Source of the DNA: Tubiluchus corallicola
Lineage: Eukaryota; Animalia; Priapulida
DNA length: 64,000 nucleotides
NCBI GenBank assembly: GCA_030141605.1
Contig: JAQGDQ010000048.1
Location: 372,001 to 436,000, forward strand
Reading direction: 5' to 3'
In this document: positions 1-64,000 of the stretch, in pieces
Layout: each line of letters starts with the position of its first letter
Numbering within the stretch: the first letter of the stretch is position 1
The notes under the pieces: generated by a model
The model's input: only the letters and a program-made list of their open reading frames with translations
Told to the model about the DNA's origin: nothing
The model's database searches: none
Translations under genes and position numbers: made by a program

Positions 1-2502
1 TAAGGAGTCTTCTGTTCTCTAGTAATTTTTGGGTATTTACCACATTGTATAATAGTGTACTTTTGCATGATTTTCTACAAAGTTAGTAATTAGTTATTAT
101 TGGTATTAATTTGGACACATCGTTTTTCATCGACCAGCTTGATGCAGGGAATTATCGCTGCATAATTTGGAGTGTTACTAGTTTTTTCATTTCCACCTAT
201 ATGTAATTTACAAAATTAATTACTAAATGTTTCAGTTCAGATTGATCAGTTTATAAAAAATCAAGCAATTTAAAAACAATAGTAGTTTTCAAAATCATGC
301 ACAGATGCTAACAACAATCAGAGATTATATTCACTAGCTACTAGGTGCAACAAATGCACAGGTATACTTTTAATCTTAAAATTCGAATTCATTTGCAAGC
401 ACTATAGTTTGACATTTCAGTTATTCATCTTAGTGGTATCCTCTGGTATTACAGTCATGCTCTAAACTACTAATGTTTGTTAATTGTCGCACAGAAACAC
501 TGCACATTGTAAATTATTATTCCTTCTTATTTCCCAAATTCAATATTGTCAATGTTGATGTAATAGATAGCTCACTTACTACCAAGTGTAGTTTGCTTGG
601 ATACTAGTCGCACTACATTTTGAAACTTTATTGCAACAAAGTCATGTCTTCCTGAATTTTTCAGTAGCTGTACACTTTTTCTATATCTATATATCTATAT
701 GTGTATATAATTTTAGTACTTATCTGCCTTTCTAAACTTTTATTTTCTTTATAACACAAGTGAAATTATTAATTTAAATACAAATTAATTGTCTTTTCCT
801 GCCTCTGCCACAAAAAAGATAGTCAACAGGTTCTGAAGAAAATCTGAGAGAGTCATTGACCTCCTAGTAGCTTGTTGTTGAGCAAAGATTTTTTTGGTTA
901 TTTCAATTTAGAATGTCCATTTAATTTTGTTCATTTTGATAGTAGACCCACTTGGTTTACCAGAGTTGTATATTCTAGAGAGATTTTCATGAATCTATTG
1001 CACCAACTGAACACTGTGTATGCTCTCAAATTCTAGTAATCCATGACCAACAAATGTTTGGAGTAGATGTCTGAAACAGAGAAATGTGAAATACAGAATG
1101 ATGGCAATTAAACTAAAGTGCTCAGTGACCACATACTTATTTTCAGTGTAACAAAAGTTTTTTTGTACTTGATTGACGGCTAAATCAGTATCACTTGCGT
1201 TCGTGTGTTATTAAATTTTGCATTTTACCTTTGAATGCTTGATTATTCTTATACAGTGTGTCATTAGTTATTTACTTTTGTACCATTCTGAGAAAAAACA
1301 ATACGTTATTTAAATGTCTGATTGCGCGCCGGATTGCCTTTTTTCCCTAATGTTTGCATGTTTGTTATCTGTTGTGCTAACTTGTTAACATTGCAACCCT
1401 AAAGCAGGCCGTTACCTGGTTTTTTATTGTTCTTTTGTTGCAAGATTGTCACTTGCATTGTAGGAACTGCACATATCACAGTGAACTAGCAAGCTAGCTG
1501 CTGAGTTTTTCTTTAATTTTTGTAAAGTGAGGACTATTAACTGTATCTGGGTGAGTTATTTATTTAAACATAATTATCAACCTACTGACGGTGTATAGCA
1601 CGCCAATATATAAATTAACTAGTTTGGGGTTAATAGGGATTTATGATCCTGAGGGACTGTCATCCAAATGTTGGACAATGATGACCAAAGCCTAGGTATT
1701 TGTTTTATTATACACAACTAGAGATTCCAAATTAAATGAATTATTATCAAGTTTGTTAAACTTCCTTGCCATTTGCCATTGTGTCATGGCAAACCTTGAA
1801 TTGTCTAGGCACACCTAGCAAACTTGAATTGTCTAAGTCGTGATAATATTCCTAAATTTGCATAAAATATAGTTTTGTATTATCCTTGGTAAAGCTTTCT
1901 TTTATAGTATGCTGTCACATTTAGCTATGCTGCATGAGGTATGTTTAAATATAGGTAGAAGACATACTACACAGTTTTTGACTGTAGTGGCTTTAAGGCT
2001 TGTGGGTGCTCAGTAAAAAGTACAACATTACATTATAGTGCTAAATTAGAGTAAATGGAGTATTTTGGTTGTGAAATATAACATTCTTAGATACTTTTTG
2101 GCTTCATTTTTCTACTTTTTTTGTTTTGCTGATTCTGTTTCTGTATTTTTGTTTCTGTTATTATTTTGGCATCTGCTCACTTTTTGCCTTTGTTTGAGAT
2201 ACTGAATTATAGTTCATCTGTGCATTGATTTTGTCAATGTGTCACCTAAAAATTCTTTGCATTTATTGATAAAATCAAAAGAATACTGCTTGGGGATTAG
2301 TACTTATAAGCCTGCCCTATAATACGAGAATGTCTTGTAATGTTTCTGCATTCCATGTTACGTATAACCATACTGAAGTGATGTTAGAAATCAATTTTTA
2401 ATTTTTTTCTGCTGTTTGTATAACTTAGAGATTATTCCACCAATGTGGATTTGCTAGATTAATGCTGCTGCTTCGAGAGTTGTAGCTGTTCTAATTTTGC
2501 AG

Positions 2503-4800
2503 GGTCAAAGGGAATCCAGTTTGATGATATTACTTTGGAGAAATTCCGAGACAAGCGTAATTATGATGTAATGGCTTATAGCCAAACAAAGTTGGCCAAC
2601 GTTATTACAGCCAACCAACTAAGTGACCATTTGAAAGGTTTGTAACAAGTACATAGTTAAATTCCTGTTATGATTGTTGGCTTTTTAAGACATTTGTGTT
2701 TGTTTTATTATCTAATTGATTTGTTTTAGTCTAGAAATGCCCAGAGTCGAAATCTATATTATATTACGGAACTTTGTTGATGTCATTTGTTGTATACATA
2801 CCATCTGGTACTCTTATCCATTCTCTGAATTTGAGGGGAAGGCATTAGTTTCTAAAACTTACAGTAGGTTGGAAGCTTACAGTGAAAGCGGCAGAAGTGC
2901 CATGGATGCCAATGGAAGTGAAATGATACTGTAAGATGGTACTGCGAGACTACAAGTCAGCCAAAGACTCGTACTTTTTAATAAAATTAATTGCCATATC
3001 ACTGTACATATATCGTACCAGTGACTAATATGTAATCTACCAATAAACTGCCAAACAATATGATTAATTTGATGGAAATGTTACAGGTTTTCTGTAATGA
3101 AAATTGTTTTAGTTAATAAACTTATCACTTCCCTCTGTAATGCTGTTATAATATTATAATACATGCAGAGCTCTGTGCTATTTTTAACCTAGTTCGTGCT
3201 TGTCAGTCTGATTGTTTATTCGCTGCTTCTCAGCCTCGATCTCAGCAGGGTTTCGAAAGGTCAGTCTCGGTCCTGATCTCGATCTTGTAACTTTAGATGG
3301 GCAGAGAAATTGCAAACACTGCCTGGTGCATTAAAAGAAGAGTGCACTCCCTTTGGTTGAGCTACATTAATAAATACTGTACAATGTTGAAAACCTTGTT
3401 TAGACTTTATCATTTTAATTTGACATGTGGCAGTGTACAAGTAAGAAGGGTGAGTATGTAGGGCTTCCAGAAAAACATCTACTTTGTTGCAGCTTGTTTT
3501 ACATAAAATTACAAAGATCAGCCAGGCAAACTCTCGAACACTAAAACTGTAATTTAATTTAGTTTTAAATTGTAGATTTGCTAATAAGTTTTGCAATTTT
3601 TTATTTTTTTAAGTAACACCATAAAATCATAATTATATTGTTCTTTTCTAGGAACAGGTGTCACTGCTTACTCACTCCATCCGGGTGTCATTACCACGCC
3701 AATCTGGAATACACGGCTGATATACTTGTTTAGCTGGATTATGAAGCGAAGTAGTGAAGGAGCTCAGACAACTATTCATCTTGCAGTTGCCGATGTTGAA
3801 GAACATTCTGGAAAATATTTTTCGTATGTCATCAAAGTACTAATGATATTGTTTTCTTGCTTTAGATAGTGTTGATGATAGTTGATGATGACAATGATGA
3901 CGATGACGACGATAGATGATAATGATAGAGGATGGTATTTAGTTGAATTTATTGGCAAAATGTGAACAATTGTTTCTTCACAATAACTTAATTTAAAGAG
4001 AATGATATAGTACTGAATGATTTATAACATCTGAAGTATTTGTAATATCTATAACGAAAACTCGTGCAAGAACGAAAGTAGAAAGTACTTAATTAGACTG
4101 TAACATGTTAAAGTCCCTATGTTACAGTTTGAAATGTGCACATTTATTGGCTTAATTGTAACTAAATGTAATTCTAATTTCATTGCCATTACCAAAATTG
4201 ACTTTTACAAAATTATCTTGTTGTCTGCATTACTCTAGACACTGGCCAGAAAATGTGAAGCATCTTTTCTTAAAATTCTTCTTTCACAGTTCACTTTTAA
4301 ACAAGGATGCATATCATTCTGACACTAACATACATCACTTGATACTTGTACTTTGCTAACCAACACTTACTGGCATAATAACAGAAGGTCTTATGGCGGC
4401 AGCTTAATTTTTTGACAGTTGTTTGCAGTCATTACCATGACAACATTTTGGTTCACAATTTTGAGATTTAAAAACATTTCTAGCAATGTTTTTGTATGAC
4501 TGAAAGTTTTAAAACACTGTGTTCTTCACAACTTTAAATAGAAACAAGTTTAAATACATTATTTTACATTTTTAAAAATTCTCTGATTTATATAGTTTAA
4601 ATAAAACCTAAATTTCAACTCAGCATTATTATTTGCACTGCGAACAGGCTAATTATCTCCGAATTATAATATGTTACAGTGATTGTGCTGTTAAAGAGCC
4701 ATCTAGAGATGCCTATAATAAGGAGGTTGGTAAAAGACTATGGCAACTCAGTGAAACTATGACAGGATTAAAGGAAAGTGAGCAAGCAGATGGAAAATAG
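2503..4800 (+). CDS. RDH11/12/13/14-like SDR gene 1, C-terminal cassette 1 (5' exons lie upstream of the window)
   Basis: Exons 2503-2637 (SKGIQFDD...AYSQTKLANVITANQLSDHLK, catalytic YxxxK), 3652-3823 (GTGVTAYSLHPGVI...EGAQTTIHLAV...GKYFS) and 4680-4800 (DCAVKEPS...RLWQLSETMTG...stop). All introns are GT-AG with continuous phases 1/1/2. AATAAA at 5114. Confidence 0.92.
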
Positions 4801-6000
4801 TCACTCAATGGATCTTAAATTATGTAAATCCAACTGTCATCGTACAGTACCATTTAAAAAACGTTTGAGGGCACATTCTTGTAAAAATTATTCTGATAAA
4901 TTCCAACTGTTGTAGACCTCAATAATATCTTTCTAGTAGGTGACTAATTTTGTAGGTTTTGTGCAAGATTCGTAAATAGTAATATTTTATTAGTATTATA
5001 TTTTCTTAATTGTACAGCTTTAACTATGATGTTTTACTGTACACCTCTATTGAAAACACTTTGTTTGAAAGAGTGCTTTGTAAATATAATAATAATATTA
5101 TTATTAAACAGCAAATAAAAACATTTTATTTCACTTTATCTTTTGTCATAAATACAGTAATTCTTGAAGTAACATTTGTTTACACTTTCACTATTTACAG
5201 TTAGTATAATTTTTTGATGTTAGAATGATTAATTTTTTCATGACTGTATATGTAACTGTAAGTTATAACAGACTTTGTAAAGTGCATCGAGATCACCTGA
5301 TGTGCTGTATAAATAATAAATTATTATTGTTGAATTAAAGCCTGGTATTTTATCTTCTTCATTAAATAGTAAATGATTGTCGTATGTCCCGTGTTCTTTC
5401 TTTGTGTTCATTTTGTCATAACAAATGTAGCAGTTACTAATTATTTTTCTTAATTTCTTATCAAACTGACAAGACTACTTGAAAATCTTTTGACTTTGTT
5501 CTTGACTGAAATTCTGAGATTAAAAGATCGTCAACCTTGATATGCTTCGTTGACAGCAAACAAACAAGAGGTTACCAACTGAAACTAAGAAACAAAGATT
5601 GTGCAGGAAGATTGGAGAAGTAATTATTGTGCTTCTATGATTATAACTTTTGCAACAAAAGTGGCTGGTTTGCAAAACAGGCAACAAAATAACAACGTTT
5701 GCAAAACTGTGACTAAATTTAACAGGTGGCATGGATGGTACCAGCAATGGCAATTTTTTTAGCGCATGTGGTAGAACTTTTTCAATCATGTTTCAACTAA
5801 TTTTTACCAGACTAACAAGTCGGTTGATGCCACTGCCATTTCTCTTTTGTCAGGTGAATTGAATAAGGCTTTATTGTTCTCAATGTATGAATTTTTTTGT
5901 TTTTCTTAATTATCCTAAAAAAACACCGAATATTATGCTATCTCATTGACATCACTGTTTTACAAGTTGTGTTTCAATTTTGTTGCGTCTGTTTTTTTAG

Positions 6001-8950
6001 GGTGTCCAAAATTTGAATGGGACGATTTAAACTATGAAAGAAGAAAATATGTTTTATATGGACAAGGGTCCTACAGTCAGTCAAAACTAGCTAATGTTGT
6101 CTTCACTCGTCACCTGGCTACACTCTTAAAAGGTAATATATTAAAATAGCCTATTTACTAGTAGGTCATCATTTTATAAGCGTAGAGAGATACAAACTAG
6201 CACAATTTACACATGTTGCTCCTTTGTAACTCTTCTTCAAAGCATAACTAGAAAAGACATAATTGCAATCCACAATAATATCCCTTATTTATAATTATTA
6301 AGTTCATGTAATGTTTTGTTTGTTGAAGATGCTTGTAATTTCAATTTCAATTTTTTCAAGTTCGTGCAATGTTTTGTTTGCTGAATATGCTTGTAATTTC
6401 ATTTTCAATTTTTTCAATTTTATTTATTTCACATCAATAGTATATCATAGTAACATACATATAATAATTGCATAATCATTGCACAATTTTAGTTCCAATT
6501 AATACATTTTACATACATATAATAATTGCATAATCATTGCATAATTTTAGTTCCAATTAATGGATATAATTATAACAATTAGTATCTATTTATGATTATA
6601 CTACTGTAGCAATTCTAGAAGTTTATAATAGCTTGTAAGATCAGCTGAATGTGAAACAGAAACAAGGAGGAGGAGGAGAATCTGTAATGACGGCATTTCT
6701 CGTGGGTGATAGTAATTAGTAACTTATGCAATACGAGTAAGAAGCGCACTTAATTTTGGTAACGTTGCGAGACTGATACTAAGGCGGTTTATGTGTACCT
6801 GTTTCTGAATACAAAGCTTACTGAAAGATCAATTAACCTTTCAATGCTTTTATTCTACTGACAGACAATCTGAGTAAGCAAGAAAAAAAGAAAAAAAATA
6901 CATTGCAATAGTTAAACATGGCCATTTCAAGAATTACAGCACAAGTTTTTGGTATCAAACAGTAACCCCATAGTAACTGCAGTTTTCACTGTCTATAAGA
7001 GTTTGTGCACAAGATATCACCAATTTGAGTAATCACAATTGAGCTCAGAAGTAAACTGTTACTTATCTCTGGAGTGAGCGCTCACCACGTCAGTCCATTG
7101 GCAATCACTGGGGGTACACCCGCCATCTCTCCAAGGAAGGAATACTATCTCCAAAACATCGGATACCATGCTCGACAGTACTAGATGCCAGTCCGTCCAC
7201 ACCATGACAACAAGTGCTGGATTCCTTATACTGTGTAGAAGGCTCAAAGTCGTTTTTTTCTCCACTCAATTGCATCACAACACATTGTCCATTAGGATAG
7301 TATTACACCATTTACCACTGTCCAGAACTTTTCACAATAAAACATCAGTTCAGCCAATTTCAACAGATGAATCTCAGGTTTGCCCTCAAAATTATAAACC
7401 CAACATTTTAACTGCCATCATTTTCCAGACTATTCTACACACTTCTCAATATCAAAGGCACATTTTCCTGCTACTGGAACATTTTACTACATTTCAAGGT
7501 AGTTTGATACTTTAGACAGGTAACTATAACACTATATAGGCTGAATGAGAAAGCAAAACACCCCTGTAATAAAGTAATAAGGCCGAAGCCAACACACTTT
7601 CAAAATGACCTGCATAACACTGACATTTAGGTTACCTTTGGGGCAGATGTAGTTCATGGGTGCCTAGTACATTATTACAACAACAGCAGCAAAAAATAAA
7701 GTAAACTATGCAGGTAGTTTCCTTATACAAAAACAAACTAAATTAAGCCCCTTCAATCGAATAAAACATTTATCATTGAACCGAATTTGTATAGTATAAT
7801 GTACAAAGGTGGTTGCTTGTAATGTGTAAGAACAAACTTTAGCCAAGGGGTGGACATAGTCTGGTCCATCACAGAATCTATACACAAAAGTATGTAGAAA
7901 AGGAATAAGTAAAAAAATGTTATGCCTAAAATGAAGAAAGAACAGAATAAGATATGAGAATTATAGTTATTATGACAGCTTCAACATGCAACCATGTGTA
8001 ATAATGAATTCAGTAAATGATACAATTAAAAATAGTTGCGTACTTTAGACGAAAAATGTTTGTTTTTTAATGGCTATACTGTGTGATTTTTATTATTATT
8101 ATATTTATTCGATTTATAGGTTATAGTAGCAGGAAAATTTGTTTTTCAGGTATACAGGTCTTGTGAGGTTAAACATATTAGTTGATTTAAATGTCATCAC
8201 TGGTGCTATATGTTTTTTCAGATTCTGGTGTTGTTGTTAATGCTTTACATCCTGGTGCAATATGGACTAACTTGGGGAATGCAATGCCATGGCATTGGAG
8301 ATTGTTATTTATACCATTAATGCCACTGGTCTTGTTTGTGAAATCTGGCAAACAGGGTGCACAAACCAGTATCCATCTAGCTGTATGTGAAAAAACAAGT
8401 CAGGTCACTGGAATGTATTTTTCGTAAGTACTGTGCTTCGTTCTGTGCCATGTTGTGTACGAATTAAATCTTTTGCCGAAATAAGCTTTAAGTACATCCA
8501 CTGCTGGTACTTATTCATTGTGTGTGGCTAGCAAATATGTGTCGGGTTCTCATATAGGTTATTAGTATGTCATCTTCAGTTCTCGCCTGTTGTGTATATA
8601 TTTGGACCACAAATTTTGATTATCTTCTATTATTGTAATACATTATATTGTTGATTTTGGTATTGTAGTTTTATTACATTATTCACGCCCGTCTCCTATG
8701 ACACTGCTTGTAACAGTTGTTGAAGCAATACCAATACAAAAGTTGCACCGTGCCATTTGCTATGCATATAAAAATTGAATTTTTGTAGTGTTTTAGTAAG
8801 TTAATTTACTTGTTATTAATTTAACAAGTTAATGCAGTATTATCTTTTTTATTCAGGGATTGTGCCATAGCTAAACAGTCAGAAGTTTCTAAGAATGACG
8901 AAGTAGCAGCAAAATTATGGGAAGTTAGTGCACAAAGTGTAGGATTATAA
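6001..8950 (+). CDS. RDH-like SDR, C-terminal cassette 2 (probable alternative 3' half of gene 1)
   Basis: Exons 6001-6132 (CPKFEWDDLNYE...SYSQSKLANVVFTRHLATLLK), 8222-8423 (SGVVVNALHPGAIWT...QGAQTSIHLAV...GMYFS) and 8857-8950 (DCAIAKQS...KLWEVSAQSVGL stop). Frame and splice sites are intact. AATAAA at 9310. No N-terminal exons seen between 4800 and 6001. Confidence 0.9.
6310..6561. repeat. Two adjacent tandem duplications of about 58 bp each
   Basis: aatgttttgtttg...caattttttcaa x2 (6310-6420) and acatacatataataattgcataatcattgc...ccaattaat x2 (6453-6561). Confidence 0.8.
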
Positions 8951-9490
8951 TTTATATAATTTGTAAATTGTCATTCAATTAAACCTGCTTCAATTTAATT
9001 ATTTTCTGTGAAGTTAAGTTCTGTGAAGGACAAATCATATAATCATGCTGTACATCTTTGATTGTCTTTTCCTTGTAGCATGTGTTTTTTCTTAATTTAT
9101 TGATTTATTTTTGTTTTAAAAGCAATATTAAATTTTGGTTTATTCTTAACAGTTATTGTTAATTTGTTAATGATATTGTTGTTTAGTAAGTAACGAAGTC
9201 CATAGTGATAAATGTAGCACATGTAAACTTGATAATCATTATGTATAGTTAGTTTTATTAAACAAATATCAAAAAGCGGCATGTCTGGCAATGCACGAAC
9301 ACTTTTGATAATAAAGTTTTAATTTCATTTACCAAATTCAACATTTTGATTATTACTTATCATATTGTGTTTCTGATGCCTATAATGTGTAATGTATATG
9401 TGTGTATGTACGTGTTCATTTATAGCTATGTTGTTTAATTTGGCGATCAGTGGTTCACATATATTGGTTTGTTTTTGCAGTTGCTCTGTG

Positions 9491-10079
9491 CAGTGGCATA
9501 GCAAGTGCTTGCGGCACCCAGGGGCAAAAAAAATTCTGGTGCCCTACCCTTTTAATGTTTTGATCTTTTGTTTCATGGATGAAGCCACAAATTGTACGTG
9601 TTTTTGCGTACCTGAGTTCGGCTTTTTTTTAAATGACAGGATAAAGATAAACGAATTTTTTCTAAGCATAACTCTTCTATGCGTAAGTTGCTCATAACAC
9701 TGCAATCCTTAAACATTCAGCTCCAGCATCAATACATGCAAAGATTATGAAAGATACAGAACAAGTCACAATAATACAATTGACATTTAGAGAATAACGC
9801 CAATGTTTCCCCCAAAATTATCAACCTGCTAAGCCACACGACACCCTACACACCATTTAGTAACAACAGCCTTTTTCTAGGTTGTATGTAGTAAAATCAG
9901 TTATGATGATCTCTGCTACGCAATTTTGTTATAGTATGAAAACTTTTGTTAATTGCTTTCTTAATGTCGGATTAGTAATTAATAATTAACAGTCGTTGAA
10001 CTCTAGAAGAATTTTGCGCCCTCTCGCCCTTGTGTCTGGGGCCATTGCCCCCTATTGCTTCCACCTTGCTATGCCTCTG
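9491..10079. mobile_element. Non-autonomous hAT-like element (MITE)
   Basis: 15-bp terminal inverted repeats cagtggcatagcaag / cttgctatgcctctg (1 mismatch). Flanks gctctgtg / gctgtttg are a plausible degenerate 8-bp TSD. Confidence 0.65.
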
Positions 10080-10240
10080 GCTGTTTGGCCATATGCAAAA
10101 TACATTTTCGTAGCTTCTTTTTTAAAAAAATTTCCTTTTAACTTCTGTCATATTGCCAGTAGCTCTCTTCATGTTTTCTTAATTTTCTAATGACTTCAAA
10201 CGAAGTTCTAATAACATGAATAATATTACAATCAGCAATA

Positions 10241-10433
10241 CAGTAAAACCTCTTTATATGGCCCACTTTTAGACTCCAGAAAAAATTGGTGTTGAACGAG
10301 TTTGGAATTATAATGAGGTGCATGTCACACATGTCTATTGAAATATAGACATTTTGTTTTGCCAGAAATGTGGGCATTAAGCAAGGTTGGGAGTAGTACA
10401 AGGGGGGTGCAGTGTTATAACGAGATTTGACTG
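10241..10433. mobile_element. pogo/Tigger-type MITE
   Basis: TA-cagtaaaacctctttata ... ttataacgagatttgactg-TA: imperfect inverted ends with a TA target duplication. Confidence 0.6.
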
Positions 10434-10957
10434 TACTTCATTAACCTTTTTTGTTGCGGTATACATTTGTAGCACTATGTAAGCACCTAGAATTATCTGC
10501 AACTGCCATCGGAAAGGAAAATTTGAATGTCCCTTTCAAACACGTCTGTAGTTGGAACTGATGCTGCACATGCAGTACTTGATAAGCACAGTAATGGACG
10601 AAGTGAAAGCTTTGTTTCTAAGGAAAGCTTAAGCATAATCATATATAAATATCTACTGACATACTACGAGCCTACTCTACATTGATAGACAAATCCATAC
10701 GAATCTCCAAAGTCTATGCAATAATGCAAATTCATTAAACTACAGATGTTGGTAATTATAAACCTACAATGTCAACAAAATGAGCTTTACATTGTTATCC
10801 ATTGCATTGAAAAACATGACATAACTTCTATCTTTTGGCTAATGCTGTATAGCAAAAATCTGTTTTTGAGATTGTTTAATATTTGTTCAGTAAATCTTGC
10901 GAATTGTGTGTTCACAGCATATTTTCGAATATTGAATATATTAATTGTGTGTTGCAG

Positions 10958-11098
10958 TTTCAAAACCAATAGATTGGGAAGATTTGAACTATGAAAAACA
11001 CGAGTATGTTGAATCGTCCTTGAAAGGCGGCTCGGCATATGACCGGACAAAACTTGCAAACGTTTTGTTCACAGACTATCTTGCAAAGAAACTACAAG
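10958..11098 (+). CDS. Orphan RDH catalytic exon A3 (no B/C exons of its own)
   Basis: ttgcag acceptor, open frame [46 protein letters not shown], gtaaga donor. Close paralog of exon 19635-19772. Confidence 0.75.
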
Positions 11099-11110
11099 GT
11101 AAGAAAGATA

Positions 11111-11272
11111 CAGTTGTTGCCGTTTATTAGACTCATGGTTAATAGAATCAGTTGCATGATTAACTCAAAAACTGAGTCAATAGTTTGCTCCTTCTATTCA
11201 AATGTATATAAAACTGTCAATAATAGATTCTAATGACTCCTCCTAATTGACTCAGTATTTTTGCTTCGAATG
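11111..11272 (+). mobile_element. Isolated left end of a pogo/Tigger element
   Basis: Starts TA|cagttg and aligns with 11493-11645 (tagactca.ggttaataga, cttctattcaaat.ta.ataaaa, taatt.actca.tattttt). Confidence 0.6.
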
Positions 11273-11490
11273 TAGGAAAGTTTGGTACAAGTAATTTTGG
11301 TACCGGGAAAATTTGGTACTAGGAATTTTTGGTGTGCGCTAATTTTGGTACTGGTAAATTTGGTACTATCATCTCAAGGTACAAGGAATTTTTCGTACTA
11401 GAAAAATGTGGTACGAGGAATGTTTGATACGAGGAAAATATGATGCCAGGATTGTTTAATACCAAGAAATATTGGTACAAGGAAGTTTTG
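11273..11490. repeat. Degenerate minisatellite, ~16-17 bp unit (GGAAAATTTGGTACNA-like)
   Basis: Roughly a dozen imperfect adjacent copies of the aatttggtac core. Confidence 0.7.
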
Positions 11491-11492
11491 TA

Positions 11493-12394
11493 CAGTAGTC
11501 GCTGCTTAATAGACTCACGGTTAATAGACTCAATCGCTTAATTGACTCAAAAACGCCTGGATCGGGCCGCTTCTATTCAAATATACATAAAAGCTATCGG
11601 TAATTGACTCAAATAACTTCCTTAATTAACTCAATATTTTTCCTTCATGTACTTAAAATAAGACATTTGTATGTGCCCAAACAGCCTTTCCTACTTTTAT
11701 GTCATCTTTACATCCCTTTTGTGCATTATATATATATAGAAACAAAGACCTAACAGTTAAGGAGAAACTGAAAATTTTAGTGCAGTACGATAACTTCCAA
11801 AGATGGGACAGAGGTGTGCAGCAGCGCAGGTGAAAATTTCCCAAAGTACTCTCGGCAGAATATTGATAAAACGATTTGAAATTGAGCTGTCAGCAAACCA
11901 AAATGAGAATCTAGCATCTAAGAGGCGATGCACAGGAAAAGACTGTAAAGTGGAGTCAGCATTAAAAGTGTGGTTTACAAATGCACAAGAAAAAGATGCT
12001 CAGGTGAATGCTCCTTTAAGGCATCAGAAAGCAGAAGATCGGAAAAGAAGAATTTGTTGCAACAGAGGGGTGGTTTCAGCAATGGAGAAAGCGTGAAAAC
12101 ATCATGTACAAATGTATCCATGGTGAGAAAAAAGATGCTGATGTTCCAGCTGCTCAAAATTAGATGGAAGAGTGGCCAAAAATTATTGCAGTATGTTCAC
12201 CCAACATTTACAATGCGTATGAAACTGAACTTTATTTTAAAGCTTTGCCTGAGCACACCTACTTATTTGGGAATGAGAATGCAAAAGGGTGTAAGATTTC
12301 AAAAGAACGTGTGACAGTGCTATGCTGTGTAAGCATGTCAGGAAAGAAGGAAAAACTGCTGGTGATTGGAAAAAGCAAGAATCCTGCTATGTGA
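11493..12394 (+). mobile_element. Truncated, frameshifted pogo/Tigger (TIGD-like) DNA transposon
   Basis: TA|cagtag terminus. Fragments in several frames: CENP-B-type HTH (KDLTVKEKLKIL...ISQSTLGRIL; VESALKVWF...QKAE) and the start of the DDE domain (NIYNAYETELYFKALP...KERVTVLCCVSMSG...LLVIGKSKNP). Confidence 0.88.
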
Positions 12395-13811
12395 AGGAGC
12401 TTTTGAGGATTCCAAACTAGCAAATATTCTCTTCACCTTTAAACTGGCAAAAAAGTTGTTAGGTATTTTTACTTCTCGTACAATGATAACCAAAGTTACA
12501 TGAAACAGTGTCTGTGAATTATTTATTGAGACTAAACAGTACGTGCTCATTCCTGGTGCACTAGACATTGTCCTGCAAAATAACTATATCCACTTACTAA
12601 TTCATTTTAATAATGTGTAATGCCTAAGAAATAGCACAGGACTGCCAGGGAATCTTTGAAAAACAAATCAACTTCACAAGATTGCATTCTCATTATGGAG
12701 CTGTTTGGAAAATTTTTACGCTATGTATTCAAATTAGTTAATAGTCATTTATCTTGTTTTGACCTCAAAATGGTGGGACTGTCATCAAAAATTGAGCTTA
12801 AAGCAGAAACATTCTATAGCTGTCACTAAAACTGACTCAAAAAACTCTAGTTGATCTGGGCTGACCATAAGTGCCATCCTGTTTTTCTTCAAGAATGAGT
12901 GGTGACAAAAAATGTGTTTGCTGACCATACCAGTAATCTCAATAAAGATTATATATTTTTGTTTTTTAATGTTAATTAAAAATAATGTTTTTTCTTCGTA
13001 AAATTTGTATTAATTTAATGCTTTCTGTAAAAATATCATTGTATGCTCATGGTAAATTTAGCAATAAATTCTAATTCTAATTCTAAATAAATGAAGATTA
13101 TGTATAAAAAAAACTGAAGAAAGATAGGTACATTTATTAACAAGCTAAATTATTTTTGCGACCATGTCCTTGTACTTGTACTTTGACCTCTGTGTTGCTA
13201 CGCTGTAGTACTAATAACCACCAGACTCACTCACATATAGCTTCCAGTCTTGTATAAGATCAAAGTGTACCACTTTGCTGGATAGTGATCAGTAAGTTTT
13301 CAGGACACATTTTTGCAATTTTTTTAATAAGTTTAGAAAGATAAGAATTTGCAGTTTAAAATGTGTTGTTGTGGCAAGATATGCTTGAATTGAAATTTCT
13401 AAGCAAGATTGTTTTGGTAATTGTATGTTTGTTACTGATACAGCAGTTATATTGTTAATATACAGTTAAAGAAAAATCTCATTTGAAACTGATATAGAAA
13501 GTAATCGTTCGATGATTCTTTACAAATATCAAATGTTCTACCAAGTGTCATAATTGGCATTTTTAACGTCTGTTATACAGCTTTTTACGTCTTATATTGT
13601 AAGTTACTTTTAGGTACTAAAAATGTAGTTGCTATAGTAATTGTAGCAAAAATATTTTACATAAAATAAGTAAAACGACTCCTGTTTCTTTATCTGCTAA
13701 AATGTGCTGCTCATACCCATAAATAGTTGCGAAAATAACTTAAACAGTATTTCCACTTAGGTTTGCACCAGTTTTGTGCGCTGATGAGTCACAGTAACCC
13801 ATATCATCAAT

Positions 13812-16800
13812 ATGGCATCTGTTTTATTTAATTTGACTTTTCCGTCTGCAGAAGATGTGACAAATTGGATCAGTCAACATCCAGTTTTTGTTGGATCATC
13901 ATTATTTGCAGGTGGATAATAGCTTTAGCTTGACTTTCAGTTTATTGAAGTTGTAGATACTATTGATTATTATGTTGCACACATACTGTTAAAAAAATTA
14001 GCTTGTTAATTAATCTTTTTGTTTTGTAGGTTGCAAAGTTGCAAAGTGGGCTCTTGCTAGTTTGATTTAGGCAGTTTGATTGTTAACAGATTTTCAGTAG
14101 ATTTATTTTTCAGTTTATTCTGAATCACAATATTTCGATTGCACTTTAGGCTTTGGATATTCGCAAACTAACAAAATTAGCTTTTTTGCTGCATACAAAA
14201 ACTGCCAAATGACTATGATTAATAGATATTATTGAACAGTCTTCATTGAGAATGAGTCCATGATCATAGAAATGAAATTCTATAATCAGGATGGATTTTT
14301 AGAAATAAAAATTGTTAATCGAGATGCTGAAACATAGAGGGAAAAACCGTATCTTTTACACCCACTCACTCTACCTGGTGTAAAAGCTAGCCAATATAGT
14401 CTTAAAGGGTAAATGATTATAATACATATATGTACACTGTCAGTAAAATACATGTAAAGCATATGTACTAACAGACTAAAATTCATTAAAGAAGTGCGCC
14501 CGTCGTTTACAGAGATGGTACTGATGTTCAGTCTCACGGTTTGGGTTCAAGGCTGACAAGAGGTTTTGATTAAGTGCCATTGTTATGAGAAATGTAACGA
14601 ATTTTATGAGAATTTCCAATGGTGTTCGCTTACATTTCATCCCCCTAAAGCGTCGCTCTCATACTGTGAGACTGAACTCACTACGACCCCTGTCGCCACT
14701 GGTCTCACTTCTTTAGTGAATTTAGCAAGAGAAGTGCAGGCTTATTGATTAATGTTTAATTTAAATTTGTAAATTCATATAAGTATAATAGCATACATTG
14801 AATGCGTGTAAATTTTCATTTTCTTTATGAGTTCTGTTTTTGTTTTTAGTTCTTGCATTAGTGGTTGTAAGAAGATGGTTTGCTGGTGGTCGCTGTACTA
14901 GTAAAGCCAGACTTGATGGTAAAACAGTTATTATTACTGGAGCCAACTCTGGCATTGGATATGAAACAGCAAAGGACCTGGCTAGACGTGGTATGGAAGA
15001 GTGATCACTTATAAAACTCAACATAGAATTTCTGTTCACATTTCAAAACTCTGTTATGCATTGAAGAATTGTGCTAGCCTCTTGACTACAAGTATGATGA
15101 GAATCTCTTGCTGTAGAAACCTTACTGTATTTGGTTTTATAACTTGACCCACTCATCAAGCTAAAAGTAAAATTAATCTACCTAGCGTTTTGCAATTTAT
15201 TCTTGTATAATACACTGACATCACAAAGTCAAAGTCAGAAGCTTGGCAGAACATTTGTGTGCTCTGTACTTACACCCTGTACAACAATTGACTTTGTGCT
15301 AAATGTATTTGCACAAAATGATATGAACAGTACATTACGAGGCGAGCACTATCTACTGAGCACCACAGCGTCGATTTTGCATAACCAGGTGTTTACGTTT
15401 CAGGTGCGCATGTAATCCTTGCTTGTAGAAGTAAAGAGAGAGGTCAGAAAGCAGCCAGCAGTATCAAAGAAGTCACTGCGAACAATAATGTCGTATTCAA
15501 ACAGCTTGATTTGGCTTCATTTGCGTCTGTCCGTGCCTTTGCTGCAGATATTTTAAAGACTGAAGCAAGAATAGATATTTTAATCAACAATGCAGGTAAG
15601 AATGGCTTAGTGCAAAATTTGCTTTCTCGTCTTGTTTTTCAATGTGCAAAGTTTAGTTCCCAGCCGAGTATTAACGAATCATAAAAAAGGCATAGTTGTG
15701 TCTTTTGACAAACATGCAAGTTTACTACATGCAAAGTTACGTAAAGACATATGGGTTTAACTTGTCATCAACAGAGGCTCTACTGCTTTACGTTCATTGT
15801 AGATTCAACTTTTAAATAGGTATTATCAGTAAAAAAATTAAGAAATGGTCTCAAGAAAAACAATAGGTGATACACAAAATGCCTTTGGTATTTGGTTATA
15901 TGATCACCTCCATCGATATGGCGTAGTAGTTTGATTTCTTGACTCTTGGACAGTTGTGGTACATGACAATGTAATCGTTAGCTATATTACAGAACCATTA
16001 CAAAACCTGTTTCCAAATTAGTAGGTCTTCCATAGAGTATGAGTGTTTTTAAGTCTTACAGTTCAAGTTTTGTAAAGTCTGCAACGGGCAGGCTGGTTCA
16101 GGTATTGATTAGATTTGATTAATTTTATAGATCTCGAGGAAAATTTGCTTTAGCAAATACAAGACCTGCCATTCCGTGCTGTCATTTTACAATGTATAAA
16201 ATATACTACAGATACAAATTGTGCTAATGTCTGATAAATAAGGATAATGCATGTGCATTCCATACATTCAATTAATAAACGCTGTCTTTAGAAAAGTGTA
16301 CCACTCTGTAACAGCCTCAAAGCTGAAGGCATAAAACAGTGCCTACTTCTCCCCCTGTTAACAACTCTAATCAATAAGATTGTAGTGGAAATGAAACTGA
16401 GCAAATTAGTAATGTGATATTGAAACAAAAAACATAAAAAAATAACCTCCACTGTGAATGCTTGTTAACATTTTTTGACCAAATGCCCTGCAAATCTAAA
16501 AAATTTTGCTGCCAAACAAATAAATGTTATTTGGCTGGGAGTACTATGTACTGTACTGAGTACATGTACTGAGTCAACAATGTTGCTTACTTTACTTTTC
16601 TGGTTTTCCACTGTTAGTGCTATATAATCAGTGTTTCATTTACTTCCTGACAATTATAACCAGAAGCCAATTAGCTCATCTTTGTTTATTCTTCAGCACT
16701 CTTGTTCACATGCAGGCCTAAAAATGAAGCATGTAAATCATTTAACCCATTTCTCATCAAAATTTTATTCTTCAACATGGATTGACCCACATATGAAGAC

Positions 16801-19800
16801 CGAAAATGGCCATGAGATGCAATGGCCCATTAATCATTTAATCCATTACTGTATTTTTCAGCATGGATTGGTCCATATACGAAGACCAAAGATGGGAATG
16901 AGATGCAGTGGCAAGTCAATCACTTGAGCCATTTTCTACTGACAAATCTTCTACTGGATAAGATTAAAGCTTCGGCACCTGCCAGGATTATCAATGTCTC
17001 TTCATTGGCACATAAATGTAAGTCTAGCAAGTGCTTGGTTAGTTTTTGAGCAATTTACAATGTGTTTAGAACAGTTTTTTCAGTACTTGCAGCTGTTTTC
17101 ATCAGTGTTATTATGTCAGTTTGTTAGCATAGTAAAATTTTTCAACGTGGTTCACCACACTCTACTGTTCACTTTTCCAGTGAAGAATTGATAAAAGTCA
17201 TCTATTTCATGATTAATGACACTTAGAACTGCTTTGGTCCTAAAGTAATCTTTTGGAATTTACTACACATTATAAAATACAGCCCTCATGCACATTTTAC
17301 AAATGCTGGTAACTAGTTTCATTATTGTGTCAACTTTTTAGCATGAATCACTTTTATGCTGTCCACTAATGCAATGAAATGTCGCTTCTTTAATGAAAAA
17401 TGTAGTTACTTTATTGGCTAGTAGACGTGACAAATGCGTTACACTAAAACACTCAACATCTTTGAGTTTCAATATTAGAATGTGGTTTAATGTGAAGAGG
17501 GTTGCAAACTTGTACCAAAACTGCACTATAGCTTGACATAACTATGCTGCTAATGGTACCATTACCAGAGTGTAGATCAGTTGCAAACTTGTGCCAAAAA
17601 ACTGTACTATAGTTTGACGAAAACATGCTTCTAGTTTTGTACATTACCAAAGTGAAAATCGGTTGCAGGAGCCAAAATTGCACTATAGTTTGACATACCT
17701 ATACTTCTAACTTTGACATTACCATTGCCAGAGTGAAGTTTTATGCTAATATAAAAATGTTATGTAGTGCACAAAAATGCTGCCTGTTGGAAATTTCAAA
17801 TGCAGTATTTTCAAGTTTTGTACATTTACTGTTAGTGTCTTCAGATTGTGATACAAAAAAGGAATTTTCTGGTAGTGCTAGACTATTTTGTGTGTTTTTC
17901 ACTGTTTTATCTTTGTTTTACTCTTTCTTTTTTGTTTTTAAAACACAAATGAAATTATTAATTAAAGTGAAATTAATGCCCAATTAGGCCATATGATCTT
18001 TTCCAGCTTCAGCCACAGAATAGATTGTTGTCAGTTTTTAAAGATAATATGTGAGACAAATTAATTGCTAAGCCTAATTGTTCAGTGAATTTCAAGCAGC
18101 CTTCTATTTGTGCACTTTAAATGGCAGACACAGTATACCAATTGCCAAACATGTGCAATCTGATTCCATAATTTGGGCGATTTTCCATAATGCTGTTGCC
18201 CATTGAGCTAACATGACTAAAACTGTTGAAGAAATCTTATGACCTAATTGATTAAATGTAGACACTTTTATTATCTGATGTAGTTATTTACATTATGATA
18301 AGTGCTTGATTAGTATTTTCTGCTTCGTGCAATGCTGAAGAAATTTAGAAAACAAGACCTTCCTTAAATTTCCAAATGTCTTTCTTGCTTAATAATTTTG
18401 AGCTGTGACAACTTGTACCCCCAAGCAGCCCTCGCAGAGGCTAAAATTTAATTGCTGCAAAATTATTGCTTGTGAACATGGAGTAGAAGTCTGTGGGACC
18501 ACACTTACCACGGCAAACTGCAAGCGAGCAGCTGAGTTTTTTTTGAGAATTGTTAATAATATTTTGGTGAGTTATCTAGTTGTCCCAACATTCAGTGTGA
18601 CAATTTTGTTTATAACCAAAGATGCTGTTTTCTGGATATTTAGTGAGGCCAATAATTTTTTAAAAAGTACTGTACAACTTCCAATGTTTGTTAATTTGCC
18701 TTGCTTGTAATTCTTTATTATGTTATGCACATAACAGTTACCTTACAACAGAGTTGACTGATTTGTGAAAAAAGGTGTTTTATATTATAGTGCGTAGCAG
18801 ACGTCATGTGATCTACTTAAACATAGTTAGTGCAGACTGTGCAGTCTTTAATTGGAGTGTCTTTATTTCAGCGATAAAACTAATATATGCTTACAATAGT
18901 CTACTGAAATTTTCGACAGTGGAATGTTACATTATCAGAAATTGTTCATGTTTGTTTTCATTCTTTTTTTATTATGCTGATGTCTTAATTGGAGCACTTC
19001 CTGTTAAACTACACGCTCTTATTAATCAAACGCCTATTCTTTTTAAAATTGCTTGTGCATTCTTGTTTAAAATCTAGCAAGAATTTTGGCTTCGAGTTTT
19101 CTATAAATTGTTCTGTCATAGCTGTTTGATTCAGTTACCAGTAGGCTTAGTCACTGCAAGCCTAACGCCACTCACAGTCCGAAAAGACAATCCACAATAT
19201 AATATAAATAAACTGAAAATAAACAGTATATGTAAATTCAGAATACAGTGTATTCATTATAATGAAAATGATGCCTAGTTGCTGCATTTTGCAGATGAAA
19301 TTTTATTATTTGCGTATTTTGAGTAATTACTTGATAGGGTCACCAAATTATTGTTCATTATTGCTTAGAATTTCTTGCTTTTTGAGTAAAACCTACCTGT
19401 TGGTAAGATGCATGATATTAGTGCAAGTTTTTCTGCTGTGTTTTGCATTTAATTAAGAACACAGCACTGTTTCCAATCTTTGGCAAACATTTAATTTATG
19501 TAACTCATTTTTGTTGTTTAAACTAAATTAGATGAATTGTGTTATATAAATTATATGATTAAAACTTTATTCAAACCCTATTTTTTCAAGCACTGTATGC
19601 ATGTTCTGAAGCAAAACATTTTTGTGTGTTACAGATTCAAAACCAATAGAATGGGAAGATTTGAACTACGAAAAACATGAGTATGTTGAAATGTCTCTGA
19701 AAGGCGGGGCATACGAACGAACAAAACTTGCCAACGTTTTGTTCACAGACTACCTTGCAAAGAAACTGAAAGGTAAGAAAGATATTGTAATGGAGTGATG

Positions 19801-20133
19801 GAATAATTTTACATTTACTAAGTTTAGAAATAAAGCATGGCCAAAAAAAGGAATGTGGTAAAGTGAGGGCTGAACCTGGGTTTGAACCCATATTAATGGA
19901 TTGGAAATCCAGCATAATGACCACACAGCTTTTGTCATCAGGTAAGGTTTTTACCCAAAATCAAATGTTAATGAAGCATAACCTGAGAGTGATGACTATT
20001 TATATTCTTCATTTCGTTATCTGTGAGATATATACTCATATCGACATTCATACTCATGTTGACAATCATACTGTTTTTTCATATTCGTTTTGCCTTCTAA
20101 GTCTAAAATGTGAGAAACTGGGCCTGGGTGTGT

Positions 20134-20219
<86 letters not shown>

Positions 20220-20366
20220 TGTTGTAGTAGTAGCAGCAGTAGGAGTAGTAGTAGTAGTAGTAGCAGCAGCAGCAGTAGCAGTAGCAGTAGCAGTAGCAGT
20301 AGCAGTAGCAGTAGCAGTAGCAGTAGCAGTAGCAGTAGCAGTAGCAGTAGCAGTAGCAGTAGCAGT

Positions 20367-20431
<65 letters not shown>

Positions 20432-21554
20432 GAGCAGTAGTCGTATAAATTTATTTTACTATGTAATTTATATTATTGTACATTTGCCCTCAACAGTAAT
20501 TGTCATTTGAGGATTCCAATGCATGTTTTATAGGTGTTAATTTTAGAACACATGCAAACCTAAAAACTGAGTGTTAAGTGACACGCAGTCGATTTTGCAA
20601 ATTTGAATTTTGATTGCATTTCAAATTCTGATTATAATCTGCTATTATGACTTGCAGGTACATCTGTGACAGTGAATAGCCTTCATCCAGGTCTAGTTAA
20701 AACAAATATTGCTCAAAATCTTAGTTGGCATAGCCAACTTATTGTTGTTCTATGCTATCCGCTGACTTTTATGATAATGAAGACACCAGAGGAAGGTGCT
20801 CAAACCACAGTACACTTAGCTGTTTCAGAAGAGGTGGCAGATGTTTCTGGTGCTTACTTTGCGTAAGTTTTACTGCTGTGAAAATGCTAACTTCATTGCT
20901 GTTCAAACATTAGAGCGTGGCATACCTATTTATTGTAGCCAAATGTGAATTTTCATTCTTCCATTCGTTCGTTCATGATCATTTTATTTTCGATATTCAA
21001 TTCAATACATCAGCATTTTTAACATAAATTTTAAGACACTTATTGTTGGGGAATCCAGCACTAAAGCATAAACCACGAATGAGGCATTAGTCGCTTACTA
21101 ATTTGACTGTCTTTGCCAAGTAGCTTATTAACCAGACAATTTCAATCACAAATTCACAACTACTGTACCAAACTTCGCACTTCGAGTTTCGTTAACTCAT
21201 TACCAGAAGTTAATTTGTTCACTGCATAAAGACTTCATTGTAGCTAACTAATTCAAAATTGATAGCAGTAAAATAGGCTTTTGCTTGGAATTTGTATACA
21301 TTGTAGAATTATCAAATTATTAAACATAGTGACAGCTTTTTATAATATTTCAACCTTTTTTATGTGACTTAGTATGACGATGTTAGTAGCCTACACATTT
21401 TCATGCCTGTCTTTGTGTAGTCAGTATTTTTAATTTTAACAAACCTGTATATTTCAGAGATTGCAAAATTGTTGATAAAGGAGATTTGTGTAATGATGAG
21501 ACAACAATGGCAAAGTTGTGGCAAGTGTCTACAGAAGCCGTAAAATCGGAGTAA
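13812..21554 (+). CDS. Retinol dehydrogenase 11/12/13-like SDR gene 2, about 342 aa
   Basis: Exons 13812-13911 (putative ATG exon, weak gtggat donor but in phase), 14850-14990 (RRWFAGGRC...[25 protein letters not shown], TGxxxGxG), 15404-15595 (VILACR...LDLAS...IDILINNA), 16862-17017 ([22 protein letters not shown]...[11 protein letters not shown]), 19635-19772 (AYERTKLAN), 20658-20862 (NSLHPGLV...[11 protein letters not shown]) and 21458-21554. Total 1029 nt in frame. AATAAA at 21581. Confidence 0.9.
14476..14725. mobile_element. Foldback/MITE-like element with ~60-bp imperfect inverted repeats, in an intron of RDH gene 2
   Basis: ctaaaattcattaaagaagtg...gttcagtctcac pairs with gtgagactgaac...cacttctttagtgaatttag. 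Confidence 0.6.
17501..17735. repeat. Three tandem copies of an ~80-bp unit
   Basis: gttgca...ccaaaa.tgcactatagtttgac...cattacca.agtg repeated three times. A single homologous copy lies near 391-450. Confidence 0.75.
19866..19935 (-). pseudogene. tRNA-like remnant (tRNA-derived SINE head or pseudo-tRNA, TCC anticodon-like loop)
   Basis: Minus strand reads ...gtggtcattatgctggatttccaatccattaatatgggttcaaacccagg. It has a B-box-like gggttcaaaccc hairpin, but the acceptor and D stems are degenerate. Confidence 0.35.
20134..20442. repeat. Compound microsatellite (AGT)n/(AGCAGT)n/(AGC)n
   Basis: Direct reading; intronic in RDH gene 2. Confidence 0.97.
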
Positions 21555-22986
21555 GAACCATTACATTGCACTTCTGCAGAAATAAAGTGTGGAACATTAA
21601 TCTAGTGCATGCATTAAATCCTGATATTGTCTAACTACAGAAAACGTCTGGACATAACCAGGAAGCTATTATAGATTTGCCATAGAACAAAATTAATGAC
21701 ACAGCTGTTGTAAAAGCTTGAAACACATGCAATGTGAATTTGCAATGATTTTGTAATTTCCTAGAATTAGGTGGTGACCAATTTAATAACTGACTGTATT
21801 GTTTAAAACAGTTATGCTCTAGTGTTTAAATAATAGAAAAGTTCAGTTTGTGCTGCCTTCTTAACCAGTTATGTAAAAACTTATTATATAAAAACCCATT
21901 TGTCACGAAAAGCTTTATTCGGATTGCTTATGAGTTTAATTCATTTACCCAGGTAAGTTTAATGTCACATTAATGTGTTAGTTGTGCAATTCAAGCTGTT
22001 CAAATTATCCAACTTATGGATGCAGATTATAATTTATAATAGGTCATACATGTGTGCACACTGAACAAGGTTGATACAAAATCTGGGGCAGTCCCAGAAA
22101 CATCAAAATCGGTCAAATAAATTAGTTTGGATCAAAACACAGTTTGTAAATAGTGAGACTTTTTTTACGTTTGTCATCTCTTTTTTGTTTAGCAAGACAT
22201 CTGTCAATTTTCTGTTTGCTTGAAGACAAAGAAGATTACTCCGTGGAAAATACCTGCATTGTAGGTCAATAAACTGTCTAGTTAAAAGTGTTTCCTTATC
22301 ATTATTAGTATTTTCAAAGAATGCATTAGATATTTGTAAATATTAATTTGTCACATTTCATTGGCTTTTTTGTACTTTCATTCTATTATTTTGTTCTGCT
22401 GTTATTCTGAATAGTCAATAGCCATAGGTGAAGCTGTAAACTGTAAACTAAAAAGCTGTGATAAATGGTAATATAATATAACAATCATCAGTTTTAATAA
22501 ATGATTTTTTCTAGTGCCACTGATTTTTATGCATCACTCTATGTTATCATACAGTTACGTAAATGAAAATATTGATGTTATTAGTTATCAGTATCGAAAG
22601 TAAATTTATTACCATCTTATATACACTATTTTTGCTCGTATGTTTATTCAAAAACCATATTAGGCCCACAGTGCTTAAATTATAAGTAGTACATGCAGTA
22701 ATATAATGAGCAGCTAATCTACCTGAAGTTGACAAAATCCTGGGTTATTAATGCTTAATTAAAATCTAGCCTTTCGTACTTTACCTCTGGCACTTTAGCT
22801 CTTTATTACCTCTGTTTTAATAAATTTTACACAAATTATTTGACAAATCTGCAATATTGCGATATGAAATTAATCTGAGTACACGAGTTAAAGGCATAAT
22901 TATCCCTATAAATCCTATAAAGCAGAAGAGCTTATATTATACACCACATCCATTTCAGATGAATTCACAGCATTTTCTTTTGTTAG

Positions 22987-24381
22987 TGTATCTAAGATTA
23001 GGCTGTGGTGACTTACACTTTGAAATAAAGAACTACATTTCATTTTGCATTGGTAAGGTAGCTTATGAGCGATGCAAGCCGACAAATCTGTGAACTAGCA
23101 AAAAGGCTCAGGTATGTTTACTTCTCATACAGTGCAATGGTATTGGCATGCAAATTACTAGACACGTCCTGCAAAATTTGGTTTCTGTTTTGAAAATACA
23201 TAACAGGTTGCTGCGTGGTAATGTTGCAACTAGTATGTTTTTTGCTATTAGTGGCTACAGAGTTGTACCCAATTGTTGCCTATCTTTAGTAATAGATGGC
23301 GCACAGTGGATGAATAGCTGATCCATACAGATAAAAAGCCGTGTTATTTATGCACGTTCACATGCTGCAGTGTGCCGTAAATGTGACATACCATAAGAAC
23401 CAGATCGGCTCAGGAAATTTAGGCCAATGTCAATTTTGGTCCCTGCTCCTCCCATCAATATGGCAGTGAAAACAGTACATTTTAGGACATTCCACTACAT
23501 GTATGTAATATTATAGTCATCCAAGGCATCTTTTAGAGGTTTTAGTTAGTCCCGACTCATCAGTTTGAATATCAATGTTCCCACTCTATTCGAATAATAA
23601 CACTCAATATGGTGGCCAAAATGGTATCCAAAATAACATCTGCAATATTTTCAGCTAGTCCACAATATTTTTTCATATTAGTTTGGAAACATCCTGCAGC
23701 TATTGAGCTGAGACTTGCCACGTTCGTAGTACATTGATTGTCTAAAAATTTCAGCAATTATTAAAAACGTTGCAGTGACAGCTGAATATGAGAAACTGTG
23801 GGAAAATGCCTGAAGTTATGTATCGCTGCACAAAACCACATTTACTAGACAAGTAGATTTACTAGCACTACTAGCACTTTAAAAAGTTTCAGATTTTTCA
23901 GGGACTGATGTAAGACTGAACTCTCTTCGTCCATCCACCAGCAATCTAAACACATGGAGGTTGTACTTGTCAGAACATTTAGACATTTGGTAACTAAAAC
24001 AGAAGGAGGCGCTCAAACGCCTAATCATTTGACTGCTTCTGAAGACGTAAAAAGCATCTCTGGTTCATACTTTGTGTAAGTAGTCTCTGTGATTAGCTTA
24101 TTTGCAAGTTGCTTATCATTATCCTGTCTACAGGAGGCAGAACACAGAGCACTTTTACCAATAACCAACATAAATATTTATCTTTATTTAACTGATATTG
24201 ACAAAGTATCATCAAAAATAACGTTTATTATGTACTTTGGAGAGGTTTGTGAGCAAAATTCTATCCTCCATTGATTGTAAGAGATTATGTCATTGCAAAA
24301 GCATCAGAAATCAGTAGGGATGGGGGAAACCCTGTCAGTAATATGGAAAGTTCCTGTAAAAGTCTTTAGATTAAAGTGTGA
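22987..24381 (+). pseudogene. Degenerate RDH C-terminal cassette 5 (pseudo-exons A, B, C)
   Basis: 22987-23111 (GDLHFE...AYERCKPTNL then stop/frameshift, ELAKRL, gtatgt donor); 23902-24075 ([10 protein letters not shown], stop/frameshift, EGGAQTPNHLTASEDVKSISGSYF, gtaagt donor); 24282-~24381 (DYVIAKASEIS, frameshift, IWKV). Each aligns to the matching intact cassette exon. Confidence 0.75.
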
Positions 24382-27300
24382 ATCACTGACATTCACTTAA
24401 AATTAACCATCCAATGCAAATCAAATCTATTCGGCTTAGAATTTACCCGCATTTAGTTATAATGGCCCCCACTGGTAGTTACTGATGAGACAAAGACTGT
24501 CAATGAAATCATAATTTTAATTATACAAACACGACTGTAAATTGTTTTGTATAACACCCTGTAATTTGTTTGATGAAAACAAATGTTTTCCAGACAAGAT
24601 GATGCACAACAGCCAGCTTGAACTATATGAAATACTTGCACCGAGTTGCACAGTCAGCTTAGCTGGAGTATGTTGCTGCTGTTTGTTTGTTCAATATAAC
24701 AGCTGAATTGGCAATGGAATCTCGGCTAGTGTAGCACCACGCATGAGGCACAGGAAGACTTGCAATCACATAACTGCTGAAGAAAGTCTTGAGTACAACA
24801 AAAGCAAGCATGATATGCAAGTTAACATATCCTTTGTTTTACTCACAGTTGTTTTTTACAGGTTAGAAATTGTTCATTCACTAAACACTAAACTTAGAAA
24901 ATACAACTTGCAATTTACTAATTATTTATTACATAAACGTCATCATTTATAGATAATAAACGCATGATAAATATAAATTACCAAGCAGCATGCATTGATC
25001 ATGATCAACATTTCAGCAACAAAATGTTGATACAAATAAATCTTCCATGTAATGTTGTCACTTTGAAATTCGTTATAACACAAAATTACAATAAGTTCTA
25101 TACAATTAATTATGTCATAATTGCCAAGACTCACGCAGGAGAAAAATTTGCTGGCACTGCAGGGTATTTATTACATTTCTCAAATGCTAAAAACATCTTC
25201 AATCGTTTAAATGCAATAAAGTATATACAAGTTGTTGCTGATAGGACAAATCTGAACAGTGATTTTAAAGTTTTGGCAAAGCAGTGAAAAGTGTAAGGCT
25301 CAATGTAAATTTTCTTAAACTTATCTGGACATGAGCAAGTACTATCTAAAATTCTCATCTACAGTGTTTTACATCACAATACTTCTTTAGTTCATTAACC
25401 TGTACGTTCAAAGCATTTGCAAATGCCCCTGACAAAAAATGATTTTGTTTATAATATATACATATTATCATTCCCATGAAACAATTTCCTGTTGTAATGC
25501 ATCCAGTAAGTCTTCAAAAATCACAGGTGTGATATCTTAGACAAATTCTTAAAGTTTTCTTATGGCTTAAAGCTGTCCAAATGAAGACAATAACTGACTT
25601 AATTCCCACATTTTTTACTAAAATTTAACCTACATAATTATAACTGAAATTATGCCAACTTTCTCACAAATTTAGCACAAATGTAACAATTTTTTTTGTG
25701 AAAAAGTTGATTCCATATTGCATTATTTGCTATAATTCACATTCAATTCTAATAATTGTTTATCAATACTTGTAATTGCATTTTAGTGCTTCATAATAAG
25801 CTCACAGATGTAAAAAACTTATTTTTTCCAATTATCCTAATTCAAGTACAATTTCACTACATTTCTCTATCCTCTATCAAGTGATGTATTTACGTGATTG
25901 CATGCACCATAACTTTTGACACACTGTATTATATGCCTCAAGTTGCAACATTTTGACTAAAATAAAAAAAACATTGCTTTAATACATGATTACAAAATGT
26001 TAATATTTAAAACAAATGAAAAAATTAAGGCAAGGTTATACAAAGAAAAGGAAAATATTCCAGTGTTTTTAAAGAAAGGACAAAGTACCTAATGTTTTTT
26101 AGAACTATGTTTAGACCAAGTCCTTAAATAGGCTGACGTACAGCCTGCTGTGGTCACCACGTAGAGTTAAATGGATTGAAGTTAAACAAACACTACAGTC
26201 AATGAACTCAGTCGAAACCAATGTGCCAATTGCATAGTACATGCGTTTCGAATAATTACAGTTAAACAAAAAAGTTACACAAAATAGGTTGATTCAGCTG
26301 GAATAGATCATTCAGCAGCAAGAAAACTAGCAACTGCTGTATGTAAAAATTACTTAATGAACTTATAAAACAAAGGTCTACAATACATGTATGTTTCCCA
26401 AGAACAGCTGTGAAAAAGCACAGGCACTATAAACAATACTACTTTCACAATGCATACTCTCTTCACATGCAGACTTATGCTAGCATGATACCAAATTTTC
26501 ACGTAAATTTATTTAACTGAACCGCATGCAAATCGTACTACTTGAAACAAATTGCCAATAAAAAAACTCTGCGAAATCAAATGTGCCTTGCTTTTCTAAA
26601 TAGTCTTCAAAAATCAACATTCCAAACACAATTAGGCCTTACATTTTTAAACAATGGTCCAAAGCCTCAGAACATCCATCCTGTATACAAAACAATTCGA
26701 ACGAAAGACGACTAAGTTTGTATGATTAGATTTGCAACCTAATGACCAATACCCTAGTCATTTACTGACCAGAGATAGGTTTGAAAGCAATCTGAGGGGT
26801 CTGTTCTTGCAAAACTTGTCTTTTAAAAAGTGTAAAGAGAAAACACAAATGAGACTGAATAAGTAAAATTTTTAATATCTAAAAAAGCAAGGGCAGATCT
26901 AATTGCAAAAAGGGAAGAAAGAAAACAGTAATTGGAGTCTCCATGAAATGTGGACACTAGGCAAATCCCAGTTAGCTACCCCGAGGTTATTTCTGCTCTT
27001 AAATCTAATGAAATGTGATTTTAAGTTCAATCTTAACTGTGCTCTAAATTACTTAAATGAAATACTGTTCTTACAGAGCAATCATGTATTTTCTTCGCAT
27101 GACACAATGCAAATACCCATGGGAAAACACAACAAACGTAATTCCTACATCACATGCAAGTTTCTCTAAGTAAGGCTATCTAATCAAATGGGCAGATTTA
27201 CAATAAAATACAAGTCATTGGTATAACATAGTTATCTGTACAAAGTAAGTAAAAGAAAGCTATATATTGCATCAAATGTATCAAAAACTGTTGACATACA

Positions 27301-28015
27301 CATATACTTAAAAGTTTAAATTAATTAATATCTACGTTCAGATAATGATTGCTACGATCAATTATTCTCAATTCAAATTTTATGCATAAATGAACGTATT
27401 GAATTGCAATTCCTAAATACTTGTGCCAAGGCCGTATTTAAAATTTGTGTATACGACTGATGAAGGCATGTATTTGAAGGACAAAAAGTTATCTGTACAG
27501 GTTTCAAAAATCTCACATCTGTTCAAAACTTGATGCAAACAACTGACAAAAGGTTTGCAAAACAATTTTATTACTAAAAAGTTCAAAAGTTTTGCCAACT
27601 AAAACATTACAAAAATACCACAAAATTAATGAGGGGTACATTGCAGGATTTCTCACAAAAGTTGAAAATTGTATCAAACATTCACTAAAAAAGGTACATT
27701 GCTATTTCAACAAGACCGCTAGAATGCCTAGAGAAAAACAACATAGCACAGCCTGGATAAGCATAGATCATTTTAACTTATACCTCCAACTTTCTAGTCA
27801 ACAAAATGAGTTTCCTCTAAACACAGTCATTTATTACATACTACTCAGATTTTTGGCGGTCCTAATCTTCTGAAAGTAATTTTTAACAAAAAAAAAATGC
27901 AGGATTTGCACGTAAAAAATCCCAAGAAAGTAAACAATACACAATAACCTGGCTTCTCTTCAACAACTGTTTTTTACACTGTAGGGGAAGGCACCACAGT
28001 TGATCAGCCGCAGCT

Positions 28016-31000
28016 TCATACCAAAGTTAGCGCCCCGGCAGCGTAGCTCACAGAAGAATCATGAAAGCTCATACACTGATTGGACTGCGCATATTTTAGA
28101 AATTTTAAGTTCGTCTTTGTGCCATTTTTACTGTTTCGTCGTAACGAATCCACGGCCTGAAAAAACAATTAAAGATTAAAAGTCATACGAAAAGCCAACT
28201 TCTGCTTGAGTTTTGACTTTTTCAAGTGCACATTTAATAAACACGAGCACCCATACACAGAAACTTTCTTCATTTACCCTTATGCTTCAGTGTCTATAAC
28301 TAATGCCATAGTCATAGGAACTTACAAGTGTATTAACTAAAATATAGTAATTCTAGTGATCATTATTAAGACTTCAATTGCATTATTTAGAAAACACTGT
28401 ACTGTTTTTAAAAATTAAAGTAAAATGTATAGTGTTCATTTGCAGTACTATGTGTACAGGAGAACAGAAAGTAATTTTATACCGATATTATATTTTTTCC
28501 GCAAAATTTTACCAAAATGACAAAATGGGAAACTTCAAATTTGTTTTTACCTCAGATCTTTTGAAATTTCCAATATTTAATAGTTGCACAATGTAAGTGC
28601 AAAGCCAATTGCAGGAAAGAAGTTGCTAGTGAAAGTGCAGCAACGTAAATGTAAAAAAATGCCAGCCAAATGGTAATAAAATTTGTAATAATGGAACATT
28701 TAAAACAAATATAGTGCACAACAGTAGAAAGTAAAATTTTAGAACACTTTCCAGTATAGTGGATTGGTGATTAAGATTCTTTTTTAGAGAATGTTATGGC
28801 AACGCTTGCCACAACTTCATGAATTTCAGCGCACAGCCTGTCCCAAAAATAATTAAATGCATACTTCATGAGAACATGTGTATAATTGTTTATATAAAAC
28901 ACACTGAGAATAACGTAGTAACTCTCTAATTAGGAAATGCCCTTCTGCACAAAAAGATTTCTGTCTACATCCCAGCAAACAGATTCAACAGTTTTGCCAA
29001 GGGTTAATGTAAAAGCATAACAATGACCACTGTATAATACACACTATTTTGTGACAATGACTTACATTCAGGAGCACTGCTATGGGATGTCTACCACATA
29101 TTGTATTTTGGAATTGTCGCAAATAGTCTCCAAAACCAAGCGGATCCAATTTCTCAATCATATCCATGCCCTGCAATTTGCAATATTGGAGTAAAAGGGA
29201 AAAAGATCACTAACTCGCATTGTAAAAAGCTTGCATACTGTCAAGCAGGAAATATTGGAGTAAAAAGAAAAAAAACGCTAACTAAACAGCTGTGTCACAA
29301 TTGGATGTTTAAACTGTGGCTCTGATAAGAGAGTCATATCAGCAGTGTTGCACCTGATTAATGAGAGGATCAACTGACCCATTGCCACTGGTGCCTGACC
29401 TATAATCTAACAACCATGCAATGAATGTGCATTGACCACATATGGTAGCGCAAAGTCTAAATTCTTGGTTCATAGCAGATCATATGCCTTTGCATGTAAT
29501 TTACCTCCAACAAGAATTACAGTGACAATTAATAAAACGTTGCAAGAAGTTGACTTATTTAATACAACACCAAATGTTCATAATTAATCCACAGGACAGA
29601 TGAGGTGCCCTTCTACAATAGAAAACAAACTATAAATAAATTAAAAATAAATTATGTTTTAAACTAATGTAAATGCAGTGAAACATTCTGTTTGTTCACT
29701 TGCAATGCTCACGGGAAGCGCATTGCAAATCATAAAGCTTTTTGACTAACTTTTTCTATAAGGGCAACGGTAGGATCGTTTTACATAACACAATCTTACA
29801 AAATAGAGATGCAGGATAAATTCAGTAACAGGCATAAACTAAAAAGGGTTTCAAAGAGACACATGCAGACAAACATGCTAATAAGTGTGAAAAACAGCAT
29901 TGCGCAGGTCTACAAGTATGGTTTCTTCATATTCCGTTAGTTCACTGGAAAAATTCCTTGATCCGCTTCATTTTATTTATAAGTAGTCAAACTTCTTCAG
30001 TGCATTCTTCAGATAAACAATAACTTACCCTCCTATCCAGTTTCTCAATGGATTGATATATATCACCGTGACCTTCATCATAATATGTGAATCGAAATCT
30101 CTTCCCTATAAGATGCAACAAATAAGCATCAATTATTCACTGAATAAATGCCAAGGCAAGTTGATCAAGCTTAATTTTAACAAGAATTTTTGTGATTACT
30201 TCTAATCCCAAACAAGAACTCAAAGTAACAGTTTTGTATTTTGAGATTAGTCACTAACCTTCACACTTGGAATAAAGCAACCTTTAGCTACACTTACAAT
30301 GATATCAGTTGTTGAGAAAATAAAAACGAAATTATCCCTAGAAACTTAGAAAAGACTACCCAGTTGTATGCACTTTTATCAAGAATTTTTTTATGAAGAG
30401 TCAGTCTTGTATGGTACACATTCCATGCTTAAGCCAGCCATCCAAGCATTCCCAAGAGCTAAGCAGTCAAGACAATGCATTAAAAGTCATTTTCCAGGGA
30501 AACAAGCCACATCGACATTTAATATTTACTTTCTTACCCCAGTGGCAAAAATCAGAAGATATTACAAAAAGAGACGAAGAATCTTCTAAATATCGTTTAA
30601 ATATTTCCCCATATTCCTGTTCTCTTTCACTGGAAAGTGAACCAACCAGTACTGGAATTATCCTGAATTGTCCCTGAAAGCTAAAAGTAAAAATGTATAT
30701 GAACAAGGTACGAAAAGTTCTTCACAGAAATCAGTATCAAATTTTTTGCAGTTTTTAATAAATTTCAATTATTTTTGTCTTCTTGCTCTATTACAATTTA
30801 TTATAAAGGCAAGATTTCCTAAGCATTCACTTATCTATGTATTACTCTAAATTACCGTTAGAACTGTGTGAACCACTGCAGACAAAATGAGTAGTACAAA
30901 AGTTCCAGTAAAACAAAAACCAAAATTTACATACTTTTCCATGACTTTGGCTATAAACGGCAACTGCATTTCTATGCTATGCTCATCTTCGTCTGTCGAT

Positions 31001-34000
31001 CGTGACATCATTTCGAAAGACCCGGTGGCTTTTAAAGCTTCATACACTGAAAAACATGGACAGCAAATGTGCAATGATAACAGTTACGCTCTTTTGAAAT
31101 TAAAAATGCATTTTAGCCTGGCTGATTAACAAAGTGAAGTCACTGTGTCCATTTTCGACAGACGTTAGCTAAATAACAAAATAATTTCAAGTAATATTAG
31201 CCTGTGCTATAACACTGTTCAATGGAAAAATAGTTATAACAGGTCTATTTTCACTTGGGACCAGCTGTATCTTGGCAAACTAGGTAGGTGACTAGGGCGG
31301 CAATTCTCCAAGTAATTCTTTAATTTTTAAGTTTAGTTTTAGTATAAGTAATAATATAATGTATATGTAATAGCTTAAGTGCACAACACTTTAATTTAAT
31401 AGTGCTTGTGTTATTTTCCTGTCAAAATATATGATTCATTGCTGCTAGCCTGTCTTCACCATTGGCTTTACCTGGCTTCCTAAAATTTGGTCATTGTATG
31501 CCGACACAGTATGCTGTACTGATGCATTCCATGCTTTTGCCCAATTTATACTGTATGCATAGAGCAGCAGAGAAAGTAACGACTCCCTCCGTTAGTAAAA
31601 AAGTTGCTTGCAAAAGCATTTATCTAACTATTGCAGATAAACTTACAGAAAGTCTTCAGGAGTGTAATACAGGACACAGCTGGCAGACACAGAGCAGCTA
31701 AATGATTCACATATAAATTAATTTAAAACCAAATCAAAGTTATGGTTGTGAAAATAATGAAACTAGTGAAATGGACATATGTGAAAAAGAGGAGTTAGGG
31801 TTTTAAAAAAAATTTTGATGAAAAGGCTGAGTGAAAATTTAGCTAAGAATATGTGTACGAAGAGTGTGTGCTAACAAGAAATTACAGAAATTTTGATTGC
31901 TCCTGAAGACTTAATATGCATAATAGCATAATAAATTAAATTTCAAATGAAATTCAGCATAAGCTGTAGATAAGTAATTAATTACAGGTAATTAGCATAC
32001 TGCAGTGCCTGTGTAAGCCTAACACACTGTGCCATTATACTATATTATATCCAACAAAAATTCAATTTTGTGGGTGAGGTACGTGAGGGATGGGGTTAGT
32101 CATTTTGAGGGGGTGCTAAAAACACTTTTGCCTAGGGTGCAGAGAGATGCTAACCTGCATAATAAGCAATACTGCATGTCGTACAATCAAATGCAGTTTT
32201 TGTAGTGTACAATACACATCCATAGACAGCCTCACAATTTGCTCGTAGCTGATTTCTCTGTGCATGAACACAGTAATGTATAAACAATGATAATCAGTGC
32301 TACCATTACAGTAACTGATAATAATACTTCTAACTGTATTAAACAGCTCAATTATAATGTTTAAACATGCAAAGAACACCTCCTAGCAGCTTTAAAATGA
32401 AATACCACCAGACAATGAAGATGCCTGATTCGATTCCAGATAATGTAAGCACTAACACTTTCAAGTGACTGCTAATTCCTTGTGGCAGCATATTTCTCAC
32501 TTACAAAGGTAGATAACGTCATGTCTTGCAAATGGCACATTGAAACAGTCACAAGGGTACATTAGTAAACTTGGCAGCAGTTTCACTGCAACTTAATGGC
32601 ACCTTTGCAACTGTCAACACATCTTACAACGGTTCTAACTCTTTGTTGACTTACCAGACAAATCAATATGGAGATCGTACAGTGGAGTTCTATAAGTAGT
32701 ACAGCTGGACAGAGCGCAGCCAGAAAGACGTACGTGATGCGAAGGCCCCAAGATAAAAATCCGCTTCCTGCACAACACGTAGCAAAACTTTATATTATTT
32801 GGCAGATGCAGATTAAAACAATTCGAAAGGGGAATGCAAATTTTTGCCATTATAAAAACAGAAAGCACAAAAAGCAATTAGTAAGTAAAAAATAAAACCA
32901 AATAACAAGCTCAATAACGACCCACTTGTCACACAACTAGCATTCAGATGATGACACATAATATTCTGATATATTATAAGTAGCCATTCAAAATAACGCA
33001 TAATCAGTTTTCCTCCATTGAAAATGTACTTTTCTATTACAATATTACAACAAATTAAACACACTTAAATCTGATATACTATTGCACAGGCATGGACAAA
33101 AGAAACAGCTAGTAAAGAGAGTATTAAATGATAACTTTCAAATGAGTCGATATGCTTAGTGCATTATAACTTGAAAATAGTAGGAGCAAAATAGTAGGTG
33201 AGAGCTTGTAAATAAAGACAAATTAGCTACTTACACATTGGCTGGATTGATTTGTTTGTAAGCATAAGCAGCACAAGCTCCACAGTAAGCATAACCAGCA
33301 TGCCTAAAATTCACAAAACTTGTAAATACATGTACCGTATATATAATCGAAATTATTCAGCTTTGCACCTAGAAAAGTTTTTTGACAAAATGTACTTAAT
33401 TTCCTGAGCAAATATCTTGTTACATGAATATGTAAGTTAAGAAGACTTTAACCTGTTTTTAACTAGTGGCAACTGGCAATAGTATTTACATATTCTGCAA
33501 TATCACTGCCTTCAAAACTACTAACTTTGGTAGTTTTTAAAGCATCCGTAAATGACAGTTGTATAGAGAGTATGTACAGATATACACAGTATAAACATCA
33601 GACAAAAGCTTATCTCTCCCCAGACCATATTAAAATAATCTAAAAACAAAAACTGAACAAAGTTTTAAGAAGAACTTACGGTGCAACAATAGCTCTTGCA
33701 GGGCAATGTGTCGCCATAGCCTTGTCAAGCCAACACTGTAGTTGCAGGTCTAAATCTCGTGCTACAAAGAAAATAAAAATAATTTTTATCAAATAAAATT
33801 GCTACTATTAAAAAAAATTAATTGTAACGCTGATTTCCCAGCAATTTCGTTGCACTTTCCTTGCAATGTCCATCAATTTTCCAGTTCACTGCAGCCAGGC
33901 ATACAAAAAACTAACCTAAAAGACCACACTATAAAACAAAGTAACTTTAAGTTCTTAAAAATAATATATATAAAGACAAGGTACTTGTCATATACAAGGC

Positions 34001-34825
34001 ATGATTTAGGTACAAGTCATACACATGTAGCTCAGTTATGCATCAGACTAAATCGAATATCATGGTCTGTAGTCTATACCTGCACAGGAATGAATTTAAT
34101 GGAACTTGTATCACATTTTACTAGGCCTACCCATTTTCCTGTGTTCGTTGTTCATTTTGGTTACCGCTACATGAGTTTCAAGAAATACGGAATGTATTTA
34201 TTATCGTAATTTTACCTACACGAAAAAATGCAAACAAACATACTGCATATATGATGCCGCATCTTTTGTTGTAAAATGCATTATTTGTTTGCCAGTGCAA
34301 TAATGCAACATGCAATTTTGTTGGTTACTTTTAACTTTTAACCAGATGCCACAGTTAATTGATTTTCAATCATGCCTAGCATCTGCAAAATCCCATGACG
34401 ACTGCAGTGCAGTGCATAGTCACTCCTCATGATTGCTGCTTGACAAACTTACAAAGTGTTTCGCTTTGTTACATTGAGACTAAGTGAAAACTGAAAACCG
34501 AAAATCCAGAAAAAATTGCTAATCAAATAAAAAGTTGATTAGCAGCAGGTGCTAAGCAAGTTGGAACAATTAAATTTAAAACTGCAGCAATCTGTATCTA
34601 GTATACATTGAAGTTAAAAATACCTTGTAACTAGCAACTATTTGGTACTCCCAAAATTCTGCTTTGATTGCAGATGACCAGCACAGCCTGCCAATTGATG
34701 TACAGGCAATGCGTAAACTTTAGACATTTTATAAAATTCCTAGGAATTTTATATAATACCTAATCATCTTGGTAAAAGTGTGAAAGAAATGTTTTTGCTG
34801 TGACTCTTTCACACCTTGCCCAGAT

Positions 34826-34909
<84 letters not shown>

Positions 34910-36637
34910 GTCCAACAACCTGTTTATCACTCGATCTGTCTACCTATCTATCTATCCACCGACCAACTGACTGGATTCAAATTCACACATTCCGTAAAAT
35001 AAAACTAGCATTATATAAAATGCCTAGGAAAATTATATCAGAACAATTGAATATATCTGTTTTATTTTTAGATTAACTACAATTTAATCAGCATTCTATA
35101 AAATGCCTAGGAAAAGCATATTCAAAATCTAAGAATTACACACTTTGCCTAGACAAACTCTTGCATTATATATAATGCCTACAAAAAGTGTAGGAGCTAT
35201 TAGATACCTTACCTGGTATATTTTGGTACTCTATAAAATGCTACTCTATAGACATTCTATAGAATACCCTATTTCACACTGTGCCTGTAACACATACATT
35301 TCGCAGTTTAGTTTTAGATATGCAGTCACTGTATCACCATCAAAAATAAACTTATAATAATTAAATATAATAATGTTAAGTACTTTGTACACATTAGGCA
35401 ATAAATACATAAATTTATGAAATAAAAAAATATAAGTTGTTATCTTTGCAGGAGATTTTACACAATTCAATGACTGACTTCATTAATCTGATAGGTAATT
35501 TCCCAACGAGATACTGAGCCGATCAAGTATTTTCACCTCTTGCCTTCAAATTGCTAACAACTCGAGCATTGCCATGGTTTTGCTGTTTGGAGCCATTTAT
35601 GCAAGACAAACCACATTGTTAAATATTGCATACAAGGTTAATTTAATCATTATAATTATTATAATTATATTTTTAGCTGGTCTCCATTTTTACTAACAAA
35701 TTTTTGCTTTATCAGACAATTTATGTTTGATATTGTGAACCTGAACATTAAGATATTCAAATAAATTAAAAATAAGTAATGTCAACTTGAATTCCAATTA
35801 CCAAATTTAAGTTTGAATACTATTTTTACAAGACAGATGATGCAACAATAAGTCAAGCTCTTCTGGCATGAGAGGAGATAATGCATATAAACAAACCTAC
35901 TGGAAACTATTGAGAAATGGAGAAAAATGTAGATGATGAAAATAAAGCTAACATTATTGATTATAATTTTTGGTGGCCTTTGACAATCAAAAGCTTTTCA
36001 GTTTTACCAAATTTCAAATATTTGGTATTAGAGGCCACGTACTTCATTGGATTCATAGTTTCCTAAAACAGAAATCTCAAAAGATTGATGTTATCAAACT
36101 CAAATGCAGACATTTTTTATTCCTGCCTATTTTTTGTGATCTTATGCATCAAAAACCATTTAAAATGTATTCTATTATTATAATTTGTGTCATCACGACA
36201 GATGCAAATAGATTTTACAGGGAATTCTTCAGCTGTTCTTTTTTAATTTTCACTAGAGCAAGGACTGAAGTCTTTTGTTTTTGCATCCAAATCACAAGGC
36301 ACTGCTACTGGTATGGCTCAGATGTACCCGGCATTTTTCTAAGTTCGTTGCAAAATTTTGGTTATTTCTGTTTAGTATCACTGAAAGTTTCACCATTCAA
36401 AACTCATAACTAGGTGAGAAATTTTTATTATAAAACTTTAACCTAAATGCAGTTTTGCTAATATTTATTTTAGGCTATTTAAATAATTCCATTCGCAGTA
36501 CAACCATTCATACATAGCACTAAAAAATTTTGCATTCGTAAATGCTGTCGAATCAAAGTAATAATTATTGCATTACTAAACTCACGATTATCGGTGTACC
36601 AACTGCCAGAATGAGTAGCTCTTCTGTTACTAGACAT
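28016..36637 (-). CDS. MEMO1: Protein MEMO1 (mediator of cell motility), 297 aa, 9 exons
   Basis: Exons 36586-36637, 33680-33761, 33235-33303, 32655-32767, 30935-31046, 30538-30680, 30029-30105, 29066-29170, 28016-28156; 894 nt in frame. Motifs [70 protein letters not shown]. Confidence 0.96.
34827..34906. repeat. (CT)n microsatellite
   Basis: Direct reading; MEMO1 intron 1. Confidence 0.97.
35860..36100 (+). mobile_element. Degenerate LINE reverse-transcriptase fragment
   Basis: Translates to AFD...[20 protein letters not shown], matching the AFD..GIRG..L.WI.SFL..R.Q motif of non-LTR RTs. Confidence 0.55.
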
Positions 36638-37100
36638 TTCAAGTCTTGTGTTCTGATTAGGACTTAGAAAACAAGCAAAACTGCGTGTAAACCGAGCCAG
36701 ACTTTTCACAATAAAGCCGGACGTAAAACAAACTTCGCTTTTGCCTTTAGGGACATAACAGTGATCTAATTTTGAGCCGCAAAATAACGATTAGTTGAAC
36801 AAACCGTTTTCGGTAATCGTCGTTAGCGACTTCACTGCGGACTCAACGCTAACATTTCAAAGAGTCCCTGTAATTCTACTCTTAGGAAAAAATCTTGCAA
36901 AGTTAACGTTAAACACAATTTAGCATAAAAAACTGTTTGTTTACGACGGGAAAGGATGGAAAAATTAGTACAAACAAGGGATGTCAAAGAATGAACCTCA
37001 AACAGAATGGAGGAGATATACGATAATTATGTAATTATGTTAATCTGACTCAAGAACATGTTGAAGGTACATATTCTTGCCAATTACGTTTTCTTTTTTT
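36638..37100. promoter_or_regulatory. Probable divergent promoter region for MEMO1 and GMF
   Basis: Head-to-head gene arrangement, and CpG appears locally enriched against the depleted background. The TSS is not determined. Confidence 0.4.
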
Positions 37101-37324
37101 CAGTCATAAGTATAGTAAACTCACTTATTTAAAAACACGATGTGAGTAGGTAAAATATTGAATGTTTCCTGCATGCTGAAGTATAATTAAAAACACAAAT
37201 CATATGTTTATATTAGATGTTAATTACTTGAGCGTAATTAAGAGGCAAAATTTAATCAAGCATGGATTATTTGTGTATGTACAAATACTTCTTTGCTTTT
37301 CCATTTTTCTCCTTTTAGTTTTTA

Positions 37325-37438
37325 TATCATAATTATTGCTATTATTACTACTACTACTATTATTATTATTATTATTATTATTATCATAATTACTGCTATT
37401 ATTATTACTACTACTACTACTACTATTATTATTATTAA

Positions 37439-37523
<85 letters not shown>

Positions 37524-37525
37524 GG
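37325..37525. repeat. (ATT)n/(ACT)n microsatellite
   Basis: Direct reading. Confidence 0.95.
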
Positions 37526-37570
37526 ATAAACTGCTATCATTACTACTATCTTAGCTATAAAAATGTAGAT

Positions 37571-37818
<248 letters not shown>

Positions 37819-38085
37819 ATTAAAAAAACAAAAAATTTGAAACAAATGTATAAACCCGTTTTAAAACATGTTTTATGATTTTGCTATATCTTCCGCAACA
37901 GCTGTTCTACCGCCTCTGATTATGTTAAATCTCTAATCACAGGTGTAGAGTACACGCTCTCTTATTATTAAAATTTTATGATTAAATTTTCTTAAAATAT
38001 ATTCTTGTGCTTATCTTTTTGTAATTTTTTGTCTTTTTTGTGAAGTAATGGGATCAGCTTGATTGTACAGCAGTGAAAGATCAAA

Positions 38086-41000
38086 ATGGTGAGCATTGAG
38101 TTTTGTATAGTGGGAGAATTATCTCGGCTATTCTGGAAGTTGTGGTCCTACTAATTAACCCAAGGATTCTGTTACTCTTAATAATATTCTTAGAAATATG
38201 ACTGCAAAAAATTTAGTTTGCTGTCAACTAGCAATCCAAGATCCACCTCCTCAATCACTTTATGCATGTCAACATCACCAAAGCTGTATATGGCTGGGTT
38301 GGTCTGAGTACCCGCGTGCATCACCTTGCAATTACCATTGAGAGTGTTAAACTTCATTTGGCATTTATCAGCCCATGCAAAATTTGGTGCATATCTTCTT
38401 GATGCTGTCTCACTTGAATAACAGAATATATTACTGGATATTGTAATTTGGTATCGTATCATCAGCAAGCTTGAGTAGCTGTTTAACAACATTATCATCT
38501 ATGTGATCTACGAAGATGAGAATTAACAAGGTTCCGAGGACATTTCCTTGTGGCACTTCTGATAGAATTGGGATGGTTGACGAGGCACAACCCTCAACTT
38601 CGACATATTGGAATCTGTCACTTAGCCATGCTTTTATCCATTTAAGGAGTTGTCCATGAATGCTTATGCCTCAAGTTTAAGTAGCAACCTTCTGTGTGGG
38701 ACTTTGTTGAATGTTTTTGCTAAATCTGTATATACTAAGTCAAGAGGAATGCTGCAATCCGACTTGGAGAATACATACTAAAAAAGCTCTAGTAGGTTAC
38801 TTGTCACTGACGGTTTCTTGAGAAACCAATGTTGAGATCTGCTTAAATAATTGCAAGTATTATATTGACGACATGCCTCTTCAAGGGACCGAAATGTTTT
38901 TTCTTATCCAATACACACACTTTTACTATTTGATATGCTACCTCTTGAACATGGGTAATCATTTAACCCTCTTGTCAGGAGCAAAGTAGCGCACTAACCC
39001 AAGTACCACACTGTGTGATACACGGCTGCCTAAGTACCGCAGCAACAGAAACGGAACATGTTGACCTTAATGCAGAGTCAGTTTTACCTTTTTTATTTTA
39101 CAATTGTAATATTAAATTAATAATGAATAATTGATAAAATTTTAAGTTTAAATTTAATAAACCAACATTAGTGTAATTGTCATAAGGGTGAGAAACGTTT
39201 GATCTCCACAGCTAATAGTTTTTAATATTATAAACGTTTTAAGCTTAAAGAGACCAGCTCTGTTTGGATTAACTATAGGTGCTTACTTCTTCTGTGTAGA
39301 GTTTGGCATTTGAACCTCCTAACAAGTGTTTTGTAATTATAATTATGTACTGCTGCTTTGCCCTATATTATGCATTGATACACAATCTAATGCACAAGCC
39401 ATTACACTTTTATACAGTTTTTGTTTCATATTGTAATTCATAGGCACTTTATCTTGTCAGCAAGAATACTGTTAAAATGAAACTGGCGTAGCTAGTTTTT
39501 CGAGTTAAAGTTTATTATTAGTATTAACATTACATTATATTATTGTCTTTACAATGAATCAAGCAAGACAAATAATTCAAGTTTTAGATCGTTGATTTGT
39601 ATAGTGAGTACACAAATAAAACGAAATTAAATGCGATCAGAAACAACTTGTTCAAACACCATAGTACTTTACAAATAAAGCTCGCCTAATATTTTGATTA
39701 ATTATAATTTCATGTACAATGAAACTCAGTGCGGTACTTGGATAGCCTATGTACCACACTTGTTTTGCAGGGTGCGAATGTGCTACATGGGCTAATGCGC
39801 TACTTCACGTGCTACACCTCCATCACCTGAGCTATTTTCATTAGCAAACCACTCTTTCAGCATTTTATTGCTGTGGTGACAACCATAACTAACAGTCAAT
39901 AACACTACTTTGTGGCTTATCCATTCTACAGCCACTTTAGTATGCCATTGATGTTTTTCAGGCAACTGCAACAGTCTGTGATGTTGATCCAGAACTGCTA
40001 CAAAAATTAAAAAAGTTCAGATTTAAGCAGACAAAGGAAAATGCTGCTATTATTAGTAAGTGGAAACTTTAACTCTGTTGGCATTTGTTTTAAAATTTTA
40101 TTATTGTAGTTTTACTTGCAAGCATAAGGTGTTGTAGAGCTTTAGTTTCCGATTAGATCTTTGGTAGTCTAACATGAGTGACTAAAATGTTTTGACTTGA
40201 ACTCAATTATGAATAACGGGAAACTTATCTAAGGTGGTAAGCCTTTCATGCCAGTATCACTGATATGTTCATTAAACCTAACTTCACTCACAGCATTTGA
40301 AAGGATGCTACCTTTTCATAGTTACATAAATCGGTAAAAGTCATGTAAATAATCATGTTGTGTCGTGAAACTGTTTATCTATTCTATTTTTTACCACTTG
40401 ACAAAGCTAAAAGTTTTGTACAGTTCTTAAAATTTGGCAAGCAACAATTTTTTATTGCCCAAATCAATTGCCGCTTTATTTATAATTTAAAAAAATAATA
40501 ATTTTGATGTGTTTTAGATATAATGTAAGTCTAAAGCAAATTTATTCTAATTATATCATTTCAAATTTAAAGGTTTTGAAAGAAAAACAATTTTTTCTCA
40601 TTTCTGTCTAATTTCTAAGATTTGAGTATTTGGGACTCGACTTTTAATTTGACCTATTTGAGACTCAACTTTTAATTTGACCACTGAGACTGCTAACTCG
40701 GCTTTAGTTTGTCAAAAAAAGCTCGGGACTTGACTTTGGCTTGGCCAGAAAATCTGGGACTCTGCATGAGCTCGATGTGAAAAGTTACTGAAAAGGAAAT
40801 TACTATTTTTCAAGAATAACTTACGGGAAATCACATGTAGTACCACACAAACATAATTTCGCATTTGCACGGCTAGTTCTTCACCGTTACATGCATTTCA
40901 CCATTTGCTAGTTTGACGGGTACTTGCACCTACATTTCCGACACTCGTTTCAGAAAACAGGTACTATACCTCTCAGTTCAGAGTTATTTCAGTTGGGACG

Positions 41001-44000
41001 TAGTATGCATGTTGAGGAGAGCTCATGCATGAGCACATTGGTAAATTTAAATTTTGAACTTAAATTTACTGAGTTTTTAATTTTTATATATCACACTGAA
41101 TGCTTTACAGTAGCACTGTACTTCAATGTCGGCTTTCGCAAAATCGTGCTACACGCTCATGGAATGTTTGTGCTGTTGAAAATTATGATCAATTGTGGCA
41201 TCATCAAAGCTGGGCTCCCCGAAAGCTAATTAAGTTTTTAACCTATTATTTAATTATCAGAAACGTCCTGGCATTATTATAGGTATTAACACGTACACCT
41301 TTTACCATATTTCAAAATGGGGTAACATGAAAAATCATCCAGTTTTCTTTTAAGTTCAAAATGATCACGGTTCATGTGTGTGGATTTCTATTCAAGCTTT
41401 ACATAATGCTGGTAAATTATTTTAGTGTAACCTTGGTTGCTGAAATGTCACGGTTTTTAATATAATAAATTTGCGTGGGCTTACACAAAAACTTCCATAT
41501 TTTTATAGTGAAAATTGATGCTGAAAAACTTATGGTGATATTGGATGAAGAACTGGAGGTAAATTTTGGCATTCACTTATTACAACCTTAAACTAATACA
41601 TGTTTATGTAATATACGAGTATACAATAATTACATTGTTAATCTGTAAAATGCAGTATTACGTGATGGTGAGATCACAATGTTGAAAATTTAACTACAGG
41701 TCTTGAAATGTTTAGCATATTATTATTACATGCGACAACCTTATTGTGTTCACTTGCTTTCCAGGCTGCAATGTCCCATGCTCAAAGGGCACAGGCCAAA
41801 TATGTGCACCAAATTAAGTAGTTCAGTTCTGCTGTTGAGTTTTGATCATTCAGTTGTTTTGTTGAGCTACTATTTCACATAATGATTACAAATATATGAT
41901 AAAGTTTCATCATTGAAGTTTTCAGGGTATCTTTTGATATATAAAACAGTTGATAAGGCAGTACAGTTTAAAAATAATTTTTATAGCAGCAACATTTGTG
42001 TATTTTATCGGACTGTGGTTGATTGGTATTGATGAACAGCAAAGTTGATTGACCCATCAGTAGTTACCATTGACGGTTTACTTTAGGAATGCTCTATAGA
42101 GGAACTTAGGGAATCATTACCGGAACACCTGCCCCGTTATGTTGTTCTCATCTACAAGAACGAAACACATTCTGACGGACGAGTCTCATTCCCAATGTGC
42201 TTCATATATTTGAGTCCTCTTGGTAAGCGAACATGATATTTTTGCTGTTTACTGAATTACTATATGGCAGTAATGAGACAAAGGATCTTTTATGCTGTGG
42301 TTATTAACTAGATGGTTATACTGTGCATTTTTATAGTCGAGCATCAGCTATGATGAATAAGTGTTAAATTGCTTTCCAAAAAAAATATTTTCCTCTTTTA
42401 AGCTGACTGTGATCAGCTAGTAGAGTTACTTCAGGCTGAGACCTAATGCTCAATTTTGCAAAAGTTTTGAGTACTGCTTTATTATACCTCAAATGTGGGG
42501 TCAAAGGTGATTCGAAAATTACAAGTAAAAGCACAAACCAGTGGCAATTCATTTTTATTTGTAACAAAAAAGCAATATCCCAAATTATTTGTTATGTTCC
42601 TTTTGAAATTATTGTTTGTGGTTTAAGGATGTAAACCAGAGATGCAGATGATGTATGCTGGATCTAAATTGAATTTGGTTAATGAAGCTGGCCTAACAAA
42701 AGTAAGTTTTATAGGGCAACATTTTTAATTGTACAGGGCATGTATTGCATAAAATTATTACGCAAGTATTAGTGTATTGTTTATCATTTACATGGTTTTA
42801 CCCATTTCAATTTCATTGGAGTTGCAGAAATATAGTTTTTCTGACAGTCACCAGTCTACTTACTATCCAGGTCCAACTAAGTCAAGCGCACGGTTCCCTA
42901 AAAAATTTTGCCCTTGAAATGGGTAATATTATAGGCGCATTTAAGCATCAGATATGGATTCATTGACCTGGAAAATCTATATTTAGACACCAAAATCATT
43001 ATTCCATTATCCTGTATGCTCTGATAGCTAACATATAGCCATTTAAGCTAGCAACAGCCATATAGTTGGCCATCTTGAAAATTGCTGCCATATTGAATGA
43101 ATTTCGATTGACTCCATAATCAGGATTAATCACCTTAATGATCTCTAACACTGTGCAAAGTTTCATATTTTTGAATCAAAATGATCCATTCATTTTGGTC
43201 AAATGGTGGCCATCTTTTTTGACGTCATAATTATACCCTTTGCAGTGCTGAAATTTCAGACTAATTTGGGCATGTTATTCTCTGGACCAAATACTGCAAG
43301 GTAACACCAAAAAATGCTTTCTTGCAATTTTTTGGGGGTAAGTCAGCAAATTTACCCTACTAGTTATGCTGTCGGTATACACTTAATTATCTAGATTATA
43401 TGCTGTACACTCAACTAGATGCCGTACACACTACATGGCGGATAAGGAATTGTATCCAACAACATCATAAGAACTGAATACATGAAGTTTTCGCAAGCAA
43501 ATACCAAACTCCTTTTTGAAATTTGTGTAATAAAATATTGAAATACTAATCCTTTGTACATATTTTATATACACTTGGTATTGTATGCCAAATTTATTAG
43601 TGAATATAGATTGTTATCTTATACAAATATGTGATACAGTATTTTAAGCAAGCTAAACAAAGTTTTTTCGTCTGATAATTGCTGATTTGCTCTTACGCAA
43701 GTGTGTTTCAGAGGTAGTTATGCGTACAGCAAGTAGTTTCAGGACTTTGTAGTGGAAAAAAATTGGGTTGGAGTCTGGTGACTCAAAATGTTTTGAATAC
43801 ATATGCAAGTCCTTAGTAAAACATTTCATCACAAATGGAATTTTCAGGCAATTTTATAAAATTTAGGTCAAGGACACATTATTTTATTATTATTTAGGTC
43901 AAGGACACGTTATTTTAATTAATTAGTGCATTTCTCGGTATTCTCAGTTTTACAATGCAATTTTCTAGGTATTTGAGTTGCGTGATGTTGAAGAGCTGAC

Positions 44001-44040
44001 CGAAGAATGGTTACAAAGTAAATTGGCATTCTTCAGATAG
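38086..44040 (+). CDS. GMF: Glia maturation factor (ADF-H family), about 142 aa
   Basis: Exons 39962-40055 ([21 protein letters not shown]...NAAII), 41509-41558 (MKID...LDEELE), 42087-42222 ([10 protein letters not shown]...[12 protein letters not shown]), 42628-42701 ([14 protein letters not shown]) and 43969-44040 ([15 protein letters not shown]...stop). A phase-0 upstream exon must supply the ATG. The best candidate is caaaATG|gtgagc at 38086-38088, which is uncertain. Confidence 0.92.
38095..38860 (-). mobile_element. CR1-clade LINE ORF2 (RT) remnant
   Basis: Minus-strand fragments [57 protein letters not shown]...CKVMH...[30 protein letters not shown], broken by frameshifts. Confidence 0.85.
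38967..39815. mobile_element. piggyBac-like non-autonomous element
   Basis: Begins TTAA|CCC. Subterminal inverted repeats: aagtagcgcactaacccaagtaccaca vs tgtgctacatgggctaatgcgctactt, and ggctgcctaagtaccgca vs tgcggtacttggatagcc. The right GGG-TTAA end is not seen. Confidence 0.55.
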
Positions 44041-47000
44041 TTTCATCACCATTTCTTATAACTCAGCAAAAAAATTTACCTGGACACAATATTTACAGTA
44101 TATGCCTAAAAACTGTATGGGTATTGGCCTGGATAGTTAGCGTGAACTGATGTACAAGGAAAGTAAATTATAGGCTGTTAGATTTTGTTGTGTATGCGTG
44201 AAAAGATGTGAGCGTTTGAAATATTGGATACAGAGTGATGTTGGCGTGACCTTGCTAAATGCAGCAGCCAGACAAATTCAACTTCCAGTGTGTCATTCAA
44301 TAATTCATTATTAATTTTTGTAGCTGTTTACATTGTTGTCACTGATTACTTTTATGAGGCAACAAACACTTTCCTACATTAAGTAATGCAAAGTGCCATT
44401 TGTTGACAAAAACTGTATTAAGAAGTGCAGGCTAATACAAATTTGAACTCCTATGCCACTAATGTAAAAACCAAGCCAAATTTTATTCCATTATCATGAG
44501 CATATTGCCCCATTTACTGACCAGACCATTTACCTCTATAAAAAAAGTTTAATATGCAAACATTTAGACAGATAATCTTCTGGGCAAATTTTGTTGTGCG
44601 ACACGTAATTTTGAGTGATATCTACAAATTCCTTTTACTATTTTAATTAAAAGATCTAATTACAAATTACTAGTTAAATTTTTTGATCAATAACACCAGT
44701 TGGGTTTGAACATAACTATCACAGTTTTCAAAAACCCCAAACAAGGTTATGATAAACGTATATAATTGCCAAAGTTTATTTCGGAAATCGGCATCATGCA
44801 ACATTTCTCAAAGTCCATGTAATATATTTCCTTGTTACAAATAGTATGAGTTTTTGCTTTGCCTAATCTATAATAAAGTGTAAGAGCTATGTACTGTGTT
44901 CTTCTTAGCTCTGTATGTGTCATTATACTGTTTGTGCCTGTAATTTTAAGAGATTTTTTACAGCAAGTTTTACTGATTTGAATATTTTTAGAAAGCAAAA
45001 AATTGTCACAAAAATGAGTAACAGTTTGTCAATTGTTTCACGATACAAATGAAAGCTTTTATCAAAGCTTTGAGGTAAAAATGAATCTTTTTATCAATAA
45101 CTAAAACCCTAATAAAATATGAACGTTTTTGTTAAATTTAAAAACTTCAAGGTACATCTAAGCAGCAAATTATCAGCGATTTCGACCAGCCTGAATAGCT
45201 GACTGGGGATGTTGCAAGTATTATTACATACGATTGTCGCACGCATTTCACTCGTGTACTAATGTTACCATGCACACCTTGTTCTATACTCGATAAAATG
45301 TCTTCATGGATATAGTATGAATCATGCCTAAATTACAAAAAAACATTTTCGTCTCACGAAATGTATCACTGGAATTCAGCTGAAGTTACTTTTCTCTAGC
45401 CTACATTTTGTAAATACATGGTTACTACTGGCCATATGTTTATGAAAGTCGATGTTAATATTAACAGTTATTTCATCTTGTCTGATGCATAATTAATTAT
45501 ATTATAATATGTACATTTGTAACTGAATGACTGCAATTATTATATTTTTGCATATTCTAAAATTTAATATTTATCAAAGCTCCGTTTTTGAACTTCTAAT
45601 TGCTGTAATGTGTGTATATTGCTAAAATTGTTAAGCTTGAGAATTGGCAAAAATTCTCGGTATTAGCCAATATGCTATAGGTTTTGCACATACGACATAA
45701 TGTTCTAATATTTATTCATTTTTGCTGATTTGTTACACTAAAATTATAATATTTTTATAATATATTTTGTTATTGAAGCCACTTACGATAAAGTTACAGC
45801 TGTGAAAATAATAGCCAAATAAATATTTTACTGTAAAGTAAAAATTAAATGTACTGAATATTTTAATTCATAAGGAACAACTTATGAAATAGTAGAAAGT
45901 CAAATTCTCAGATAATAATTTATTCAATTGCAAATAAAGCTGCATATTTGACATAACTTCAACACGATTGCTATTTCTCCTCACCGTAAAATAACAAAAA
46001 TACAAAGGTAAGTGACAATGGCTTGAAGTTACTTCAAGCTTTTGGAGTCTTGCAGAAATACATTTATGCTTCAGTTGCTACAGTCAGTTTTGTCTAGTCA
46101 AATGAATTTCAACAGACTTTCTTTATTAAATAATTACAAATTATATTAACATACACTACACACTAAGCTACAAGCACACCTTCATAAGCAACACAAAATG
46201 ACAGTTGTGCTCACATTAGTTTCTCAACTTTTTACAGAAGCGCGTTTATATCAAAAACTTAATATACACAACAGTGCCAGTTTGTCTCTGCATTTTTATT
46301 ATTTTAAAAAGTAGTATTTCGCAAGTCTCACTACAATTGCATTGTTGTCTTAATCAATATGATTTGGAGGTCAAGATAAAGTAAATAATATCAATACAAT
46401 TCAAATTTACATTTACAACATTTCACAAATTGAAGTTTAATTAAAGTTGTGAGTTTTAAGAATAAAGAATTTCATATCCTTACAGTCATTTCTAGTGCTG
46501 ACATGTGATATTATAAATGAATCTTTACAAAGTAGAGTTGCTATAAAAAACACAACCAAGATAAAACTATATTGTACATACTGAAATCCTTTAGTATCAA
46601 TTAAAATTTCTACACTGTTTTTGGATCTGCAGATCTTTTTCAGCAGTTAACTAGTAAAAAACACATGTTTCAAGAATTTACTGTACATGTGCACTGATTA
46701 AATATATACCAGATGTAGAAAAATGTACTGTAGCTAAAGATGGTCCTGCCCATAGCCCGTCCCAAATGTGCTTATATATATATATATATACTTCCTATGA
46801 GTTTAGCACAAAACACTGCAGTAGAACCAGAGTTTGGCATCAAAAAAGCAAAACTAGAGGTTTTGTGTTGTGATTTTTTTCTTCTAAACCTTTACGACTT
46901 TGTTAGCAGTTAAAAAATATGGACAATGATATATTCGGTATGGAACTTAGCAAATAACTTGTTAATGGTGTCCGATTCCTAAACAGCAAAGAACTAATGG

Positions 47001-48539
47001 TAAGCAAAGCTAAAGGTTTTGTGTCTAGCCATGTATTAGCAAATTCGTCTAACAACTAAAAACTGTTTTAATTTCTAATATGGCATGAATCAAGGTCATG
47101 TTAAGATTACAAACCAAACATATTAACTTAACACTCAATGAAATGCCTTTTATCAAAATTATGCATACTTAATACAGCCTCGAATTTAAAAGATGTCATC
47201 CTTAGAACACATTCACATGTGTTCAGCTAGAGGAAATGGTAAAACGGGTTCCCTAAAAAAGTTACCCTGATGAAGGCAGCAATATAGTCACAAGGTTCAC
47301 TCAGCAAACTCAACAAGCATTGATCTTAGTTACACAAATTGCATATGAGCCAATCCAGCAGCAATATAAGATTTGCAGTTGTTTATCACACACAGGTGAC
47401 CATATGTAAATATGTAACTCAGCAATATGGCAAATGTAAGTAGTGAACCCACTAATGATATGCTATATATTAATTACGAACAAACTGAAAGTAATTGATG
47501 TTTCACAGTATATACATTATTTTATTAATTACATGAACAGTTTAGAACAAAAATCAAATTCAATTTAGATATAGGCTGCATTAAACTGAAATATTTGATA
47601 TTATTAGCAGTACTTTCGACAAAATGCGTTTTGCTTACTAGTCAATGCAGCTGCTAGGGGTCATTAATTTAGTATATTAGCTGAATTGACAACAATCAAA
47701 AGCATTTGGAGATTAACTTAATCAAGGCACTTGGTGGGACTAGCCCAAATCTAATATCATTTGCCGTCCACACACTATATGCGAATGACAGAATAGCATT
47801 TTCCTTTCAACAATTCCACAGAATTCACTGCTAGATGTTAACTTTATTAATTGCTTTCTAATACAAGTGAAGTACATGCATTATATATACACTTTGCTTT
47901 CACTTGCTTTTTGTAAAATAATAGAAATTTGTTTACCATATATCTACTTGTTTGACAACTATAATTATTAATAACTGCAGAATAATCATATTTAACAAAC
48001 AATGTAAAATAGAACAGAGTCACATACTTATATGGTGAAACAACAAAGATTAAATAAAAGTGGTATTGTTAATTCATCAGAATTGAAAAAGTCTCACATT
48101 ATAATAAAAAATAATTAAAAACGTGTATAAATTGTTCTGTTTAATGATGTTTGACATTACATAAAAGGCATAACAGAAATGTAACAATTTTAGTAATTTA
48201 CGCTTTATGTCCGTTCATCGTAGCTATCATTTGTCAACTAATAAACAATGAGGGCAAAAAGTTACTGTCAGTAAATCCCATAATAACAAGCATAAAAGAA
48301 CAAGGATGACAAGATTTGGTGTTTTGTATAGAAGGCAAGTATTTTGTTAGAATTTGTTAGAAACATTTGCTATAATGTAGACACAGAAGATCACTGATCT
48401 ATTCAGTCAGCAGGAAAAGTGTAAAGTTCAGCAAATCAGTGTTCTTCACCATCAATGTGCTTGAATATGTGTGAAAGGTAATATTACAGGACTACTTTAC
48501 TGGTCATGCAGCAGAATTCAAATTTGATTTCCTAACATC

Positions 48540-51500
48540 CTAGTTGCTAACTAGCACGTATATCATACTGAAACAAAAAATATAGGCATTTAAGATTGTT
48601 AGAAATAGTGATAAATATAAATGAAATTCTTTGATTACAAATTGCATGAAACGGTGAGACATTTGGCATTTGAGCCAATATTTTTTGAAAAATACTGTAA
48701 CAACTTCAAACAATGTGGCAACTACAAAAGAATGTAACCTAAAGCTACGGCTGTACAACACTACTATAAAAAACAACACAACATTACTATAAAATGCAAT
48801 GTAAAACCTTAATTATTGATTATTATGGATATAGTTATAGGAAATTGATTGTTGTGGTAATTTTCTTAACAAATTGTGAATTTAGAATTTCTATAAAAGG
48901 GAAGCTTTACATTGGAAATCGTGATAGCAAATAAAAAATTTAAATTAAGTAGGATACATTATGTTCAAGAGTAAACTTCTCAAGAATAGTAATCACCCAC
49001 ATATTTGACGACACAGAAAAAAGTATTTAAACATCTCTTGCAGAAAACACAGTTAGTAAGTTGGACACTGAATTTGCCATTTCAAATAAGTTTTTATGTT
49101 AATATAACATGAATAGAAATAGTCATTTCACAAAGGTTAGTGCAATGGTCTAAGTAGAAAGACAGGTTTGAGACTGTCAAATCTGTATAACTCAGCTCTG
49201 GGACTATAGAAATTGTTCAGAATTCAGCAAAATTCATGAGGAATGTATCTCCTAGGGCCAGACAACTGTGACAACATGTCATGGAGAGAAACTGGGTTCA
49301 ACGATGTATAGAACTCAGTCAAGTCATATTCAGATAATTATCATTCAAAATCTTGCTTAGCTAGTTGTACGCAATTTAAGGTATAATTTACAATTCAAAC
49401 AAACACAGTGCCTATTTGCAAAACGGACTGCCGGCTTTTGTACATGCTCCTTGAACCTGCTGATTACCTTTTAACTTTGCCTTTCAACAGGTTCACCTGA
49501 GAAAGGTTATAACTGTTTGGTAAAATACTAACTCACCGTCGACAAATGTATGAAATGTGATAAAACATGCTACAATATTTTAATTTTATCTAGCTGATGC
49601 ATACAAACAATTTTCACAGGCCAGTAAAAGTTGCAGTCGTGTAATGAAAGTAACGTAGACTTATAAATAACGTTGGTAAATATGTCACTACACAAAACAG
49701 AAAATGATCTCACCTACCTGTATAAAAAGTAGAAAAATGAGAGCAAGTAGAAACCCATCTTAACCCAACCCTCTCTCTGACATCGTGATAACTCGTCTGC
49801 ATTCATAATAGTTGTGGGATCATACAGACCAGGACCACTCATAACAGGTCGATGCATGTACCTAAAGCAATTGCATATATGACAAGATATAGCACTTGCA
49901 AAGATGCTCGCATTTTGCAAAAGAAATTTCTTAACATTTATGTTACATACACCGTGGATTAGAGAAACAAGTTTCATAAATTTTCAATATTATTTTTTTA
50001 CGTTCAGAATCAGTTTATACCTAAAAAAACTTATATTAGAAAATGCTCAAACAAAAGCCACACTGACTTTAAGGCATACATCATTATGACATTTCCATCT
50101 ACTGGATATATGTAAAATAATTGCTGCTTCTGATGAGTTAAGAGTCTGTTTATAATAGTGGTTATAGCTGCTTGCTGGTTATTGTTGTTTATTGTATGGG
50201 TGGCTGTGGCTCGTGAAGATTGCGCGTCAAACAGCCACGATGGGCATGACAAACTATCAAGACTTTGTAAACTTCGCATTTATTAAAGATCAAACACAAC
50301 ACGGTAAACATAAGAGGATAGTAATGCCAGCCCTCCATCTTCAAGTCAGTTCCTAATTTCCTCGAGGTGCGGTCCTCAAAGTCCTTTAGTCTAACTACCT
50401 AATGCGCTATGAGCTTCTGCATACAAGAATTACATCATCAATTTTTACTTCTGAGTCAGCCGGTCGAACATCATCAGATCACCTGATCATCACATGCTCT
50501 GCCAAAACGATAGTTTAATCTTGCATTGTCAAGCACTTAATCTTAAGTTATTAATTTAATAATTTAATCACCAGTTTCATCAAAATCACAATGCACAAAT
50601 CACAAGAGCTTTCCCTTACTTATATTGCAATTTTATTTTTCCAGTTTGAAATAATTTAATTTACAATTTCTGAATAAACACTGACAAATTACTAACATTT
50701 TCACGATTGAAATAATTTCACATTTTTCACATTGATATCTAGCCCTGTGTAACTAATCACAGATAAAATTCTCAACTTGTAAAAGTTAAGTTCAAAAGTT
50801 TATAGTTCATAAACCCCCAGAAATTGCAGTGCATAAATTAAATGCATATTAAATGCAATGAGTAAAAAGACAATAAAAGTTCAAATCATTTCATAATACC
50901 TGTGGACATGATAAGCCATAAGAGGTATATTTAGCAGAAGACTAAACCATTCTCCAGCAACCAGGAACAAAAAGTTGAAAAAGAAGTGGATGACATATTC
51001 AATCAAAACAAGCTGAAAATAAACATACGTAAACATTAGCTTCATCACTAAACAGTACATTAAAAAATAATTAATTACTACCCATTCTAGGATAGATACA
51101 TTTGTCATTTAACAAAAAACATTTAATCAGTGCTTCTCTTTTCAAATATCCACGGGAGGTATAGAAAATTCCCTTGAAATTTTCAAGGTAACAGATTTTA
51201 AGATTTTTCTTTCTCATTCTTGTCCATCTAATAACATGGTAAATATCTATGATGACCTTATATGACACTGATGTAATTATTATTCACACTGTATAAATCT
51301 GTTTGTGTTATGATCCAGTTACTCTATCATAAGGCATGGGAGTGCATAAGGAACACTGAAGTTATTTGAATCTGACAGCATAAAAAAACTATTTTGCGAG
51401 AGTGATTTTGGCAAGTGGGGAGAACAGCAAAAGGTGCTTTTAAATTCAAAATAGCATGGGCACAATGGGGCAGGAGGACGAAGGTGCCCAGCAAAAAAGG

Positions 51501-53573
51501 ACAATCACTGTTTTACAGTCAATAAGTTTACCAATATTTCTACTTGATTTAAAGAAAAACAGCTCTAGGTTTCCATAAATGTCTTCTACTGTAAGAAAAA
51601 TTTATTTACATGGATTCAATATTTAAAGAAAGTACAAACATATTTTATAAATTTCAATAACTAAGGTGCAGCATGAGTATTGCAGAGTACTACCTTCATC
51701 CATACAACCAACAGTAATAATAATAAATTAACAATGTTAATTTGCGAACATGTTGAATGTTGTGAAAACAGATGCAAAATCATAAAGGATGGTTTTAAAA
51801 AGTGCTGGCCGATTGGTAGTGAGTGTTGAATTATTGCTTAAATACATACTGGATTGAGACTATTGCACTGGTCAATAGGATTCTTGTAATCTGTTTTCAA
51901 TTCATCAAATGCTATCACCTGAAAAAGAGTCAGCAAAAATTAAAACTGGCAGTTTTAGCTGATTTTCCTTTCATAATTTTGTACTTATAAATTGTTCTAC
52001 ATTATAATTAAGAACTGGTGTTATACAAAATCACTAGCAATTACTAGCAAATTACTTACAAACAGTTACAGAGTAACTGACTCTTTGCAGAACACAACAA
52101 TCACATCTGTTGAAACTTGAAAGGTTTTCCCAGCAGGTCTGGCGAATATTTATTTAATTTCTATTTAAATAATAATGCAGCATACCTTATTCCTGAAGAC
52201 AAAAAGCAAGTTCCTATCGTCAGCAAATTGAAAGTTTTTTGAATTTTTTACACCATGTTTTATGTTCTGCACATAAAACAGAAGTGCAGAACCTTGTGAC
52301 ACTCCACGTTACCATAGCAGAGTGTCAAATATACAATTTTCGTATTTTACAGACTGACTCCTATTTGTAAAATAACTAACAAAGCAATTATTAGCAAAAC
52401 TCCTTATGCCGTAATCAAATATTGTTTCATCATTGGTTAACCATGTCAAATGCCCTTGACAAGTCACAAAAGGCAGTGGCTGCAAATATATTATTTTTTA
52501 TGTACATTCGACTATGTTTGCTAACATGTAATGGAGCCATTGCTGTGGTACTAATCCTACGGAATCCATATTGGGTTATCATTTAGTATATTTAATCATT
52601 TAGGTATTTAAAAAGCTAATTTGATCTAACTTTTTCGAGATACTACATATTATATACTTTATTTACTGTACTGTGCCTATGTATTATAATGTGAAACTAT
52701 TGAAAATATGAGTGTGAAAGTCATAGCTTTCGTTTTAGTTTTATTCACTAACAGGTTATAGTTTAGCACCAGACGCATTTGCCTTTAACAGCGTTTTAAT
52801 ATGTGAAAATATATTTTAATACTGAGGATTATCATTTTATTGTAATTCACTTTATGCCAACTAAAGTATATTACACACACACACATATATATATATCATG
52901 AAAATTTTAGAAAGGGGCAATAATGAAATAGGTCTGTAGTCATCAATGCTTTGGGGATCTCCAGTTTTAGATAAGGGTATTATTATTATCGACTGTTTAG
53001 TTTAGCTGGAACTTGGACAGTAATCAGAGTAGTAAAAAGAAAGAATTGGGATAGTACCTTTTGACCTAAAAATTAGGCATGATTCCTTGGCATTTGTGCA
53101 CATTTTTGGATTTCTGTATATTCATCTATTTTTCGATTTTTTTAATTGTCATTGGCGTCATTTGTTTAATTTTTGTCGTATAATTATGAGAAAGGTGGTT
53201 GACTCGATAACCATTGGCATTGGTTTTCATTACCTTTTCTCTTCTGTCGTTCTGTATAACATGTACGTGCTATTGTGTAATCAATGTAAGTTGAAGGAGA
53301 TAAATAAAACAATTCTATCTAACAATTTTAGTTGCTAAATTGGGCCCTATATTTCAAAAAATCATTAAAACAATTTGCAATTTTTTACTTCATTAATTTA
53401 AGCATTGTCAGGATGTTGGTATTGGTTCTGAAATAAGAAAAAAACAACTAGGCAAGACATATAATAAAACTTAATATCGTCAAGAAGCTTACATGAAAAA
53501 TAGCGAAAAATATGAGAAAAGCATCTAAAATTAACGCAATTATATAAGAAAAAGCCGCAAACGTGAAAGCCAT
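48540..53573 (-). CDS. CNIH1: Protein cornichon homolog (CNIH1/cni-like), 144 aa, 5 exons
   Basis: Exons 53493-53573 (MAFTFAAFSYIIAL), 51850-51918 (IAFDELKTDYKNPIDQCNSLNP), 50900-51012, 49718-49861 (RPVMSGPGLYDPTTIMNAD...QREGWVKMGFYLLSFFYFLY) and 48540-48567 (MIYVLVSN stop); 435 nt in frame. Confidence 0.96.
52180..53400 (-). mobile_element. Degenerate LINE ORF2 (RT) remnant in CNIH intron 1
   Basis: Minus-strand fragments in the expected order: ANCFNDFF, IPLSKTGDPQSIDDYRPISLLP, QYGFRRISTT, AFCDLSRAFDMVN, GVSQGS, FADD. Confidence 0.8.
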
Positions 53574-54478
53574 GATTGTTGGCGAAAACTGTTGCCAGAA
53601 ATGACGCATTGCTTTGACTGGTTACACCAAAGTTACTTACGAACCATGCATCTTATATAGTGGAACTTGAAAGCCTTGCAGCAACCTACATAGATATAAA
53701 GTAAAGCCAGCAAGTCGCATGTTCAAAGTTGGCAAAAGTATTAATAGTGCAAAAATATAGACAACATGAAAAATGTTTTTAGGATGAACTTTTGGAAATA
53801 ACAAACTACTGTGAGATGAACTACAGAAATAATAGAGCTATTCTATTATACACAGTGATAACCTTGAACAAGTATCATGACTAAAATAATTTGAATGAAA
53901 AAAAGATAAAAGGAAAAGTAAAACTTGAATTTGAACCAAAAACAAATAATGGGACCTAATTTAGAGTCATGAAACGCCGTGAATTTGATAAGGAAAAGAA
54001 AGATATAGGGACGTTTGAAAATGGGAATAGTAAACGTAAGTCACTATAATTAGTATGACAGTGAGATTTTTTTTCAAAACATGTTTTTATTTTTCGTACG
54101 AAAATAATCTTTGGTTCAACATGTTAGAGGTTAAAATTCAATTTTATTATAAAAGTTCGCATAAAGACGCTATGACTTGTTCTTTTTGTAAAGATGAATA
54201 TGGTACAATTGAACATGTTTGAATGTGTGTTTAGCCCTGTAAATGTGTGGTGTGTCAATGGCACGGAATAGGAAAATTCATAGAATATCGAAACGCTTTC
54301 TAGGAGTAATCAGCAATACTAGATCTACGATTGAAAATCGAAAGAAGTAAAGAATAGAGCTACGAAGAAGTGAGTGTAATTTGATCTTGCAGTCCCTGTT
54401 GTCTGCTTGCTATTTGCTGCTACTGCAAAGAGGATCATGACTGAACCACTGTAATCACTGTTAATGACTGTTATTAAA

Positions 54479-54642
<164 letters not shown>

Positions 54643-55685
54643 TTCCCTTATTTAATAAAAATCGTCAACAATTATGTATTAACTGAAAATAACTTCCAAC
54701 AATCGCCTTAAATATTGTTAAACTATTAATATTTTTAATAACTAAAGCAGTAATCCCATTTTACTTTTATACAGTTTAGCATACTTTAAGCTAAAACTCA
54801 CTACTTATTGCGCAGCCTATTAAATTTTAATGGCTATGGTAGAACTGAAATCTAGCTCATTATCAAGAATAGTCCTCTGATACAATACATTATACTGGCA
54901 AAAGTTTCTTAGTCACATTGAAATTTAGATCGAATTTTACACATTACATGTTACAAACTCGATAATTATAAATGTGTTTACAACAAGTATGTCGCCATAG
55001 GCATAAACATCGTAATTTACAAAATTACTGTTAAACTTTAATAGAGCCTGGTGTAGGTGCAACTTGGTAATTTTGATAATATTGCAGAGAATGACAGAAT
55101 ATTTAAGTTCAGAGAATGACAAACAAGTCACTTTAGAAATAAATTTGTTTATTTTCCTGCAGGTGACTCCACGAGGCCTAAAGTAAAAATTAATGAGCAA
55201 GCGCTGCGTTGTTCTTTATGGTTTAGTGCTCGCGCCTGGCAGACGAGAGATCTGTAATAATCACCCAGTCCACAAGGATCACAACTAATTGATAATTGGG
55301 ATGCCAGAAGTTTTTCATGAAACTACCGTCGTTAATGATGAGCACGGTCACGGTTCAACCGTTCGGGTGGCGAATAGTTCGTTCTGCTCAAAATGTATTA
55401 CTGCTCCACGTGACCACATCTAGTTGCGTATGTAAAAGCCACCCCTACAAACAAAATGGTACATCCTTGTAAACACTAAACACGTGCGTACGGTGTTTTT
55501 GAGTCTGACTTTGCTTGAAAGTTGTTCGCTGCACTGCAGACAGGAATAAGAAAGTGGATGTACGTTTATTGTGATTTTGTAGAAGGTTAATTGTGCATTG
55601 GATGTGGGTAGGAATAGTTAAAAATGTGCGTGTGCATCATCATATGGAAGAAATTACAAAGGATAAAGAGTTGTAATCAGCCGAG

Positions 55686-57085
55686 ATGGCGTCTTGTATC
55701 AAGGTAGCTGTGCGGGCACGACCGTTGTCCAAGAGGTGAGTATCCTATAGTCCTATCTGATAGTAACTGTATGTGTACTATTTGCAATTGACTGAACTAG
55801 TTTTTTTGTGTTAGACTAATTTTTCCTGTAGCGAGGTACGAGACTTTGAAATGGTTGGCGTGAGATTACGCTGTGAGAATGAGGATAGGTACTCGAGAAT
55901 GTTAGATGTGGCAAAATTGTCAGGAGTTGTGTCTTAAGCACTTTTATAATACTTAATGTTGGACAAATTTTGGTTAATTGCTTCGTGCGTGACCATTCAG
56001 GGGCAAATATTAATTTCTTTCTTTTGAAAGGTTTGGCCCACTGTATCTTTCGGACTTTATCAACGCTGAAACAGGTGATTGAAGTGACTTGGATGGTAGG
56101 GTGTGTACGATTAATGGGATTTAGTGGATTGTGCTGAACTGTTATTTCACGTCAGCGTGAAACTAAACTTAAAATACAGTGTCCAAAGTTTTTAGTGACC
56201 TTTTCTGCAAATTTTTCTTTTATGAGATAAAGTGATTGACGGTGGTAGTTTTATGGGCCCATAGGGCTGCAAATTATGTAATAAAAGTTTAACACATTGA
56301 TACTAAAAGTTCACAAAATCGCTCAATAATTAGGCAAATGGGCCAGCAGTATAGGTCATAGATTACAAAATTCCTGAAATAAGTTTGGAATTATGCAAGA
56401 TTTGTCATTTTGTAACAACTTACCAATTTCGAAAAAGTCAGTCAATTTTTCGTGCAAGTAGATGCATGGATGTACATAGTTCTACATACACTGTTATAGT
56501 GTGCAGTTGAAAGGTCAAAGTCACTAGTCACTGGTCTTTTAACATTTAACAGAAATTAGCATCCGGAGAAACCAGTAAATCAATGCATCAAAACTGGCAA
56601 GAAAGGCACCTGGGAAGTGATGTTGTATTAGAAATTAACCTTAGTCAAAGGTCAAACAGTCTCAGACTTTAGTGAGGCTTCTTAGTAATAATACAAGCTA
56701 GGGAATGCAAAACTCAATGCAAGAGCTGACAGAGCTAAAATTTTATAGGAACTGACAGTCTGACAGAACAAACCAAGACTGACCACTAATGAATGCTATA
56801 CCACTCCAATGTTTCTGTGTCATATATTTTGAGCCTCCAGAGAGAGGCATGACGTCCCGTTTGCACTAATGACCTTGAACCAATTTTAACAGTGAGAGAG
56901 AAGATGAGTCGAATGGGATTATTTGTTCAATGGACGGCGATGTCCTCAGTCTTACCAATGTCAAACTTGAAGGCGCTACGATCAGTGGTGTTGCCGATCA
57001 TCGGGAGAGGGTCAAGCACTTCAGCTTCGATCATTGTTATTGGTCAGTTTGTTCTGATTCACCAGAATGCATTACACAAGAAATG
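55686..57085 (+). CDS. Kinesin-3 family motor, N-terminal exons (STARD9/KIF16-like); gene continues beyond the window
   Basis: Exon 55686-55735 (MASCIKVAVRARPLSK) splices in phase 2 to 56893-57085 (SEREDESNGIICSMDG...TNVKL...DHRERVKHFSFDHCYWSV...TQEM, gtgagt donor). RPLSK and FDxCYWSV look more like STARD9/KIF16A than KIF16B. No P-loop exon found before 64000. Confidence 0.85.
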
Positions 57086-60000
57086 GTGAGTGTATTTATC
57101 AGTAAATAATAATAAAATGAGATAATGTGCGAGCAATATATAATGTGTTTAGTACTAATCTGTGCTGGTATTATTTCTCACATAGGTATGTGCAATATAT
57201 ATTGTTTCTATGCAGCACTCTGAATACAATTCATGAGTATGATCTCCACATAGTACTTACTGACTTTTTGGCCCCTCCTCTTTTTGTGCGCATTTCTTCC
57301 GAGCTGCCCTGTTACAGTTTTAACTGCAAAGTTGACAATTGTAAAATTGGTAAAATATGACACAATGAAAACAATTCCAAGACCTTGCATAAATTGTCAT
57401 AAAAAGTCGATGTGTCATTATTAAAAGTCAGAAATGGTGAAATTCATCCAGTAAGTCTGGCATTGTACACGATTTGTCATTGACCTGCATGAGTCACTTG
57501 TAAACAATCCATTTTTCTGAATCAGTTAACAATGCACAATGTTTTTGGGCCTTTCCTATCATCGTCTTTGTTATTGCTATCTTCGCTCATCAGCATAGTT
57601 ACCGCTACTACTGCTATCACCTTCTTAACCACGGTCGTTGTTGTCTGCATATTCATTTTCCTGGCTTGCTATTTTTTGCATTACTTGGTTAATGCCATAT
57701 AGGTCAGTGTCAAACAATCATCGTTACCATATACATAGGTTGTAGAAAATAAAGTTCACGTCTTTCTATGGAAACTACCTGTTTAACAGAATAGGGATAG
57801 TCTTGTTCAGCTGGGCTAGGCGGTAGGGCTGCATACAGGCAGTTTGCTTAGCATCCTAATTAATGTTTGAATGAACGTAACTTAAGCCGGTTAAACTATG
57901 CGAAACTTTGTAAAGTCACAAAATGTGAAATATACACACGGCTAATGAAGGTTGCTTTGAACTTGCAATTCTTCCTATGGGGAACAGATTCGGCGCTACT
58001 AAATATTTTATGACTGCTGGCTGAAATCTCATTCAGCATAGGCCAATGCTGTACGGAGACTTTTAAATTGTTTTTGAAAGTGTTATTAAATTTGAAGTCG
58101 GTTCAAGTCAGTGTCTAACATTTATGACTCATTCTCCTGGCATAAATTCTAACTCTTCTATCGTATAAGAAACACGAACTTCTAGGAGCTTAGAACTTCT
58201 TGTAAGCATCGTTCCGTAACCATGGTCATTTTAAAAGAGAAACGACCTCATTCTATAGATTCCCACATCTGTATAAGCATCACCATAGAGCCCGATAAGT
58301 GTTTTTTCTTTACATGCGTATTACTATGTGTTTACATTAGCATAACGGCTTCACGGTTTCAATGTTTTAACCGCTGGTTTTTCACATGTTTCATATTGCG
58401 CCGAGGATTGGTGTAATACAGCTTCTATATGGAAATCTGATCTTTGACCAAGGAAATTTATTGCGGGCATTCACAGGTCTATAACAGGTCCACACAGGTT
58501 TAACAACACGTAGTGTTATTAAGACCAAGTCGTTAACATAGATGATAATTTAGCTATTCGCCTATTAATTCTTTTCTTAATATCTTACATGAAATCTGTT
58601 TTGGCGAATGGTTGGGTGGATGATGATTGATATAATGTGGATTGATGAGTGAGTGAGTGTACAAATAATAAATGAACGAATGAAAGGATGTAATGTACGC
58701 CGTTTTGCTATTCTGTGTGTTGTGGATTATATAAACTTTACATAGTATTTTTTCGTTTCGTGTATTAAAGGCAGAGTAGTAGTTGTTTTAATCATGTTAC
58801 ATGTAATACATGTCGTAATAATATTTTTCTTTCGTTTTATTCTCGGTCGCAGATCATCTATAGTGATATGAATCTTGGCAGCCTTCAATCATCCACTGGT
58901 TATTATGTGGTTTCACTTTTTTAAAGTGTTTAATTATACAGAGGTTTAGGTATTCTAACCCTTGAAGTCACGATAAAACGGGTCATGAACTTGAACGAGA
59001 TGATTCAAAGCTTGAATTTTACGACTCTCCGGAACACGACAGATGCCGTTTTAATTGGAATATTTCTGTCTGAGGAGCAGATCAAGTTTGTATAAATAAA
59101 TTGAAAGTGGTACCCCTGATAAAAGATTTTAGCTGCCTCAAGTTTTATGGGTTGGCGCTGCTGCACTGTTAAAAATTGAAAGCTTTTTCAAAAGCATAAA
59201 CTGGGTTTCCCTTCGTGCTTTACCATACTTATATTTATGTGTTTATGGCGCCACACTAAGTTGGTCGTATTGTGTTACTGTTGGACGCTGACTCTGTTGG
59301 GTGAATACTGATAGTAATTATGCGGGTTTGACTTGTAGATGACTTGATTTGCTTAAAAATTGTATTAGAAATTCTAATAGCTAGGGTAAAGTTCGAACCA
59401 GCGGTCATTCCAGTTGCACAGACAGTGGAACAGTGGAAGAGCATTTACTGGCGTAAACAAACCATTTCAACTGTCGTAGTCATTCTTATGACTTACTGTA
59501 TGGCATAACGAGCAAAATTCATTTTGTTTATGACAAATTCTATTACAGCAGGACTTTTACTAACGTCACGGAGCTGCTCTTCTGCTTACATTTCTTCTTG
59601 CCCAGGAATGTAAACGAAAATTCCACCTGCAGTCTGAAAAACATTTCAGGAATTCTGTGCATTCTCGCGTGAAAATATTCTCAGAAAAAAATATTCCTGG
59701 TGAAAATTTGGCTTCATGGGCCGCCGTTTGTTGGAACTCCACATTGCTGGTTGATTATGCTAGTGAATGGTAGCGTATTTATAAACACTGCTTAGCAGAA
59801 TCTCTTCTAAATTGGATTCCATGTCATCTACCTCTACAACTGCATCTGCACATGTTACAGAAGTCTTCCGAAACTTGCCTTAATAAGAAAAACAAAATCA
59901 AACACAAGAGCCAGTGAAGTGGATAAACGTCGCATAAATTTATCATAGTCCTTTTACTGACATTATTTTGAACATATTAAAACTGTACTGCAGCCATATT

Positions 60001-60759
60001 CTGCCGCTTAAAAATGCTGAAAACTTTTCCCTGGCTAACAGGACTTCACGTACATTTGCAATTGAAATATTAAACTGTTCACTGTAATCTGTTTTTTCAT
60101 CTCTAACAGCTAAACAACAAAACAAGACAAAGTTTCTTGTTTCATTAATCGAGGAGCTTTGTTACAGTATTACAGTTTTAGTTTACCGTGACAGAAAATC
60201 GAGGAATCGATGTTCGTAAAAACTTGAAGTGAAGGTCTTGTGCTTCACATAACTAATTATAGCCAAGTTAATGCGTATTACTCTAACTGCTAGCATTTAT
60301 TATAAAGCCAAGCTTAGCATTTGGAATTCGCTACGATTTACAGAATTAGAGTGATTAGCAAGGGACTGTTTTTATTTTGTTAACCCGGAATGGCTAAACC
60401 TGCTAAAATCTTAAAGCAGTGGCTTGAATTATGACCGGTATACGCGTGTCCGAGGTCATAAGCAACTGGTGTATATTTAAACAAACGTGGCTGAAGACGC
60501 CTTTTTATGTTATTCAAGTCAAATTCAACAAGTAATTGATCTAGGGAGTGTCAAAGGATTCTCGATTGATTCTTACACAATTTTTCCCATGCAATCGAAT
60601 AGGCGAATGGGAAAATTCTTATTTTGCATATTTAGTGAGCTCATTTGCATACTTTGATTATTTGTGCCCAAATTTTAAATATGGTATAAAATTTATACAA
60701 ATTTCATTGTCAGTTATGTAAGATTATTGTAGTTAGCCTCCGTGTCCCTACATTAGCTA

Positions 60760-60905
60760 TATATAGTTAATTTATATATACATTAACATATATAAGATTA
60801 ACGTTAATATATGCTATGTATACATATAACATAATTATACATATAGTTAATGTACGATGCACATATACATTATACGTCTATGTGTATACACGTGTATATA
60901 TAGAT
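60760..60905. repeat. TA/CA-rich low-complexity tract
   Basis: Degenerate tatata/tacata runs. Confidence 0.6.
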
Positions 60906-63900
60906 CTGATAGATACTAAACTTTTGCTATTGTTCCCAAAAAATCATATTTTTAGTTTTTACTGAAAAGTTATTTTTTTAATGTATGATAAAAGTGTTTT
61001 GCATGCATTATATTTTTTGAGAATTGTAGTAATTAAAATAATTACACAACTATTTTGATTCAGTTTCAACTAAATGTTTTTCAATTAATGTGTATGTTTA
61101 AAAAATGTTGGTTCATGTACTTTGTTATAATGTGAAGTCAGTACCATACTCGCTGTTGCTACTAGTATTTTCTGCTGAACTGTGTTCTGAAATAGTTACT
61201 GCTTCATTAGCAGCTGTACTGGAATTAGATCACTGACAAAGTTTGCCCTTTTTTCTGCTTCTTCCTGGGAGGGTTCGTCTTTTACTACTGCAGATTGCGA
61301 TTCCATATCTGATAATCCATCAGTATCTTAACTGTGTTTGTTTGATTTTCATTTTGTGCTGACAAAAAGCTGGAGGCAACTGACATCGGTACGACAAAGC
61401 GCATCATTTGTAATTTGTCAACTTCTATTTGCTAATGCGTAATTTGCCAGCCTGAAAGTAGAATCAAGCTTGGCTTGTTTTTTGGCACTCATGCATGGCC
61501 ATCTTCATCTAAAAAGTTTCATCTCTTTTCCCTGGATATATTATTCGCCGAACAGAAAACAGTTCATGATCCTGTTTAAAGAAGTTTTTTGATCTCAAAG
61601 CTGTAAGATAAAGAACTGAATTTTCAATGATTTGATATTTCCAACAGTGAATGGATAAAACATGGTATTGCTATGAAAATGTGGTGAAACTCTGCACACT
61701 TCTTTTTACCATAATAAGCCACAACCAGTTTAATGTGCACTAAATTGTTCTTGTTTATCTTCACGTACTGTGTGTGAGTAATCATATGCCAAAAATATTA
61801 GAATGTCCATCTGCAGCACAAACTACCATTGGATTCTTAGATTATGACGCCAGTACTACCAGTATATCTGCCTTATGTTGATTGCATTCATCTAGCTTTT
61901 CAACATTTGGTTTGAGTCACTCACAAAGTCTTTGCCAGCGTAGAAGAAAGACTAAGCAAAGGTAAAATGATGAAACTAATGATGAATTAGCAGATATGGA
62001 GTAGTAATCTGCCAAAGTGAAAGACGAGCCGTCGTAGGAAAAAAACAAGAAAAAGGGCAAACTATTTCAGTGACACCTGATTCTAGTAGATGCTAATTGC
62101 GTAAAAATGTTTCAGAAGACAGCGCAGGGCAAATACTAGTAGCAACTGGTAATATTTGGTAAATGAATCTATGATTTCCGTTGACAGCCACATTGATTGA
62201 AAGCATTTTTAGCTGAAACTAGATCAAAATGGTTGCATGAGTCTTAATCACTTCTCAACAAATTTCATAATTTTAGCAACTCAGTTTTCTCATAAATTAA
62301 AAAAATAATTTTTCTGAGATGTTTTTGACCAGTAATAGCAGTATCTATCAAACCTACGTAACTTATTACAACGAAGTGTATTGAAAGCAAATGTCGACAT
62401 GCAAGTTGTATGTGATATTCTTCAAAATATTTAAATTAGGTTATTAATTATTTAAGATACCAAATGGCGCACGTGCTTATTTGGTTGTTAGAGGAAGATA
62501 CACAAGGTACAAAATACAGAAATTCTGACGTAAGTTGGTTTTAGTTTGCAGACATTTCGAGAACGTTTTACTGGAAACCGTATTTGCATGCAGTTTTCAT
62601 GTGTATGTTAGCATTTACAATTTGTGCTGCTTGAGTGTAAAAAACGACTCTTGTAATATTCGACATTTTTTCTAACTAAATTAAATCTTAAAGCTGCTAA
62701 GCTGTTTTGCTGACATTTGGCTCTTGCGGTAATTTTTAAAACTATGAACAACCTTTAAAGATTTGAGGACATGAAAAATTAGTAAATATACAATCTCGTC
62801 ATTTTAAACTTGCAAATTTTTCAATTTGCAGTTGTCATTTTGAATTCCAAAGTAGCTTCCAAAACTGTATTTCAGATATTTTAAAAATATATTTTTTTCC
62901 TTAGATTAACCTTATATGAACAATTACATATTTTTCAGCCTGTAAGCTTGTAGTTCATTGCCCCAATATGCAATAGTGATATTGAGTTTTTCATTGGGAA
63001 AAAAAGCTGAAGAATGTTCTGTGTTGGAAAAATTTGATTTTAGTGGGATTTACACCTAGAAACAGGCATCAGACAACATATGCAATAAGCATTAAGCAAC
63101 TTTGTCGCCTGAAAAATGGGGGCAGGATGTAAGTGAATTTACTCCATACTGTAAGCCATGTTGTAGTTGATAATTTGGTTCTTAGATGTGAGGTTTGCGC
63201 TAAAACCATGAATTACATAGAGGGGTAAAACTGGGAAGTTTTCATGCAGGAGCCTAAAGAACATGTATTAAATTGGTCATGTAGGCTCGTAAACGCTCAT
63301 TAAGAACTTTCGTGTGTTTTTAAGACAGAGAAGAATACTGAGCAAAGTTGCCGACACGCCATGATTACTAAACTGTCTCAGGACATGCTGTGCCTTGCTT
63401 TACTAAATAGTTATTGGTGATGATGGTGGCTAAATTGCTCATTATTTAATTAAGGCAACTAGAGGCACCTTGCATACATAGTTAATCGCCGTTGTTCTGT
63501 AGTAGTCATCGTTTCATGATTAGGATTATGATGATATCATCGTGACTTTATTAATTATGAATTACTTGTTTGCGCATTTATCTTCAAAAGTTATACCACA
63601 TCGTGTGTAGTTATGACAATTAATTAATCACAATGCTTAAATTATGTTAATTGTACGAGGCTCTAAAATTTGGTATCAGACCGTTCCAGGTAGAGTGAAA
63701 GCATCGGGACTGTCATGGACTGGACTCAAGTCTTCTCTTCATGTTCCTAGCATGTGCCGTTTATTTGGTAACCAGACTATTTAGGTCTTATTAGGATCAA
63801 TGGTTTGTTCAATAAGATGTAATGATTTTTGAGAAGTACGTTTTAGCGATTATGATATCATTCCGAGCATGCTGGCAGACGGTTAGTAGTAAACTCGTAG

Positions 63901-64000
63901 TTCAATGACAGCTCACTGATTCGCAAGATTGTGATTGCCATAAACTTAATATGTAATTTACAGTAAAGAAAATTTCTTTCAACACAGTTTTAATAATAAT

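Follow-up and report, generated by a model that had tools for sequence, protein, structure and literature searches.

A tandem SDR locus of Tubiluchus corallicola probably joins one shared front half to either of two catalytic cassettes

Results

In the priapulid Tubiluchus corallicola, one gene for an SDR probably makes two enzymes, by joining a shared front half to either cassette 1 or cassette 2. We give this reading a probability of about 0.85; the join of exon 4 of the front half to position 6001 is the step that we infer. The analyzed stretch of DNA (the window, 64,000 nucleotides) has 33% GC and is AT-rich animal DNA with genes rich in introns. An earlier note had proposed a shared N-terminal half (N-half) with swappable catalytic halves, a third one beginning with exon A3 included. 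The proposal is supported by genomic, comparative and RNA-contig evidence for two cassettes, but not for the third.

Two complete cassettes in tandem

Two divergent, open, three-exon SDR C-terminal cassettes and the further exon A3 lie in tandem at the places given in the earlier note, all on the forward strand and with AG/GT ends. Cassette 1 consists of A1 (2503–2637), which carries the catalytic helix with YSQTK and is 79% identical to the start of the Logan protein P0026; B1 (3652–3823), with a strand, a short substrate lid and the GAQT helix; and C1, whose coding part runs to the stop (4680–4800). Cassette 2 consists of A2 (6001–6132), with the catalytic helix and YSQSK, B2 (8222–8423), with a long substrate lid, and C2 (coding part to the stop, 8857–8950). 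A3 (10958–11098; YDRTK) is intact and is followed by neither a B nor a C exon.

Downstream on the same strand lies a tandem copy of the gene, a complete paralog of 342 aa in seven exons (13812–21554). Its exons 1–4 (13812–13911, 14850–14990, 15404–15595 and 16862–17017) form the N-half and its exons 5–7 (19635–19772, 20658–20862 and 21458–21554) the C-half (A4, B4 and C4). The cassette exons share the phases of paralog exons 5–7 (1/1, 1/2 and 2/stop), which bears out the phase match claimed before. Each cassette also has its own stop, as claimed. An AATAAA of its own is present as well (at 5114 and 5315 behind C1, first at 9310 behind C2), but the motif occurs once per 780 nt in the window, which is chance frequency, so that it is uninformative alone, and the copies at 5114 and 9310 were dropped as evidence for poly(A) sites.

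The paralog N-half (13812–17017), as a stand-in for the upstream gene's own, was joined in silico to each cassette, and open frames of 338–342 aa were obtained. The two joined models and the paralog scored 352–370 bits (352, 363 and 370) against a profile of 325 positions built from four full-length RDH-like homologues; the matches begin at position 13 and end at about 320, and the joined models cover the profile as well as the paralog does. Cassettes 1 and 2 are 40% identical. Judged by sequence, the cassettes are old, since their identity among themselves (40–43%) is no higher than that to outgroups (32–45%); the tree of three cassettes and three outgroups is too small to demonstrate common origin. 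The first in-frame Met of cassette 2 is residue 65, behind the catalytic Tyr at 24. With no in-frame Met ahead of this Tyr, cassette 2 would need an upstream coding exon.

The cut between constant and variable halves

Motifs and the full-length profile match place the gene among classical SDRs of the RDH11-14-like kind, and retinoid or carbonyl reductase activity is a prediction only. The paralog N-half contains the TGxxxGxG motif at 14936 and NNA-A across exons 3/4, and Pfam adh_short matches its exons 2, 3 and 4; in the same database, the cassette exons alone match no family. The best named matches were retinol dehydrogenase 12/13/14-like proteins, with 60–70% over exon 3.

Catalytic Asn164 and Ser192 lie in the N-half, and the catalytic Tyr and Lys in A1, A2, A3 and A4; these residues align to N162, S189, Y214 and K218 of the homologue P0005. 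In the structural model of P0005 (pLDDT 86.5), the exon 4/A junction falls after the Ser189 strand and before Tyr214/Lys218, and the cassette forms the Tyr214/Lys218 helix, the next strand, a low-confidence lid and the final helices. On this model, the cut runs through the active site, with Asn and Ser constant and Tyr, Lys and lid variable. The C-terminal lid region of SDRs sets substrate choice, and our prediction is that the isoforms have different substrates. To our knowledge, RDH11-14-like SDRs have one C-terminal half per gene, and we know of no substrate for most invertebrate members of the family.

When B2, exon 3 and A2 were searched against proteins, no full-length relative that is close came up (2/13, 18/263 and 0/1 candidates, respectively), and a metagenome scan gave 21 loci with 29–67% identity, none of them close. 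None of 170 proteins examined (best 150 of 3,632 matches) had one clean N-half with two complete C-halves. Repeated A- or B-like stretches were present in 12 of them, 8 of which were fused tandem-gene models with N-half motifs between the repeats.

The shared front half upstream of the window

The region 1–2502 on the forward strand, across whose start a contig from the DNA run X1 passes, is probably intron 4 of the upstream gene. Positions 9–2330 are colinear with intron 4 of the paralog (17232–19185), with a Smith-Waterman score of 276 (shuffles 66 +/- 10, maximum 102, n=30). Because of this homology, the shared exon-4 donor should lie just before the window, at about 200 nt: the nearest anchor sets it at -206, and farther anchors at -264, -172 and -15. 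The first X1 contig extends 204 nt beyond the window start and then ends, as would happen if the assembly graph broke at a near-identical exon 4.

Besides the paralog, X1 contains one other exon-2/3-like copy (depth 196; exon 3 at 85% identity or more), which is probably the upstream front half. The single exon-3-like contig of X6 has 6 of 7 listed letters in common with that other X1 copy, in a comparison made at at least 85% identity, which would miss a front half below 85%.

RNA contigs and constraint

X5 and X6 are labelled as the same species; at about 90% likeness in the exons, however, they represent another lineage, and their RNA origin is presumed. Four X6 records fall on 2400–6300. 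One of them joins B1 to C1 at a GT..AG joint, with an A1-like lead of 29 nt; another spans 6042–6132 and then continues into B2, and starts inside A2, short of the 6001 junction. An X6 contig also reads through the C1 stop, and one covers C2 from 8857 to 8946 with 3 differences. The spliced contigs of related lineages thus contain the B1-C1 and A2-B2 joins and cover C2, and the joins of exon 4 to A1 and A2 are outside their span. At a threshold of 80% identity, A1 is covered by neither X5 nor X6, and cassette 1 is uncovered in X5; at 85%, paralog exon 5 is covered by neither run. In X5, the only A2 contig is unspliced (depth 4.4). An X5 contig of exons 3-4 stops precisely where the exon-4 donor is expected, which weakly suggests a branch point.

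Six differences in cassette 2 could be read, and 5 of them are synonymous (neutral share 0.25, p 0.004), a sign of constraint; these are the 6 listed differences, and 9 are unlisted (5 of 7 of X6 in A2, 1 of 2 of X5, and 3 of 3 in C2). Cassette 1 has 13 changed codons; 9 of these changes are non-synonymous, several of them around the lid. P0026, identical to cassette 1 at 116 of 141 residues, starts at the first codon of the cassette, which weakly hints at a shared front half.

An intronic block on the forward strand (5836–5881) is kept in the diverged lineage: its 46 nt differ at 4 positions in X5. It sits 120–165 nt before the A2 acceptor, and the next 113 nt of X5 were not alignable (one contig, depth 4.4).

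How two enzymes could be made from one gene

We propose that a four-exon front half, ending just upstream of the window, is spliced to cassette 1 or to cassette 2. In the first case, exon 4 would be followed by A1, B1 and C1 with its stop and a probable poly(A) site, and the transcript would end before cassette 2. In the second, A1-C1 and their poly(A) site would be skipped, and exon 4 would be joined to A2-B2-C2. Exclusion would operate via the choice of terminal exons and poly(A) site; reading frame cannot enforce it, because the length of each A exon is divisible by three and all 36 of 36 exon combinations are open. The constant half would give the membrane anchor, the NAD(P) fold and the catalytic Asn and Ser, and the cassette the Tyr, the Lys, the substrate lid and the last helices.

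Docking/selector RNA pairing was looked for with the block at 5836–5881. Pairing with intron 4 was equalled by 18/25 and 25/25 shuffles, and pairing with paralog exon 3 ranked 4 in the window, where the upstream gene's own partner exons are not included. A complement of 27 nt between 5859–5885 and paralog exon 3 (1 of 310 inverted pairs) was rejected as not above background.

No front half between the cassettes

The earlier note had seen no N-terminal exon between the cassettes, and none was found in 1–13800 either, by nhmmer --max or by tblastn at permissive settings (E up to 100, word 2). In the whole window, the significant N-half matches are only the paralog exons and a partial, decayed copy of exon 4 (16766–16847). 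The distance from the C1 stop to A2 is 1,200 nt, to be compared with 3,206 nt for the paralog N-half and 2,617 nt for its intron 4. No homology to intron 4 was found in the C1-A2 gap (score 61 vs shuffles 64 +/- 11) or before A3 (score 59, at shuffle level). The pattern of a cassette lacking a front half recurs at C2-A3, at A3-A5 and behind the paralog.

Cassette 2 could instead be the orphaned back half of a complete tandem gene, with a front half that was recently deleted here and retained in the X6 lineage. The exon 4-A2 junction is in no contig and the RNA contigs come from another lineage, tandem whole RDH-like genes are common, as the 8 fused models indicate, and the cassettes resemble each other no more than they resemble outgroups, all of which this reading would accommodate. 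It demands, however, that a front half was lost cleanly on three or four separate occasions and that the acceptor was spared each time; no remnant of intron 4 stands before A2 or A3. The splice sites and frame of cassette 2 are intact, X5 retains the intron block before A2, and the paralog pairs an A1-type intron with an A3-type exon. We regard such an orphan as improbable.

Still less probable is a supply in trans, with a remote front half or a spliced leader added to cassette 2, or translation of cassette 2 as a C-terminal fragment. In favor of these readings, no contig shows what is joined 5' of A2, and the conserved block contains an acceptor-like site at 5854. Against them, the intron homology points to a cis donor of matching phase some 6 kb upstream, on the strand that carries the cassettes, and a leader-joined product would begin behind the catalytic Tyr, at odds with a conserved A2.

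The earlier note had named mis-assembly as a possible refutation. X1 contigs are a separate assembly of reads, and a single one covers 3884–6448 with 0 differences at depth 174 (other single-copy X1 pieces, 165–175), making a mis-join between C1 and A2 unlikely. That the layout is an artefact of assembly with front halves dropped can hardly be held, since, although X1 may be the very sample assembled and the listed X1 pieces leave gaps at 6448–7987, 9563–10332 and 11147–13048, where B3 and C3 could be lost near repeats, three overlapping X1 contigs tile 1–6448 with 0–1 differences each, one of them spanning C1 to A2, which refutes it for that interval.

A3, the repeats behind it and the history of the locus

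Under the reading of one front half with two cassettes, A3 is set apart. The paralog exon after intron 4 resembles A3, not A1, and A3 and 19622–19784 are 88.6% identical in nucleotides. Compared with paralog exon 5, A3 shows 10 synonymous changes over 27.8 sites and 5 non-synonymous changes over 107.2 sites (dN/dS about 0.10), and the intron is 72% identical, indicating that A3 has evolved under constraint. No B or C exon was found behind A3 before the next gene with nhmmer and tblastn in the window. The third enzyme that the earlier note had derived from A3 is thus not supported in that form, the B and C exons being absent and A3 being the counterpart of paralog exon 5.

High-copy repeats with a decayed piece of a DDE transposase (11109–12390; Pfam DDE_1, E 0.003, below the family cut-off) have a very high summed X1 depth and fill the space in which B3, C3 and the 5' part of A5 would be expected. 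A5, the stump of a further A exon, follows on the forward strand at 12385–12462 (nhmmer E 1.4e-4), with Tyr changed to Phe, its 5' side cut away and its donor kept; 12442–12485 matches 23093–23134 at 79.5%, so that the stump corresponds to the A exon of the dead cassette described next. Behind the paralog, nhmmer detected, in order on the forward strand, the exons of a dead three-exon cassette without an N-half (22977–24377): A at 22977–23112 (E 0.007), B at 23890–24076 (E 9.6e-12) and C at 24280–24377 (E 2.4e-4), with stops or frameshifts.

We somewhat favor that A3 was recently orphaned. Its use by read-through into B4-C4, in frame, is conceivable but unlikely, and we judge in the same way a loss of B3 and C3 in the assembly, where X1 does not bridge 11147–13048. 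Doubtful, in our view, is a wider reading in which the locus is a combinatorial library of active sites, with A3 spliced across the neighboring front half into B4-C4 and with A, B and C exons mixed; if it were true, at least three catalytic halves, taken from two genes, would share a single SDR front half.

The same intron 4 leads to A1 in the upstream gene and to an A3-type exon in the paralog, and extra A remnants are present, which argues for a multi-cassette ancestor. In this ancestor, a single front half was likely followed by four back halves, later divided between tandem copies; this history with four cassettes depends on the weak matches (E 1.4e-4 and 0.007) of the dead A exons. A tandem duplication whose end lay directly behind the last A exon may have been followed by reciprocal loss, in which the upstream copy retained cassettes 1 and 2 (with the stumps A3 and A5), and the downstream copy retained cassette 3 (with a dead further cassette). 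Separation of splice isoforms after gene duplication has been described for mutually exclusive exons of vertebrates (PMC4494069). As in the cases in the accessible part of that report, each paralog here would retain different ancestral homologous exons (cassettes 1 and 2 vs 3); unlike in those cases, the units are three-exon terminal cassettes, the duplication is in tandem and the stumps are still visible.

Discussion

UGT1A and the clustered protocadherins combine constant and variable regions at one locus, with the 5' exon varied by promoter choice. The parallel that the earlier note had drawn to them holds as a mirror image, for these genes vary the 5' exon and the locus here varies the 3' half. 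In Anopheles GSTD1, a common 5' exon is followed by alternative 3' exons, and the C-terminal substrate-binding part is swapped. Our locus is similar in that a metabolic enzyme would have its C-terminal part exchanged by splicing, but the fold is another one, and the cassettes consist of three exons each and are 40% identical. Splice variants of Anopheles gambiae GSTD1 are on record (PMC1761136), and isoforms of Drosophila GSTO2 have exon 1 in common and separate 3' ends (PMC4195677), according to the accessible parts of these papers.

The closest precedents are instead the 3' tandem cassette clusters of Drosophila pip (which encodes the Pipe sulfotransferase), PGRP-LC and CG42235, so far as the consulted parts of the sources describe them (PMC6191721, PMC3291829). 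The design here is likely a 3' tandem cassette cluster of the pip/PGRP-LC type, a device known from a few fly genes. The likeness is that homologous terminal cassettes of several exons stand in tandem, agree in phase, have their own stops and are separated by no constant exons. In pip and PGRP-LC, as described in those parts, the variable part is a whole recognition or sulfotransferase domain, whereas here the cut would lie inside one Rossmann domain, between Ser and Tyr. Competing docking/selector RNA pairing was shown for PGRP-LC, CG42235 and pip, by the part of the report at hand (PMC6191721), and in contrast to these genes, no pairing above background was found here. A search of the openly accessible literature, judged by titles and the opening lines of abstracts, found no SDR with 3' tandem cassettes; supplementary gene lists of such clusters may already contain one.

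Gene finders would label cassette 2 a truncated gene or a pseudogene, and similar loci may be overlooked. The locus would also show a multi-cassette gene in the course of being split between tandem copies. If our reading is true, it is a natural swap experiment in SDRs, in which the same cofactor half, with its Asn and Ser, works with halves that are 40% identical, and the share of SDR substrate choice that resides in the C-terminal half would become directly testable.

Genes and repeats around the SDR copies

Searches against Pfam identified a Memo-like gene at about 28000-36700 (-), a cofilin/ADF-family gene at 39947-44040 (+), which we take to be glia maturation factor-like, and a cornichon gene at 49700-55000 (-). 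The gene from 55686 onward (+) is presumably the start of a kinesin-like gene; Pfam gave no match for the one exon tested. Long trinucleotide microsatellites were found at 20125-20441, 37330-37820 and 54480-54640.

The stump of a further A exon is adjoined by high-copy repeats and a broken DDE_1 transposase piece (11109-12390), the latter presumably pogo/Tigger-like. Another repeat element (6625-7907) lies inside the A2-B2 intron of cassette 2, and in contigs of DNA run X1 and of run X4 its two ends are linked by joints that either skip or loop the roughly 1.2 kb lying between them.

Intron 1 of the complete paralog carries a nested inverted repeat (14479-14723) with arms of 46 nt and 29 nt that are 72-76% complementary, possibly a small non-autonomous element. 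Immediately 5' of the live exon 4 is a decayed tandem part-copy of that exon (16766-16847; 78% identity over 82 nt), which has its own acceptor and, when joined on, runs out of frame. Three short direct repeats were observed in intron 4 (17501-17740), and one 17-nt unit has an identical counterpart in the upstream intron (399-415).

Divergence of the cassettes and the intron before A2

The intronic block 5836-5881 was kept in X5, a run of another lineage, while the next 113 nt were not, as read from a single low-depth contig. The block holds a pyrimidine tract, behind which come CAG and a donor-like GT. In this it is shaped like a recursive splice site, or else like a frame-shifting micro-exon of 31 nt with its end at 5884.

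Cassette 1 changed fast between lineages at 3710-3755 and 4713-4726, near the substrate lid and the last helices, and 9 of its 13 changed codons were non-synonymous. Cassette 2 contrasts with this, as judged from few readable changes only.

Follow-up and report, generated by a model that had tools for sequence, protein, structure and literature searches.

The window analysed here is a stretch of 64,000 nucleotides from the priapulid Tubiluchus corallicola (assembly GCA_030141605.1, contig JAQGDQ010000048.1, positions 372,001 to 436,000 of the forward strand). The sequence of the locus is best explained by a retinol-dehydrogenase-like gene in which common 5' exons precede four 3' cassettes in tandem, and which was later duplicated (Table 1). 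Each cassette consists of three exons, A, B and C, and would encode the catalytic and substrate-binding half of the enzyme. The 5' exons E1-E4 occur once in the window, save for an 86-base partial repeat of E4, and the tandem cassettes are without 5' exons of their own. Cassettes 1 and 2 of gene 1 are both whole with 1.2 kb between them, and tblastn and nhmmer found no 5' exons in the stretch from C1 to A2. The cofactor-binding 5' exons are presumably common to cassettes 1-3 of gene 1, and gene 1 would already skip several exons to reach A2 and A3. Its shared exons E1-E4 appear to end ~200 bases ahead of the window. Intron 4 of gene 1 is colinear with intron 4 of gene 2 in the blocks 9-962/17232-18140, 1245-1565/18292-18581 and 1821-2257/18693-19112; 1035 of the 1468 aligned columns are identical, and every block scores above all shuffles. 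The coordinates given in the initial annotation for A3, A4, C4 and the acceptors at 14850 and 20658 are confirmed, all with AG/GT borders.

Table 1. Features of the locus (positions in the window)
Feature	Position	Strand	Remarks
Gene 1 intron 4	1..2502	+	colinear with gene 2 intron 4
Cassette 1, gene 1	2503..4800	+	tblastn; spliced B1-C1 contig in run X2
A1	2503-2637	+	YSQTK
B1	3652-3823	+	
C1	4680-4800	+	with stop
Cassette 2, gene 1	6001..8950	+	tblastn, nhmmer; X2 contigs on A2 and C2
A2	6001-6132	+	YSQSK
B2	8222-8423	+	
C2	8857-8950	+	with stop
A3, first exon of gene 1 cassette 3	10958..11098	+	YDRTK; AG/GT intact; without own B/C
Pogo/Tigger-like 5' end	11109..11274	+	75% like 11491-11651
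Minisatellite	11273..11490	+	16-base unit, 13.8 copies; between two transposon ends
Second pogo/Tigger-like element	11491..12385	+	5' end and transposase, cut at DDE domain start
A', 3' half of gene 1 cassette-4 A exon	12386..12462	+	fused to cut transposase
Gene 2 5' exons	13812..17017	+	342-residue frame with A4-B4-C4; Pfam adh_short
E1	13812-13911	+	ATG
E2	14850-14990	+	GxxxGxG
E3	15404-15595	+	
E4	16862-17017	+	
Cassette 3, gene 2	19635..21554	+	
A4	19635-19772	+	YERTK
B4	20658-20862	+	
C4	21458-21554	+	with stop
Decayed cassette 4, gene 2	22987..24370	+	sequence homology
A5	22987-23111	+	frameshifted
B5	~23893-24076	+	frameshifted
C5	~24283-24370	+	weak (nhmmer E 1.1 only)

The product would be an RDH11-14-like short-chain dehydrogenase/reductase (SDR), a name given by sequence matches alone. 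The locus has in common with RDH11/12/13/14-like SDRs the GxxxGxG dinucleotide-binding motif (TGANSGIG in E2), NNAG, and the catalytic YxxxK, found in each of A1 to A4. Pfam adh_short scores 33.3 bits on E3, above the cut-off of 26.6, and the best named matches are RDH11-14-like proteins of arthropods and other animals. None of the matches in the protein collections is a close relative: B4 gave 23 matches among 62 candidates at 42-55%, E3 gave 16 among 302 at 61-70%, and A3 gave none among 10. Against cluster representatives A3 found two weak matches, centipede and spider gene models, and a metagenome scan with A3 returned 80 loci at 39-57% identity, none of them useful. Neither the proteins nor the metagenome contigs yielded a close relative that could serve as an outgroup with all alternatives in one gene.

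Run X2, a single run presumed to be RNA and 3-9% off the window, provides contigs on B1-C1, A2 and C2. The B1-C1 contig is spliced and carries an A1-like end ahead of B1, and the contigs on A2 and C2 differ from the window at 7 of 89 and 3 of 90 positions. Spliced contigs paralogous to the 5' exons of gene 2 are also present. The run contains the GT..AG joints 3823-4680 and 15592-16859; the A2-B2 joint follows from depth arithmetic only. Over 10420-20100, at 80% likeness, the run, a small set of contigs from a diverged relative, yields 12 records and none on A3, A' or A4, a blank that counts neither way, as the run is also without gene 2-type 5' exons.

The separation of the two genes can be measured with three clocks: a distance of 0.37 in intron 4, a dS of 0.39 between E3 and its paralogous X2 contig, and a dS of 0.42-0.49 between A3 and A4. 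Their agreement argues for a single tandem duplication, the copies of which would now be ~0.4 substitutions per neutral site apart. The duplicates appear to hold complementary alternatives, gene 1 having cassettes 1 and 2 whole and gene 2 having cassette 3 whole. Derivation of the gene 2 cassette from cassette 1 was rejected: B4 and B1 are 46% alike as protein, and the match between the A1-B1 and A4-B4 introns was equalled by 76 of 200 shuffles. The B1-C1 and B4-C4 introns gave a marginal result (2 of 200 shuffles) in one of seven tests.

A3 retains both splice sites and its YxxxK motif, as had been observed before, and differs from A4 in four residues (D/E, S/M, D/E, Q/K). A recount of the codons agrees with the earlier one of 10 synonymous and 5 replacement changes and one codon indel. 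If the extra codon is assigned to Ser, the 10 synonymous changes fall on 27.8 sites and the 5 replacements on 107.2 sites, giving a dS of 0.49, a dN of 0.048 and a ratio of 0.10; if the gap is set one codon upstream, there are 9 synonymous and 7 replacement changes and the ratio is 0.16. The dN/dS that the initial annotation had proposed to compute is thus 0.10-0.16, and the Fisher p values of 5e-5 and 9e-4 for the two placements mean that the deficit of replacements exceeds chance. The ratio is no higher than that of the functional exon E3 (0.19; Fisher p 0.51). All three replacements that can be polarised by the other A exons fall on the A3 side (by eye; two fairly, one weakly; not significant). 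That A3 has been selectively maintained is therefore supported, in the sense of purifying selection for most of its history. The further claim, that it is used at present through a splice to B4-C4, found no support: the frame match is automatic, RNA pairing was not found and the transposon behind A3 is young enough that the exon could still look intact after its function was lost. The flanking intron had been described as much more diverged, but the flanks are not homologous and so provide no neutral control. The likeness of A3 to A4 is limited to 10945-11110, the intron ahead of A4 is homologous to that ahead of A1 and not to that of A3, and downstream of A3 the transposon begins at a TA 11 bases into the intron. 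The A4 intron has the same TA, uninserted.

The stretch behind A3 (11099-13811) is without a remnant of a B or C exon, as first reported, when searched with tblastn, nhmmer and shuffled alignments; the local alignments were equalled by 74-196 of 200 shuffles. The second transposon element has no 3' inverted end within the window. Its transposase is matched by Pfam HTH_Tnp_Tc5 (E 0.066) and by positions 1-29 of 177 of DDE_1 (E 0.005), both below the curated cut-off. Far from being heavily decayed, the element has a reading frame that switches twice and is interrupted by one stop within ~660 bases, which is ~3% decay against roughly 20% for the branch of A3. These three lesions correspond to a distance of ~0.034 (0.007-0.10; indel and stop rates assumed). 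A DNA contig of run X1, possibly an allele of the same element copy and not a sister copy, differs from 11972-12322 at 12 of 350 positions. The family is present in high copy, the X1 depth at 11296-11926 being in the thousands.

At ~12385 the DDE domain breaks off at profile position 29 of 177 and A' follows directly from its middle. To the right of this joint lies exon sequence that is unique and does not belong to another repeat copy. Together with its donor, which is intact, A' matches A5 in 61 of 82 columns (0 of 200 shuffles as high), and the order A3...A' is that of A4-B4-C4-A5. This colinearity, and the exon and donor common to A' and A5, suggest that B3 and C3 were once present in copy 1. 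With the visible joint, it makes a recent loss of private B3 and C3, which the initial annotation had offered as its alternative, the better-supported reading. The catalytic Tyr of A' is replaced by Phe and A' has diverged from A5 to the same extent as the introns from one another, so that A' probably died near the time of the duplication; on the same grounds it was dropped as a control, within the locus, for the deletion being recent. The initial annotation does not mention A'.

By combining the exon map, the homologies, the joint, the three divergence values and the reading frames, we infer an order and ages of events, the sharing of 5' exons and the present silence of A3. A3 is probably a recent orphan, whose B3 and C3 were lost by a deletion running from the transposon interior into the A exon of the next cassette. 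The ancestral gene would have joined one set of 5' exons, encoding a membrane anchor and the NAD(P)-binding half, to one of four A-B-C cassettes. A tandem duplication would have given rise to gene 2. A deletion there, with one end immediately ahead of A1 and the other immediately ahead of the cassette-3 exon, would have removed cassettes 1 and 2, and cassette 4 of gene 2 would have decayed. Gene 1 would have kept its cassettes 1-3 through most of the period after the duplication, until nested transposon pieces entered its A3 intron and a later deletion removed the 3' part of the element, B3, C3 and the 5' half of A'. This loss could be tolerated because the cassette-3 enzyme is still encoded by gene 2. 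The low dN/dS of A3 would reflect selection that predates the deletion, and inclusion of A3 today would most likely be leakage, either by read-on into the intron, where a stop ends the frame after 10 codons, or by splicing to the nearest acceptor, E2.

In simulations of neutral decay, 0.56 of the runs at a distance of 0.02 and 0.31 at 0.035 left an intact exon with no more than 4 residue changes. The probability that A3 is still intact without present selection is thus ~0.3-0.6, falling to 0.004 at 0.1, the upper bound for the element. Against a recent orphan stand the lack of any hard lesion in A3, its 5-7 replacements, which are no more than continued constraint predicts, and the dead exon A', 1.3 kb off and clearly more decayed. 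With a background dN/dS of 0.15 and a dS of 0.43, a neutral tenth of the A3 branch has P 0.14 and a neutral quarter already P 0.03, so that the loss of B3 and C3 must be very recent. This dating assumes a single deletion; the truncation of the element may instead have followed an earlier loss of B3 and C3.

The intact state of A3 would be fully accounted for if the deletion existed only on this haplotype or in the assembly, and other chromosomes carried A3-B3-C3 with A3 as an ordinary working cassette. Polymorphic deletions and misjoins are common in nested high-copy repeats, and the gap lies inside repeats of this kind. The unique exon on the right side of the joint is, however, not expected from a simple repeat collapse, and no second B4-like exon appears in the results, in which reads were not compared with B4; this explanation is unlikely. 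It is also improbable that A3 was refreshed from A4 by gene conversion while dead, or is an exon-only copy of A4, and very much more so. The likeness ends 13 bases before the exon and 12 bases after it, but the two borders are otherwise explained by a deletion end and the transposon insertion. A' stands downstream of A3 as the matching A5 stands downstream of C4, gene conversion would not yield a dN far below dS, and the dS of A3/A4 agrees with the clocks of the intron and of E3, which argues against recent homogenisation.

The initial annotation proposed that A3 is still selected, in a gene 1 transcript that crosses the gene 2 promoter, skips E2, E3, E4 and A4, and splices to B4-C4. A3, its own terminal exons destroyed by a transposon-anchored deletion, would thus be rescued by a 9.5 kb splice onto those of the duplicate. 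This would give a complete SDR, since B4-C4 duplicate the lost exons B3-C3; the cassette-3 enzyme of 343 residues would have its N-terminal half from gene 1. The dN/dS agrees with such use, the A3 donor (AG/GTAAGA) and the acceptor are intact, and long skips would not be foreign to gene 1, given the multi-exon skipping already proposed for A2 and A3. The phase match of the A3 donor with B4 and 14850 is real but does not discriminate: open frames run equally from the donor into E2 (552 residues), E3 (505), E4 (441), A4 (389) and B4 (343), a compatibility that is automatic in the gene and no evidence for borrowing. Four in-frame acceptors lie ahead of B4, and the pyrimidine tract of E2 is the longer one (0.76 vs 0.65). 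The donor side of A3 is now transposon DNA and has no RNA pairing with the B4 acceptor side above shuffles (13 of 20 as strong), and none of the 25 longest of 310 inverted repeats bridges the two sides. Moreover, the product would nearly duplicate that of gene 2, and a recent loss accounts for the counts without a new mechanism. The borrowing of B4-C4 is therefore considered doubtful. It is a good deal less probable that A3 is kept in an in-frame read-through fusion to E2, of ~550 residues, with a partial SDR domain ahead of the whole domain of gene 2. The frame of 552 residues is open when computed with the 5' exons of gene 2 in place of those of gene 1. Second-exon joining is given as the commonest read-through pattern in passages of PMC2953495, and read-through of tandem paralogues can yield active two-domain proteins, as described for feline APOBEC3 in parts of PMC2397500. 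Three AATAAA motifs, however, lie between A3 and the gene 2 ATG, and a first domain without its B and C parts gives little reason for selection on A3 residues.

If the borrowing took place, a duplicate neighbour would rescue a broken isoform by long-range cis-splicing, and interleaved genes would share terminal exons, with one cassette-3 enzyme having two NAD(P)-binding halves. In UGT1A and the clustered protocadherins several units share terminal exons, each variable unit being a first exon with its own promoter. The sharing proposed for A3 and A4 is similar, but A3 belongs to a different gene, in which it is internal. Our literature search found no matching papers on interleaved genes sharing exons. 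In conjoined genes and read-through chimeras, including feline APOBEC3 A3CH, an upstream donor joins downstream exons in frame, as could happen here, according to passages of PMC2953495, PMC6862657 and PMC2397500; at this locus no junction was seen.

Interest in the locus rests more firmly on its design, an SDR enzyme with shared 5' and alternative 3' exons; genes of this architecture are already known. As described in passages of PMC6191721, the Drosophila genes PGRP-LC, CG42235 and pipe have common 5' exons and tandem homologous multi-exon 3' cassettes with their own stops, and these clusters arose by duplication of 3' cassettes. The present locus is alike in its common 5' exons and tandem cassettes, each with its own stop. 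It differs in that the variable part comprises the half of an SDR with the catalytic YxxxK and substrate binding, the entire gene was subsequently duplicated, the junctions from common exons to cassettes are deduced, and no docking/selector pairing was found; for six pairs of intron-4 parts and cassette-upstream regions, 2-18 of 20 shuffles paired as strongly. Such competing pairing is the mechanism in the fly genes and is not required for the cassette architecture. If A3 is a recent orphan, the locus would be an SDR built like fly pipe and CG42235, with one cofactor-binding half and swappable catalytic/substrate halves. A literature search, a weak one with most subscription papers outside it, returned no relevant full text on such interchangeable catalytic halves behind a shared cofactor half in SDRs.

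The recent loss of B3 and C3 would also provide a clear record of splice-isoform separation at its last step. Separation of this kind after duplication is described for CALU, MARVELD3, U2AF1 and others in parts of PMC4494069, where the paralogues keep different ancestral alternative exons, as here; in MARVELD3 the alternatives likewise encode the C-terminal half. The present case differs in that each cassette has three exons, the locus, a tandem duplicate, is of invertebrate type with a deduced ancestral state, and the last step is apparently recent and has left the first exon intact. The low dN/dS would then be a record of past and not of present selection, a warning for comparisons of paralogous exons.

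The window is AT-rich (GC about 0.25-0.40) and its genes are intron-rich. Sequence searches and Pfam locate exons of RDH11-14-like short-chain dehydrogenases (SDRs) in its first 25 kb, on the plus strand; searches of protein collections found no close relative of the cluster's proteins. The exons belong to an upstream copy, gene 1, and a downstream duplicate, gene 2, the latter with a reading frame of 342 residues. Exons E1-E4 make up the cofactor-binding half, and each 3' cassette comprises an A exon, which bears the YxxxK motif, and the B and C exons, which complete the SDR domain.

Features of the SDR cluster and of the remainder of the window
Feature	Position	Strand	Basis or location
Cassette 1, A1-B1-C1	2503-4800	+	exon map
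Cassette 2, A2-B2-C2	6001-8950	+	exon map
A3	10958-11098	+	exon map
Transposon pieces	11109-12385		between A3 and A'
A' half exon	12386-12462	+	exon map
Gene 2 E1-E4	13812-17017	+	exon map
Nested inverted arms	14479-14723		gene 2 first intron
Tandem repeat	16766-16933		E4 acceptor and initial part of E4
Gene 2 cassette A4-B4-C4	19635-21554	+	exon map
Compound microsatellite	20136-20440		A4-B4 intron
Decayed A5 and B5, weak C5	22987-24370	+	exon map
MEMO1-like gene	about 29000-36800	minus	Pfam Memo
Reverse transcriptase remnant	38190-38670	minus	weak RVT_1
Cornichon exon	about 49700-51100	minus	Pfam
Presumed kinesin-like exon	56879-57106	plus	motif
Inverted pair	60964-61325 / 61977-62314		

Cassettes 1 and 2 (2503-8950) are complete catalytic cassettes without 5' exons of their own. 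Intron 4 of gene 2 is colinear with the window's opening 2.3 kb (1035 of 1468 columns identical), which places E4 of gene 1 about 200 bases upstream of the window start. Within the window the 5' exons are single-copy except for a partial 86-base repeat of E4; cassettes 1, 2 and A3 thus lack 5' exons of their own, and the gene 1 5' exons would be common to all three. The upstream copy of this tandem repeat has AAC where CAG is expected, as well as a frameshift, and is a dead partial exon copy. The A exons of cassettes 1 and 2 show only 37-57% similarity to one another and to that of cassette 3. The locus would encode an SDR with a single cofactor-binding half and interchangeable catalytic halves, and this is probably its more solid interest.

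Contigs of a sequencing run (X2, putatively RNA) differ from gene 1 exons by 3-9% and contain GT..AG joints at 3823-4680 and 15592-16859. They include B1-C1 preceded by an A1-like end, parts of both A2 and C2, and E1-E2-E3-E4 of gene 1 type in spliced form, which would fit the use of two cassettes on one set of 5' exons. An E4-A2 join was absent from the X2 contigs of this one run.

UGT1A and the protocadherins are systems suited to comparison. In its architecture the locus corresponds to the 3' tandem cassette clusters outlined in PMC6191721, of which Drosophila CG42235 and pipe are examples. The literature searched held nothing relevant on cassette design in SDRs or on interleaved genes sharing exons, and searches on isoform subfunctionalisation came back empty or off-topic. 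The centipede gene model P0040 starts with an A-B-like piece that has no N-terminal half, and two further SDR units come after it; it may be a similar cassette array or merely a misjoined model.

A3 is a gene 1 exon without B and C exons of its own. The differences from its gene 2 counterpart A4 that the initial annotation had counted (10 synonymous, 5 replacement, one codon) were recovered, with dS 0.49 and dN 0.048; shifting the gap one codon earlier gives 9 synonymous and 7 replacement changes (dS 0.42, dN 0.068). The Fisher p for the synonymous-replacement contrast is 5e-5, or 9e-4 with the alternative gap placement. The splice dinucleotides and YxxxK are indeed intact, and a sequence search of the DNA from A3 to gene 2 found no B/C remnant. 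Most of the observation holds. The supposed contrast with a more diverged flanking intron is invalid, as the flanks of A3 and A4 are not homologous: similarity reaches merely 13 bases 5' and 12 bases 3' of the exon. The intron preceding A4 is homologous to that preceding A1, to at least 2257/19112 (0/300 shuffles), and has no homology with the DNA upstream of A3 (105-125/300 shuffles). On the 3' side a transposon end begins at TA 11109; the corresponding TA at A4 is unoccupied.

The half exon A', with its donor, is homologous to A5 (61/82 columns; 0/200 shuffles). The stretch from A3 to A' in gene 1 is therefore the counterpart of gene 2's A4-B4-C4-A5, and B3 and C3 were formerly present in gene 1. 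Three clocks, intron 4 (d 0.37), A3/A4 (dS 0.42-0.49) and E3 against a paralogous X2 contig (dS 0.39, dN/dS 0.19; 22 of 23 differences used), point to a single duplication age. At least 12 letters on E2 and E3 are common to that contig and a second copy in a run of DNA contigs (X1), and the X1 copy is read as the gene 1 5' exons. In the simplest history, a four-cassette gene would have been duplicated in tandem, with complementary loss afterwards: gene 2 would have lost cassettes 1-2 and left cassette 4 to decay, and gene 1 would have lost B3-C3 and the remainder of cassette 4. This fate matches splice isoform separation as described in PMC4494069. Near-identical 22-base stretches lie 3' of the A' and A5 donors (12560-12581, 23157-23177; alone not significant, 64/200 shuffles); homology between the copies is lost beyond them, and this may be where the duplicated unit ended.

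A3 is followed by a 166-base element end, then by a 16-base minisatellite and another element end, this one carrying a transposase. The Pfam matches on the transposase, though weak, come in order, HTH_Tnp_Tc5 (E 0.066) before DDE_1 1-29 of 177 (E 0.005). The DDE_1 match stops at 12385, and A' starts directly after it in mid-exon. One deletion from the transposase interior to mid-A' would take the 3' part of the element, B3, C3 and the 5' half of A'. Since it cuts the element, the deletion would be the younger. By eye, against Tigger motifs, two switches of frame and a single stop interrupt the transposase over about 660 bases. Its decay is d 0.034 (interval 0.007-0.10) at assumed rates of one indel per nine substitutions and stops from 4.5% of substitutions, and dating of the deletion depends on these rates and on a single deletion event. 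Over 350 bases, an X1 contig matching 11972-12322 has 12 differences and one gap. The branch of A3 itself measures about 0.2. In simulated neutral decay the exon stayed intact, with at most 4 residue changes, in 0.75, 0.56 and 0.31 of runs at d 0.01, 0.02 and 0.035, in 0.15 at 0.05, in 0.004 at 0.1 and in none at 0.2. Thus, A3 has not been dead since the duplication, and its present state is explicable without present selection.

These features suggest that A3 is probably a recent orphan, its B3 and C3 deleted. It is unlikely that the deletion is limited to a haplotype or to the assembly. Conversion of A3 is the least probable of the explanations. Several observations weigh against recent orphaning: A3 has no hard lesion, its replacement count is not above the expectation under constraint, neutrality over a quarter of its branch has P 0.03-0.09 across the background ratios used, and the dead A' has visibly decayed further (Tyr to Phe). 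Taken alone, the sequence data favour continued selection on A3, by a factor of perhaps 1.5.

Such selection could act through splicing of A3 onto B4-C4 of gene 2, which the initial annotation preferred to recent loss of private B and C exons; of the two, the borrowing is less likely. The A3 and B4 phases are compatible as claimed, but this is useless as an argument, because the lengths of E2, E3, E4 and A4 are divisible by three and A3 is equally in frame with each (products joined to E2, E3, E4, A4 and B4: 552, 505, 441, 389 and 343 residues). Four in-frame acceptors and a promoter intervene, the product would nearly duplicate that of gene 2, and RNA pairing bridging the sites was not found (13/20 shuffles as good; likewise by inverted-repeat search). 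Selected borrowing is for these prior reasons weighted lower, as rather improbable. In the cases treated in PMC2953495 and PMC6862657, read-through mostly omits the upstream gene's terminal exon and the downstream gene's first one, so that A3 would be expected to join E2 rather than B4. PMC2397500 gives an example of tandem paralogues joined by functional read-through; a functional A3-E2 fusion is very unlikely here. An A3-B4 junction at real levels, if found, would raise the interest of the locus.

The nested inverted arms measure 46 and 29 bases and, at 72-76% complementarity, resemble a small hairpin element, and the (AGT)n/(AGC)n microsatellite is about 300 bases long. The MEMO1-like gene, with three exons above the Pfam Memo cut-off, is convergent with the SDR cluster. 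The presumed kinesin-like exon has no Pfam match. The members of the inverted pair, about 350 bases each, are 69% alike.
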